64,000 nt of DNA from Eledone cirrhosa (Eukaryota): contig OZ024743.1 in assembly GCA_964016885.1 (NCBI GenBank), positions 181,164,001-181,228,000 on the forward strand. The letters run 5' to 3'. The notes under the pieces are model-generated. The model did no database searches. It was not told the DNA's origin and was given only the letters and a program-made list of their open reading frames with translations. Made by a program: the position numbers and the translations under genes. Within the stretch, counting starts at the first letter, position 1. Each line of letters begins with the position of its first letter. Positions 1 to 64,000 of the stretch are shown here, in pieces.

Positions 1-182
1 TGCCCAGCTGTAGTTGGCACTATCAACGCACGACTGGGTTTCCTCCACCCACTCTCCCTCTTTCTTCTACTGGCAGGTTCAGCTACCCCTTCCCTCCACA
101 AATTGCCATGATAGAATTATGTGTCTCAACAACAAACTTTTGACCAATCCTTGAGACAATCACTTTTACCATATATGGAATT

Positions 183-278
183 ACCCCCTGAGAAGCTCGG
201 CTATTCATATACCAGGATAAAAATGTTCATTTAGTCCAGAATTAGCCGTCGAAACGGCTTGAGCTCAGCCGTCGGGGT
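183..278 (+). ncRNA. Type I hammerhead ribozyme-like motif (degenerate core), Penelope-like element end
   Basis: Stem I ACCCC(183-187)/GGGGT(274-278); core CTGAGAAG, one base short of CUGANGA; stem II CGGCTATTC/GAATTAGCCG; GAAA 251-254; stem III ACGGCT/AGCCGT; GUC site 271-273; followed by (TA)n. Confidence 0.6.
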
Positions 279-288
279 CCTACTCGTT

Positions 289-290
<2 letters not shown>

Positions 291-331
<41 letters not shown>
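291..331. repeat. (TA)n microsatellite; further (TA)n at 1090-1260 and 1413-1512
   Basis: Direct reading. Confidence 0.95.
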
Positions 332-336
<5 letters not shown>

Positions 337-1088
337 CAAGGTCTACCAAATAGATAAAAAGTTTTAAAATAAATTTTAAAAAATTCGCAGTACTTACTAT
401 ATGTGCATTTACCGCGGTTTCATGCTCCAGAATAAACGCAAAATCCAAGCGGATTTCCATTGAGAAGGGACCAATCTTCAGAAGGCTCTTCTCCCTCGGA
501 GAATATAAAATTCCCGAGTTCAAATCACAAATTGACGCCATACAAAACCATTTAAATGAGAGCGAATGATGAAAGAAATAATTCTGTCTGGTGCCGTGTG
601 CAAAGACAAAAGGCAGGGTAGACAGGTCAATGTCCTGCCACTAGAAATAGCAGCAGTCCAAACGGCCAAAATTGTATCTCTACCTTAGGGGGAGATCAAT
701 AATAATAAAGTATGAATTCCTACGTGTAAAAAATACATATAGGGAAACAAGTATTATCCAACTGTATGTCAATGTGGTTCTATGGCGGGTTAATAAATTA
801 ACAAGCCAGAACATATAAAATCCAGGTCTAGTAAAAATAGAAAAAAGTTTTAAAATAAATTTTAAAAAATTCGCAGTTATTACTATATGTGCCTTTATCG
901 CGGTTTCATGCTCCAGAATAAACGGAAAATCCAAGCGGATTTTAATTGAGAAGGGAGCAATCTTCAGAAGGCTCTTCTCCCTCGGAGAATATAAAAATCA
1001 CAAACTGACGCCATACAAAACCATTCCGAAATGAGAGCGAATGATGAAAGAAATAATTCTGTCTGGTACCGTGTGCAAAGACAAAAGG

Positions 1089-1090
<2 letters not shown>
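330..1090. repeat. Pair of ~280-bp imperfect direct repeats (about 330-615 and 813-1089) bounded by (TA)n; unclassified
   Basis: Both copies run TAAAATC.AGGTCTA...AAATTCGCAG...GTGCAAAGACAAAAGGC. Confidence 0.85.
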
Positions 1091-1142
<52 letters not shown>

Positions 1143-1211
1143 GTAATAAACAACATATATATATTTATAGATATATATATATTTATATTTATGTAATAAA
1201 CAACATACATA

Positions 1212-1262
<51 letters not shown>

Positions 1263-1409
1263 GATATATTAACAAATGGAAACTATATTTATAAAACCAT
1301 ATTTATTTCATTATACATAATTCATTTTTACTCCAATAATTTATTGAGTACTTTATATCAGTTATAAAAATATTTGCTTGTTGTATCCCAACAATTTAAA
1401 TAGAACTTC

Positions 1410-1481
<72 letters not shown>

Positions 1482-1541
1482 TGTAATAAACAACATATAT
1501 ATATATATATATGGTTATGTAATAAACAACATAAGACAATT

Positions 1542-1616
1542 ATTCCATTTACCAAAGGTTTCACGAAGACAGACGAGCTCGACACAGACGTCTGAAATCG
1601 CTCATCAGAATGAAAT
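1542..1616 (-). ncRNA. Type I hammerhead ribozyme (mirror copy in left arm of palindrome)
   Basis: Reverse complement of 1638-1712. Confidence 0.78.
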
Positions 1617-1637
1617 TTTATTTTAAAACCAAATAAA

Positions 1638-1712
1638 ATTTCATTCTGATGAGCGATTTCAGACGTCTGTGTCGAGCTCGTCTGTCTTCGTGAAACCTTT
1701 GGTAAATGGAAT
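1638..1712 (+). ncRNA. Type I hammerhead ribozyme
   Basis: Stem I ATTTCATT/AATGGAAT; CTGATGA 1646-1652; stem II GCGA..CAGACG/CGTCTG..TCGT; GAAA 1692-1695; stem III ACC-TTT-GGT; GUA cleavage after 1704. Confidence 0.8.
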
Positions 1713-1834
1713 AATTGTCTTATGTTGTTTATTACATAACTAAATAGCTCTGTAGCCTACATAGAGCACTCTCCTTTCCTTTACCTTTCCTACGGAAACA
1801 CTTAATATATATATATATATATGTATATATATAA

Positions 1835-1910
1835 GCTGCTGCTTCTGCTGCTACTACTACTATCACTACTACTACCACTACTATTACCACTACTACTACT
1901 ACTACTACTA

Positions 1911-1949
<39 letters not shown>
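1835..1949. repeat. (CTG)/(CTA)n trinucleotide microsatellite
   Basis: Direct reading. Confidence 0.95.
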
Positions 1950-1950
<1 letters not shown>

Positions 1951-2186
1951 ACTTTTCCTTTTTATTTGGTTTCCAATCGAATCACTTTCTTTTATCAGGC
2001 CCTGTGTGGAGAGCAAAACCTCTCCACTGTCTCTCTTTCTCATTAAAACAATACTCCTGATGAAGTCGTAGGGACGCCGTAGTGTAATACGGCGCTTCTT
2101 GGGAATTTTTGTTTATTAATCATGGAGACCTCTCTCCGGGTCTCAAGAGAATGAGAGAGAGGAAGTCAGAAAAATATAGAGGAAGG

Positions 2187-2325
2187 ATCAACCCCAGTAT
2201 TAGACTGGTACTTTTTTATCGACCTTGAAAGTATGAAAGACTAAGTTGACTTGGCCAGTATTTGAACTGAAAGAACAGGGAACCGGAATGAATACCAAAA
2301 AGCATTCTGTCTGATGTTGTAACGT
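2187..2325 (-). mobile_element. Degenerate copy of ATT-tailed tRNA-type SINE
   Basis: CTGGTACTTT..TATCGACC..ATGAAAG..AAGTTGAC..ATTTGAACT matches the copies at 6134-6525 and 63522-63650. Confidence 0.7.
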
Positions 2326-2394
2326 ATGTCCTTCAAATGTTCAGCAAAACAGTCCGTCAAACGGCGTCCTGTTTATCCGATGTATAAGGACCCG

Positions 2395-2425
<31 letters not shown>

Positions 2426-2433
2426 ACACACAT

Positions 2434-2513
<80 letters not shown>
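2395..2513. repeat. Compound (CA)n(TA)n(GA)n microsatellite
   Basis: Direct reading. Confidence 0.95.
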
Positions 2514-2514
<1 letters not shown>

Positions 2515-2831
2515 AGAGATGGGGTTGAAAGACAGAGTTTGCGGTGCTAAGACAGGAGCGACCAGAAATCAGAGGAGTGGTCTATGCACGGGAAGGAACT
2601 GAGTGGTTATAGAGGAAGGTAAAGATATCAAAGTTAAAGTAAACTAACAGCTGGCCAAGTTAATTAGCAAACATTAATGGTGAGTTGTATTGAAATTGTC
2701 TTATTGCTTAAAAACTGAATTAATCCATAACAATTAACAAATCACTTCAATGAAATCAAATTTAATTGGCAAACATTAAATTTGACGCTATTGTGTTTTG
2801 ATTAGCGTCACTTCTTATTAAGAAATATATA

Positions 2832-2889
2832 TGTGTGTGGGGTGCGGGTGTGTGTTTGTGTGTGTGTTTGTGTGTGTGTGTGTGCGTGT

Positions 2890-2927
<38 letters not shown>

Positions 2928-2932
2928 GTGTA

Positions 2933-3027
<95 letters not shown>
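2832..3027. repeat. (TG)n microsatellite
   Basis: Direct reading. Confidence 0.95.
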
Positions 3028-3028
<1 letters not shown>

Positions 3029-3049
3029 AGCGAGAAACTCCGATATCTG

Positions 3050-5245
3050 AAGAGCGTGGCAGAAATGAAAATGATTAATATATAATTCAGCCGAAGCCCA
3101 TCATCAATCTATAAAGATATGAGTGGCAAATCAATACATATCAATGAGGCTCCGCCACAGAAACATAAAGATTCCTTCTGGAGAAAAATATAGGGTAATG
3201 AAAAGAAGTTTAACCGTGGGGTAATCTGATTGAAAGAGATCCGAATACATACAGCATCAGTGATGCTATCTTTGAGAATGTGATAGGAAAACCTCAAGAT
3301 AAGAAAGCACCAGGAAGAGACTTGATTGTCAGTTACTGGTAAAAAAAAAAACCCTGACTTTCTGATGGATGTATCTTAACTTCTACCAGCAAGGTGGCAA
3401 GGCAGATACACATATACCAAGCTGCTTGATATTAACAGAAACAAGACTAGTCCCCCAAAACAAGGAAACCCACTTAGCAAAAAAAAAATCTACTGACCTT
3501 ATTGCATGCCAGAACCTAATGTATAAAATGAATATTAATAATAATATCGTCAGAAAAGAGGAAGCAGTTGAGAAGAAAGGAGTTTGAGAGTGTTTTGAGC
3601 AACTCCAAATTGAGGAACCCGCTAGAGGTGCGGTAACATAGGAGGACCTTGGTTACAATAAAACTGGATTACAGGATGCCTTCTATTCAAGTTCTCACTC
3701 TTGGATGACAGAAGCCCTCCGACAGAAGTCCCAGACACCGTTATCAAAACCATAGAGAACTTATCTTGAAGTTAAATACAGAGAAGTAGGACTATATTGT
3801 CACTGATATAAAATATCGCCGAGGTACATTTGAAGGAGTCAGTCTCTTTGTGATGCTATTTATACTATCAATAAACCTATTGACCTTTATGCTGAGGAAA
3901 TATAAAGGGTACACAACTGGTTCACAAGAAGCCAGAAACACAAATTTAAAACAAAGCTTCCTTGTGGACGATCTGAATATGCTAAGAATATAAATGGTAT
4001 GAGAAAAAATTTGACCTGGTCCCAAAGTTCTTGGAATATATACGAATGGAGTTTGTGCGGGATAAATGTTCCTATATGATTGTAAAGAGAAAAAAAACTA
4101 CAAGCCAATCTAGCAATATTTCTATCAATGACCTGACTGTTGCACCAGCATCTGACGAGGACTGCAACAGATACTTAAGGGTAGATTAAAATAAATCCTA
4201 TGGTGGAATTTGTAACAACAAACGAGTAACCAGAGAATTTAACACCCACATTAGAAAAATAAGGTCTTCAAAACTCTCTGCGTACAATAATTCGGTGGCC
4301 GACGGGGTGTTTGCTGTATTTGTTCCGAATAGTTGGACTACTTACCTGGACGCTAGCTTAAATCCGAGCTATTGTTGTTAAGACCGGAAAGGTTTTAACA
4401 GGCACCGAAAGTTTCCGTATCAACAGTGACATTGACCACCTCTAGCTAAAACATAAAAAGAGAGACAGAGGCTTAATATTCCAAACAGCATTTCAGTGTC
4501 GCATCATATCCCTTCGATTTTTACGAACCACCAAGAGTAGAAGCTCACCCATAGAACAAGTCTGTCAAAATGCGGCAGATAACATCATGAGAGTTGGAAA
4601 GTTCTTTGAGAAATACTCCCTGCATGATAACCAAAATCTCACAGCCAGGGAAATTACACAGCACAGCAATACCGCAACGAATTCATGGATGGAAACCTGC
4701 ATGCTTATCAGCAACAAATGACGTATGGCTATGTTGAGAGAAAGTTTCAAAGTGAGAGTAATATAGATAAGCAAAGTAGTCTACATTGGACCAACGACCG
4801 TGTGGTGGGTGTCTTTCTGCTATCCAGGAACAAGTAATCGATACAAAATACCTGATTCACAAAAGAGATAGGGATGCAGGTCAAACACTTAGATGTCACA
4901 CAGTGACACACTCTGCGGAATAAACATCAAAGATGTCATCCACATCATAAGCAGCTGTCCAACGATATTTTCATGATACTACCTACCTATGAGGCAGGAT
5001 GTAGTGGCCAAAACACTATACAATGTAATTCGTAGAAACGATAGTCCTGAAGATAAAAAATGTAAAAGGTTACAATGATTTGGATGACATATATATATAT
5101 ACATAATAGGGAAGAGTACTGGTGGGATATTCCAGTCGGAACCCCAATAAAATGTAAATAACAGGCTGGACATAGTGATATGGGACAGAGAAATAAAGCA
5201 TGCGCACTAGTGGAAGTCAGTTGTCGCGCAGAATATAAAAATTAG
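3050..5245 (+). pseudogene. Old, heavily degenerate RLE-type (R4-like) non-LTR retrotransposon
   Basis: Broken frames retain DSFWRKI (~3170), LIACQNLMYK (RT, ~3500), FLVDDL (~3960), YYLPMRQDVVA (RHD motif, ~4990) and NRLDIVIWDRE..LVEVSC (PD-(D/E)xK, ~5160-5225). Confidence 0.7.
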
Positions 5246-5261
5246 GTGAACATTTATAAAA

Positions 5262-5368
5262 TAATTGTTTCTACTTTTGGCACAAGGCCAGCAATTACCC
5301 AGTGCATTACTGGTACTTTATTTTATCGACCCCGGAAGGATGAAAGGCAAAGTTAACCTCGGCGGAAC
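5262..5368 (-). mobile_element. ATT-tailed SINE, 3' half
   Basis: Reverse complement of CCGCCGAGGTTAACTTTGCCTTTCATCC...GGCCTTGTGCCAAAAGTAGAAACAATTATT. Confidence 0.8.
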
Positions 5369-5399
5369 ATTTATAAAATAATAAAACCTAAAGAACAAC

Positions 5400-5610
5400 A
5401 TTGAAACAACAAAAAGAAACAAATAAACAAAGAAAGGAAAAGAGAAAGAAAGAATAAAACTAACAAACAAACAAACAGAAAGAAAGAAAAAGACAGAAAG
5501 AAAGTAAAAGGAAAGAATGAAGGAAAGAAAAAAATGAAAAAATAAAGAAAGAAGGAGAGAAAGAAAGAAACAAACAAATAAACAAACATAAAAGGAAATA
5601 TAGAAAGGAA
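5400..5610. repeat. Degenerate (GAAA)/(AAAC)n low-complexity tract
   Basis: Direct reading. Confidence 0.85.
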
Positions 5611-5689
5611 TGGCGAGATTGATGGGAGATAACTGCTGTCATTTATTGATCAAATTAGAAAACATGTTGAAATATTCCAGTAAAATATA

Positions 5690-5800
5690 ATATTTTCTAC
5701 ATTAGACACAAGACCTGCAATTTGAAGAGGGGGGGGGGTCGATTAAATCAACCCCCAGTGCGTTACTGGTACTTTATTTTATCGACTCCATAAGGAGGAA
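5690..5800 (-). mobile_element. SINE 3' half, longer-tail variant of the same family
   Basis: CTGGTACTTTATTTTATCGAC core plus TTCTAC..GACACAAGACC tail. Confidence 0.7.
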
Positions 5801-6133
5801 GAGAAAATATTACTTTTTATTTTTTTGTTTTGCTTTGTTTTCTTGGTAATTACTTTCCTTTCACGGCGATGTATTTATTTTTGGTAATATTAGGACAACA
5901 TGGCACTCCACAACACTTTCCTTTCAGTTCTTTCAATCGTAGAAGTACCAAAGAAATATGTAATATTCACTGCCACAGATTTTGTTGGTGATTATCTACA
6001 TTTTGATGGAGTTTCTTTCTCAGCTTTGATGTTAGGTTTGAAGAAATCTCGCCGAAGTTAACTTTGCCTTTCACTTCTTCATCTGAAGTAATCTATTATC
6101 AACGAGGAAATGTTATCAAATTAGAAGATATTC

Positions 6134-6525
6134 AATAATAATTGTTTCTACTTTTGGCACTAGGCCAACAATTATCCCAGTACATTACTGGTGCTTTATT
6201 TTATCGACCCTGTAAGGATGAAAGGCAAAGTTAACTTCGGCGAGATTTGAACTCAGATCGTAAAGGGCCGTAGCTCTATGCTGCAAAACATGGCGTCCGA
6301 CCCTCTACGGATACTGCCAATCCGATATTCAATAATAATTGTTTTTACATTTGGCACAAGACCAGCAATTATCCCAGTGTATTACTGATGCTTTATTTTA
6401 TCGACCCCGTAAGGATGAAAAGCAAAGCTAACCACAGCGGAATCTGAACTCAGAATAAAAGGGCCGTAACTATATACCGCAAAGCATGTTGTCCGATGCT
6501 CTACCGATCACTGCCAATCCACCGC
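6134..6525 (-). mobile_element. Two head-to-tail full-length (~190 bp) ATT-tailed tRNA-type SINEs (about 6134-6323 and 6330-6525)
   Basis: On the minus strand: A-box-like TGGCAGT, B-box GAGTTCA(A/G)AT, shared body and AGAAACAATTATTATTG-type tail; on the plus strand both are preceded by GATATTCAATAATAATTG. Confidence 0.85.
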
Positions 6526-6529
6526 AATT

Positions 6530-7250
6530 CAGGTTTCAAAAGTTGCATGCCTGCAACAGTGCACCACCTCTTCGACAACGGCATGGATAAATCATCTATA
6601 CCAAATTGAGGGTAGCTAACGTGTTTTAATTTTTCGGCGATTTTATTTAAGAGTTTGTCATCATGTTTATGTGAAGCCTGGATTTTGAGTAAGTTGTACG
6701 GGGGAAACATAATCATTTGATATCAAGTTTCAGCTGACAGAAAAATGATGCTCTGAACATTCGCTATGGAATGAATACCTCAGAGCAAGGTAAAACACAT
6801 AGAATGCCCTGATCACGAGACTGCACACCTAGTATATCTCCAGTCATTTTAGCCCGCCTTGCCAGTCATTTTAGCCCGCCTTGCCCCCTCGTCCACCACG
6901 CCTCTCCATGTATATAATACAATCCAGAACAAATCAAGTTTCAAAATACTTATGATGGTCGGATTATCACGTGCATCCGCGAGAATAAAAATACACGAAT
7001 TCTGTAGTTTCCTTATTTGAAATGGTTAACGAGAGGTGTAATATAAGCGAGACTAGTTGAGAAATTGCGGCCTCCCATAAAACAGCGACCTCTGTTGTTG
7101 AAGCTCTTTTAAAAGTGATTTCGACATCTAAGTATTGCAGTCTTTCTTCATGATTGAAACTAAAAAAAAGTACTTTAGAATAGAATAGCAATAAAGGTGA
7201 CACTGGAAAAAAATCTTAACAAGTGTCGTATCAGAAATATCGTTATTAGA
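6530..7250 (-). pseudogene. Possible Penelope-like RT remnant
   Basis: FSFNHEERLQYLDVEITF resembles the FTxE..LPFLDV motif; LKHVSYPQFGID resembles the downstream GYP motif; very degenerate. Confidence 0.35.
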
Positions 7251-7330
7251 AAAAAGTATAACCCCTTTGCTTTTCTCTTTTATAGCTTTCATTATTCTTC
7301 ATAGTGAACTCTTTACATAGAGAAGAAAAG

Positions 7331-7790
7331 TAGTTTAGTGGTTAGGGTGTCGTTTGGCTCACGGTCTTAAAATCGTGAGTTCGATTCCAAGTGACACATT
7401 GTGTCCTTCAGCAAGATACTTTACTTCACGTAGTTCCACTTCACATAGCTAGCAAACATGAGTTGACCTGTATTTCAATAGGTCAGCTATGTCACACACG
7501 GTGTCACGTTGAATCATCCTGGGAACAACCTGAATGGTGCAAGTGCATGTGGAGTGCTCAGCCACTTACATGTTAATTTCATGAGTAGGCTGTTCTGTTG
7601 ATAAAATAACTGGAACACTCATAACTGAGTCTCCCTGAGAATCACATTAAGAGTACACATGTCGGTGAAATACTCAGCCACTTGAACTTTAATTTCATGA
7701 GCAGGCGATTCCATCGATAAAATAACTTGAACACACATTACTGAATTTCCCTGAGAATTATATTATGGGTACACGAGTCTGTGGAATATT
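7331..7790 (+). mobile_element. tRNA-headed CORE-like SINE with ~118-bp 3' segment tandemly duplicated (about 2.3 copies)
   Basis: TAGTTTAGTGGTTAG A-box, GAGTTCGATTCC B-box, GTGTCCTT..GCAAGATACTTTA core; CTCAGCCACTT..TTAATTTCATGAG..GATAAAATAACT repeated. Confidence 0.7.
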
Positions 7791-7900
7791 CCTCGTTGCC
7801 AGCAATGCAGTATCTTTCACCAATGAAAGAGGGTTTTTACTAAGTTTATTTTAAATGTTTATATCCAATGATAATTCTTGTGCATGACGACAACTCTACA

Positions 7901-8500
7901 TTGTTGTATGTTTGTATATATTCACTATATATGTTGTATGTTTGTATATATTCACTATATATGTTGTATGTTTGTATATATTCACTATATATGTTGTATG
8001 TTTGTATATATTCACTATATATGTTGTATGTTTGTATATATTCACTATATATGTTGTATGTTTGTATATATTCACTACATATGTTGTATGTTTGTATATA
8101 TTCACTATATATGTTGTATGTTTGTATATATTCACTATATATGTTGTATGTTTGTATATATTCACTATATATGTTGTATGTTTGTATATATTCACTACAT
8201 ATGTTGTATGTTTGTATATATTCACTATATATGTTGTATGTTTGTATATATTCACTATATATGTTGTATGTTTGTATATATTCACTACATATGTTGTATG
8301 TTTGTATATATTCACTACATATGTTGTATGTTTGTATATATTCACTATATATGTTGTATGTTTGTATATATTCACTATATATGTTGTATGTTTGTATATA
8401 TTCACTATATATGTTGTATGTTTGTATATATTCACTATATATGTTGTATGTTTGTATATATTCACTATATATGTTGTATGTTAGTATATATTCACTACAT
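7901..8500. repeat. Homogeneous 30-bp minisatellite (~20 copies, ATGTTGTATGTTTGTATATATTCACTA[T/C]AT)
   Basis: Sequence lines repeat with an exact 30-nt period. Confidence 0.97.
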
Positions 8501-10068
8501 ATGTATGTATACATTGTTGTATGCTTATATATATACACTCTCTCTATTTATATATGTATACATTGTTGTATGTTTGTATATATTCACTATATATGTAAGT
8601 ATAAATTGTTGTATGCTTATATATATACACTCTATATATATATGTATACATTGTTGTATGTTTGTATATATTCACTATATATGTATGTATACGGTGTTGT
8701 ATGCTTATATATATACACTCTATATACATATATGTATACATTGTTGTATGTTTGTATATATTCACTATATATGTATGTATACATTGTTGTATGCTTATAT
8801 ATATATGTACATATATACATATATGTATACACTGTTGTATGTTTATATATATTCACTATATATGTGTGTATACATCGTTGTATGCTTACATATATATATA
8901 CTATATATATGTATGTATACACTGTTGTATGTTTATAGGTATACACTATATATGTATGTATACATTGCTGTATGCTTACATATATACACTATATATATAT
9001 ATGTATACATTGTTGTATGTTTGTATATATATATATACTATATATATGTATGTATACACTGTTGTATGTTTATATACATTCACTATATATGAGTGTATAC
9101 ATTGTTGTATGCTTATATATATATAAACTATATATATGTATGTATATACTGTTGTATGTTTATCTATATACACAATATATGTATGTATACATTGTTGTAT
9201 GTATGTATACATTGTTGTATGTTTGTATATATATACACTATATATATATATATGTATACGCTGTTGTTTATATATATTCACTATATATGTGTATATATAC
9301 GCTGTTGTATGTTTATATATATATACACTATATATGTATACATTGTTGTATGTTTGTATATATATACTATATATGTATGTATACACTGTTGTATGTTTAT
9401 ATATATACACTATATATGTATACATTGTTGTATGTTTGTATATATATACTATATATGTATGTATACACTGTTGTATGTTTATATATATTCACTATATATG
9501 TATGTATACGTTGTTCTATGATTATATATATATACACTATATATGTATATGTATACATTGTTGTATATTTGTATATATATATACTATATATGTATGCATA
9601 CACTGTTGTATCTTTATATATATTTACTATATATGTATGTATACATTGTTGCATGTTTGTATATATATACACTATATATATATATATATATATATATGTA
9701 TACATTGTTGTATGTTTGTATATATACTATATATGTATGTATACACTGTTGTATGTTTATATATATTCACTATATATATGTATACGTTGTTCTATGTTTA
9801 TATATATACACTATATATGTATATGTATACACTGTTGTATGTTTGTATATATATATATACTATATATATATGTATACACTATTGTATGTTTATACATATT
9901 TACTATATATGTATATATACGCTGTTGTTGTTTATATATATATACACTATATATGTATATGTAGACATTGTTGTATGTTTGTATATATATATATACACGA
10001 TATATGTATGTATACACTGTTGGATGTTTATATATATCCACTATATATGTATGTATACATTGTTGTAT

Positions 10069-10130
<62 letters not shown>

Positions 10131-10180
10131 GATATATGTATCTATACACTGTTGTATGTTTTTATATATATACATATATA
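8501..10180. repeat. Degenerate ~40-45-bp minisatellite related to the 30-mer, with variable TA tracts
   Basis: Recurring GTATACA(T/C)TGTTGTATG(T/C)TT..ACTATATATG. Confidence 0.9.
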
Positions 10181-10358
<178 letters not shown>

Positions 10359-10360
<2 letters not shown>

Positions 10361-10560
10361 AAGGCACGTGGCTGAGTGGTTAGAGAATTGGATTCGCAAC
10401 CGTGTGAGTTCGATTCATGGACTGGGTGATGCGTTATGTCTTTGAGCAAGACACTTTATTTCACATTGCTTCTTCTACCTTGAGTTGCGACCGATAGATA
10501 GTATTAGCAACTGGAAAGACCAACGGAAACATTGTTTCCGCGGTCTGATTTGACGAAAGG
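10359..10560 (+). mobile_element. tRNA-headed CORE-like SINE
   Basis: GAAGGCACGTGGCTGAGTGGTTAGAG A-box, GAGTTCGATTC B-box, TTGAGCAAGACACTTTATTTCAC core. Confidence 0.75.
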
Positions 10561-10707
10561 CGATCGACTGTATATATATATATGTATGTATACGGTGTTA
10601 TGTGTTTATACATATATATACACTCTAATACTCTCTGTATTTCTTGTTTTGTTGTTGCTCTTCTTCTTCTATGCTTCTTCCCCTTATTCATAAGAGGGTT
10701 GTGGGGG

Positions 10708-11283
10708 CAGGGTTAGATTTAAACATTGGGAGGTCCGAGGCACTTCAAGTTTGAGGCCTCCCCCCCCCCCCTCTCATACATAAAAAAAAAAGAATATACA
10801 ACAAATCTCCCAACTTTACATATCAAAGTTAGCTTGGCACAAGTAATTGGTAGTGAAAAGTTATACATACAGGTATTAAATTAAAAAATTCTAACCATCC
10901 TAAAACTGAAAAAACCAGCTGATGACACAAATAAATTGCTACGGCCGTCGCTGGTGGATCTTCCACTGTGGCGGGGGGGGGGGGGTACAATGTCCCTTTG
11001 TGTCCCTTTGCTCACAGTTATGCAGGTTTAGCTGGCCTCCACCAAGGTATATCTCATTGTAGGTGTCTTGGGTAGTTTAATGATAGGGACCCCAGTCCCT
11101 ATCATCTCATTTCTACAGCTGAGTAAACTGGAACAACGTGAAATAAAGTGTCTTGCTCAAGGAAACAACACATCACCCGGTCTGAGAATTGAACTCACAG
11201 CCTTTCGATTGTAAGCCCAATGCTCTAACCACTAAGCCAAGCGCCTTCACAATGTCCCTTTGTCTTACATTAAATCCGGCCTT
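10708..11283. mobile_element. Possible non-autonomous DNA transposon (hAT-like TIRs) carrying a nested SINE
   Basis: CAGGGTTAGATTTAA ... TTAAATCCGGCCTTA imperfect terminal inverted repeat; no clear TSD. Confidence 0.35.
11002..11249 (-). mobile_element. tRNA-headed CORE-like SINE with 14-bp target-site duplication
   Basis: Minus strand GAAGGCGCTTGGCTTAGTGGTTAGAG..GAGTTCAATTC..TTGAGCAAGACACTTTATTTCAC; CAATGTCCCTTTGT at 10988 and 11250. Confidence 0.8.
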
Positions 11284-11547
11284 ATGGGAGTAGGAGTAGA
11301 GTCCTCAAACACTCCCTGCAATGGGTGCAGCCAGAAGCAGCCAACTCCAACTGATTCACCTGGATCTCCATTGTTGATGTTAAAAAGTTTGTTTTGTTCC
11401 TAAACTATTTACTGCATTTCTATAGTTTCTGTTACAACTCCTTTTATTTAACCTGCGTCATATAACATTGTTATATTTGATGTGTTTATGTTTGCATGTC
11501 CTAATCGAATATCTTTAAGAACTCTCCATATGTACAGGCAAGAGTAC

Positions 11548-11601
<54 letters not shown>

Positions 11602-11610
11602 ATGTTACGT

Positions 11611-11675
<65 letters not shown>

Positions 11676-11684
11676 ATGTTACGT

Positions 11685-11749
<65 letters not shown>

Positions 11750-11754
11750 TACGT

Positions 11755-11817
<63 letters not shown>

Positions 11818-11852
11818 ATGTTACGTTGCATATATATATATATATATATATA
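11548..11852. repeat. Higher-order repeat: 4 x [(TA)n(TG)n-TGTTACGTTGCA]
   Basis: GTTACGTTGCA at about 11604, 11678, 11748 and 11820. Confidence 0.92.
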
Positions 11853-11917
11853 CGTATTTTGTATATGTATATATATACATATATATATACATAAACATAC
11901 ATATTCATATATATATA

Positions 11918-11978
<61 letters not shown>

Positions 11979-12222
11979 TTTATCTCTCTCTCACTCGCTC
12001 GCTCTCTCTCTCTCTATATATATTTTCCTCCCTTTTTAATGTCTTTCCACGACTCCCCCTCACACCCTCGGAACTCTTTTCCTTCCCACTTTTCCCCTGA
12101 TGAAGGGCTTATGCCCGAACCGTCGTCCTCCCCGCCCCCTCCCCCACTCTCAAGTGTGAACCTAATACCACACTGTTCGTACTGCACTCTTTGTTATTGT
12201 TTTTGTTTTTTTTTGTTTTTTT

Positions 12223-12317
<95 letters not shown>

Positions 12318-12830
12318 CATATGTATTTGAATTTCGTATTTGAAGCTGAATAAGTTGGCTCAACTTATAATAGAATAGAATTAGAATTTAGCTTCGAACA
12401 TAGCTGTATACAAATATGTATTTGAATTTGTATTTCTAAATAAACATTTAAAAAGCCGTAGCTATGCAAAAAGACTGGCAGCTAACGCCACCCAGCAGTC
12501 TCCGGCAGAAGCAAGGGGGACAATCGTTGATGCATTTTGAACTGAACTGGTTCTCGTCAAGACGATCTCTCCCGCACTTGCAACTGCTAGGCTTTGAAAA
12601 CAGGCGAGAATATATAGTTTTCTCGTCTGTGTAAATCAGGTGATGTAGTAGTAGTAGTAGTAGTAGTGGTGATGGTGGTGGTGGTGGTGGTGGTAACAAC
12701 ATGTCTGTTCAGTGTTAACTGTTGTTATTGACATGTCTTCTAAATAAACATTTACAAGATTCTGTTTGGTGATAACAGATACATAGTAAATAGGCATGAC
12801 ATACACACACTCTCACACACACACACTCAC

Positions 12831-12895
<65 letters not shown>

Positions 12896-12966
12896 TATAT
12901 ATATACATATATACACACATATATACATACACATGTATACACACATATATATACACAGGTACATAC

Positions 12967-13045
<79 letters not shown>

Positions 13046-13504
13046 CTGTATTACATTGTAAATATATGTGTGCCTGTTTGTCTCTGTATGTTCTCTGCGT
13101 ACGCATGTGTGACTCTCTGGGTGTCTTTGTGTCTGTGTGTGTGTATGTGTGTATCTCTGTGTGTGTGGACAATTTAAAATCTGATGGGGGATAATGTTGT
13201 CAAACTTGAAATAATGAAATTTTAGGCGCCTTTTAATATAATCGCTAAGATGGCAGCTAAGAGATATGAGGTTCAAGTTTCTACACGAGGCTCGCTGGGG
13301 GGGGGGGGGGGGGGGGTTCTGTTTTTAAATTAACTTTTATAATATTTGATATGGACCTCCGTCAGTTTCGATGATGAGTGTTCTAGTTGTTAAAATTAAC
13401 ATAGGGCTGAGAATAAAACAGACAACGAAATTCAGTTTGTGACATGGCTGGCTTTTGGGATTACAAGTATAACTCATTTTTTTCCTGTTGGTAGTACTGT
13501 AGCA

Positions 13505-13587
<83 letters not shown>

Positions 13588-13588
<1 letters not shown>

Positions 13589-13720
13589 CCAGAAATAGCC
13601 GTCGAAACGGCTTGTGCTCTGCCGTCGGAGTATTGAACATTTTCCTATTACCCACTCTACTACTCTAAGTATTGAGTACTCTGGTGCGTTATGGTCCACC
13701 TGGTTCCTTACCACACTTCC
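13588..13720 (+). mobile_element. 5'-truncated fragment of the hammerhead-bearing element seen at 183-290
   Basis: CCAGAAATAGCCGTCGAAACGGCTTGTGCTCTGCCGTCGG matches 236-275; flanked by (TA)/(TATG)n. Confidence 0.65.
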
Positions 13721-14527
13721 TTCGTTATATATATATATATATTAGCGATTCTTTGCTTAAACTTTAATCTGTTATTTTAATAAATATTTGCTCTACGGTT
13801 CTTATATATTTGATATATATTTATCCTTATCGAGCCCTCTTTGGATTTTAGTCTTCAAATTTATTATTATTACTATATATATATATATATTTATATATTG
13901 GAAAATGTGTGAGATCCTTGGTACAGTTAGGTATATTTGAAAAAAAGGAAAAGAATGACTTCACTTGTAGTGTTAACAAATTTATGATTTAATGTTATAA
14001 TATAATATTATAATATTATGAGTTGGTAGATCCAGTAAGTTCTTTGTTAACTTCGGTGGGAAGAATTTTTGAGATTCCTGGTTAACTTGGGTTGCAGAAC
14101 TTTCTCGCATTCGTCTGTCTGTGGCGATTGTCAAACTGAGATCAGGTTGTGTTGAAATGTGTGACTATATATAAGAGAGATTTGGATGTGTCTTTCTATA
14201 ATCAAGACAACCTGATCTCAGTTTGACAATCTCCTTCTCTCCCATTGGTTAATGCTACTTATATGTACTACTGTGTCGTGTTTCCCTCTCTCTATCGGTA
14301 TCTTTTTCTTGTTTTTTTTCTTCTGTTTATTTTCTTTTTCTGTCGTTCTCTTCACTATCGTCTCTGGTTTTTTTTTTTTGGGGGGGGGGTAGTTTGGGGG
14401 GGGTTTTGTTAGTTTTTTTTTTGTTTTTTTTTTGTTTCCTCCTCTAATAATTATACCTCGTAGTTATTAACGCACTGTGGTGAGATGTACTGTCTTTAAT
14501 GCGTCGAAACATTACCGAAGAGCGGGA

Positions 14528-15210
14528 CAGAAATCCCTGGCCTGGCAGTGGTACCGAGGAGTTTTGCCGGTTCAGGATAAACTCTACAGGCATGGAAGTG
14601 CCGTGAGCCGGGCCTGTCCGAGATGCGCGCAGACGACGAAACCGTCCTGCACGCACTCGTCCAATGTCCGAGCATCGCTGACTTGTGGGTTTATGTCGAA
14701 CACCTGCTGTCGCGTGTAGAACGGATCCGGCTATCAGCTGAGTCCATCGTGGGGATTGCTCCGCCGCCTTCCTTTAGCCGGGAAGGGCAGGCAGTTTTTA
14801 TCTGCCTGGTGGCCATGGTAAAAGAGGTCGTATGCTGGACGCGTCTGAAAGGGTTGAAGACGGGTACTTTCCTCTTCAGTGACGCCCTCATTAACTTTAT
14901 CAGGTTTCACCTGAAAAGGAAAATCAGGGTGGAGAGGGAAGTGCTGCCTGTAGAATTGTAGGAGGAAAATTGGAAGAGAGCGCTTGCCCTAGCGGTCAGT
15001 GTAACCGTGGCTTTTTTTGTGGGCTTTCTCCACGAGTGTCCTTCGGAAGTCCCCCCCCCCCCCCTATTGGGGAATTTTTCCTTGTTTCTTTTTTTGTTAC
15101 ATTCTCTATTTTTGTTTTTTTACAAAAAGAAATGCCCATTTGTACCGTCCTGTGATGTCCGGTGCTGTCCTTAATGTTATACTTTGTATCAACCCTTGTG
15201 GTTAATAAAG
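14528..15210 (+). mobile_element. Tx1A 3' fragment (zinc-finger end of ORF2 plus 3'UTR), degenerate
   Basis: QKSLAWQ.YRG.LPV.DKLYRHG..CPRC; aligns to 53898-54638 with an internal deletion near 14946. Confidence 0.9.
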
Positions 15211-15287
15211 TACCAGTAATGTACTCGGTAATTGCTGGCCTTGTGCCAAAAGTAGAAATAATAATAATTATTATTATTATTATTATT
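15204..15287 (+). mobile_element. ATT-tailed SINE 3' end plus (ATT)n
   Basis: AATAAAGTACCAGTAATG..GGTAATTGCTGGCCTTGTGCCAAAAGTAGAAA matches 63592-63647. Confidence 0.85.
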
Positions 15288-18200
15288 GTTTTTTGAGTCT
15301 CAGTCATTGATGTTATTTAACTGGAAAGTTTGTTGAAATGAATATCAAGCCACTACCTGCAGCCTCAGATATTCAGGACGTATCGGAGGGTTCTTGCTGT
15401 TCCCAGCAAGCATGCCATTTGAAGTGTTCCAAAAAGCGGGGCTGGATTAATCTTCTTTAACCATCCTTGGAAACCCGTTGAGATAGTCCCCAGTGCGCCT
15501 ATGACAATCGAGACGACCTTGACTTCATGGCAGTTCCAAATCCTTTTTACCTCCCACTTTAAGTCCTGGTATCGGTTAATTTTCTCCCTCTCCTTTTCTT
15601 GCACTCTCGTGTCAAATGGGCAGGCTACATCTACAATCAGGCACGATCTTTTTTCCTTGTCCAAAACCACCAGGTCAGGCCTATTGTGTTCTAATTTCTT
15701 GTCCGTCTGTATCCTAAAATCCCATAGCACCTTCACCTGATCGTTTTCTATCACCGACTCTGGCTTATGCTCATACCACTTCTCAGAATGTGGTAAATTG
15801 TTTACTTTCCATAGGTGCCAGTGGATCACCCTGCCCATCACATCATGTCTCCAGCCCTTATAGTGAGTCTGGGCTAGGTGTTTACACTCGGATACAATGT
15901 GAGCCACAGTCTCCTCTCTCTCTCTCCACAGATCCTGCACAGTGGGCTAGCCTCCTCCTTGTAAATATGGTGTTTCAACCACTTCGTTTTGAGGGCCTGC
16001 TCCTGCGCAGCCATTAACATTCCTTCTGTAGCCTTTTTAAGGTCTCCTCTTTTCAACCAGTTCCATGTCTGTGGATCTCTAAATTCAGTTTTCCCAAAGA
16101 AGGTGCTATGAAGGGATTTTTCCTGAAGGCTGATCTTTCTCCTTGATGTTATTTCCTCCTTGGACATCCCCTGGTCTATTGTCCCCTCCTTCAGTACAGT
16201 TCTGAGCATTGGCTCCTTACTATCAGTCACGTATTTGTGTAGGTTGTTTTTCTCCATCCGAACACAGTCCTCTATGCTGATAAGACCTCTTCCAGCTTCA
16301 GATGTCCTTAAGCAGAGTCTATCGACATCACTCCTCTTGTGGAGCATGTTGTAGATAATCAATAGCTTCCTAGTCTTCCTATCCATTTCTTTTTGTTCAG
16401 CAACATTCCATCTCAGAATTCCCGCACTGTACCTAATAATAGACACAGCTCGGGAATTTACTGCACTTATGGCATTCCTACTGTTCAGATGTGACTTTAA
16501 TACGCTCCTTGCTCTCCGAATGTATTCAGTTCTTATCAATTCCTTCATTTTTTTGTTCTTGGTGTCATCAGCCTCCAGAACACCCAAATACTTGTATCCT
16601 TCTTCAGAGTCAATTTCCTTTATCATCTCACCTGTTGGTACCTGGATTCCGTTACTTCTGCTCAATTTACCCCTCTTCATCACAATGACTTCACACTTAC
16701 TAATACCAAATTGCATACATATATCATTGCTGAAAATACGGACAGTGTCAACAAGCACATCCAACTCCTTCTCACTCTTCCCGAAGAGCTTAAGATCGTC
16801 CATGAAGAGGAGATGATTGATGGTAAGCCCTCCCTTTCCCAACCTGTATCCTGCTCTCACTTTTCGCAGTACACTGGTCAGGGGCATCAGGGCAAGGACA
16901 AACAACAGAGGGGACAGACTATCTCCCTGGAAGATACCTCTCTTGATCTTCACGCTTCCCAAGGATTCTCCAGTTGATGTTAACTCTGTTTACCAGGACT
17001 TCATACTTTTGCCCAACAACTGTCTGATGTTATCTGCCACCTTGAAGATCTCCAGGCTTTTGGTGATCCAAGAATGAGGCACCATGTCAAATGCCTTTTT
17101 GTAGTCTATCCATCCCATGGCAAGACCAGTGTGTCTCCTCTTGCAATTCCTCATTACCATCTTATCAATAAGTAACTGGTCCTTTGTACCACGGGACTTC
17201 TTTCGTCATCCTTTCTGTTCGTCCGATAACAAGTTGTTTGCGTGGAGGTGATGGTAGATTTCCTCAGACATAATACTTGTCAACAGTTTCCACATTACGG
17301 ACAGACATGTGATAGGTCTATAGTTGGTAACATCATTACCCTTGATTCGGTCTTTCATTATCAGAACTGTGGTACCTTTTTTCAACCACTCTGGTACCTC
17401 ACCTGACATCAAGCAGTCATTGAACATGGTTGTCAGTTTCGGGTGGAGGGATGTTATATTTTTAATCCAATACCCCTGCACACCATCTGGTCCTGGTGAT
17501 TTCCAGTTGGTTAGTTTTTTGGCCAGTCCCTTAAGAGTTTCAACTGTGATACTCAAATCAGTTTGTTGGTGTGCCTGTTCACTAATCTCCTTCTGTACTG
17601 TCTCAATCCACACTGCCTGGTCATTATGTTTAACATCCTGCTCCCATATTCCTCTCCAGAATGTTTTAGTTTGTTCCGCCTCCGGGATCAAGTCGTTGCC
17701 TCTTTCTTTCCCTTCAAGCTGTCCAAACAGCATCTTCTGGTTGTTGTCGAACATGCGGTTCTGTCTATACTGACTGACTCTGCTCTCATATCGCCTAATC
17801 TTTGCACTCTATGCTACAATGCGTTGCTTCAGTTCCTCTATGATAATATTTAGCTTTTTCCTCCTAGTTTTGTACTTTATTTCCAGTATATTTTTAGTGT
17901 CTATGTTTTTTAGTGTCCCATTCAGTAGGGACTCAAGCTTTCCAATGTCATTTCTCATTTCCCTGATTTGACCACTCAGTCGTTTCTTCCACCAAGGCTC
18001 TGATCTTTCTTGTCTGTTATTTCCTCTCGCTTTTATGCCAAGTAATTTCCTCACCGCATTTGCTGTTGCCTTGAGGATATTGTTGCACTGGTGAAGGTTC
18101 CTCGCTTCAAGGTATGGGATGACTTTGTTTACCTTAGCTTTTGTTTCTTTTAACTTTTTCCTGTCTACAAATCTTAAGTTCATAGGTTTCCCACTATCAT

Positions 18201-19877
18201 TGTTCATTTCATCTACCACTAAGTTTAGGATATCAACCAAATCTTGTCCTAGCCCGTCAGCATTCATCTCCTCAGTGGCTGTATCTCTGTTCCAGGTATT
18301 ATTTATCTCAGCATTCAGATCATTTTCTGCTTTGGATGGTTCCTCCGTTCTCTCGACCTCTTCACCTTCATTTCCCACTGTCTCGTTTGCCTGGCATACT
18401 CCACTCTCCATCTCCAAGCTAATCTCTCTGCTCAGTTCCTCCAGTTCCAGCTCGCTTATCCACCCATTAGTTCTTATTACCCGAGCCTGCCCGGCCAATT
18501 TTTGTTCATCTAATTTAAATAGACCAATCTCGTTCCATATGTTATGCATCCGTTTCCTATAGCCTTTCTCCTTGGGGTTACTCTTCAGGTAACATTGCAT
18601 AACAGCTCTATTCAATTCTTTCGTCCAGTTGGTTCTGGTCCCTTTCCTTCTTCTTCCTCCGACACCAGCAGTGAGCCAGGGAGCACCTGTTGGGTGAGAG
18701 TCTGTCACATGACATTCTAGTCTCCATTTCACCGTTATTCGAACTGTTGAGGTTCGACATTTAAACACTCTTATCGAGGATTGGCGAATGTATGGTTACA
18801 TAACCACCGGTGATTTCGTCACTCCACGTGATTTTTGTGTGGCATTATCACGCTGTAGACGAACATAAATAAACAAACGAACAAACAGGCAAAAAAAAAA
18901 AAAAAATGAATAAGCATAAGTTTTATTGTAATGTAATGTTTGAATGTCTGACTTAGTTTTTCCCTTCCCTTCTCTGTCCGTCTGTTTGTTTTTCTCTTCA
19001 TTTTTCTTTTCTTTACGTATTTCGTTGTTGCTGTGCTGCTTTGATTTTGACTTTTGGTTTTTTGATTTTGACCGGGTCATCAATTCAGTCTATTTATATA
19101 TTTTGATGCCTTCCTCTTTTAGTGGGGACACTACGATGTAGCGGGAGAGAATAACGGCGGTAGTGATAATGAGGCAGTGGTGGTGGCGGTGGTGGTGCTG
19201 TGCTAGCAGCACCTAGCAGGAGGTAGTGGGAGAGAATAGCGGCGGTAGCGATAATGAGTCAGGGGTGGTGGTGATGTGATCGTAGTACTGTAGTGATGGT
19301 GTTGAAGTTGGAGTAGAAATAGCGGTTGAGGCGACTTGACCATAGTTTTCATCGTGGTAGTGGTGGTGGTGTTGGTGGTGAAATTATCTTTAGCTATTTA
19401 GTTATTTAGTCATTTTGCCATTTTTCTCCTTTTCGAATATTAATCTTGTTTATTAATATTGACTATTGATACCGCCACCTTCTCCTTTCGTAAGTTAAGA
19501 TAAGGTAATGGGGGAATAGCGGTGGTAGCAATGAAGGAGTGGTGGCGGCGGTGATGGGATAGTGGTAGTAATCATGGATGGGTGGCGGCGGCGGTGACTG
19601 TAGTGATGGCGTTGTCGTTACTGAGTTTTGTTGAATAGACTGTATTTTTGTTTGATCGGTGAATCTATGGGGTTTGTCGCGTATATGTGTTGACATATTT
19701 TCTTAATATTGGAATTAAACATTTTGTTAAAACTTGAGACAATAATAATAATAGTAATTATTATTATTATGCTGAGATTGGTGGTGGTGGTGGTGAAATT
19801 GGCTGTTGTATTTAGTGTACACAGAGGGGTGATGGGGTAGGTGGTGTATCTAGTTTCTGGTGTTGGTGAAATTGCTG
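15288..19877 (-). mobile_element. R4/Dong-clade non-LTR retrotransposon, subfamily A, near full length
   Basis: Colinear with 54684-58904 and 58928-63472; (ATT)n at both ends. Confidence 0.92.
15365..18727 (-). pseudogene. Disrupted RT-CCHC-RLE ORF (ORF pieces 17809-18768, 17206-17754, 15874-16962, 15365-15940)
   Basis: YRPITCLS, GIFQGDSLSPLLF, LFMDDLKL, CRIC..H, RHD, RPDLVV..DVACP; stops and frameshift relative to the intact copy. Confidence 0.92.
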
Positions 19878-19900
19878 TTATTATTATTATTATTATTATT

Positions 19901-21616
19901 ACAGTTGCATTTACCTTGCTTTATGTTCATACGAGTTATCACCAAGTCACAACCAGTGACCTCAAGAGACAACAAGGTCCGCCATGTTCAAGAAAGAACA
20001 TACATACTCACACATGCATCTTTAGTGTCTAGACTTGTGATGTACTTATATTGACAGAATCTTCCTTAGTATATGGGCAGTTCCCATTAGTACTATATTT
20101 TGTATTTCTCCTATATGCGGGTTTCCTGGAATTTGCGATAAGTAATCATTAGACCCTTAGGTATCATTCCTAGAGCGCCTACAACCACTGGTATTGTTTT
20201 AGTTCTCAATTTCCACATTTTTCCAATTTCTATCTCCAGGTCCTTATACTTGTTCAATTTTTCAATGTTTTTATAGATACATTCTTGTCTATTGGAACGG
20301 ACATATCAATTAGCAGGCATACCCTCTTTTTAAAGTCCTTTAATATTATATCAGGTCTATTTGCATTTATTTTTCGGTCTGTTTGGATGCTTTTTTCAAG
20401 TATGGGAGGTGGTTGATGCTCTCACCAATTCTTTTGATGGGGCAGGTCAAAATGCTTACACATTATCCAATGTATGTATTGTGCAGCTCTGTCATGCCTG
20501 TTTAGGTATTCGGTTGGAGCTATAGGACTGCACATTGAAATTATATGGTCAATGGTCTCTGGTTGTTTTTTACATACACGGCATAATGGGCTGCCTCCAT
20601 TTTTTATTATGTTGGCTTGGTAATTTTTTGTTGGCAGACACTGATCTTGTGCTGATATAATCAGTCCTTCAGTCTCCGATTTCAGTCCAGAGGACGCCAA
20701 CCACTGATGGGTTAAAGTTTTGTCAACATCAGGATTGTTAGCTCGTTCTGGGTATTTTCCATACAGAGGCTATTCTTGCCATTTCTTAGCCAGTTTCTGT
20801 AGCAGTTCTTTCTTTGCAGTTACTTTTACCTGCTTTGCTTTTTCTGTGTTTTCCATTTCAGCAGTAAATGGGACTTCTGAAATGTGTAGTCCATTACTGT
20901 ATCTTTGTGCATCTTTTGTAATGGAGTATGATCTTTTGATGCTTTCGTGTTTCAAAACGAGTTTTATCATCCAATCATGTGATTCCCTTAGATATGTAGA
21001 TAATCCAATTGTTGCAGTTTTCAACGCAATGTCTAACTGGATTAACCCACGTCCTCCTTCTTTCCTAGGGAGATATATTCTATCTATATCTGCCTTAGGG
21101 TGATGCATTCTGTGCATGGTTAAGAATTTTCGAATTTTTGTATCGAGCCTACGGATCTCTGTGCTTGACCAGTTGATGACATTGTAACTGTAGGTTAATA
21201 CTGGTATGGCAAGCGTGTTTATGGCATCGATCCTATTCCTTGCATTCAATTCCCTTCTTAACATTGCTCTTACTCTGCGGTGACATTCCTTCCTTATCCT
21301 TTCCCTCATTGTCGAGTGCTTGATTCCGTCTCCTTCACAAACACCTAGATATTTGTAAGTTTCCTCTTGATCAAGTTCTCTTATCACATTCCCTCGATCA
21401 AGATTAATGTCTGAACTTTTCAGCAGCTTTCCTCTGGTGAACGTTGCTTTGGCGCATTTATCTAGTCCAAACTCCATTTTAATGTCATCACTGAACTGCT
21501 CCACAGTGGATAATAGCCCTTGCAATTGTTCATCATTTTTTGCAAATAGTTTCAGGTCATCCATGTAGAACAAGTGATTAATGATTTTGTCATAGACTTT
21601 ATATCCATGTTTTGTT

Positions 21617-21620
<4 letters not shown>
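19901..21620 (-). mobile_element. 5'-truncated R4/Dong-clade element of a distinct family (family C); ORF remnant 20046-21620
   Basis: FYMDDLKLF, YKYLG, GGRGL, CRVCKKQPETIDHIISMC, RHD, GTAHILRKILSI-stop; flanked by (ATT)n 19878-19900 and 21619-21681. Confidence 0.9.
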
Positions 21621-21681
<61 letters not shown>

Positions 21682-22404
21682 GGCGACCTACGTAGTAAAT
21701 CGTATCATCGTTAGCTCCGCAAAGGTTTGTTATTTCCGTTTGTTAAAAATTGCCATTTATGGAAAATTGTTATTGTTAACTATATATAAGCGCACATACA
21801 TTGTTTTCCGAAAAGGACATCCAAAAAGATTGGGGCCTTGTACCCAAAATTTAAACTTTTATGATTATCAAAAAATTTCTTTGTAAAAAAATGGCTAATT
21901 CACCACTGCACCAAGCAGCTGAAAGCCTTTCTCACAAATTAACACCTCACACCGACACCACCATTGTAAATGATACTACGTCTGCCAACACACACAATTT
22001 AAGCACTAGCAATATTTTAAGTTTGTCTCAGGCAGACATTCATTTCCCGCCATTACCAATGACTGTTAAAGCACCCACCACCACCACCACCGCGACAACC
22101 ACCACCCCCACCACCACCGCGACAACAGAAACAAAAGGAAAACATAAATCAAATCGTGATGTCGAAATATTTTCAACCAAAATGGACTCTCCCAAACCGA
22201 ACTTCACTGACGTCACCACCACCACAACTGAAACTAAAATTAATAATAACAAAAATAACGATAGCAACAACAACAACAATGACATTAAAAAAACCACCCT
22301 GAGTTTTGCCAGAGTAGCAAAACAGTGCGAAGCATATACGGTAACTCGGGAGGAATTAGAAAATGGCAAACAAATGGTAAAGAAAGATGGGTACAGGGTC
22401 AGCC

Positions 22405-22435
<31 letters not shown>

Positions 22436-24005
22436 ACCACCACCACCACCTAATAAAATGGAGCATCGGCGCCTATGCACCGTGTCGTATCGAACAATAA
22501 ATGTAAAATCGCGCCGAGTGGAACGGGCATCCGAGTCCCAAATCCAAAAAGCTTTGGGACATGTGTGGGCAAGAAAAACCCACATCAGACGTGGGCAGAA
22601 GTATGGAACCGTGGACGTGTTCTTTGAAACACCAGAAAAGGCTAGAAAATACTCCATGGCCCCATTAAGAAGTGACGACTTCACACTCGTCCCAAGCTAT
22701 TGTGGCCAGAGACTCGTAAAGATCAGAGTGACCCACGTTCCACCGGCCATCGAAATTCCCTGGCTAATAGCGGCCGTCCTCACCGGCATCGAAGCCAACA
22801 CAAAGATAATAGCAATAGCAAAAGAAAAGCAGGAGAACTGGTCCGGATCTGGGATGGAGCTCCTGATCCAAGCGAACCAAAAAAGCATTGAGGAGATCCC
22901 AGAGGTAATAGACCTCACTGACGGCAGCTACCTCACCGTAATTGTCGAGGGCAGAAGGCCTAGGTGTGTCGTTTGTGGTGAAGGAACCGACCTAAGGGCT
23001 TTCTGCCCTCAGGCTAAAAGGTTGAGGACACCTCTCCTACCCACCCCAGTGACACAACCATCAACACCACCAGTAGCAGAGATGGCAGCAACAACTGTAG
23101 CAGCAACAACAGAAGCAACTATAACAGCAACAACGCCAGCAACAGTAGCAAAACCAACACCACCACCACCAGCAAGACCAACACCACCACCACCCAACGC
23201 TTCAGAACTAACACCAGCGCCTACACCATCCACCACGCCACAACCAAAACTAACGCCTGTGGAGGATTTTTCACTCCCCAGCCTATCACAACTGGAGACA
23301 GATTGTGACGACGAGGAGTGGGTAACGGTATCAGGAAGAAAAAAAAGAAACCCAAAAAGAAAAAATTCTCTTCCTTCCCCCTCCAAAAACAAAATACATA
23401 GGGAAACAAATAAATTAACAAACAAAAAAGTTAGGACAGATATGCCACCATCCACACCAGCATCACCAACCCCATCAACCCAAACACCAACACCATCACC
23501 ATCATTAACCCCAACACCACCATCACCTACACCACAAAAGTCACCAAAATGCGAAACAGAAACAAACCCACAACAAACGCAAACAAAACAAAACAACCAA
23601 AACGATACACACTACACAGCATTAAATTTGAACAACAAGCAATTATTACACTACATCCAACACAACACCAGCATCACAGAAAAGGACTACACAACAACCC
23701 AAAAATTCACACCACCTCCACACATACAAATCACTCGCATCACACAGAAAACGTACATGGCACTAAAACAAAAATTCCCCAAAGACATCGGAGACTTCCG
23801 ACAAGCACTCTCCAGGAGGATTTATAAGGACATCCTTCCTGAGGAGGCCACAAGCAGTGAAAAGGATGGAAAAACCGTCCTTCCTCTACGAGAAGTAAGG
23901 TAAGTGGTCTTTCCCATCTTTTCCACTCCTTTTCAACATGACCTCACTCAGAATAGGCAGCATAAATGCGCGTGGTTTGGGGTCGTCATGGAAGCAGGGC
24001 CACCT
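21682..24005 (+). mobile_element. Tx1A element, 5' part (5'UTR, ORF1, first ~22 codons of ORF2), 3' part lost
   Basis: Starts GGCGACCTAC directly after (ATT)21; colinear with 48738-51046. Confidence 0.92.
21891..23903 (+). CDS. Tx1A ORF1 (Gag-like nucleic-acid-binding protein); zinc knuckle H->D
   Basis: Open frame; CVVCGEGTDLRAFC (H in the other copy); T/P-rich linkers; ATG 21891 conserved at 48945 whereas ATG 21861 is not. Confidence 0.8.
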
Positions 24006-24749
24006 AGTTATTTATTTATACTTCTCTTAGGTCAGTGGTTTGTTTGGGTGTTGTTGTTATTCCATTCATTCTTTCTGTTTAGCCTTGGCCTTCTAAGTTC
24101 TATTTCACTGGCCTCTCTGATTTGCATATCTGCTGGGTCATTTCTATGTTTAGCTATTATTCTAATTTCTATGTTGTCTATGTTACCGTTGTGTTGTTGT
24201 CTGGCATGTTCGTATAGTACAACACTGACCTAAGAGAAGTATAAATAAATAACTAGATAAATAAATAAATAAATACATACACAAGCACAATAACAACAAA
24301 CACATATAAACACACACTAGTAAAGATAGAATACATTAACCAATACACAGTCACCCAATCACGAACACACATCAAACAAAACACTTATACACACACGCAA
24401 ACGCATGCGCAAAGAATACAAAATAAAATAAACAAATAAATAAATATATAAACAGACTAAATAAAGTTGGCGTAGAAAATACAATGCAACGGGAGGAAAC
24501 AATAGCACCACTGACGATGTTGCAGATGTGCAACGAAAGAACTTTGATGAACTATATATATGTGTTTGTGTCTATATTGCATCTGTATTATTTTTGACCG
24601 TTGGTCAGTCAATGGCAACATTGAGGACCGAATAAATTAGATTACCGATATAAAAGACACAGAAGCGAAAAGCGAGAACCAACCAAACAGTGAGTGTGTT
24701 CTGTTATTAATTCTGGCAATATTACACAAATATGACCCTCCCCAAGTAT

Positions 24750-24750
<1 letters not shown>
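24004..24750. mobile_element. Penelope-like element remnant with 5' inversion: GIY-YIG C-terminus (minus strand, ~24033-24230) and plus-strand 3'UTR with hammerhead motif
   Basis: Minus frame SVVLYEHARQQH..IRIIAKH..MQIREASEIELRRPRLNRKNEW; 34-bp IR 24004-24037/24223-24256; ends in (TA)n. Confidence 0.75.
24505..24550 (+). ncRNA. Minimal hammerhead-like motif
   Basis: CTGACGA 24511-24517, stem II GTTGCA/TGCAAC, GAAA 24535-24538, palindromic AAAG-AA-CTTT, weak stem I. Confidence 0.5.
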
Positions 24751-24790
<40 letters not shown>

Positions 24791-24804
24791 TATATTATAT
24801 ATAG

Positions 24805-24936
<132 letters not shown>

Positions 24937-25328
24937 GAGACGGGGATAGAGAGTGATTTATATACATGTTAGTGTGTTGTGTATGTGAAAGTATATAAGT
25001 GCATTGTTACTAGTATGGATGTTAGTAGCTTGCTGCTTATATTTCAGAAGCATTCATATGTGGAGTGGAATTGGATTAGGTTGTTAGTAAAGTAGTGTGC
25101 CAGTTATTAAGTATAATTGGGGAAATATGCTCGGTTCTTTAAGTGCTCTGCTTTTTGGAAGAAGGTCAGAAAATGATTGACCTAGCTTTTTCTATGTTAT
25201 GTGAACTTCGGGAAATTGCTATAGAATTTGATTTCATTCATATTTCACTGGTTTAATTTCAGCAAAAAAGAATAAAATATAAAATTTGGTTGGTTGTTTC
25301 AACTGTATGCAATTTGTAAAGCAGAGAT

Positions 25329-25828
25329 GTAGGTAGGTAGGTATGTAGGTAGGTGGGTAGGTAGGTAGGTAGGTAGGTAGGTAGGTAGGTAGGTAGGTAG
25401 GTAGGTAGGTAGGTAAGTAGGTTGGTTGGTAGGTAGGTTGGTAGGTAGATAAGAAGGTAGGTTGGTAGGTAGGTAGGTAGGTAGGTAGGTAGGTAGGTAG
25501 GTAGGTACATAGGTAGGTAGGTAGGTAGGTAGGTAGGTAGGTAGGTAGGTAGGTAGGTACATAGGTAGGTAGGTAGGTAGGTAGGTAGGTAGGTAGGTAG
25601 GTAGGTAGGTAGGTACATAGGTAGGTAGGTACATAGGTAGGTAGGTAGGTAGGTAGGTAGGTAGGTAGGTACGTACGTACGTAGATAGGCGGGTAGGTAG
25701 GTTGGTAGGTACGTAGATAGGTAGGTAGGTAAGTAGGTAGGTAGATATAGAGAGAGAGAGGGGGAGAGAAAGAGAGAGATAGAAAGAGATAGGGAGAAGT
25801 AGAGGTAGATAGATAGATATATAGATAA

Positions 25829-25859
<31 letters not shown>

Positions 25860-25888
25860 TGTTTCTTTATTTAGATAGATAGATACAT
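25329..25888. repeat. (GGTA)n followed by (GA)n and (GATA)n
   Basis: Direct reading. Confidence 0.95.
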
Positions 25889-25959
25889 ACTGCTTTTTGG
25901 AAGAAGGTCAGAAAATGATTGACCTAGCTTTTTCTATGTTATGTGAACTGATAGATATA

Positions 25960-28900
25960 TTTCTTTATTAGCCACAGGGGCACAAAAGAAGGGGACAAAT
26001 ACAAAGGGGGAAGTTTACATACAATAAAAACGTGTAAAATATGATCACAAATGCAATTTAAAAAATTAGTCGATTTTTCCCAATAGGGGGAGACAGTTCA
26101 TATGGGTAACACATGCCCCCGAAAAAATATGCAGCCCTCATCTCCAGGAGTACGAAGAGTTTGTACTCCCTTCCTCTCCTCCTCCTTTTCCTCAACCTAC
26201 AGGCTGATATAGAGAGAAGGCCCATTCACTCGGGCCATTCTCGGCACTTTCACCCACCTTTCATAAAACTTGCTGGGGTACAGCACCTCTCTTTCCATCC
26301 TGATTCTTCTTCCAAAGTGGTATTTGAAAAAAAGAATCAGTTGTTGGCCGGAGAGAAAGGTGTTTGACCTCAGCCCTTTCAGCCTTGTCCACCATACAAC
26401 TTCTTTCGCCATAGCTATCACACAAAGGAAAACCGCCTCTCCTTCGTTTTTGAAGGAGGGTGGCGGTTTGATCATGACAATGGACTCGGTGGTCAACCGG
26501 ATTGGTCCCACCCGCGACAATAGTCGTTCTACATAGCCCCACAGGTCGGTGACGCCCGGGCAGTGTATGAATGCGTGCGCGACGGTTTCTTCGTCTCGCA
26601 CGCACCTTGGACAGATCTTTTTTGTAGGGTCCCTGCCTGGGCGCCCATGTCTGTAGAGCTTGTCTCGAACTGGTAGAGCTCCTCGGTAGCACTGCCAGGC
26701 CAGGGACTTTTGGAAGTTGTCCATCGGTCCCGGGCGGAAGGTCCTACCGAACAGACTGGCCAGTTCATCTTCCTCTACGCCTAGAGTTTCAGCGAGCGCG
26801 TCGTCGCACTTGCTGCGGATCAACCCTCTATAGAATGGCGAAGTGGAGTCTCCACTGATCGCCGGGTCCGCCTGCCAGAGGGCTGTGAGCGCCTGAGCAC
26901 ATTCGATGTGCCAGTCGCCCATTTTCCTCGGTCTCTGCTTGATCCAGGACTGCAGCTCGGTCAGCGAGACGAGTCGTGGGAAGGCGCGCCTCACGAACGG
27001 GGCCCACACCGGTTGTCCGGTGAGGAATACGTAGAGATGCCGCATCTTGAGCGCGTGTTTGCGCATCGTCAACCACGGCATCCCCAGCCCTCCGTTAGAA
27101 GGGTGTTGGCAGCAGATGGATCTTCTCACCAAAGGAGCCCGCCTCGTCCAAAGGAATCAGGAAGAGCGCGCGTTCCATTTTGGTGAGCGTTTTGGTTGGA
27201 CAAGGCACGACGGTCAAGCGGTAGTAGATGGCGGACGCTATAAAAGTGTTCGCGACCTCCGCTCGACCTTTCAAGGATAGTTTTCACTCGGCCCACTTCT
27301 GGGTGAGTGCAAACACCTTGGCCGTCACTTCGTTCCAGTTCTTCTCCACCTGAAGGTCCGGACCAAACCAGACCCCGAGCAGCTTTACCGGTCCTTCCGT
27401 CCAGCGTCCGATGACGTCATCGTGAGGCATCGGTTTGCCTCTCCACGATCCGAGTTGCAAACCGATGGACTTGTCCCGGTTCAGTTTCGCTCCTGTGAAA
27501 CTTTCGTATTGCTTCAGTAAGGTGCCGACTTCCTCGATTTGCGAGGCGTTCGACACCATTACTGTCACGTCGTCGGCGTAGGCCGACGCCGCTTTCCGCA
27601 GTCCCGGTTCCAGAGGGATGCCCTGCAATAGCTCCAACTTCCGCAGTAGTGGCTCGAGAGTCAGTACGTACAGAAGGGAGAAGAGAGGGCATCCCTGTCG
27701 AATGGATCACGTAATATGGAACGGCTCCGAGAGGTAGCCGTTCACCTTGACCCTTGAGCAGATGTTGCTGTTGTGCATTGCAGCAATCCAGCCCCTGAAC
27801 ATGGATCCGAAGCCTGCCGCCTCGAGCACCGCATCCAGGTAACGATAGTCAACACTATCGAAAGCCTTAGACTGATCCAAGTTGATCAGGGCCCCACCGA
27901 AGCCGGGTTTACACCCTACCCTCTCTATGATGTATCGCATGAGGTGGAGGTTGTCGTGTATGGACCTGGTCGGGATTGTGCATGTCTGCGCTTCTCCCAC
28001 CAGGTTCTCGACGACAAGCGACAGCCTCTTTGCCAACACCTCGGCCAAAATCTGTAACTCTGTGTTTAGCAGAGTTATGGGCCGGAAGTTGCCTATGCCA
28101 TCCCCCTTATTCTCGTCCTTCCTGACTAGTGTGACTACGCCTCCGGTCACAGAACTGGGAATTCTCCCGTTCTGTTACCAGTTGCAGTAGACCGCTTCCA
28201 GGAGACCACAGAATAAGTCTGGCATTTCTACATAAAATTCGTAGGATAGACCGTCGAGACCTGGAGATTTGCGTTTGCCGCATTGGCTCAGCGCGTCCCA
28301 TATCTCAGCGGCTGAAATCGGCTTTTCGCAGAATTTTGCCTCTCTGTCCGAGAGTCGCGGTAGGCCGTCGAGGTATGAACCGAAATCCATAGCCCTCACG
28401 GCGCGCCGCCCCGCCCGAACAGTTGAGCAAAGTGCCGCTGAAAGGCCGCACACATCTGCTTCGGCTTACGTATCACGCGTCCGTTTTGGTCCTTCAAAGA
28501 CCGAATCGTGGACTTGTTGTCACTTTTTGCCTCCGTTACTCGGGCCCAGCTAACAGCTTTGGCTCCCTCGTTTCCCAGAACACGTATTTTGCTTCTGACA
28601 ACGTAGCCCTCGTACTTTGCGTCGAAGAACTGGTCCAAGGCCGTTCTCGTTGCTAACACGCTGGCTACGTTGCCACTTCTAATTGCCTCTTCTACTTTAT
28701 CTACCAGTTCATTCTCGGTTCAATTTCTATCTAACGCTAATTATTTACTAAAAACTAACGAGTCTAATCTAACTTCCCTCTTGAGAGAGTACCACCATCT
28801 GTTGTTGACAATGGCCCCTGTCAAGTGCTGTTTAATTAAAGTGCTAATCCGTCTACTGTAGGCTTTGCATGTCGGTAACGACAAGTTTAGCTTCCAGTAG

Positions 28901-31785
28901 CCGGGTCCTTGTCTATGGGTTCTATCAAGGTTGACCATGCAGGTCACTAGTTTGTGATCTGAATAGGCAACCATGAACATTTGTGGACAGCTTAACATGT
29001 CCCTATCCTTATTTCTAACTAGAACCCTATCTAGGTATGATCTAGATGTTCCGCTAATATTAGTCCACGTCCACAGTGGCACACTCGGAAAATCTAGTCG
29101 ATATCTATCGGCCAGGTCAAATCGGTCGATTAACTGTTTGAGGCTGTTACACCCCCTTTATCGGGACATGCTCCCACATAGTCCCAATGTGCATCTAGGA
29201 TTCCATTCCAGTCCCCACTAAAAGCAAGGAGCGGGATGTTCCCAGAAAAGTCTCTAGACGTTTGAAGAAGTCTGGTCGCGGTGTCCTGGATGGGGCATAT
29301 GCGGCCACCAGCCTGAAGGCTCCACCTTCACTACCGTCAATGTCTAGGACCACCAGTCGACCCTCCGGGTCCAGATGTACCGTCTGTGTTACGAGGCCCA
29401 GGTGTTTCCACAGCAAAACGGCAACTCCGCCCCCACCCCTCACCCCCGGTTGACTGAGAGATGCGTAGATCTCAAAGTCATCGAAGATGGAGGCCAGCTG
29501 TCGCTCGATGTGGATCCTGGACTCGCAAATGGCTACCACATCCATACTGTGCGACCTGAGGTCGTTTAAGAGTTTGCCCTGTTTCCAGGGCATCCCCAGG
29601 CCGCGTACGTTCACACATACAACTCTTACATTGGCCATGTTGGTGCTGAAAAGTTAAAAGAGGAAAAGAGATCACTCACAATTCGTCTCCTGGGGACCAG
29701 GCTGCACGATTTCCATGGGGGTGTTGGAGGGGTTGTCTGGGTGGGTGGTGGTTTCTGGTGGGGTGGGGTCTGGTGGGATGAGTGTGTCTGGAGTGGGGAG
29801 ACATTTGAGAAGGACGCAGTTAAGTGGTTTCACGCAGGAATTCCCCACATCCTTTTCAAAAGTTTCTTTTAGGAACCTATAAGTTTGTATAGGGACCCTA
29901 ATCAGTTTTAGGTTCAGTTTTTTGTTATTTTTAATAGAGTGGGCGAAAGTTTTCCCTTCGGTTTTCACCGAAGGGTCGTTCGTGATGGTCTCCATTAGTG
30001 TTTTGTTTTCAGTGTTTATGTAAGTGTAAGTGTAATTTTCTTGTGTTGTGTTTGTTTTTTGTCTGTAGTTCTTGTGTGTGCTTTCGTTTTGTTGTAGGTA
30101 TTTTGTTTTCAGGAGGTGGAGGTTTTGTTTGTGATGTTTTTGTTGTTTGTGTTGGTGGTTGTATGTTTGTGGTAGTGTTTGCTGGTTTTTTGCTTTTGTG
30201 ATATCTTTTCTTTATTTTCGAGCGATGGGGTTCTCCCTCGTCTTCACTGGGTGATGGCGAGATAGCCTCATCTGTTGTATCGTCTGTGTGATTGGGGAGG
30301 GGTATGTCTTGGGGAGCTGTTGTGTCTGTATGTGATTTTGCAGTGGTTTTAGGTGGAGTGGGGTTGGGTGGGACTGTGTTTGTTGTGGTTATTTTTGTGT
30401 GTTGGTGTTGTTGTTGTTGTGGTGGTGTTGGTGCTTGTGTTGTTTTGATGGGTGTCGGCAGAAGAGCCTTTTTTTGGTTCATTAGTTTAGGACAGGAAGC
30501 CCTCAGGTGACCCCTGCTAAAGCAATGGTAACATGAAGGCCGCCTACCCTCAACCGAAAGGTTTATGTAGGTGAGTCCGTCCAGAAGTACACGCTGTGGG
30601 ATCATAGCTATTCGCTCTGGGCTCATTTGCACCAGAACTTCAATGCTAGTCCCATTGAATACATCTCTGGGGGACTTTCCTACTGACAGTATTCTGTCTT
30701 CATCAAAATTGATGAAGCCGCACAGTATCCACCATATGTTCACCTTTGGTGTGACACTTGTGATTCTGATCTTTTGTGTCCTTTTTCCCATGTATGTAGG
30801 GAAAAATGTGTACAGGTTGGATACAATTGGCGACACAGAGTAATTTTGGGCCGTCAATTGATCCTTCATGAGTACCGAAATACTCCCAAGAAGTTTGCTT
30901 CTTTGAATGAATGCAATATCATTCATTGAATCTTTGAAAACCAGTTCAATATCTTTCTGTGACAATTGGACTGGTTTTCGGGTAGAATTGGAAACTGTCC
31001 TAAAAACTATCGTTTTGAGAGCAGTTTCCTTGCGAATTTCTACCGGAGAATTGATGCTGAAAGCACCATTTTTTTCGAAGGTGACATATCTCTTAGCGTC
31101 CTTTAAAAGGTGTTCAGCATTTGTTATGTCGAGATATATCAATTGTTCTTTCTTTTGAACTTTCTCCGCAAAGGAGATTTTTGGTTTCTTTGTGGAATCC
31201 GTATTGGTGGTGTTGTCATTATTGTTGTTATTGTTGTTGTTATTCTTGTTGTCACCGATGTTGGTATCATCCGTATTTTCCTTGGTGTTGTTGTTGTCTT
31301 TGATGCTGGTGTTATTGGCGTTGTCTTTATTTTTTTTTCTTTATTGTTGTTATCATTGTTGCTTTTATCGTCATTATTGGTTTTGCTGTTATTTTTGTTG
31401 TCATTGAGCTGTTTGGTGTCATTTGTGTTGTTTGGATGTGAATTCGTTTTTTTATTTTCATTTTGTCTTTCCATCTCTATAGTATCTAGTGAAGAAGACG
31501 TTGTTGACTGCGAGCTTTGTAGTCTTACCGCCTCTCCACCACCATTATCGTTGGACGCAGCGTTCATAATGTAATCAAAATTTTACAATATTTTTTCCAA
31601 GATTCGATGGAGAAACATTTTTTAAATGGATATTCCGCCCCTGTAGGGGTGAAAATGAGTTGACCCATCACCTGAAGGTCCAGACGGGTGGTCAAGTTAC
31701 ACAATGATATAAAATTTAACTAAAAACTCACGTTTTTTTCTTACATAAATTAACGGAAACTTCTCCGCGAAGTGACACGCGTCTA
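25960..31785 (-). mobile_element. Tx1B element copy 1, full length, ORF1 and ORF2 disrupted
   Basis: Colinear with 31839-37662; ORF2 split into pieces between 26197 and 29638, ORF1 into 29672-31567; (GATA)n at both ends. Confidence 0.93.

Positions 31786-31786
<1 letters not shown>

Positions 31787-31836
<50 letters not shown>
31787..31836. repeat. (GATA)n spacer between the tandem Tx1B copies
   Basis: Direct reading. Confidence 0.95.
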
Positions 31837-32074
31837 TATTTCTTTATTAGCCACAGGGGCACAAAAGAAGGGGACAAATACAAAGGGGGAAGTTTACATA
31901 CAATAAAAACGTGTAAAATGTTATCACAGATGGAATTTAAAAGTTAGTCGATTTTCCCCAATAGAGGGAGACAGTTTATATGGGTAACACATACCCCCGA
32001 AAAAATGTGCAACCCTCATCTCCAGGAGTACGAAGAGCTTGTACTCCTTTCCTCTCCTCCTCCTTTTCCTCAAT

Positions 32075-35000
32075 CTACAGGCTGATATAGAGAGAAGGCC
32101 CATTCACTCGGGCCATTCTCGCCACTTTCACCCACCTTTCATAAAACTTGCTGCGGTACAGCACCTCTCTCTCCATCCTGATTCTTCTTCCAAAGTGGTA
32201 TTTGAAAAAAAGAATCAGTTGTTGGCCGGAGAGAAAGGTGTCTGACCTCAGCCCTTTCAACCTTGTCCACCATACAACCTCTTTCGCCATAGCTATCACA
32301 CAAAGGAAAACCGCCTCTCCTTCGTTTTTGAAGGAGGGTGGCGGTTTGATCATGACAATGGACTCGGTGGTCAACTGGATTGGTCCCACCCGCGACAATA
32401 GTCGTTCTACATATCCCCACAGGTCAGTGACGCCCGGGCAGTGTATGAATGCGTGCGCGACGGTTTCTTCGTCTCGCACGCACCTCGGACAGATCTTTTT
32501 TGCAGGGTCCCTGCCCGGGCGCCCATGTCTGTAGAGCTTGTCTCGAACTGGTAGAGCTCCTCGGTAGCACTGCCAGGCCAGGGACTTTTGGAAGTTGTCC
32601 ATCGGTCCCGGGCGGAAGGTCCCACCGAACAGACTGGCCAGTTCATCTTCCTCCACGCCTAGAGTTTCACCGAGCGCGTCGTCGCACTTGCTGCGGACCA
32701 ACCCTCTATAGAATGACGAAGTGGAGTCTCCACTGATCGCCGGGTCCGCCTGCCAGAGGGCTGTGAGCGCCTGAGCACATTCGATGTGCCAGTCGCCCAT
32801 TTTCCTCGGTCTCTGCTTGACCCAGGACTGCAGCTCGGTCAGTGAGACGAGTCGTGGGAAGGCTCGCCTCACGAACGGGGCCCACACCGGTTGTCCGGTG
32901 AGGAATACGTAGAGATGCCGCAGCCTGAGCGCGTGTTTGCGCATCGTCAACCACGGCATCCCCAGCCCTCCGTTAGAAGGGTGTTGGCAGCAGATGGATC
33001 TTCTTACCAAAGGAGCCCGCCTCTTCCAAAGGAATCGGAAGAGGGCGCGCTCCATTTTGGCGAGCGTTTTGGCTGGACAAGGCACGACGGTCAAGCGGTA
33101 GTAGATGGCGGACGCTATAAAAGTGTTCGCCACCTCCGCTCGACCTTTCAAGGATAGTTTGCACTCGGCCCACTTCTGGGTGAGTGCAAACACCTTGGCC
33201 GTCACTTCGTTCCAGTTCTTCTCCACCTGGAGGTCCGGACCAAACCAGACCCCGAGCAGCTTTACCGGTCCTTCCGTCCAGCGTCCGACGACGCCATCGG
33301 AAGGCATCGGTCTGCCTCTCCACGATCCGAGTTGCAAACCGATGGACTTGTCCCGGTTCAGCTTCGCTCCTGTGAGACTTTCGTATTCCTTTAGTAAGGT
33401 GCCGACTTTCTCGATTTGCGAGGCGCTCGACACCATTACTGTCACGTCGTCGGCGTAGGCCGACGCCGCTTTCCGCAGTCCCGGTTCCAGAGGGATGCCC
33501 TGCAATAGCTCCAGCTTCCGCAGTAGTGGCTCGAGAGTCAGTACGTACAGAAGGGAGGAGAGAGGGCATCCCTGTCGAATGGATCGCGTAATATGGAACG
33601 GCTCCGAGAGGTAACCGTTCACCTTGACCCTTGAGCAGATGTTGCTGTTGTGCATTGCAGCAATCCAGCCCCTGAACACGGGTCCGAAGCCTGCCGCCTC
33701 GAGCACCGCATACAGGTAACGATGGTCAACCCTATCGAAAGCCTTAGACTGATCCAAGTTGATCAGGGCCCCACCGAAGCCGGGTTTACACCCTACCCTC
33801 TCTATGATGTATCGCATGAGGTGGAGGTTGTCGTGTATGGACCTGGTCGGGATCGCGCATGTCTGCGCTTCTCCCACCAGGTTCTCGACGACAAGCGCCA
33901 GCCTCTTTGCCAACACCTTGGCCAAAATCTGTAACTCTGTGTTTAGCAGAGTTATGGGCCGGAAGTTGCCTATGTCATCCCCCTTATTCTCGTCCTTCCT
34001 GATTAGTGTGACCACGCCCCCGGTTACAGAACTGGGAATTCTCCCGTTCTGTTGCCAGTTGCAGTAGACCGCTTCCAGGAGACCGGAGAATAAGTCCGGC
34101 ATTGCTACGTAAAATTCGTAGGGTAGACCGTCGAGACCTGGAGATTTGCGTTTGCCGCATTGGCTCAGCGCGTCCCCTATCTCAGTGGCTGAAATCGGCT
34201 TTTCGCAGAACTTCGCCTCGCTGTCCGAGAGTCGCGGTAGGCCGTCGAGGTATGGACCGAAATCCATAGCCTCTCCCGGCGCGCCGCTCCCCCCGAACAG
34301 CCGAGCAAAGTGCCGCTGAAAAGCCGCACACATCTGCTTCGGCTCACGTATCACGCGTCCGTTTTGGTCCTTCAAAGACCGAATCGTGGACTTGTTGCCA
34401 CTTTTTGCCTCCGTCACTCGGGCCCAGCTAACAGCTTTGGCTCCCTCGTTTCCCAGAGCACGTATTTTGCTTCTGACAACGCAGCCCTCGTGCTTTGCGT
34501 CGAAGAACTGGTCCAAGGCCGTTCTCGTTGCTAGCACGCTGGCTACGTTGCCACTTCTAATAGCCTCTTCTACTTTATCTACCAGTTCCTTCTCGGTTCT
34601 ATTTCTATCTAACGCTAATTCTTTACTAAAAACTATCGAGTCTAATCTAACTGCCCTCTTGAGAGAGTACCACCATCTGTTGTTGACAATGGCCCCTGTC
34701 AAGTGCTGTTTAACTAAAGTGCTAATCCGTCTACTGTAGGCTTTGCTTGTCGGTAACGACAAGTTCAGCTTCCAGTAGCCGGGTCCTTGTCTATGGGTTC
34801 TATCAAGGTTGGCCATGCAGGTCACTAGTTTGTGATCCGAATAGGGAACCATGAACATTTGTGGACAGCTTAACATGTCCCTATCCTTATTTCTAACTAG
34901 AACCCTATCTAGGTACGATCTAGATGTTCCGCTACGATTACTCCACGTCCACAGTGGCGCAGTCGGAAAATCTAGTCGATATCTATCGGCCAGGTCAAAT

Positions 35001-35512
35001 CGGTCGATTAACTGTTTGAGGCTGTTACACCCCCCTTTATCGGGACATGCTCCCACATAGTCCCAACGTGCATCTAGGATTCCATTCCAGTCCCCCACTA
35101 AAAGCAAGGAGCGGGACGTTCCCAGAAAAGTCTCTAGACGTTTGAAGAAGTCTGGCCGCGGTGTCCCGGACGGGGCATATGCGGCCACCAGCCTGAACGC
35201 TCCACCTTCACTACCGTCAACGTCTAGGACCACCAGTCGACCCTCCGGGTCCAGATGTACCGTCTGTGTTACGAGGCCCAGGTGTTTCCGCAGCAAAACG
35301 GCAACTCCGCCCCCACCCCCCGGTTGACAGAGAGATGCGTAGATCTCAAAGTCATCGAAGATGGGGGCCAGCTGTCGCTCGCCGTGGATCCTGGACTCGC
35401 AAATGGCTACCACATCCAAACTGTGCGACCTGAGGTCGTTTAAGAGTTTGCCCTGTTTCCAGGGCATCCCCAGGCCGCGTACGTTCACACATCCAACTCT
35501 TATATTGGCCAT
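32075..35512 (-). CDS. Tx1B ORF2: APE endonuclease + reverse transcriptase + C-terminal zinc finger (1145 aa)
   Basis: NVRGL, AICES, GDWN, YLDR, SDH; KSPGLDG, FRPITLLN, DQSKAFD, RQGCPLS, AYADD, GGLG; CPRC..ETVAHAFIHC. Confidence 0.95.
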   Translation of the reverse strand: MANIRVGCVNVRGLGMPWKQGKLLNDLRSHSLDVVAICESRIHGERQLAPIFDDFEIYASLCQPGGGGGVAVLLRKHLGLVTQTVHLDPEGRLVVLDVDGSEGGAFRLVAAYAPSGTPRPDFFKRLETFLGTSRSLLLVGDWNGILDARWDYVGACPDKGGCNSLKQLIDRFDLADRYRLDFPTAPLWTWSNRSGTSRSYLDRVLVRNKDRDMLSCPQMFMVPYSDHKLVTCMANLDRTHRQGPGYWKLNLSLPTSKAYSRRISTLVKQHLTGAIVNNRWWYSLKRAVRLDSIVFSKELALDRNRTEKELVDKVEEAIRSGNVASVLATRTALDQFFDAKHEGCVVRSKIRALGNEGAKAVSWARVTEAKSGNKSTIRSLKDQNGRVIREPKQMCAAFQRHFARLFGGSGAPGEAMDFGPYLDGLPRLSDSEAKFCEKPISATEIGDALSQCGKRKSPGLDGLPYEFYVAMPDLFSGLLEAVYCNWQQNGRIPSSVTGGVVTLIRKDENKGDDIGNFRPITLLNTELQILAKVLAKRLALVVENLVGEAQTCAIPTRSIHDNLHLMRYIIERVGCKPGFGGALINLDQSKAFDRVDHRYLYAVLEAAGFGPVFRGWIAAMHNSNICSRVKVNGYLSEPFHITRSIRQGCPLSSLLYVLTLEPLLRKLELLQGIPLEPGLRKAASAYADDVTVMVSSASQIEKVGTLLKEYESLTGAKLNRDKSIGLQLGSWRGRPMPSDGVVGRWTEGPVKLLGVWFGPDLQVEKNWNEVTAKVFALTQKWAECKLSLKGRAEVANTFIASAIYYRLTVVPCPAKTLAKMERALFRFLWKRRAPLVRRSICCQHPSNGGLGMPWLTMRKHALRLRHLYVFLTGQPVWAPFVRRAFPRLVSLTELQSWVKQRPRKMGDWHIECAQALTALWQADPAISGDSTSSFYRGLVRSKCDDALGETLGVEEDELASLFGGTFRPGPMDNFQKSLAWQCYRGALPVRDKLYRHGRPGRDPAKKICPRCVRDEETVAHAFIHCPGVTDLWGYVERLLSRVGPIQLTTESIVMIKPPPSFKNEGEAVFLCVIAMAKEVVWWTRLKGLRSDTFLSGQQLILFFKYHFGRRIRMEREVLYRSKFYERWVKVARMARVNGPSLYISL

Positions 35513-35545
35513 GTTGGTGCTGAAAAGTTAAAAGAGGAAAAGAGA

Positions 35546-37444
35546 TCACTCACCCTTCGCCTCCTGGGGACCAGGCCGCACGATTTCCATGGGGGTGTTG
35601 GAGGGGTTGTCTGGATGGGTGGTGGTTTCCGGCGGGGTGGGGACGCAGATGTTTGGTGGGGTGGGGTCTGGTGGGATGGGGGTGTCTGGGGTGGGGAGGC
35701 ATTTGAGAAGGACGCGGTTGAGTGGTTTCACGCAGGAATTCCCCACATCCTTCTCAAATGTTTCTTTTAGGGACCTATAAGTTTGTATAGGGACCCTAAT
35801 CAGTTTTAGGTTCATTTTTTTGCTATTTTTTATAGAGTGGGCAAAAGTTTTCCCTTCGTTCGTAATGGTCTCCATTAGTGTTTTGTTTTCAGTGTTTATG
35901 TAAGTGTAAGTGTAATTTTCTTGTGTTGTGTTTGTTTTTGTCTGTAGTTCTTGTGTGTGCTTTCGTTTTGTTGTAGGTATTTTGTTTACAGGAGGTGGGG
36001 GTTTTGTTTGTGATATTTTTGTTGTTTGTGTTGGTGGTTGTATGTTTGTGGTAGTGTTTGCTGGTTTTTTGCTTTTGTGATGTCTTTTCTTTCTTTTCGA
36101 GCGATGGGGTTCTCCCTCGTCTTCACTGGGTGATGGCGAGATAGCCTCATCTGTTGTATCGTCTGTGTGATTGGGGAGGGGTATGTCTTGGGGAGCTGTT
36201 GTGTCTGTATGTGATTTTGCAGTGGTTTTAGGTGGAGTGAGGTTGGGTGGGACTGTGTTTGTTGTGGTTATTTTTGTGTGTTGGTGTTGTTGTTGTAGTG
36301 GTGGTGTTGGTGGTTGTGTTGTTTTGATGGGTGTTGGCAGAAGAGCCTTTTTTTGGTTCATTAGTTTAGGACAGGAAGCCCTCAGGTGACCCCTGCTAAA
36401 GCAATGGTAACATGAAGGCCGCCTACCCTCAACCGAAAGGTTTATGTAGGTAAGTCCGTCCAGGAGTACACGCTGTGGGATCATAGCTATTCGCTCTGGG
36501 CTCATTTGCACCAGAACTTCAATGCTAGTCCCATTGAATACATCTCTGGGGGACTTGCCTACTGACAGTATTCTGTCTTCATCAAAATTGATGAAGCCGC
36601 ACAGTATCCACCATATGTTCACCTTTGGTGTGACACTTGTGATTCTGATCTTTTGTGTCCTTTTTTCCATGTATGTAGGGAAAAAGGTGTACAGGTTGGA
36701 TACAATTGGCGACACAGAGTAATTTTGGGCCGTCAATTGATCCTTCATCAGTACCGAAATACTCCCAAAAAGTTTACTTCTTTGAATGAATGCAATATCA
36801 TTCATTGAATCTTTGAAAACCAGTTCAATATCTTTCTGTGACAATTGGACTGGTTTTCGGGTAGAATTGGAAACTGTCCTAAAAACTATCGTTTTGAGAG
36901 CAGTTTCCTTGCGAATTTCTACCGGAGAATTGATGCTGAAAGCACCATTTTTTTCGAAGGTGACATATCTCTTAGCGTCCTTTAAAAGGTGTTCAGCATT
37001 TGTTATGTCGAGATATATCAATTGTTCTTTCTTTTGAACTTTCTCCGCAAAGGAGATTTTTGGTTTCTTTGTGGAATCCGTATTGGTGGTGTTGTCATTA
37101 TTGTTGTTATTCTTGTTTTTATTCTTGTTGTCACCGATGTTGGTATCATCCGTATTTTCCTTGGTGTTGTTGTTGTCTTTGATGCTGGTGTTATTGGCGT
37201 TGTCTTTATTTTTTTCTTTGTTGTTGTTATCATTGTTGCTTTTATCATCATTATTGGTTTTGCTGTTATTTTTGTTGTCATTGAGCTGTTTGGTGTCATT
37301 TGTGTTGTTTGGATGTGAATTCGTTTTTTTATTTTCATTTTGTCTTTCCATCTCTATAGTATCTAGTGAAGAAGACGTTGTTGACTGCGAGCTTTGTAGT
37401 CTTACCGCCTCTCCACCACCATTATCGTTGGACGCAGCGTTCAT
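35546..37444 (-). CDS. Tx1B ORF1 (632 aa), CCHC zinc knuckle
   Basis: CYHCFSRGHLRASC; N/T/P-rich low-complexity flanks; lies immediately upstream of ORF2. Confidence 0.88.
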   Translation of the reverse strand: MNAASNDNGGGEAVRLQSSQSTTSSSLDTIEMERQNENKKTNSHPNNTNDTKQLNDNKNNSKTNNDDKSNNDNNNKEKNKDNANNTSIKDNNNTKENTDDTNIGDNKNKNKNNNNNDNTTNTDSTKKPKISFAEKVQKKEQLIYLDITNAEHLLKDAKRYVTFEKNGAFSINSPVEIRKETALKTIVFRTVSNSTRKPVQLSQKDIELVFKDSMNDIAFIQRSKLFGSISVLMKDQLTAQNYSVSPIVSNLYTFFPTYMEKRTQKIRITSVTPKVNIWWILCGFINFDEDRILSVGKSPRDVFNGTSIEVLVQMSPERIAMIPQRVLLDGLTYINLSVEGRRPSCYHCFSRGHLRASCPKLMNQKKALLPTPIKTTQPPTPPLQQQHQHTKITTTNTVPPNLTPPKTTAKSHTDTTAPQDIPLPNHTDDTTDEAISPSPSEDEGEPHRSKRKKRHHKSKKPANTTTNIQPPTQTTKISQTKPPPPVNKIPTTKRKHTQELQTKTNTTQENYTYTYINTENKTLMETITNEGKTFAHSIKNSKKMNLKLIRVPIQTYRSLKETFEKDVGNSCVKPLNRVLLKCLPTPDTPIPPDPTPPNICVPTPPETTTHPDNPSNTPMEIVRPGPQEAKGE

Positions 37445-37662
37445 AATGTAATCAAAATTTTACAATATTTTTTCCAAGATTCGATGGAGAAACATTTTTT
37501 AAATGGATATTCCGCCCCTGTAGGGGTGAAAATGAGTTGACCCATCACCTGAAGGTCCAGACGGGTGGTCAAGTTACACAATGATATAAAATTTAACTAA
37601 AAACTCACGTTTTTTTCTTACATAAATTAACGGAAACTTCTCCGCGAAGTGACACGCGTCTA

Positions 37663-37810
<148 letters not shown>

Positions 37811-38074
37811 TGTGTGTGCCAGTCGACACGTCTGTTCGTCCGTAGTAGTGTCAAAATTGCCACGAGGCGTGTTTATTTCATGTCTTTTAATAGTGAAGCT
37901 TATCAAGTAATTTCAAGTAGGAATTAAAGTGGACGTTTTACGTGAGACCCTAAGAGAGAATATTCTATCGTTCGAAAAGAAGAGGACATATACTTTTGAT
38001 ATGTGTGTTTTTAAATCAGATGTTGTCTGAATTCAAGTTTCGGTTATTTTCTTCAAGTTATATACCAATCTTAT

Positions 38075-38620
38075 ACATATCGTCATTTCAATCTATTTAA
38101 AATTATATCGTTATTTTGTCCCCGATTGATCCGGTTGGACTCCAGGCGAGACAAATTCAGCTGATGGATGTTATCCAACCATCTCACTCGGGATCCATCT
38201 ATGGATCGATCCCTTGCTAGTTGGTTTTGCCCGTAAAATCTGTCCAGCGATTCTTGCCTGAAACATTCTAACCACATGCCCATAGTATCGGAGCTGTGAT
38301 CTCTCAATTTGGAGAAGTAACAGCTCTACCTGGAGTAACTCTCTGATATCCGAGCTAGGCACTTTATAGAGTAACGTTACTCCAAAGCCTCTTTGGAAGA
38401 ATCCCATTCCAGCCTCTTGTATTCGTGATCATATTCTTTTGGCCATTACCCACGATTCATGACCATGGGTTGGCATGAATATCGAATTGAAGTCTTTGGC
38501 TGTTACACCTACCTCACTTCTTTTGATGATCGAGTGCTGAAGCTGACGTTCACTGCACCAGCGCCTGCAATTCTTGCACTAAATTCTACATCCTGCCTTT
38601 CAGTTTTACCTTAGATGAAA
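38075..38620 (-). pseudogene. RTE-clade LINE 3' fragment
   Basis: RIQEAGMGFFQR..DIRELLQV..IERSQLRYYGHVVRM..RVRWLDNI matches the RTE C-terminal LRWxGHVxRM / RWxD motifs. Confidence 0.7.
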
Positions 38621-38669
38621 GTTCATAACATGCTCATCATTTTTTTCATTATGATGACATATCGACAAT

Positions 38670-38926
38670 AATGACGATGACGATGGTCATGACGATGATT
38701 GCGATGTTGAAAATGACGATGAAAATTACGATGAAAACGACGATAAAAATGACGATGAAGTGACGATGAAAATGACAATGAAAGTGACGATAAAAATGAC
38801 GATGAAAGTTGCAATGAAAATGACGATGAAAAGACGAGGAAAAGACGAGGAAAACGACGATGAAAATGACGATGAAAATGACGATGAAAATAACGATGAA
38901 AATTACGATGAAAATGACGATGAAAA
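38670..38926. repeat. 12-bp minisatellite (GACGATGAAAAT)n
   Basis: Direct reading. Confidence 0.9.
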
Positions 38927-39042
38927 AGAGTTTATTGTCGCTGATTGAGAAAGTAAAATATTAATGCTCCTGATATCTAACCAATAAATAAAATAGAGTT
39001 TAAAACTATTACTAGCACCATCAATATTACAGTATCGATTTT

Positions 39043-39058
39043 ATCTCTCTCTCTCCCC

Positions 39059-39096
<38 letters not shown>

Positions 39097-39322
39097 ATCA
39101 CACTCTCTCTCTCTATCACTCTCTCTCTCTCTCTATCTCTATCTCTTTCTCTTTCTCTTTCTCTTTCTCTTTCTCTTTCTCTTTCTATCTCTCTGTCCCT
39201 TTCTCGCTCTCTCTCTTTCTCTCTCTCTCTCACTCTCTCTCTCCCCCGTTCTCCCTCCCTCTCTCTCTTTCTCTCTCGTTCTCCCTCTCTCTCTCTCTCT
39301 CACTCCCCCCCCCCTCTCTCTC
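39043..39322. repeat. (CT)n microsatellite
   Basis: Direct reading. Confidence 0.95.
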
Positions 39323-39544
39323 TAACAAATCTGGTTGTGTGAGGCTATAGATCTCATGAAGAATCATTAAAATTAGTGTTCGGTTTTCTTCTTGTTCTTG
39401 TTGTTTTCTTGTTTTTGTTGTTGTTGTTGTTGTTTTTGTTTGTTTGTTTATTTCATTTCTGGGTTATTTTACTTTGTTTTGTTTTTGTCATAATTGTTTT
39501 CTTTCTTTTATTTATATATATATATATATATAAATATATATATA

Positions 39545-40192
39545 TAAACGGAAAAAATGAAACGAAATTTCATTTCTCACTCTTAGTACGGCTGTTACTT
39601 AAATATAAGTATGTATACGTACATACATATATGTATACAGACGTACAGTAGTATGTATATATATATATATACATACATGCACATATATATATATGTACGT
39701 ATGGATTCACCGAACATTTATTATAATGGTCGGTGTGTTTGTAAACAAACATCCCGAATTAAGCCGTACAGTGTCTAGCAACCATCGTTGCTCATTTGTT
39801 CAACACTGACAAAAGAACACTGTGCTAGTTTCAAGCTTATTAGCTCTCGTCAGCAACGTATACCTTCCTGACAGATGGTTGAACGTCTGAAAGTATATAC
39901 TTTCCTCGTGCATATTAACGGCTTAGCAGCCTAATTTGCATATCGAGTGAGTTAATCGGCCGGGGTAGCGAAAACGATAAACGGAAAAAATGAAACGAAA
40001 TTTCATTTCTCACTCTTAGTACGGCTGTTACTTAAATATAAATATATATACGTACATACATATATGTATACAGACTACATTATAATAAATGTTCGGTGAA
40101 TCCATACGTACATATATATATATGTGCATGTATGTATATATCTATACATACTACTGTACATCTGTATACATATATATATGTACGTATACATA

Positions 40193-40200
<8 letters not shown>
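39545..40200 (-). mobile_element. Penelope-like pLTR cluster: direct repeat (about 39545-39645 / 39978-40078) plus inverted repeat (about 39605-39726 / 40078-40200)
   Basis: AAACGGAAAAAATGAAACGAAATTTC..GTTACTTAAATATA twice; TTCACCGAACATTTATTATAATG mirrored; embedded in (TA)n. Confidence 0.65.
39818..39858 (-). ncRNA. Minimal hammerhead motif (Penelope type), one stem III substitution
   Basis: Minus strand CGTTG-CTGACGA-GAGCT AATA AGCTT-GAAA-CTAGCA-CAGTG. Confidence 0.6.
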
Positions 40201-40262
<62 letters not shown>

Positions 40263-40329
40263 TTATCTGTTACTTGGTATAATTATTATTATTACGATAT
40301 TGGAAACGTTCATATATAGAAATGGCAAA

Positions 40330-40685
40330 ACCAACAACACCAACAACAACACCAACAACAATAACAACACCAACAACAACACCAACATCAATAACAACAC
40401 CAACAACACCAACAACAACACCAACAACAACACCAACAACAACACCAACAACAACACCAACAGCAATAACAACGCCAACAACACCAACAACAACACCAAC
40501 AACAACACCAACAACAATAACAACACCAACAACACCAACACCAACAACACCAACAACAATAACAACACCAACAACACCAACAACACCACCAACAGCAGCA
40601 ATAGCAGCAGCAACAACAACAACAACAATAACAACACCAACAACACCAACAACAACAACAACAACACCACCGACAACAACAAAAA
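40330..40685. repeat. (AAC/ACC)n trinucleotide satellite; expanded second copy at 43178-43925
   Basis: Direct reading. Confidence 0.95.
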
Positions 40686-40845
40686 CTAAAGATATGTTCA
40701 GAAGGGAAAAAGACTGAATTTTCTGGTCAGGTATTTTTAAAGAAAAGAGAATGAGGCATTAAGGTTAGTTTTAATTTGTTTACAAATTAGAATAATGATT
40801 GAAGCGACAGATAAAATTGATGGAATATTCTCTCAAATAGCAGCA

Positions 40846-40878
<33 letters not shown>

Positions 40879-40909
40879 GCAGCAGCTTCTTATTATTATT
40901 ATTATTATT

Positions 40910-43173
40910 GTTGTTGTTATTCCTTGAATCTCAGTCATTGATGTTGGTTAACTGGAAAGTCCGTTGGATTGAATATCAAGCCACTACCTGCAGCCTCAGA
41001 TATTCAGGACGTATCGGAGGGTTCTTGCTGTTCCAAGCAAGCATGCCTTTTGAAGCGTTCCAAAAAGTGTGAAGGAGCCGATTTTCTTTAACCATCCCTG
41101 GAAACTTTTGGAGATAGTCCCCAGTGCGCCTATGACAATCGGGATCACTTTGACTTCATGGCAGTTCCAAATCCTTTTCACCTCCCACTTTAGGTCCTGG
41201 TATCGGTTAATTTTCTCCCTCTCCTTCTCTTGCACTCTCGTGTCGAACGGGCAGGCCACATCCACAATCAGACACGATCTTTTTTCTTTGTCCACAACCA
41301 CCAGGTCAGGTCTATTGTGTTCCAGTTTTTTGTCCGTCTGTATCCTAAAATCCCACAGCACCTTCACCTGATCGTTCTCCATCACCGCCTCTGGCCTATG
41401 CTCATACCATTTCTCAGAATGTGGTAAATTGTTTACTTTGCACAGGTGCCAGTGGATCACCCTGCCCATCACATCGTGTCTCCAGCCCTTATAGTGGGTC
41501 TGGGCTAGGTGTTTACACTCGGACACAATGTGAGCCACAGTCTCCTCTCTCTCTCCACAGATCCTGCACAGTGGGCTAGCCTCCTCCTTGTAAATATGGT
41601 GCTTCAACCACTTCGTTTTGAGGGCCTGCTCCTGCGCAACCATTAGCATTCCTTCTGTAGCCTTTTTGAGGTCTCCTCTTCTCAACCAGTGGATCTCTAA
41701 ATCTGTTTTCTCAAAGAAGGTACTATGAAGGGATTTTCCCTTAAGGCTACTCTTCCTCCTTGATGTTATTTCCTCCTTGGACATCCCCTGGCCTACTGTC
41801 CCCTCCTTCAGTACAGCTCTGAGCATTGGCTCCTTACTATAAGTCACGTATTTGTATAGGTTGTTTTTCTCCATCCGAACACAGTCCTCTATGCTGATAA
41901 GACCTCTTCCACCCTCAGATCTCCTTAGGTAGAGTCTATCGACATCACTCCTCTTGTGGAACATGTTGTAGATAGTCAATAGCTTCCTAGTCTTCCTATC
42001 CATTTCTTTTTGTTCAGCAACATTCCATCTCAGAATTCCCGCACTGTACCTAATAATAGACACAGCTCGGGAATTTACAGCGCTTATGGCATTTCTGCTG
42101 TTCAGATGTGACTTCAATACGCTCCTTACTCTCCGAATGTATTCAGTTCTTAACAATTCCTTCATTTTTTTGTTCTTTATGCCATCAGCCTCCAGAACGC
42201 CCAAATACTTGTATCCTTCCTCAGAGTCAATTTCCTTTATCATCTCACCTGTTGGTATCTGGATCCCGTTACTTCTGCTCAACCTACCCCTCCTCATCAC
42301 AATGACTCCACATTTACCAATACCAAACTGCATACATATATCACTGCTGAAAATACGGACAGTGTCAACAAGCACATCCAACTCCTTCTCGCTTTTCCCG
42401 AAGAGCTTAAGATCGTCCATGAAGAGGAGGTGATTGATGGTAAGCTCTCCCCTTCCCAACTTGTATCCTGCTCTCACTTTTCGCAGCATGATGGTCAAGG
42501 GCATCAGGGCAAGGACAAACAACAGAGGGGACAGGCTATCTCCCTGGAAGATACCTCTCTTGATCTTCACGCTTCCCAAGGATACTCCAGTTGATGTCAA
42601 CTCTGTCTCCCAGGACCCCATACTCCTGCCCAGCAGCTGTCTGATGTTATCTGCCACCCTGAAGATCTCCAGGCTTTTGGTGATCCAAGAATGAGGCACC
42701 ATGTCAAATGCCTTTCTGTAGTCTATCCATCCCATGGCAAGATCAGTGTGTCTCCTCCTGCAATTCCCCATTACCATCTTATCAATAAGTAACTGGTCCT
42801 TTGTACCACGTGACTTCTTTCGGCATCCTTTCTGTTCGTCCGGTAACAAGTTGTTTGTGTGGAGGTGATGGTAGATTTCCTCAGACACAATGCTCGTCAA
42901 CAGTTTCCACATTACGGACAGACATGTGATAGGTCTATAGTTGGTAACATCATTACCCTTGATTCGGTCTTTCATTATCAGAACTGTGGTACCTTTTGTC
43001 AACCACTCTGGCACCTCACCCGACACCAAGCAGTCATTGAACATGGCCGTCAGCTTCGGGTGGAGGGATGTTAAATGTTTAATCCAATACCCCTGCACAC
43101 CATCTGGGCCTGGTGATTTCCAGTTGGTTAGTTTTGGGGCCTGCCCCTTAAGAGTTTCAACTGTGATACTCAA
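40910..43173 (-). mobile_element. R4/Dong subfamily B, 5'-truncated copy (RT-CCHC-RLE still in one frame)
   Basis: C-terminal part of ORF 40996-43920 matches the intact copy; 3' end abuts (GCA)n(ATT)n. Confidence 0.92.
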
Positions 43174-43763
43174 CAGGAATAACAACACCAACAACACCAA
43201 CAACAACACCAACAACAATAACAACACCAACAACAACACCAACAACAACACCAACATCAATAACAACACCAACAACACCAACAACAACACCAACAACAAC
43301 ACCAACAACAACACCAACAGCAATAACAACGCCAACAACACCAACAACAACACCAACAACAATAACAACACCAACAACACCAACACCAAAAACAATAACA
43401 CCAACAACACCAACAACAATAACAACACCAACAACACCAACAACACCACCAACAGCAGCAATAGCAGCAGCAACAACAACAACAACAATAACAACACCAA
43501 CAACACCAACAACAACACCAACAACAACATCAACAACAACACCAACAACAACACCAACAACAACAACAATAACAACACCAACAACAACACCAAAAACAAC
43601 AACAATAACAACAACACCAACAACAACACCAACAACAATAACAACACCATCAACACCACCAACAGCAGCAATAGCAGCAGCAACAACAACACCAACAATA
43701 ACAACAACAACAATAACAGCAGCAGCAATAACAACAACGACTCCACCAACAACAACAACACCT

Positions 43764-43796
<33 letters not shown>

Positions 43797-44123
43797 GCAG
43801 CAGCAACAACAACACCAATAACACCAACAACAACAACAACAACAACAACAATAACAACAACAACACCAACAACAACAATAACAACACGAATAACAACAAC
43901 AACACCACCGACAACAACAAAAACTAAAGATATGTTCAGAAGGGAAAAAGACTGAATTTTCTGGTCAGGTATTTTTAAAGAAAAGAGAATGAGGCATTAA
44001 GGTTAGTTTTAATTTGTTTACAAATTAGAATAATGATTGAAGCGACAGATAAAATTGATGGAATATTCTCTCAAATAGCAGCAGCAGCAGTAGCAGCTTC
44101 TTCTTATTATTATTATTATTATT

Positions 44124-47100
44124 GTTGTTATTCCTTGAATCTCAGTCATTGATGTTGGTTAACTGGAAAGTCCGTTGGATTGAATATCAAGCCACTACCT
44201 GCAGCCTCAGATATTCAGGACGTATCGGAGGGTTCTTGCTGTTCCAAGCAAGCATGCCTTTTGAAGCGTTCCAAAAAGCGTGAAGGGGCCGATTTTCTTT
44301 AACCATCCCTGGAAACTTTTGGAGATAGTCCCCAGTTCGCCTATGACAATCGGATCACTTTGACTTCATGGCAGTTCCAAATCCTTTTCACCTCCCACTT
44401 TAGGTCCTGGTATCAGTTAATTTTCTCCCTCTCCTTCTCTTGCACTCTCGTGTCGAACGGGCAGGCCACATCCACAATCAGACACGATCTTTTTTCTTTG
44501 TCCACAACCACCAGGTCAAGTCTATTGTGTTCCAGTTTTTTGTCCGTCTGTACCCTAAAATCCCACAGCACCTTCACCTGATCGTTCTCCATCACCGCCT
44601 CTGGCCTATGCTCATACCATTTCTCAGAATGTGGTAAATTGTTTACTTTGCACAGGTGCCAGTGGATCACCCTGCCCATCACATCGTGTCTCCAGCCCTT
44701 GTAGTGGGTCTGGGCTAGGTGTTTACACTCGGACACAATGTGAGCCACAGTCTCCTCTCTCTCTCCACAGATCCTGCACAGTGGGCTAGCCTCCTCCTTG
44801 TAGATATGGTGCTTCAACCACTTCGTTTTGAGGGCCTGCTCCTGCGCAGCCATTAGCATTCCTTCTGTAGCCTTTTTGAGGTCTCCTCTTCTCAACCAGT
44901 TCCATGTCTGTGGATCTCTAAATTCAGTTTTCTCAAAGAAGGTACTATGAAGGGATTTTCCCTTAAGGCTGCTCTTCCTCCTTGATGTTATTTCCTCCTT
45001 GGACATCCCCTGGCCTACTGTCCCCTCCTTCAGTACAGTTCTGAGCATTGGCTCCTTACTATAGGTCACGTATTTGTATAGGTTGTTTTTCTCCATCTGA
45101 ACACAGTCCTCTATGCTGATAAGACCTCTTCCACCCTCAGATCTCCTTAGGTAGAGTCTATCGACATCACTCCTCTTGTGGAACATGTTGTAGATAGTCA
45201 ATAGCTTCCTAGTCTTCCTATCCATTTCTTTTTGTTCAGTAACATTCCATCTCAGAATTCCCGCACTGTACCTAATAATAGACACAGCTCGGGAATTTAC
45301 TGCGCTTATGGCATTTCTGCTGTTCAGATGTGACTTCAATACGCTCCTTACTCTCCGAATGTATTCAGTTCTTAACAATTCCTTCATTTTTTTGTTCTTT
45401 ATGCCATCAGCCTCCAGAACGCCCAAATACTTGTATCCTTCCTCAGAGTCAATTTCCTTTATCATCTCACCTGTTGGTATCTGGATCCCGTTACTTCTGT
45501 TCAACCTACCCCTCTTCATCACAATGACTCCACATTTACCAATACCAAACTGCATACATATATCACTGCTGAAAATACGGACAGTGTCAACAAGCACATC
45601 CAACTCCTTCTCGCTTTTCCCGAAGAGCTTAAGTTCGTCCATGAATAGGAGGTGATTGATGGTAAGCTCTCCCCTTCCCAACTTGTATCCTGCTCTCACT
45701 TTTCGCAGCATAATGGTCAAGGGCATCAGGGCAAGGACAAACAACAGAGGGGACAGGCTATCTCCCTGGAAGATACCTCTCTTGATCTTCACGCTTCCCA
45801 AGGATACTCCAGCTGATGTCAACTCTGTCTCCCAGGACCCCATACTCCTGCCTAGCAACTGTCTGATGTTATCTGCCACCCTGAAGATCTCCAGGCTTTT
45901 GGTGATCCAAGAATGAGGCACCATGTCAAATGCCTTTCTGTAGTCTATCCATCCCATGGCAAGATCAGTGTGTCTCCTCCTGCAATTCCCCATTACCATC
46001 TTATCAATAAGTAACTGGTCCTTTGTACCACGTGACTTCTTTCGGCATCCTTTCTGTTCGTCCGGTAACAAGTTGTTTGTGTGGAGGTGATGGTAGATTT
46101 CCTCAGACACAATGCTCGTCAACAGTTTCCACATTACGGACAGACATGTGATAGGTCTATAGTTGGTAACATCATTACCCTTGATTCGGTCTTTCATTAT
46201 CAGAACTGTGGTACCTTTTGTCAACCACTCTGGCACCTCACCCGACACCAAGCAGTCATTGAACATGGCCGTCAGCTTCGGGTGGAGGGATGTTAAATGT
46301 TTAATCCAATACCCCTGCACACCATCTGGGCCTGGTGATTTCCAGTTGGTTAGTTTTTTGGCCTGCCCCTTAAGAGTTTCAACTGTGATACTCAAATCAG
46401 CTTGTTGTTGTGCCTGCTCACCGATCTCCCTCTGTACTGTCTCAATCCACCCTGCCTGGACATTATGTCTAACATCCTGCTCCCATATTCCTCTCCAGAA
46501 TGTTTTAGTTTGCTCCGCCCCAGGGATCAAGTCGTTGCCTCTTTCTTTCCCCTCAAGCTGTCCAAACAGCATCTTCTGGTTGTTGTCGAAATGCGGTTCT
46601 GTTTATACTGACTGACTCTGTTCTCGTATCGCCTGATTTTTGCACTCTTTGCTACAATGCGTTGCTTCAGTTCCTCTATGGTAATATTTAGCTTTTTCCT
46701 CCTAGTTTTGTATTTTATTTCCAGTCTATTTTTAGTGCCTATGTTTTTTAGTGTCCCATTCAGTAGTGACTCAAGCTTTCCTATGTCATTTCTCATTTCC
46801 CCGATTTGCCCACTCAGTCGCTTCTTCCACCACGGCTCTGCTCTTTCTTGTCTGTTGTTTCCTCTCGCTTTTATACCAAGTAGTTTCCTCACCGTATTTG
46901 CTGTTGCTTTGAGGATATTGTTGCACTGGTGAAGGCTCCTCTCCTCAAGGTATGGGATGACTTTGTTTACCTTAGCTGTTGTTTCTTTTAACTTTTTCCT
47001 GTCTACAAATCTTAGGTTCATAGGTCTCCCACTATCATTGTTCAATTCATCTACCACTAAATTTAGGATGTCAACCGAATCTTGTCCTAGCACGTCAGCA

Positions 47101-48676
47101 TTCATCTCCTCAGTGGCCGTATCTCTGTTCCATGTATTATTTATCTCAGTATTCAGATCATTGTCTGCTTCGGGTGGTTCCTCCGTTCTCAGGACCTCTT
47201 CACCTTCATTTCCCACTGGCTCGCTTGTCTGGCATACTACACCCGCCATCTCCAAGCCATTCTCTCTGCTCAGTTCCTCCAGTTCCAGCTCGCTTATCCA
47301 CCCATTAGTTCTTATTACCCGAGCCTGCCCGGCCAATTTTTGTTCATCTAATTTAAATAAACCAATCTCGTTCCAGATGTTATGCATCCGTCTCCTGTAG
47401 CCCCTCTCCTTGGGGTTACTTTTCAGGTAACATTGCATGACAGTTCTATTTAATTCTTTCGTCCAGTTGGTTCTGGCCCCTTTCCTTCTTCTCCTTCCTC
47501 CAACATCAGCAGTATTTGGTTGACAGTCAGGTTCCTGCTGCTGAGCCAGGGGGCACCTGTTGGGTGAGAGTCTGTCACATGACGTTCTAGTCTCCATTTC
47601 ACCGTTATTCGAACTGTTTATGTTCGATATTTAAACACTCTTATCGAGGATTGGCGAATGTATGGTTACATAGCCATCTGTGGATCCGCCATTCCACTTG
47701 GCCCTTGTGTGGCATTATCACCACTATGTATACGAACATACATAAACAAATAAACACACAGGCAGAAAGGGCCCCAAAAATGAATAAGTATAAGTTTCAT
47801 TGTAATGTAGTGTTCGAATGTCTGACTTAGTTTTTGTTTTTTAAGTTTTAGTTTTTCCCCCTCTTCTCTGTCCGTCCGCCTGCTTCTCTCTTCATTCTTA
47901 TTTTCTTTACGCTTTTTGGGTTGTTTTTTTTGTTTTTGTTTTGGTTTTTCTCTGTTTGTTTTTCTCGTTTTTTGCTGTTGTTGCTGTGCTGCTTTGGTTT
48001 TGTTGTTTGTTTTTTCTTTTTTCTTTTGAGTCTATTTATATATTTTGATGCCTTCCTCTTTTTTAGTAGTAGGGATTCTATAATGTGGTGGCAGCAGCCA
48101 GCTGGGAGAAGTGGGTGACTGGCGGCGGTAGCGATACTGAGACAGTGGTGGTGGTGATGTCGATACCGAGGCAGTGGTGGCGGTGATGTGACCGTATTAC
48201 TGTAGTGATGGTGCTGTAGCGGTGGTAGCAGTGAAGGAGTGAAGGGCTGGTGGCGGCGGTGATGGGATAATGGTGGTAATGATGGCCGTAGTGAGCGGTG
48301 GTGGTGAAAATGCCGTTATCTGGCTGTTGTGTTTAGTGTACACAGGTGATAAGGTGGGTGGTGTATCTAGTTTCTGGTGTTGGTGAGTTTGGCTGTTCTA
48401 TATAGTGTAGACAGAGGAGAGGAGGGGGGGGTTCTTCTTCCATTTATAGCCATTTTCTTTTTTGGATATACAGTGTACAATACAAAGTTGAATATTTGAA
48501 TATTTGAGCCTTATAACAATATATTTGGGGTCCGAATTTTTTGGGGGCTCAAGCCGGGTGCTTTACGTAGCATTTGTACTAAGAGTTGTTATTTCACAAA
48601 TGATTTAAATATGTTAAAAATTCAAAACTTACGGGAGCGATTTCATGACCTCCGCCACCTCGTGCGTCTTCTTCCC
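44124..48676 (-). mobile_element. R4/Dong subfamily B, full length with the longest 5' end; ORF (44207-47597) disrupted
   Basis: Frameshift near 46590, FMDD->FMDE, premature stop at 44413; (ATT)n at both ends. Confidence 0.93.
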
Positions 48677-48737
<61 letters not shown>

Positions 48738-48944
48738 GGCGACCTACTTAGTAAATCGTATCATCGTGAGCTCCGCAAAGGTTTGTTATTTCCGTTTGTT
48801 AAAAATTGTCATTTATGGAAAATTTTATTGTTAACTGTTTATAAGCGCACATACATTGTTTTCCGAAAAGGACACCCAAAAAGATTGGGGCCTTGTGCCC
48901 AAAATTTTAACTTTTATTATTATCCAAAAATTTCTTTGAAAAAA

Positions 48945-50946
48945 ATGGCTAATTCCCCTCTGCACGAAGCAGCTGAAAGCCTTCCTCACAAAATAACACC
49001 TCACACCGACACCACCATTGTAAATGTTACTACTTTTGCCAACACAAAAAAAAATATAAGCAGTAGCAATATTTTAAATTTGTCTCAGGCAGACATTCAT
49101 TTCCCGCCATTACCAATGACTGCAGGTGTTAAAGCCTCCACCACCACCACCAGCGCGACAACCACCACCCCCACCACCACCGCGACAACAGAAACAAAAG
49201 AAGAAAAAAATAAATTAACTCGTGATGTCGAAATGAAATCAAGCAAAATGGACTCTTCCGCACCAAAGACGAATGACGTCACCACCACCACAACTGAAAC
49301 AAAAATTAAGATTAACACAAATAACGATAGCAACAACAACAACAATGACATTATAAAACCGACCCTCAGTTTCGCCATCGTAGCAAAACAATTCGAAGCG
49401 TTCACGGTAACTCAAGAAGATTTAGAAAATGCCAAACAAATGGTAAAGAAAGATGGGTACAGGGTCAGCCTCACCCCCCCCCCCCCCCACCTAATAAAAT
49501 GGAGCATCGGCGCCTGTGCACCGTGTCGTATAGAACAATAAATGTAAAATCGCGCCGAGTGGAACGGGCATCCGAGTCCCAAATCCAAAAAGCTTTGGGA
49601 CATGTGTGGGCAAGAAAAACCCACATCAGACGTGGGCAAAAGTATGGAACCGTGGATGTGTTCTTTGAAACACCAGAGGAGGCTAGAGAACACTCCATGG
49701 CCCCATTAAAAAGTGACGACCTCACACTCGTCCCAAGCTATTGTGGCCAGAGACTCGTAAAGATCAGGGTCACCCACGTTCCACCGGCCATCGAAATTCC
49801 CTGGCTAATAGCGGCTGTCCTCGCCGGCATCGAAGCCAACACGAAAATAATAGCAGTAGCAAAAGAAAAGCAGGAAAACTGGTCCGGATCTGGGATGGAG
49901 CTCCTGATCCAAGCGGACCAAAAAAGCATTGAGGAGATCCCAGAGGTAATAGACCTCACTGACGGCAGACACCTCACGGTAATTGTCGAGGGCAGAAGAC
50001 CTAGGTGTGTCGTTTGTGGTGAAGGAACCCACCTAAGGGCTTTCTGCCCTCAGGCTAAAAGGTTGAGGCCACCTCTCCTACCCACCCCAGTGACACAACC
50101 ATCAACACCACCAGTAGCAGAGATGGCAGCAACAACTGTAGCAGCAACAACAGAAGCAACTATAACAGCAACAAACCCAGCAACAGTAGCAAAACCAACA
50201 CCACTACCACCACCAGCAAAACCAACACCACCACCACCCAACGCTTCAGAACTAGCACCAGCGCCTACACCATCCACCACACCACAACCAAAACTAACGG
50301 CTGTGGAGGATTTTCCACTCCCCGGCCTATCACAACTGGATACAGATTGTGACGACGAGGAGTGCGAAACGATATCCGGAAAAAAAAAAGAAACCAAAAA
50401 AGAAAAAATTCTCTTCCTTCCCCCTCCAAAAACAAAATACAGAGGGAAACAAATAAACTAAGAAACAAAAAAGTTAGGACAGATATGCCACCATCCACAC
50501 CAGCATCACCAACCCCATCAACCCAAACACCAACACCATCACCATCATTAACTCCAACACCACCATCACCTACACCACAAAAGTCACCAAAATGCGAAAC
50601 AGAAACAAACCCAAAACAAACGCAAACAAAAGAAAACAACCAAAACGATACACACTACACAGCATTAAATTTGAACAACAAGCCATTATTACACTACATC
50701 CAACACAACACCAGCATCACAGAAAAAGACTACACAACAACCCAAAAATTCACACCACCTCCACACATACAAATCACTCGCATCACACAGAAAACGTACA
50801 TGACACTAAAACAAAAATTCCCCAAAGACATCGGAGACTTCCGACAAGCACTCTCCAGGAGGATTTATAAGGACATCCTTCCTGAGGAGGCCACAAGCAG
50901 TGAAAAGGATGGAAAAGCCGTCCTTCCCCTACGAGAAGTAAGGTAA
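48945..50946 (+). pseudogene. Tx1A ORF1 with two frameshifts, at or near homopolymer runs (~49480 C-run, ~50385 A-run)
   Basis: Three ORF pieces match 21891-23903; intact knuckle CVVCGEGTHLRAFC. Confidence 0.8.
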
Positions 50947-50980
50947 GTGGTCTTTCCCATCTTTTCCACTCCTTTTCAAC

Positions 50981-53900
50981 ATGACCTCACTCAGAATAGG
51001 CAGCATAAATGCGCGTGGCTTGGGGTCGTCATGGAAGCAGGGCCACCTGCTCAACGACCTCAGGTCACTAAACATAGATGTAGTGGCCATCAGCGAGACC
51101 AGAATCTCCGAAGCACAGGCTTTCGCACCGATCTTTGGCGGCTACGATGTGTACGCATCTCCCAGCCGTCCGGGATCGGGGGGAGGAGTTGCTGTGCTTT
51201 TTCGGAGAGGTTTGGATCTTGCCATACGGGCCATCTTCCTGGACCCAGAAGGTAAGTTGGTGGTGCTGGACGTGACCAGCGGAGACGGGCAAGCTTTCAG
51301 GTTAGTGGCCGTCTATGCCCCGACAGGAGCAGGGCGGCCTGATTTCTTCCGGCGTCTGGAGACCTTTCTTGGAACGTCCCGATCTTTAGTGTTAGTGGGC
51401 GACTGGAACAGGATCTTAGATGCACGCTGGGATTGTGTGGGATTAGTGGATAGGGAAGGAGGGTGCAAGAGTCTCACCAACCTGCTCAGACGTTTTGAAC
51501 TGTCTGACAGGTACCGAATGGATTTCCCGAATGTACCAATGTGGACTTGGACAAATCGTATAGGGTCATCCAGATCATATCTAGATAGAGTATTTTGTAG
51601 GGAAATAGATAGGTCTAGCATAGGCTGTCCACAATTCAAGATAGTCAGCTACACGGACCACAAATTCGTGATCTGTGTGCTTGACTTAGATAGGCTTCAT
51701 AGACGAGGACCCGGCTACTGGAAGCTAAACGCGTCCTTACCAGCGCGCAAGGCCTACAGAGACCGGATTAGCGAACTAGTTAAGCGGGCGTTGACGGGGG
51801 CCATCGTCAACAACAAGTGGTGGTTTGCTCTGAAAAGAGCAATTAGAATAGAGTCCATTAGGTTTAGTAAGACTTTAGCAATAGAGAAAAATAGAGCAGA
51901 GGGAGAATTAGTTAGAAAATTAGATGAGGCGCTTAGCAAAGGCATCGCGACCGACGTACTTGCGGCGAAATTGGCCCTTGACCAATTCTTCAATGCAAAG
52001 CACGAAGGCTGCGTTGTCAGAGCTAGGGTGCGTGCTCTCAGACACGAGGGGACGAAAGCCGTTCAATGGGCCCGAGTGGCGGAGGCGCGTCGTGGCAACA
52101 AAGCCACGATCCGGTCTTTGGTGGACCACGACGGGCGCATGCTACTCGATCCCGGGCAAATGTGTGAAGCTTTTCAGCGACACTTCGCTCAACTGTTCGG
52201 GGGCAGTGGCGGGCCGGATCGAGGGATGGACTTTAGTGTCTACCTCGACGGACTGCCGCGGCTTTCGGCCACTGAGGCGGAGTGTTGCGAAAAGCCGATA
52301 ACAAACGCTGAAGTACGGGATGCAATGACTAGTTGCACAAGGGGTAAATCGCCTGGTTTGGATGGTCTGCCCTATGAACTTTACGTACAAATGCCAAACT
52401 TGTTCGGAGGCCTCTTGGCGGACGTCTACTGCAACTGGCAACAGAACGGGAGAATTCCCAGCTCTGTGAGCCGAGGAGCGGTGGCGCTGCTGAGAAAGGA
52501 TCCGAACAAGGGGGATAACATAGATAATTTTAGGCCCATAACTCTGCTAAACACAGAGTTCAAGATTTTGGCCAAGGTGCTAGCAAAGAGGTTGGCGCTT
52601 GTCGTTGGTGGTCTGGTGGGAGAGGCACAGTCATGCGCCATTCCCGACAGATCCATCCACGACAACCTCCACCTCATGCGATACATCGTAGAGAGGGTAG
52701 CTAGGGAACCTGGCACGGGTGGGTCTTTGATCAATTTAGATCAGTCGAAAGCCTTCGATAGGGTCGACCATCGTTACCTAACGGCAGTCCTGAGGGCGGC
52801 TGGCTTTGGGCCCGTCTTCAGAGGCTGGATCGCTGCCATGCACAGCGACATCTGCTCTGTAGTGAGAGTGAACGGTCACCTTTCGGAACCGTTCAACATC
52901 ATGCGCTCGGTCCGCCAAGGATGTCCTCTCTCGTCCCTATTGTACGTATTGACTCTCGAGCCATTACTGCACAAACTGGAGACGTTGAGGGGGGTCCCGC
53001 GCGAACTAGGATGCGGAAGATCCGTGTCAGCATATGCCGACGATGTCACCGTAGTGGTGTCGAACGCCAAACACATCGAGGCGATCGGCACTACACAAAG
53101 AGAATACGAAGCGGTGACAGGAGCAATGATCAACCAGGAAAAGTCAGTGGGCCTGCAGCTCGGCACCTGGAGAGGCAGGTCCATGCCGTCCAACAGCGTC
53201 GTCGGGCGCTGGACGGACGGACCGGTTAAATTGCTAGGGGTCTGGTTCGGTCCAGACCTCCAGACGGACAAAAACTGGGACGAGGTGACGAGCAGGTTGG
53301 CCTCTCTCACCCAGAAATGGGCCGAGAGGAAGCTATCCCTGAAAGGTCGAGCGGAGGTGGCGAATGCGTACATCGCATCCGTCATCTACTACCGCCTGAC
53401 CGTCGTACCTTGTCCTAAGCCCCGCCTGACTGCGCTGGAGCGTTTGCTCTTTCGCTTCTTGTGGAAGGGACGCGCTCCGATGGTCAGGCGGTCCATCTGC
53501 TGTCAACACCCGCTACGTGGAGGGCTGGGCATGCCGTGGCTGATGATGCGCAGACACGCGCTCAGGCTACGACATCTCCACCTCTTCCTCGACGGTGATC
53601 AGGTGTGGTCGCCGTTTGCAAGACACGTTTTTCCCCAGCTCGTCTCCTTGACGGAGCTGCAGTCCTGGGTCAAGCGAAGACCGAGAGGGAGCGCTTGGAG
53701 ACTGGAATGTCTTCAGGCGCTCACAGCCCTCGACCAATCGGGCAATGTGATCGGTGGAAACTCCACCTTGGCGTTCTATAGGGGATTAGTGGAGGGGAAG
53801 AGCGACGACGTACTTGGAGAAACTCTAGGCGTCGACGAAAATCAACTAGCCAATCTCTTCGGAAGGACTTTCGGGCCGGGGCCTATGGACAACTTCCAGA

Positions 53901-54400
53901 AATCCCTGGCCTGGCAGTGCTACCGAGGAGCTTTGCCAGTTCGGGATAAACTCTACAGGCATGGAGGTGCCGTCAGCCGGGCATGTCCGAGATGCGCGCA
54001 GGGCGACGAAACCGTCCTGCACGCACTCGTCCAGTGTCCGAGCATTGCTGACTTGTGGGTTTATGTCGAGCACCTGCTGTCACGTGTAGGACGGATCCAG
54101 CTATCAGCTGAGTCCATCGTGAGGATTGCCCCGCCCCCTTCCTTTAGCCTGGAAGGGCAGGCAGTTTTTATCTGTCTGGTGGCCATGGCGAAAGAGATAG
54201 TATGGTGGACACGTTTGAAAGGGCTGAAGACGAGCACTTACCTCTTCGGTGATGCCCTGATTAACTTTTTCAAATTTCATTTGAAAAGGAAAATCAGGGT
54301 AGAGAGGGAAGTGCTCTCTTCCCAGCATTTTGTTGAAAGATGGGTGAGAGAAGCAAGTATGGCCCGAATGAATGGGCCTTCTCTGAGTATGTGTCTGTAA
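50981..54400 (+). CDS. Tx1A ORF2: APE endonuclease + RT + zinc finger (1139 aa)
   Basis: NARGL, AISET, GDWN, YLDR, TDH; KSPGLDG, FRPITLLN, DQSKAFD, RQGCPLS, AYADD; CPRC..ETVLHALVQC. Confidence 0.95.
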   Translation: MTSLRIGSINARGLGSSWKQGHLLNDLRSLNIDVVAISETRISEAQAFAPIFGGYDVYASPSRPGSGGGVAVLFRRGLDLAIRAIFLDPEGKLVVLDVTSGDGQAFRLVAVYAPTGAGRPDFFRRLETFLGTSRSLVLVGDWNRILDARWDCVGLVDREGGCKSLTNLLRRFELSDRYRMDFPNVPMWTWTNRIGSSRSYLDRVFCREIDRSSIGCPQFKIVSYTDHKFVICVLDLDRLHRRGPGYWKLNASLPARKAYRDRISELVKRALTGAIVNNKWWFALKRAIRIESIRFSKTLAIEKNRAEGELVRKLDEALSKGIATDVLAAKLALDQFFNAKHEGCVVRARVRALRHEGTKAVQWARVAEARRGNKATIRSLVDHDGRMLLDPGQMCEAFQRHFAQLFGGSGGPDRGMDFSVYLDGLPRLSATEAECCEKPITNAEVRDAMTSCTRGKSPGLDGLPYELYVQMPNLFGGLLADVYCNWQQNGRIPSSVSRGAVALLRKDPNKGDNIDNFRPITLLNTEFKILAKVLAKRLALVVGGLVGEAQSCAIPDRSIHDNLHLMRYIVERVAREPGTGGSLINLDQSKAFDRVDHRYLTAVLRAAGFGPVFRGWIAAMHSDICSVVRVNGHLSEPFNIMRSVRQGCPLSSLLYVLTLEPLLHKLETLRGVPRELGCGRSVSAYADDVTVVVSNAKHIEAIGTTQREYEAVTGAMINQEKSVGLQLGTWRGRSMPSNSVVGRWTDGPVKLLGVWFGPDLQTDKNWDEVTSRLASLTQKWAERKLSLKGRAEVANAYIASVIYYRLTVVPCPKPRLTALERLLFRFLWKGRAPMVRRSICCQHPLRGGLGMPWLMMRRHALRLRHLHLFLDGDQVWSPFARHVFPQLVSLTELQSWVKRRPRGSAWRLECLQALTALDQSGNVIGGNSTLAFYRGLVEGKSDDVLGETLGVDENQLANLFGRTFGPGPMDNFQKSLAWQCYRGALPVRDKLYRHGGAVSRACPRCAQGDETVLHALVQCPSIADLWVYVEHLLSRVGRIQLSAESIVRIAPPPSFSLEGQAVFICLVAMAKEIVWWTRLKGLKTSTYLFGDALINFFKFHLKRKIRVEREVLSSQHFVERWVREASMARMNGPSLSMCL

Positions 54401-54642
54401 ATTAAAGGTGGAAAACTGGGAGAGGGCACTTGCCCTGGTGGTCAGGGCCACTGTGGTCTTTTAATGGGCTTTTTCCACAAATGTCCCTTGGAAGTCTCCC
54501 CCCTATTGGGAAATTTTTCTTTGTTATTTTATTTCAACATATGTTTTTTTACACGCAGAAATGCCCATTTGTACCGTCCTGTATTGTCCTGTACTGTCCT
54601 TAATGTCTACTTTATGTGAACCCTTGTGGTTAATAAAGAAAA

Positions 54643-54683
<41 letters not shown>

Positions 54684-54684
<1 letters not shown>

Positions 54685-57600
54685 TTTTTGAGTCTCAGTC
54701 ATTGATGTTAGTTAACTGGAAAGTTTGTTGAAATGAATATCAAGCCACTACCTGCAGCCTCAGATATTCAGGACGTATCGGAGGATTCTTGCTGTTCCCA
54801 GCAAGCATGCCTTTTGAAGTGTTCCAAAAAGCGTGTAGGGACCAATGTTCTTTAACCATCCCTGTAAACTTTTTGAGATAGTCCCTAGAGCGCCTATGTC
54901 AATCGGGATCACTTTGACTTCATGGCAGTTCCAAATCCTTTTTACCTCCCACTTTAAGTCCTGGTATCGGTTAATTTTCTCCCTCTCCTTCTCTTGCACC
55001 CTCGTTTCGAATTGGCAGGCCACATCCACAATCAGGCACGATCTTTTTTCCTTGTCCAAAACCACCAGGTCAGGTCTATTGTGTTCCAGTTTCTTGTGTC
55101 ATAAATTCCTACAGCACCTTCACCTGATCGTTTTCTATCACCGACTCTGGCTTATGCTCATACCACTTCTCAGAATGTGGTAAATTGTTTACTTTCCATA
55201 GGTGCAAGTGGATCACCCTGCCCATCACATCATGTCTCCAGCCCTTATAGTGAGTCTGGGCTAGGTGTTTACACTCGGATACAATGTGAGCCACAGTCTC
55301 CTCTCTCTCTCCACAGATCCTGCACAGTGGGCTAGCCTCCTCCTTGTAAATATGGTGTTTCAACCACTTCGTTTTGAGGGTCTGCTCCTGCGCAGCCATT
55401 AACATTCCTTCTGTAGCCTTTTTAAGGTCTCCTCTTTTCAACCAGTTCCATGTCTGTGGATCTCTAAATTCAGTTTTCTGAAAAAAGGTATTATGAAGGG
55501 ATTTTCTCCTTGATGTTATTTCCTCCTTGGACATACCTGGTCTATTGTCCTCTCCTTCAGTACAATTCTGAGCATTGGCTCCTTACTATCAGTCACGTAT
55601 TTGTGTAGGTTGTTTTTCTCCATCTGAACACAGTCCTCTATGCTGATAAGACCTCTTCCAGCTTCAGATGTCCTTAAGCAGAGTCTATCGACATCACTCC
55701 TCTTGTGGAGCATGTTGTAGATAATCAATAGCTTCCTAGTCTTCCTATCCATTTCTTTTTGTTCAGCAACATTCCATCTCAGAATTCCCGCACTGTACCT
55801 AATAATAGACACAGCTCGGGAATTTACTGCACTTATGGCATTCCTACTGTTCAGATGTGACTTTAATACGCTCCTTGCTCTCCGAATGTATTCAGTTCTT
55901 ATCAATTCCTTCATTTTTTTGTTCTTGATGTCATCAGCCTCCAGAACACCCAAATACTTGTATCCTTCTTCAGAGTCAATTTCCTTTATCATCTCACCTG
56001 TTGGTACCTGGATTCCGTTACTTCTGCTCAACTTACCCCTCTTCATCACAATGACTCCACACTTACTAATACCAAATTGCATACATATATCATTGCTGAA
56101 AATACGGACAGTGTCAACAAGCACATCCAACTCCTTCTCACTCTTCCCGAAGAGCTTAAGATCGTCCATGAAGAGGAGGTGATTGATGGTAAGCTCTCCC
56201 TTTTCCAACCTGTATCGTGCTGTTACTTTTCGCAGTACACTGGTCAGGGGCATCAGGGCAAGGACAAACAACAGAGGGGACAGACTATCTCCCTGGAAGA
56301 TACCTCTCTTGATCTTCACGCTTCCCAAGGATTCTCCAGTTGATGTTAACTCTGTTTCCCATGACTTCATACTTTTGCCCAACAACTGTCTGATGTTATC
56401 TGCCACCTTGAAGATCTCCAGGCTTTTGGTGATCCAAGAATGAGGCACCATGTCAAATGCCTTTTTGTAGTCTATCCATCCCATGGCAAGACCAGTGTGT
56501 CTCCTCTTGCAATTCCTCATTACCATCTTATCAATAAGTAACTGGTCCTTTGTACCACGTGACTTCTTTCGGCATCCTTTCTGTTCGTCCGGTAGCAAGT
56601 TGTTTGTGTGGAGGTGATGGTAGATTTCCTCAGACATAATACTTGTCAACAGTTTCCGCATTACGGACAGACATGTGATAGGTCTATAGTTGGTAACATC
56701 ATTACCCTTGATTCGGTCTTTCATTATCAGAACTGTGGTACCTTTTGTCAACCACTCTGGTACCTCACCCGATATCAAGCAGTCATTGAACATTGTTGTC
56801 AGTTTCGGGTGGAGGGTTGTTATATTTTTAATCCAATACCCCTGCACACCATCTGGTCCTGGTGATTTCCAGTTGGTTAGTTTTTTGGCCTGCCCCTTAA
56901 GAGTTTCAACTGTGATACTCAAATCAGTTTGTTGGTGTGCCTGTTCACTAATCTCCTTTTGTACTGTCTCAATCCACACTGCCTGGTCATTATGTTTAAC
57001 ATCCTGCTCCCATATTCCTCTCCAGAATGTTTTAGTTTGTTCCGCCTCAGGGATCAAGTCGTTGCCTCTTTTTTTCCCTTCAAGCTGTCCAAACAGCATC
57101 TTCTGGTTGTTGTCGAACATGCGGTTCTGTCTATACTGACTGACTCTGTTCTCGTATCGCCTAATTTTTGCACTCCTTGCTACAATGCGTTGCTTCAGTT
57201 CCTCTATGATAATATTTAGCTTTTTCCTCCTAGTTTTGTACTTTATTTCCAGTATATTTTTAGTGTCTATGTTTTTTAGTGTCCCATTCAGTAGGGACTC
57301 AAGCTTTCCAATGTCATTTCTCATTTCCCTGATTTGACCACTCAGTCGTTTCTTCCACCAAGGCTCTGATCTTTCTTGTCTGTTGTTTCTTCTCGCTTTT
57401 ATACCAAGTAGTTTCCTCACCGTATTTGCTGTTGCTTTGAGGATATTGTTGCACTGGTGAAGGCTCCTCGCCTCAAGGTATGGGATGACTTTGGTACCTT
57501 AGCTGTTGTTTCTTTTAACTTTTTCCTGTCTACAAATCTTAGGTTCATAGGTCTCCCACTATCATTGTTCAATTCATCTACCACTAAGTTTAGGATATCA

Positions 57601-58904
57601 ACCAAATCTTGTCCTAGCCCGTCAGCATTCATCTCCTCAGTGGCCGTATCTCTGTTCCAGGTATTATTTATCTCAGCATTCAGATCATTGTCTGCTTCGG
57701 GTGGTTCCTCCGTTCTCTCGACCTGTTCACCTTCATTTCCCACTGGCTCGTTTGCCTGGCATACTCCACTCTCCATCTCCAAGCTAATCTCTCTACTCAG
57801 TTCCTCCAGTTCCAGCTCGCTTATCCACCCATTAGTTCTTATTACCCGAGCCTGCCCGGCCAATTTTTGTTCATCTAATTTAAATAGACCAATCTCGTTC
57901 CAGATGTTATGCATCCGTTTCCTATAGCCTTTCTCCTCTGGGTTACTCTTCAGGTAACATTGCATAACAGTTCTATTCAATTCTTTTGTCCAGTTGGTTC
58001 TGGTCCCTTTCCTTCTTCTTCTTCCTCCGACACCAGCAGTATTTGGTTGACAGCCAGGTCCCTGCTGCTGAGCCAGGAGCACCTGCTGGGTGAGAGTCTG
58101 TCACATGACATTCTAGTCTCCACTTCACCATTATTCAAACTGTTTAGGTTCGACATTTAAGCACTCACATCGAGGATTGGTGAATGTATGGTTACATAAC
58201 CACCGGTGATTTCATCAGCCCCGGTGATTTTAGTGTGGCACTATCACGCTGTAGACGAACATAAATAAACAAACAAACAAATAGGTAACAAAAAACCCCC
58301 AAAAGAATAAGTATAAGTTTCATTGTAATGTAATGTTTGAATGTCTGACTTAGTTTTTTTTTTTTTTTCCTTCTCTGTCTGTCTGTTTCTTTTTCTTTTC
58401 ATTTTTCTTTTCTTTACGTTTTTCGTTGCTGCTGTGCTGTTTTGGTTTTGATTTTTGTTTTTTTGATTTTTTGACCGGGTCATCAAATCAGTCTATTTAT
58501 ATCTTTTGATGCCTTCCTCTTTTAGTGGGGACACTACAATGCATGTCTTAGCAGGAGGTAGTGGGAGAGAATAGCGGTGGTAGCGATAATGAGGCAGTGG
58601 TGGTGGTGGTGCTGTGCTAGTAGTACTTAGTAGGAGGTAGTGGGAGAGAATAGCGGCGGTAGCGATAATGTGGCAGTGGTGGTGGTGATGTGATCGTAGT
58701 ACTGTAGTGATGGTGTTGAAGTTGGAGTAGAAATAGAAGTTGAGGTAACCTTTCTAGAGTTTTCTGTCCACTTAGCTATTTTGACATTTTTCTCTTTTTC
58801 GACTATAACATTTCTGATCCAAAATTAAATATTAAATATTGGGACCCTATGCCGTAATGTGATGCGTTGTGGCTTGCTGAGCGTAAAAAACTGTAATCTT
58901 ATAC
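54684..58904 (-). mobile_element. R4/Dong subfamily A, full length; ORF (54760-58123) disrupted
   Basis: ORF pieces 57417-58082, 55516-57420, 55109-55534 and 54760-55065; (ATT)n at both ends. Confidence 0.93.
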
Positions 58905-58927
58905 TTATTATTATTATTATTATTATT

Positions 58928-61900
58928 GTTGTTATTCCTTGAATCTCAGTCATTGATGTTGGTTAACTGGAAAGTCCGTTGGAATGAATATCAAGCCACT
59001 ACCTGCAGCCTCAGATATTCAGGACGTATCGGAGGGTTCTTGCTGTTCCAAGCAAGCATGCCTTTTGAAGCGTTCCAAAAAGCGTGAAGGGGCCGATTTT
59101 CTTTAACCATCCCTGGAAACTTTTGGAGATAGTCCCCAGTGCGCCTATGACAATCGGGATCACTTTGACTTCATGGCAGTTCCAAATCCTTTTCACCTCC
59201 CACTTTAGGTCCTGGTATCGGTTAATTTTCTCCCTCTCCTTCTCTTGCACTCTCGTGTCGAACGGGCAGGCCACATCCACAATCAGACACGATCTTTTTT
59301 CTTTGTCCACAACCACCAGGTCAGGTCTATTGTGTTCCAGTTTTTTGTCCGTCTGTATCCTAAAATCCCACAGCACCTTCACCTGATTGTTCTCCATCAC
59401 CGCCTCCGGCCTATGCTCATACCATTTCTCAGAATGTGGTAAATTATTTACTTTGCACAGGTGCCAGTGGATCACCCTGCCCATCACATCGTGTCTCCAG
59501 CCCTTATAGTGGGTCTGGGCTAGGTGTTTACACTCGGACACAATGTGAGCCACAGTCTCCTCTCTCTCTCCACAGATCCTGCACAGTGGGCTAGCCTCCT
59601 CCTTGTAAATATGGTGCTTCAACCACTTCGTTTTGAGGGCCTGCTCCTGCGCAGCCATTAGCATTCCTTCTGTAGCCTTTTTGAGGTCTCCTCTTCTCAA
59701 CCGGTTCCATGTCTGTGGATCTCTAAATTCAGTTTTCTCAAAGAAGGTACTATGAAGGGATTTTCCCTTAAGGCTGCTCTTCCTCCTTGATGTTATTTCC
59801 TCCTTGGACATCCCCTGGCCTACTGTCCCCTCCTTCAGTACAGTTTTGAGCATTGGCTCCTTACTATAGGTCACGTATTTGTATAGGTTGTTTTTCTCCA
59901 TCTGAACACAGTCCTCTATGCTGATAAGACCTCTTCCACCCTCAGATCTCCTTAGGTAGAGTCTATCGACATCACTCCTCTTGTGGAACATGTTGTAGAT
60001 AGTCAATAGCTTCCTAGTCTTCCTATCCATTTCTTTTTGTTCAGCAACATTCCATCTCAGAATTCCCGCACTGTACCTAATAATAGACACAGCTCGGGAA
60101 TTTACTGCGCTTATGGCATTTCTGCTGTTCAGATGTGACTTCAATATGCTCCTTACTCTCCGAATGTATTCAGTTCTTAACAATTCCTTCATTTTTTTCT
60201 TCTTTATGCCATCAGCCTCCAGAACGCCCAAATACTTGTATCCTTCCTCAGAGTCAATTTCCTTTATCATCTCACCTGTTGGTATCTGGATCCCGCTACT
60301 TCTGCTCAACCTACCCCTCCTCATCACAATGACTCCACATTTACCAATACCAAACTGCATACATATATCACTGCTGAAAATACGGACAGTGTCAACAAGC
60401 ACATCCAACTCCTTCTCACTTTTCCCGAAGAGCTTAAGATCGTCCATGAAGAGGAGGTGATTGATGGTAAGCTCTCCCCTTCCCAACTTGTATCCTGCTC
60501 TCACTTTTCGCAGCATAATGGTCAAGGGCATTAGGGCAAGGACAAACAACAGAGGGGACAGGCTATCTCCCTGGAAGATACCTCTCTTGATCTTCACGCT
60601 TCCCAAGGATACTCCAGTTGATGTCAACTCTGTCTCCCAGGACCCCATACTCCTGCCCAGCAACTGTCTGATGTTATCTGCCACCCTGAAGATCTCCAGG
60701 CTTTTGGTGATCCAAGAATGAGGCACCATGTCAAATGCCTTTCTGTAGTCTATCCATCCCATGGCAAGATCAGTGTGTCTCCTCCTGCAATCCCCCATTA
60801 CCATCTTATCAATAAGTAACTGGTCCTTTGTACCACGTGACTTCTTTCGGCATCCTTTCTGTTCGTCCGGTAACAAGTTGTTTGTGTGGAGGTGATGGTA
60901 GATTTCCTCAGACACAATGCTCGTCAACAGTTTCCACATTACGGACAGACATGTGATAGGTCTATAGTTGGTAACATCATTACCCTTGATTCGGTCTTTC
61001 ATTATCAGAACCGTGGTACCTTTTGTCAACCACTCTGGCACCTCACCCGACACCAAGCAGTCATTGAACATGGCCGTCAGCTTCGGGTGGAGGGATGTTA
61101 AATTTTTAATCCAATACCCCTGCACACCATCTGGGCCTGGTGATTTCCAGTTGGTTAGTTTTTTGGCCTGCCCCTTAAGAGTTTCAACTGTGATACTCAA
61201 ATCAGTTTGTTGTTGTGCCTGCTCACCGATCTCCCTCTGTACTGTCTCAATCCACCCTGCCTGGGCATTATGTCTAACATCCTGCTCCCATATTCCTCTC
61301 CAGAATGTTTTAGTTTGTTCCGCCCCAGGGATCAGGTCGTTGCCTCTTTCTTTCCCCTCAAGCTGTCCAAACAGCATCTTCTGGTTGTTGTCGAACATGC
61401 GGTTCTGTTTATACTGACTGACTCTGTTCTCGTATCGCCTGATTTTTGCACTCTTTGCTACAATGCGTTGCTTCAATTCCTCTATGATAATATTTAGCTT
61501 TTTACTCCTAGTTTTGTATTTTATTTCCAGTCTATTTTTAGTGCCTATGTTTTTTAGTGTCCCATTCAGTAGTGACTCGAGCTTTCCTATGTCATTTTTC
61601 ATTTCCCCGATTTGCCCATTCAGTCGCTTCTTCCACCACGGCTCTGCTCTTTCTTGTCTGTTGTTTCCTCTCGCTTTTATACCAAGTAGTTTCCTCACCG
61701 TATTTGCTGTTGCTTTGAGGATATTGTTGCACTGGTGAAGGCTCCTCGCCTCAAAGTATGGGATGACTTTGTTTACCTTAGTTGTTGTTTCTTTTAACTT
61801 TTTCCTGTCTACAAATCTTAGGTTCATAGGTCTCCCACTATCATTGTTCAATTCATCTACCACTAAATTTAGGATGTCAACCGAATCTTGTCCTAGCCCG

Positions 61901-63472
61901 TCAGCATTCATCTCCTCAGTGGCCGTATCTCTGTTCCAGGTATTATTTATCTCAGTATTCAGATCATTGTCTGCTTCGGGTGGTTCCTCCGTTCTCAGGA
62001 CCTCTTCACCTTCATTTCCCACTGGCTCGCTTGTCTGGCATACTACACCCGCCATCTCCAAGCCATTCTCTCTGCTCAGTTCCTCCAGTTCCAGCTCGCT
62101 TATCCACCCATTAGTTCTTATTACCCGAGCCTGCCCGGCCAATTTTTGTTCATCTAATTTAAATAAACCAATCTCGTTCCAGATGTTATGCATCCGTCTC
62201 CTGTAGCCCCTCTCCTTGGGGTTACTTTTCAGGTAGCATTGCATAACAGTTCTATTCAATTCTTTCGTCCAGTTGGTTCTGGCCCCTTTCCTTCTTCTTC
62301 TTCCTCCAACATCAGCAGTATTTGGTTGACAGTCAGGTTCCTGCTGCTGAGCCAGGGGGCACCTGTTGGGTGAGAGTCTGTCACATGACGTTCTAGTCTC
62401 CATTTCACCGTTATTCGAACTGTTTATGTTCGATATTTAAACACTCTTATCGAGGATTGGCGAATGTATGGTTACATAGCCATCTGTGGATCCGCCATCC
62501 CACTTGGCCCTTGTGTGGCATTATCACCACGCTGTATACGAACACACATAAACAAACAAACAGACAGGCAGAAAGGGCCCCAAAAATGAATAAGCATAAG
62601 TTTCATTGTAATGTAGTGTTCGAATGTCTGACTTAGTTTTTGTTTTTTAAGTTTTAGTTTTTCCCCCCTCTTCTCTGTCCGTCCGCCTGCTTCTCTCTTC
62701 ATTCTTATTTTCTTTACGTTTTTGGGGTTTCTTTTTTTGTTTTTGTTTTTCTGTGTTTGTTTTTCTCGTTTTTGCTGTTGTTGCTGTGCTGCTTTGGTTT
62801 TGTTGTTTGTTTTTTCTTTTTTTCTTTTGAGTCTATCTATATATTTTGATGCCTTCCTCTTTGTTAGTAGTAGGAATTCTATAATGTGGAAGTAGCAGCC
62901 AGCAGGGAGAAGTGGGAGACTGGCGGCGGTAGTGATACTGAGACAGTGGTGGTGGTGATGTCGATACCGAGGCAGTGGTGGCGGTGATGTGACCGTATTA
63001 CTGTAGTGATGGTGCTGTAGCGGTGACAGCAGTGAAGGAGTGAAGGGGTGGTGGCGGCGGTGATGGGATAGTGGTGGTAATGATGGCCGTAGTGAGCGGT
63101 GGTGGTGAAGGTGAAAATGAAAATGCCGTTATCTGGCTGTTGTGTTTAGTGTACAGAGATGATGGGGTGGGTGGTGTATCTAGTTTCTGGTGTTGGTGAG
63201 TTTGGCTGTCCTATATAGTGTAGACAGAGGAGAGGAGGGGGGGTCTTCTTCCATTTATAGCCATTTTCTTTTTTGGATATACAGTGTACAATAGAAAGTT
63301 GGATATTTGAATATTTGAGCCTTATAACAATATATTTTGGGTCCGAATTTTTTGGGGCTCAAGCCGGGTGCTTTACGTAGCATTTGTACTAAGAGTTGTT
63401 ATTTCACAAATGATTTAAATATGTTAAAAATTCAAAACTTACGGGAGCGATTTCATGACCTCCGTCACCTCG
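58928..63472 (-). mobile_element. R4/Dong subfamily B, near full length, intact ORF
   Basis: ~1.07-kb 5'UTR, single ORF, ~80-nt 3'UTR; (ATT)n 58905-58927 and 63473-63521. Confidence 0.95.
59011..62403 (-). CDS. R4/Dong-clade polyprotein: N-terminal conserved domain, RT, CCHC, restriction-like endonuclease (1130 aa)
   Basis: WTKELN..GYRRRMHNIW; KSPGPDG, YRPITCLS, IDYRKAFD, QGDSLSP, FMDDLK, YKYLG; CRICGEREETVAHIVSEC, RHD, RPD..DVACP, KINRY. Confidence 0.95.
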   Translation of the reverse strand: METRTSCDRLSPNRCPLAQQQEPDCQPNTADVGGRRRRKGARTNWTKELNRTVMQCYLKSNPKERGYRRRMHNIWNEIGLFKLDEQKLAGQARVIRTNGWISELELEELSRENGLEMAGVVCQTSEPVGNEGEEVLRTEEPPEADNDLNTEINNTWNRDTATEEMNADGLGQDSVDILNLVVDELNNDSGRPMNLRFVDRKKLKETTTKVNKVIPYFEARSLHQCNNILKATANTVRKLLGIKARGNNRQERAEPWWKKRLNGQIGEMKNDIGKLESLLNGTLKNIGTKNRLEIKYKTRSKKLNIIIEELKQRIVAKSAKIRRYENRVSQYKQNRMFDNNQKMLFGQLEGKERGNDLIPGAEQTKTFWRGIWEQDVRHNAQAGWIETVQREIGEQAQQQTDLSITVETLKGQAKKLTNWKSPGPDGVQGYWIKNLTSLHPKLTAMFNDCLVSGEVPEWLTKGTTVLIMKDRIKGNDVTNYRPITCLSVMWKLLTSIVSEEIYHHLHTNNLLPDEQKGCRKKSRGTKDQLLIDKMVMGDCRRRHTDLAMGWIDYRKAFDMVPHSWITKSLEIFRVADNIRQLLGRSMGSWETELTSTGVSLGSVKIKRGIFQGDSLSPLLFVLALMPLTIMLRKVRAGYKLGRGELTINHLLFMDDLKLFGKSEKELDVLVDTVRIFSSDICMQFGIGKCGVIVMRRGRLSRSSGIQIPTGEMIKEIDSEEGYKYLGVLEADGIKKKKMKELLRTEYIRRVRSILKSHLNSRNAISAVNSRAVSIIRYSAGILRWNVAEQKEMDRKTRKLLTIYNMFHKRSDVDRLYLRRSEGGRGLISIEDCVQMEKNNLYKYVTYSKEPMLKTVLKEGTVGQGMSKEEITSRRKSSLKGKSLHSTFFEKTEFRDPQTWNRLRRGDLKKATEGMLMAAQEQALKTKWLKHHIYKEEASPLCRICGEREETVAHIVSECKHLAQTHYKGWRHDVMGRVIHWHLCKVNNLPHSEKWYEHRPEAVMENNQVKVLWDFRIQTDKKLEHNRPDLVVVDKEKRSCLIVDVACPFDTRVQEKEREKINRYQDLKWEVKRIWNCHEVKVIPIVIGALGTISKSFQGWLKKIGPFTLFGTLQKACLLGTARTLRYVLNI

Positions 63473-63489
63473 TATTATTATTATTATTA

Positions 63490-63521
<32 letters not shown>

Positions 63522-63648
63522 GGTCCCTTTACGGTCTGAGTTCAAATCCCGCCGAGGTTTACTTTGCCTTTCATCCTTACGGGGTCGATAAAATAAAGTA
63601 CCAGTAATGCACTGGGTAATTGCTGGCCTTGTGCCTAAAGTAGAAACA

Positions 63649-63650
<2 letters not shown>
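63522..63650 (+). mobile_element. 5'-truncated ATT-tailed SINE inserted in (ATT)n
   Basis: GAGTTCAAATCC B-box, shared body, tail GGCCTTGTGCCTAAAGTAGAAAC then (ATT)n to 63690. Confidence 0.88.
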
Positions 63651-63690
<40 letters not shown>

Positions 63691-64000
63691 GTTCTTTGAG
63701 TCTCAGTCATTGATGTTAGTTAACTGGAAAGTTTGTTGAAATGAATATCAACCCACTACCTGCAGCCTCAGATATTCAGGACGTATCGGAGGGTTGTTGC
63801 TGTTCCCAGCAAGCATGCCTTTTGAAGCGTTCCAAAAATCATGGCGGAGGCAATTTTCTTTAACCATCTCTGGAAACTTTTTGAGATAGTCCCTAGTGCG
63901 CCTATGACAATCGGGACCACTTTGACTTCATGGCAGTTCCAAATCGTTTTTACCTCCCACTTTAAGTCCTGGTATCGGTTAACTTTCTCCCTCTCCTTCT
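63691..64000 (-). mobile_element. R4/Dong element 3' end (subfamily A-like; continues beyond the window; stop codon 63768-63770)
   Basis: TGAGTCTCAGTCATTGATG 3'UTR and LRYVLNI-stop. Confidence 0.9.

Follow-up and report, generated by a model that had tools for sequence, protein, structure and literature searches.

Introduction

Sibling retrotransposons of the Tx1 clade that insert in different microsatellites are already known from fish and crocodilians. In teleosts, the microsatellite-specific families Kibi and Koshi insert in (TC)n and (TTC)n, respectively, and crocodilian Tx1 families insert in (TTCC)n/(TTTC)n; this work treats a family as target-specific when one sequence type is found in more than 20% of its flanks (PMC4494074). 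Two APE LINEs of the R1 clade, SART1 and TRAS1, insert in opposite strands of one repeat, that of silkworm telomeres. Their target follows the endonuclease, with help from RNA annealing, which aids priming in both SART1 and R1Bm, and it is stated that integration specificity moved when the SART1 endonuclease was replaced by that of TRAS1 (PMC7265360).

The human L1 endonuclease prefers TTTT/AA by DNA shape, and L1 has a poly(A) end (PMC1950540, PMC8565326). In the L1-DNA structure, recognition is spread over many residues and the few base contacts are made by Pro197, His198 and Asn118; Pro197 contacts the +1 base pair in the minor groove, and the hairpin, as described there, does not read the primer side of the nick (PMC8565326). 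Recognition by R1Bm is cooperative and likewise spread over many residues, with Y98 at the position of N118 (PMC1919474). Hairpins grafted onto L1 did not transfer specificity in the experiments that PMC1950540 describes: L1 with the Tx1L loop did not gain cleavage at the site of Tx1L, and the pattern of point mutants was unchanged.

Here we describe two elements, Tx1A and Tx1B, that lie on (ATT)n and (TATC)n, respectively, within a 64-kb stretch of Eledone cirrhosa DNA, all of which is called the window below. Like Kibi, Koshi and the crocodilian families, they represent related APE-type families on different microsatellites, with a change of target between close lineages. Unlike Kibi and Koshi, which are defined by (TC)n and (TTC)n, their main targets are ATT and TATC, and it is by target only that we set them apart. 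As with SART1 and TRAS1, two APE LINEs are compared; those two use opposite strands of one repeat (PMC7265360), whereas Tx1A and Tx1B use two repeats, with endonucleases that are 62% identical. They share with the human L1 endonuclease and the LTx/LR1 hairpin grafts the same fold, the same hairpin length and the catalytic residues, but they end directly on the microsatellite instead of on poly(A). In Octopus vulgaris, 13 recently active L1-Tx1 families have been described (PMC13282606), in a paper whose main text does not contain the word "target"; these are probably the same as or related to the Tx1A and Tx1B families. Our literature searches turned up no description of cephalopod Tx1 elements that are specific for ATT or TATC, although such families may be listed in Repbase, subscription journals or supplements.

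Results

We presume that Tx1A and Tx1B belong to the Tx1 clade, a label taken from an earlier sequence-only reading of the window and from their motifs. Homolog searches returned no match named Tx1L, Keno, Kibi or Koshi, and the named homologs are from Octopus sinensis and Argonauta hians. One O. sinensis gene model, "tectonic-3-like" (P0001), contains about 60 aa of Tx1 endonuclease, which is either exonised or mis-predicted. The features of APE-type non-LTR elements of the L1 group are all present: two ORFs, 5' truncations, variable target-site duplications and, in both ORF2s, an N-terminal APE domain, RT and a C-terminal zinc-binding region, with Pfam Exo_endo_phos, RVT_1 and zf-RVT above cut-off. 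The closest endonuclease by sequence and fold is L1-EN; the top Foldseek matches (1VYB, 2V0R, 2V0S, 7N8S) come from a search with an earlier model that had pLDDT <50 over the hairpin.

Full-length Tx1A (ATT clade) occupies 48738..54643 of the forward strand (5906 bp, ends set by 30 genomic copies each) between (ATT)n flanks at 48677..48737 and 54644..54683. Its ORF1, with a zinc-knuckle-like CxxC...HxxxxC motif, lies in three frames in this copy (48945..50946, frameshifted), and its ORF2 (50981..54400) is open, encoding 1139 aa. Full-length Tx1B (TATC clade) lies on the reverse strand at 31837..37662, with ends taken from genomic copies; both ORF1 (35546..37444, 632 aa) and ORF2 (32075..35512, 1145 aa) are open. 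Its 5' (TATC)n flank is at 37663..37810, and its 3' flank (31786..31836) is also the 5' flank of a second Tx1B copy that follows in tandem (25958..31785, reverse strand, 3' boundary approximate); this copy is degraded and 96% identical. There is also a second Tx1A copy preceded by (ATT)n, of which only the 5' part is present, ending early in ORF2 (21682..24005, forward strand).

Other repeats share the window. About five RT elements of about 4 kb, which we take to be HERO-like, lie on the same (ATT)n tracts in the opposite strand (59011-62436, 44413-47630, 55516-58100, 15365-18795 and 40996-43173, reverse strand); they have no APE domain and carry a C-terminal restriction-like motif, so that two unrelated nuclease types are found on one repeat. 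Two truncated Tx1A copies (L087, L129) run directly into HERO-like sequence in antisense orientation, without intervening ATT. The window also contains a long TA-rich minisatellite with 30-43-bp units (7844-10187) and an AAC tract of 248 copies (43181-43924).

When we compared the two elements, we found the ORF2 proteins to be colinear, as the sequence-only reading had described them: every block and both hairpin sequences it quoted are present, and 785 of 1145 positions are identical (69%). Its wording "closely related" is generous, because 92 of the 240 endonuclease positions differ (148 identical, 62%, as compared to 75% in RT). The ORF1 proteins are highly divergent, as it had said, being homologous yet 27% identical over 442 aa (E 1e-34), and so are the 5'UTRs, whose alignment (125/250) is no better than that of shuffles (mean 0.51).

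The flanks had been seen to differ, ATT versus TATC, and the same difference is present across the genome. We searched the 3.0-Gb genome with each element end and inspected 30 loci per end among the best 40 of 366-1785 candidates; the 5' sets contain the window's own copies (one A, two B). All 30 Tx1A 5' flanks are (ATT)n and all 30 Tx1B 5' flanks are (TATC)n, where more than 20% of one sequence type defines a target-specific family, and the 5' junction is in a single phase in 29/30 cases for each element. At the 3' end, among 30 loci inspected per element from the best 40, the flanks are ATT in 30/30 for A and TATC-like in 29/30 for B. This pattern is not chance. A pattern for the 3' end common to both clades has 26,119 matches genome-wide; in the first 100, counted by eye, we saw only two flank classes: all 38 A/E-type ends adjoin ATT, and the 62 B-type ends adjoin TCT-containing sequence (57), ATT (1) or other sequence (4).

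At the new junction of 5'-truncated copies, TATC-clade elements adjoin TATC/TC in 36 cases, other sequence in nine and ATT in none, and ATT-clade elements adjoin ATT in five cases, other sequence in four and TATC in none (after exclusion of 23 rows in which the deletion was internal or a short match was spurious). When ends were picked so that the DNA downstream was not repeat (1,041 B-type and 610 A-type matches, of which 100 of each type were listed), most nevertheless began with TATCT(AT) or ATTAT(T). Because the 5'-truncated copies and the target-site duplications carry the cognate repeat, the repeats are targets and not tails. Thus, Tx1A inserts into ATT repeats and Tx1B into TATC repeats across the genome, which is real and well supported.

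A minority of B-clade 3' ends adjoin (TC)n, some with TATC on the 5' side. We considered a third, (TC)n-specific family and rejected it, as the (TC)n-flanked ends inspected belong to TATC-clade families. In three B-clade copies (L189, L214, L218) with (TC)n(TA)n on the 3' side and TATC on the 5' side, the microsatellite was possibly altered after insertion. Separately, 5' truncation within 1.5 kb is found in 21/30 B and 3/30 A copies among the best 3'UTR matches (L061-L120; p 3e-6), samples that were picked by identity.

To place the nick, we used target-site duplications, which are 8-22 bp long. The sets, 19 from the B clade and 10 clean ones from the A clade, are small, hand-curated and chosen for imperfect repeats; many other copies in the same listings showed no duplication, and those at L206, L311 and L316 were excluded as not clearly at the Tx1 junction. 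Insertions start two bases past the terminal AATAAAGAAA, in one phase, at ATTATT (Tx1A clade) or TATCTA(T) (Tx1B clade). Together with the duplications, this start and phase indicate bottom-strand nicks at 5'-AATAAT/N (A) and 5'-TAGATA/GAT (B). The part of the target that is best conserved (ATTATT or TATCTA) falls on the primer side, which the L1 hairpin does not read (PMC8565326). Immediately left of the nick, 17/19 B-clade duplications have C (mostly sites within tracts, and 3/4 outside tracts), whereas the 10 A-clade duplications are mixed (T5, C4, A1), and the +1 base in Tx1A sites is G in 4/10. Three insertions (L251 TATAAAT, L234 AATCTAT, L330 GTTATT) have a non-cognate first unit on both sides of the duplication, so that RNA did not serve as the source of a repeat unit at these sites. 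One young truncated B copy (L119) has a duplication of about 80 bp, as compared to the usual 8-22 bp. In full-length A copies with short 3' repeats we found no unique duplication, which may be due to later insertions.

To relate target to descent, we compared 23 copies, which fall by their flanks into three ATT families (A/A2, E, D) and six TATC families (B, C1-C5). Trees of EN, RT and CTD each have one change of target (support 100/100, 94/96 and 99). Once outgroups are added, EN, thumb+CTD and whole ORF2 place the root between the two clades; RT does not, but this conflict is not significant. The A endonuclease is closer to those of E (90% in EN) and D (68%) than to that of B; A and B are therefore not a close pair, and each represents one of two radiations. 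Since a single branch splits the clades, every fixed difference correlates with target and is confounded with descent. Subfamily A2 (L122, L131, L135, L141) joins the Tx1A ORF2 and 3'UTR to another ORF1 and to a 5'UTR unrelated to that of Tx1A, pointing to a modular exchange of the 5' half. Its heads are ATT-flanked in 13/13 cases, and this removes ORF1 and the 5'UTR as the switch.

Two candidate mosaics were dropped. Family D appeared to combine an ATT-type EN with a TATC-type RT, its RT being placed with those of the TATC clade (0.993), yet the data did not reject a monophyletic ATT clade (p-AU 0.264). The 2+2 cross-flank hits that might have been A/B chimeras are B-clade point variants or old degraded copies, and none of the four joins one clade's endonuclease to the other's 3'UTR. 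Many Tx1 copies genome-wide have open frames of about 1,200 aa, and one head-to-tail array (G000:C2:188052785-188077777) carries five Tx1A-type endonucleases with open ORF2 at a spacing of about 6,085 bp.

The loop before YLDR, which had been proposed as the seat of the difference, corresponds to the L1 betaB6-betaB5 hairpin. Residues 188-203 (51542..51589, forward strand, in Tx1A; 34904..34951, reverse strand, in Tx1B) form a gap-free alignment with L1 Y191-H206 that places I194 at Pro197 and G195 at His198, although this contact mapping comes from a distant alignment (E about 1e-5). In a model made from a deeper alignment (pLDDT 94.6), the loop, residues 192-197, lies between two short strands, in agreement with that assignment. 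The loop does differ between Tx1A and Tx1B, with T/S at 191, I/S at 194 (codons 51560-51562, forward, and 34931-34933, reverse) and S/T at 196. Across distinct copies, after one frameshifted D copy was reassigned, residue 194 is I in 80/83 of the ATT clade (V 2, M 1) and S/T in 30/30 of the TATC clade. In contrast, T191 (67/82 ATT, 10/31 TATC) and S196 (80/82 ATT, 5/31 TATC) are common to both classes, and the second Tx1B copy in the window combines T191 with S194. Thus, only one of the three hairpin differences tracks target: residue 194, which separates all sampled ATT families from all sampled TATC families. The core NRIGSSRSY is kept across ATT families that are merely 68% identical in EN. 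A relative from another species that nests in the ATT clade (P0162) has S194 and Y152; its flank was not found in two metagenome scans, and the genome studied here contains no such family (best match 74%).

When we extended the analysis to all of ORF2, we found columns that are disjoint between the clades in EN (36), linker (17), RT (12), thumb (14) and CTD (20), so that 35 endonuclease columns besides 194 track target equally well. That the pair isolates a small set of residues is not supported, with two clades one branch apart and 36 EN plus 63 other ORF2 columns tracking. Relative to variable columns, tracking columns are enriched in EN (36/156) as compared to RT (12/177; Fisher p 3e-5) and to the rest of ORF2 (63/518; Fisher p 0.001), and CTD is enriched too (20/110; p 0.004 versus RT). 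The disjoint EN clusters, at 61-66, 118, 152-159 and 194, lie near L1 K70, N118, R155 and P197, as placed by the distant alignment.

Discussion

We lean, with modest confidence, towards the reading that the endonuclease domain is the main determinant of the target difference and acts through several loops that face the DNA, not the hairpin alone. The endonuclease would nick at AATAAT/N or TAGATA/GAT and reverse transcription would be primed from that nick; one ancestral switch would have fixed the changes at residues 61-66, 118, 152-159 and 194, and repeat-like RNA ends would likely add precision, chiefly at the 5' junction of full-length copies. The C to the left of the nick in the B clade counts for the endonuclease, because priming cannot select that base. 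The junctions of 5'-truncated copies, the three duplications with a non-cognate first unit, the density of tracking columns in EN and the ATT flanks of A2 favour this reading as well, and the stated SART1/TRAS1 swap and the spread recognition in R1Bm and L1 are precedents. Against this endonuclease-led reading, there is a single switch event, CTD is also enriched, and the conserved core coincides with the stretch to which 3' read-through RNA would anneal.

Such priming could account for that core, and the choice may instead be guided by RNA, a live rival though in our view a rather unlikely one. Both endonucleases would nick AT-rich repeats loosely, and the target would be inherited through the RNA end: the transcript would read through its own repeat and prime only where 5-7 bases pair. 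The minimal core on the primer side and the mixed A left flank fit this, as do an AATAAA signal about 6 nt from the end with no poly(A) seen and the part that annealing plays in SART1 and R1Bm. In B full-length heads, TCTC is found at repeat unit -2 in 18/35, with other units at most 5/35; a variant in a fixed place makes a repeat-like 5' RNA end at least likely, and such an end would explain the fixed 5' phase. However, at L251, L234 and L330 the primer end, or a base close to it, was mismatched, B favours C to the left of the nick, and of all domains the endonuclease is the one most diagnostic of target. Were the target inherited through RNA alone, strays could also found new targets, whereas the first 100 of the 26,119 ends contain two classes only.

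That a handful of residues, mainly at the hairpin tip (Ile versus Ser/Thr at the position of L1 Pro197), would convert (AAT)n to (GATA)n nicking is unlikely. If true, this would be a modular switch of the sort that grafting loops onto L1 did not provide. It would occur in two families that are young and apparently active, and would offer a way to retarget LINE insertion. Its strictest form, in which the tip is itself the switch (Ile194 for ATT, Ser/Thr194 for TATC), we consider quite unlikely. The near-complete split at 194, its alignment to a base-contacting L1 residue and the conservation of the core across diverged ATT families favour it, but 35 other EN columns track equally, P0162 has S194 within the ATT clade, and L1 grafts were not modular. 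A also tolerates G at +1, and for this reason we rejected the proposal that Ile194 excludes G there. What is left of the small-switch claim is a single plausible residue in the hairpin, which stands among many changes confounded with descent.

It is improbable that the target is selected or held by ORF2 sequence beyond the endonuclease, for example the C-terminal zinc-finger region, together with a permissive endonuclease. The tracking columns of CTD, its long separating branch and a TATC-clade insertion near A residue 996 point that way; against this, the CTD changes may simply follow the diverged 3'UTR, and endonuclease swaps alone are stated to have moved specificity in SART1/TRAS1 (PMC7265360). 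Finally, it is scarcely credible that the elements carry the repeats only as tails and leaders and insert without sequence specificity, because cores are present in both copies of the target-site duplications and truncated copies adjoin the cognate repeat, even though B has a repeat-like 5' leader and the repeat is missing at 4/9 truncated ATT-clade and 9/45 truncated TATC-clade junctions.

Taken together, these elements bear on how APE endonucleases gain sequence specificity, a question on which structures show few base contacts and loop grafts have not been modular. The candidates are cut to 36 columns in about four DNA-facing clusters. The nine families in two clades are a usable test set, in which the phase of the nick is known, ORF2s are open and endonuclease identity between clades is about 60%, and the two clades set up a clean swap of endonuclease versus RNA.

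Follow-up and report, generated by a model that had tools for sequence, protein, structure and literature searches.

Retroelements in the window

Near the end of the 64-kb stretch of DNA analysed here (the window) lies a SINE copy at 63522..63648 (+). It is 5′-truncated, with its head missing, and is ~60 nt shorter than the full-length copies at 6520-6340 and 6323-6143. A tract of (ATT)n, which is target DNA (63473..63521, +), separates it from the 5′ end of a Dong-type element on its left (58926..63472, -) that encodes a reverse transcriptase (RT) and a restriction-like nuclease. On the other side, (ATT)14 (63649..63690, +) separates the SINE 3′ end from the 3′ end of the next Dong-type element (63691..64000, -), which is cut by the window edge. 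The Dong-type RT is nearest to that of R2, and the restriction-like nuclease motif was read from the translation.

The SINE is a short, non-coding, dispersed repeat of ~180 nt, and the 64-kb window holds eight pieces of it, six of which reach the 3′ end. The two full-length copies lie head to tail (6127..6520, -), a 5′-truncated copy at 5364-5266 lies together with its target duplication at 5248..5382 (-), and an older variant at 5694..5807 (-) carries ~30 nt extra in the middle. In the five copies compared, the pairwise identity was 83-97%. The 5′ side is truncated in four of the six copies having the 3′ end, and the 3′ end is fixed; with these features and a target duplication, the SINE bears the marks of retrotransposition. 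The extra ~30 nt of the older variant (-) lies between the middle domain and the tail, and suggests that there are at least two subfamilies.

The SINE head may be tRNA-like. A B-box-like word, present at 63539-63549 (+) in the copy at 63522, is located ~70 nt from the SINE 5′ end and has one mismatch to the box consensus; the window contains five matches to this pattern against 6.6 expected, and hence the word alone is not above chance. ARAGORN found no tRNA gene in the head, and Rfam gave no tRNA match at 6100-6560. The middle of the SINE may resemble the Deu/Nin domain, which serves only as a lead; short-motif searches for this domain in the supplements of two papers, covering all but file 1 of each, produced no relevant match. 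A different SINE is present as two inverted copies, 10357-10468 (+) and 11134-11251 (-), which are 79% alike. The latter copy has a tRNA-like head, with an Rfam tRNA match of 33.5 bits at 11181-11240. Over the rest of the window, Rfam returned only low-complexity noise from miRNA models.

Two LINE families, Tx1A and Tx1B, are also present. The full-length Tx1A copy (48738..54643, +) has (ATT)n on both sides (48677-48737 and 54644-54682, +), in the same strand sense as the tracts around the SINE at 63522. Its ORF2 (50942-54400) is open and comprises APE, RT and zf-RVT, and its ORF1 region is split over three frames. Partial Tx1A copies are found at 21682-24005 and 14528-15210 (+). Tx1B occurs as two tandem copies on the opposite strand: one (31838..37661, -) lies in (TATC)n and has a 3′ stem-loop with a CCTGT loop at 31857-31853, and the second (25959..31784, -) has the same stem-loop. 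The Pfam domains Exo_endo_phos, RVT_1 and zf-RVT are present in the ORF2 of both families, for which the nearest solved protein is human L1 ORF2p (E 2e-52, versus 3e-20 for R2). ORF1 spans 637-682 aa, and in Tx1B it carries a weak zinc knuckle. Named relatives were found for the Tx1A RT in Argonauta hians (73%), a cuttlefish (49%) and medaka (39%), so that the host of this eukaryotic, repeat-rich window is probably an octopod. The two-ORF domain anatomy and the targeting fit a putative Tx1 membership of both families, whose clade names are those of the earlier note on this DNA.

The ORF2 of Tx1A and Tx1B are 69% identical, yet their targets differ. Both intact 5′ ends and the one intact 3′ end of Tx1A lie in (ATT)n, and both Tx1B copies lie in (TATC)n, which makes the two families a close pair for mapping endonuclease specificity. 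The identity between copies was 578/665 (86.9%) and 2,178/2,296 (95%) for Tx1A and 5,624/5,797 (97%) for Tx1B. These divergences overlap with that of the SINE (83-97%) and allow concurrent activity, but they date nothing. A Tx1B-like A-rich end remnant precedes (TATC)n at 25857-25891 (-), and a duplicated stretch of ~60 bp was seen by eye beside the Tx1B 3′ junction (~25150-25210 with 25890-25950, +).

The 3′ ends of the SINE and of the Tx1-type LINEs

Sharing of tails between SINEs and LINEs is textbook knowledge. The earlier note had proposed that this SINE shares its 3′ terminus with Tx1A, and the letters that it quoted for the ends of the SINE, Tx1A and Tx1B were correct. We compared the SINE with the LINE ends of the types found in the window, namely Tx1A, Tx1B and Dong-type. 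The last 25 nt of the SINE at 63522 scored 20 against the Tx1A end. This score was reached by 110 of the 125,380 non-SINE 25-mers of the window and in 9 of 2,000 dinucleotide shuffles, and the same comparison with copy 5365 was weaker (418/125,380 and 32/2,000, respectively). The proposed sharing was thus above chance for the anchored 25-nt end and was not significant at 60 nt (172/2,000 shuffles); a longer SINE-Tx1A homology was absent at 40-60 nt. The TAA in the proposed match rests on a minority base, T being found in two of the six SINE ends and A in the other four. Tx1B had been described as ending similarly; this is right as to the letters, but both Tx1B ends outscored the Tx1A end as the closest. 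The best window matches to the SINE end (top four, score 29) were the two Tx1B ends and a motif in two Tx1A 5′ UTRs. Dong ends gave background-level scores (window p 0.12-0.59). Only two 7-mers are common to the last 30 nt of Tx1A and the SINE, the loop word and the microhomology of a fusion described below.

The ends of the SINE, Tx1A and Tx1B fall into an ungapped register of 24 nt, in which a predicted hairpin of 3-4 bp with a CYUGU loop is followed ten bases later by AGAAA. Tx1A and Tx1B agree at 19 of these 24 positions, and the six SINE ends match 14, 13, 13, 12, 12 and 14 of the 19 Tx1-conserved positions. A match of 13/19 was reached at 14 of 124,932 background positions, two of them with a 3-bp stem. 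When all 24 positions are counted, the SINE ends agree with Tx1A in 13-17, with Tx1B in 15-17 and with the motif of the Tx1A 5′ UTR in 14-18 of them. The shared stretch is only ~25 nt long, with 54-71% identity, and does not extend beyond ~30 nt. Because the anchored match beats most window 25-mers and shuffles while the Dong ends score as background, the likeness of the SINE 3′ end to Tx1-type LINEs is real but short. The evidence points to the Tx1 lineage without singling out Tx1A; the ATT target alone speaks for Tx1A rather than for Tx1B, which is flanked by (TATC)n.

The predicted SINE terminal hairpin (63625..63635, +) has the loop CTTGT at 63628-63632 and a stem of 3 bp in the copy at 63522 (4 bp in most other copies). 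In Tx1A, the 3′ stem-loop (54610..54638, +) is composed of an upper 4-bp stem with a CTTGT loop (54623-54627), an internal loop and a lower 6-bp stem, and its three inner pairs have a pair probability of 0.82-0.86. The distance from the loop to (ATT)n is exactly 16 nt in both elements. Twelve ends could be aligned without internal gaps, with a near-constant CYUGU loop, and their stems differ yet pair: TGGC/GCCA in the SINE, AACC/GGTT in Tx1A, GCC/GGC in Tx1B and GGGC/GCCC in the 5′ UTR motif. The SINE-Tx1A mismatches in the stem look like compensatory swaps. RNAalifold, unaided, predicted the same 4-bp hairpin from the aligned ends; 93.2% of the 44 hairpin cells pair, and three of the four pairs show a two-sided change. 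The covariation score, calculated on 12 rows that represent ~4 independent families and for a motif defined after these ends had been seen, was 0.723. None of 500 shuffles was as high, and slid controls reached at most 0.127. Measures based on pair counts and type counts did not beat the shuffles (152/500 and 310/500, respectively).

Among the 217 CYTGT words of the window, 22 have a stem of at least three pairs (G-U allowed) and eight have AGAAA at an offset of 9-11. Seven words have both, and all of them are SINE or Tx1 ends, the descriptor having been written post hoc. With the four Tx1 ends as its sole training set, a covariance model gave SINE ends the first two ranks among 12 non-training matches and recovered four of the six SINE ends, and a sequence-only model with the same training had two SINE ends among its 11 non-training matches. 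Without the end anchor, the Tx1-only model gave no significant SINE match (E 0.49-2.5).

The predicted stability of the hairpin is different in the two kinds of element. The Tx1 3′ stem-loops have the 6-bp lower stem, inner-pair probabilities of 0.82-0.98 and z from -1.1 to -3.3, whereas no such lower stem is present in the SINE ends, which did not surpass shuffles in their folding (z +0.10 to +1.13). For short SINE ends, the hairpin was in the minimum-energy fold of four out of six. In longer context its probability was 0.00-0.16, since in both full-length copies (6134-6520, -) the 3′ arm is taken up by the head, in a predicted 6-bp head-tail helix (probability 0.5-0.95) that rivals the hairpin. 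When pairing was limited to 30 nt, the hairpin probability was at least 0.4 in four of the six SINE copies and 0.05 in the copy at 63522 itself. All six SINE ends keep the three inner pairs, via G-U pairs where altered. The older variant (5807-5694) keeps the stem with two G-U pairs and an outer pair changed on both sides, and one of the six ends has an altered loop base. Dong as the donor of the SINE tail was rejected, as its ends have neither similarity to the SINE end nor a CYUGU hairpin.

A SINE-tail-like motif is also present in the Tx1A 5′ UTR just before ORF1 (48883..48925, +), with a second copy near 21829-21870. It has a SINE-type stem, a CTTGT loop, an A-rich run and degenerate ATT units, and is located ~20 nt before the ORF1 start region; the closing pair is broken in one of the two copies. 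Outside Tx1A, its best match is the SINE tail (80% over 35 nt, E 0.003). No SINE-tail match was found in the Tx1B 5′ UTR, which gave only weak model matches (E 5-9). On the simplest reading, the Tx1A 5′ end would have been gained from a short hairpin-tailed retroposon, by analogy with some crocodilian Tx1 families that took SINE-like sequence into their 5′ ends, the Tx1-Mar families being described as having gained SINEU-like heads (PMC4494074). On a bolder reading, the motif may be a second, putative protein-binding site.

Insertion sites, (ATT)n tracts and a Tx1A/SINE fusion

The earlier note had placed the SINE at 63522 between (ATT)n tracts in the Tx1A orientation, and both tracts (63473-63521 and 63649-63690) indeed match the strand sense around Tx1A. 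Other copies were also said to end in ATT. They do so, but those at 5262, 6134 and 6330 have only 2-3 units, the tails at 5262 and 6134 lie wholly within target-site duplications, and at 15204 the listed copy proves to be a fusion of Tx1A and the SINE. The SINE at 5364-5266 is flanked by a perfect 18-bp target duplication (5365-5382 and 5248-5265), which begins with ATTATT on the SINE strand. In the pair 6520-6127, the second copy resides inside the ATT tail of the first and 16 bp are duplicated (6324-6339 and 6127-6142), or 21 bp with the shared SINE end included; given the 83% identity of the two copies, unequal crossing-over is a less likely origin of this pair. A prior ATTATT was the insertion site in all three informative SINE copies (including that at 63522, with ATT on both sides), and this word occurs at 0.13% of the window positions. 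We did not see a target duplication around the copies at 6520 and 5800.

Target duplications are quoted as 7-18 bp for L1-clade elements and 7-15 bp for RTE (PMC6007223, citing Ichiyanagi and Okada 2008). Because of these ranges, the 16- and 18-bp SINE duplications, two cases only, favour the L1/Tx1 group over RTE. The implied nick is at the T|A step of the (AAT)n strand, and T|A is the step described for the L1 endonuclease (PMC13295347). The duplication length of Tx1 is unreadable within pure repeats, and the footprint comparison between the SINE and Tx1A consists of the ATT target and the strand sense. In the ATT tracts the SINE has the strand sense of Tx1A and Dong has the opposite one.

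It had also been suggested that the SINE tails seed new targets for Dong. The Dong 3′ ends do abut ATT after SINE copies at 15288 and 63691, but the suggestion itself found no support: four of the six main-family Dong 3′ ends abut ATT without a SINE, none of the four SINE ends outside the large arrays adjoins a Dong, and ATT was target DNA in both copies with a visible duplication. Of the six Dong 3′ ends at ATT, two follow a SINE, one follows Tx1A and three follow other pieces of Dong, and SINE ends outside the arrays carry at most three ATT units. A landing site common to these elements is a better reading of the ATT tracts than a product of the SINE tails. It is possible that a SINE insertion, by duplicating part of a tract, makes a minor contribution to Dong targets. 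Dong is known for targeting TAA repeats.

The Dong 3′ ends (-) fall into a young group at 40908, 44122 and 58926, 99% alike, and a diverged one at 15288, 54683 and 63691, 91-93% alike; the diverged three are those beside Tx1A or SINE ends. A fragment of a second Dong/R4-like family is located between ATT tracts at 19902-21618 (-) and shares 44% of its residues with the main Dong protein across 234 aa.

The fusion (14528..15266, +) joins a 5′-truncated Tx1A (14528-15210), which lacks its last 5 nt, to the 3′ half of the SINE, i.e. its last ~55 bases, and is followed by (ATT)7 and Dong. At the junction there is a microhomology of 7 nt (15204-15210), a word present in both Tx1A and the SINE, and the fusion retains both hairpins in series. 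No duplication was found around the whole fusion (14528-15287), and no ATT on its 5′ side. It could have arisen by a template switch from SINE RNA to Tx1A RNA during reverse transcription, by SINE insertion into the Tx1A end with microhomology joining, or by a later deletion joining neighbours, three routes that are indistinguishable because no flanking duplication was found. All three place a SINE at the Tx1A/ATT junction in the Tx1A sense; only the template switch would mean a shared particle for the SINE and Tx1A RNAs. In the L1 chimaeras with Alu and small RNAs described in bioRxiv 10.1101/2025.02.02.635956, the non-L1 part is on the 5′ side, and the order in the Tx1A/SINE fusion is reversed. 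A segmental duplication making both blocks of Tx1A end, ATT and Dong is disfavoured by the identities of their parts, 578/665 (86.9%) for Tx1A and 96.7% over 2,234 nt for Dong, a contrast that is uneven, as the first 310 nt of the Dongs in the two blocks are only 91.9% alike.

The probable partner LINE of the SINE

We consider that an ATT-targeting ORF2p of the Tx1 lineage, from Tx1A or an unsampled sister family, probably mobilises the SINE via the hairpin. About half of this probability goes to Tx1A itself, and the donor of the tail may be a third Tx1 family with a SINE-type stem. The earlier proposal of a Tx1A-like enzyme thus gained support as far as the Tx1 lineage is concerned, from the covarying hairpin, the 16-18-bp duplications at ATTATT and the fusion. 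This support does not single out Tx1A, since Tx1B and the 5′ UTR motif match the SINE end equally or better. The SINE and Tx1 would be a candidate for a pair that works like the stringent SINE-LINE pairs.

In such a pathway, the SINE tail would present a short motif, predicted to form a hairpin, that is common to the ends of Tx1-type retrotransposons. Tx1 ORF2p would bind this hairpin in trans, by analogy with the L2-clade LINEs, in which the loop is read and the stem is swappable. Its endonuclease would nick the (AAT)n strand at T|A, where the footprint is seen and the chemistry is presumed. Reverse transcription would then begin at a point 16 nt past the loop, and the duplication would result from a second nick placed 16-18 bp from the first, both steps being likewise presumed as chemistry. 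In this way SINE, Tx1A and Dong, each aimed at ATT, would accumulate in the same tracts, which would act as a shared sink. A point against this explanation is that annealing of an ATT-tailed RNA to an ATT target is possible with any enzyme.

That point is central to an unlikely alternative, in which the SINE depends on an (ATT)n-tailed LINE from a clade absent from the window (RTE, CR1, L2 or I-type), the Tx1 likeness is due to chance or convergence, and landing occurs by tail annealing. In its favour, RTE and CR1 are the usual partners of SINEs (PMC3747384) and both are listed among the active elements of Octopus vulgaris (PMC13282606 Table 1), RTE-derived parts are reported in the Ceph-SINEs of squid and cuttlefish (PMC5786205), the Tx1 match extends over few bases, and the hairpin has a low probability when the whole SINE is folded. 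On the other hand, the anchored match is at a level of ~1 in 9,000 background positions, or 1 in 60,000 with the stem, the 16- and 18-bp duplications exceed the 7-15 bp quoted for RTE, and a SINE-type motif is found inside Tx1A itself, with one SINE end fused to a Tx1A end. It is quite improbable that the tail was once taken from Tx1 and is now a relic, with a relaxed enzyme needing only an A-rich/AUU end and the terminal GCCA being kept for pairing with the head. The 6-bp head-to-tail helix in both full-length copies (probability 0.5-0.95) and the changed loop base in one of the six SINE ends would agree with a relic, as would the rarity of shared tails in L1-clade LINEs, given as three SINEs for >800 LINEs in PMC3472496. 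Against this, the inner three pairs are retained in 6/6 SINE ends, the older variant 5807-5694 has a two-sided change of its outer pair, and the hairpin reaches at least 0.4 in 4/6 copies when pairing is limited to 30 nt.

Least probable by far is a role of Dong-type elements as carriers of the SINE, either as partner or by 3′ transduction, or the creation of Dong targets by SINE tails. Two of the six SINE ends do face the 3′ end of a Dong, with an ATT tract in between. However, the ends have no similarity (window p 0.12-0.59) and the strand sense is opposite, 4/6 Dong 3′ ends are without a SINE, and the array-external SINE ends have at most three ATT units and no Dong. In addition, the two Dong ends next to a SINE do not resemble each other (91%) more than other pairs do.

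Among the nearest known systems is crocodilian SINEU/Tx1-Mar, where a Tx1-clade partner was proposed from shared targets and overlapping ages (Kojima 2015, PMC4494074). The SINE studied here is similar in its proposed Tx1-clade partner, shared target preference and overlapping ages, and also in the tandem SINEs that sandwich a target duplication (16 bp for SINEU-3; PMC4494074). SINEU differs in its U1/U2 heads and Mariner target, and for SINEU-1 that study found no LINE with a common 3′ end (PMC4494074), whereas the present family has a microsatellite target, a possibly tRNA-like head and a predicted shared terminal hairpin. The Tx1 elements Kibi, Koshi and the crocodilian (TTCC)n/(TTTC)n families are likewise aimed at microsatellites; they differ in that no SINE is described for them in the text available and that Tx1A and Tx1B target (ATT)n and (TATC)n (PMC4494074). 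Eel UnaL2/UnaSINE and zebrafish ZfL2-1/ZfL2-2 also have a small 3′ stem-loop before a short-repeat end, with a conserved loop and an exchangeable stem, and recognition by the ZfL2 LINEs is reported as loop-specific and stem-tolerant (PMC4176376). These L2-clade pairs belong to another clade and their binding was shown experimentally, while for the SINE and Tx1, with ~25 nt shared, recognition is deduced from sequence comparison (PMC4176376 for the former). Maize/sorghum LINE1-1_ZM with ZmSINE2/3, where the maize LINE is one of the L1-clade cases counted above, is alike in having an L1-group LINE and a short 3′ hairpin with compensatory stems and a conserved loop and 3′ flank (Ohshima 2012, 2013; PMC3472496, PMC3747384). 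This pair differs in being of a plant L1 lineage with ~50 nt shared, and the accessible parts of these papers describe no microsatellite target (PMC3472496, PMC3747384). In the tobacco TS/RTE pair, the common stretch amounts to ~100 almost identical bases (PMC3747384 section 7), compared with ~25 nt at 54-71% for the SINE and Tx1.

In octopus, SINEs are abundant and account for ~11.6% of the genome in Octopus vulgaris (PMC13282606). Families of L1-Tx1 and Dong-R4 are reported as well and listed as active (PMC13282606 Table 1), with the partners of the SINEs unnamed in the portions available (PMC13282606, PMC8967140). The tRNA-Core and tRNA-Deu SINEs, OK, OR1 and OR2 resemble the present family as abundant octopus SINEs and differ in that the text available gives them no partner LINE (PMC8967140, PMC4824008, PMC4758252). 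Table 1 of PMC3747384, a survey of 58 SINE-LINE pairs, names no Tx1 partner. In the literature within our scope, which excluded Repbase, Dfam and most subscription papers, we found no description of a cephalopod SINE-Tx1 pair or of a 3′ stem-loop in Tx1; both may already be on record in Repbase or Dfam, in the 1994 octopus SINE paper or in paper supplements. In the sources available, Tx1 is a rarely documented partner for SINEs, and the sole Tx1 case found, SINEU, rests on targets without a shared 3′ end. The covarying hairpin, predicted in two Tx1 families as well as in a SINE, offers a concrete RNA element for the question of whether Tx1 ORF2p is stringent or relaxed, and the stringency of Tx1 bears on when L1-group elements lost tail recognition. 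A microsatellite is also seen here as an insertion target that a SINE has in common with two unrelated LINE clades.

A wider reading, which we regard as doubtful, joins these elements. Cephalopod Tx1 would be stringent LINEs that read a CYUGU-loop hairpin, with a target that drifts freely (ATT versus TATC at 69% ORF2 identity); a major octopod SINE would have captured the hairpin and so become microsatellite-targeted; and Tx1A would have taken a hairpin-tailed RNA into its 5′ UTR, giving an mRNA with the motif at both ends. If this is true, the octopus SINE expansion was driven at least partly by Tx1 rather than by RTE or CR1.

Two other repeats were observed in the window. A direct repeat of 290 bp (328-614 and 813-1089, +) is 89% alike between its copies, each near (TA)n. 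A long, near-perfect inverted repeat, seen by eye at ~1560-1740 (+), is possibly a fold-back element or an assembly artefact.
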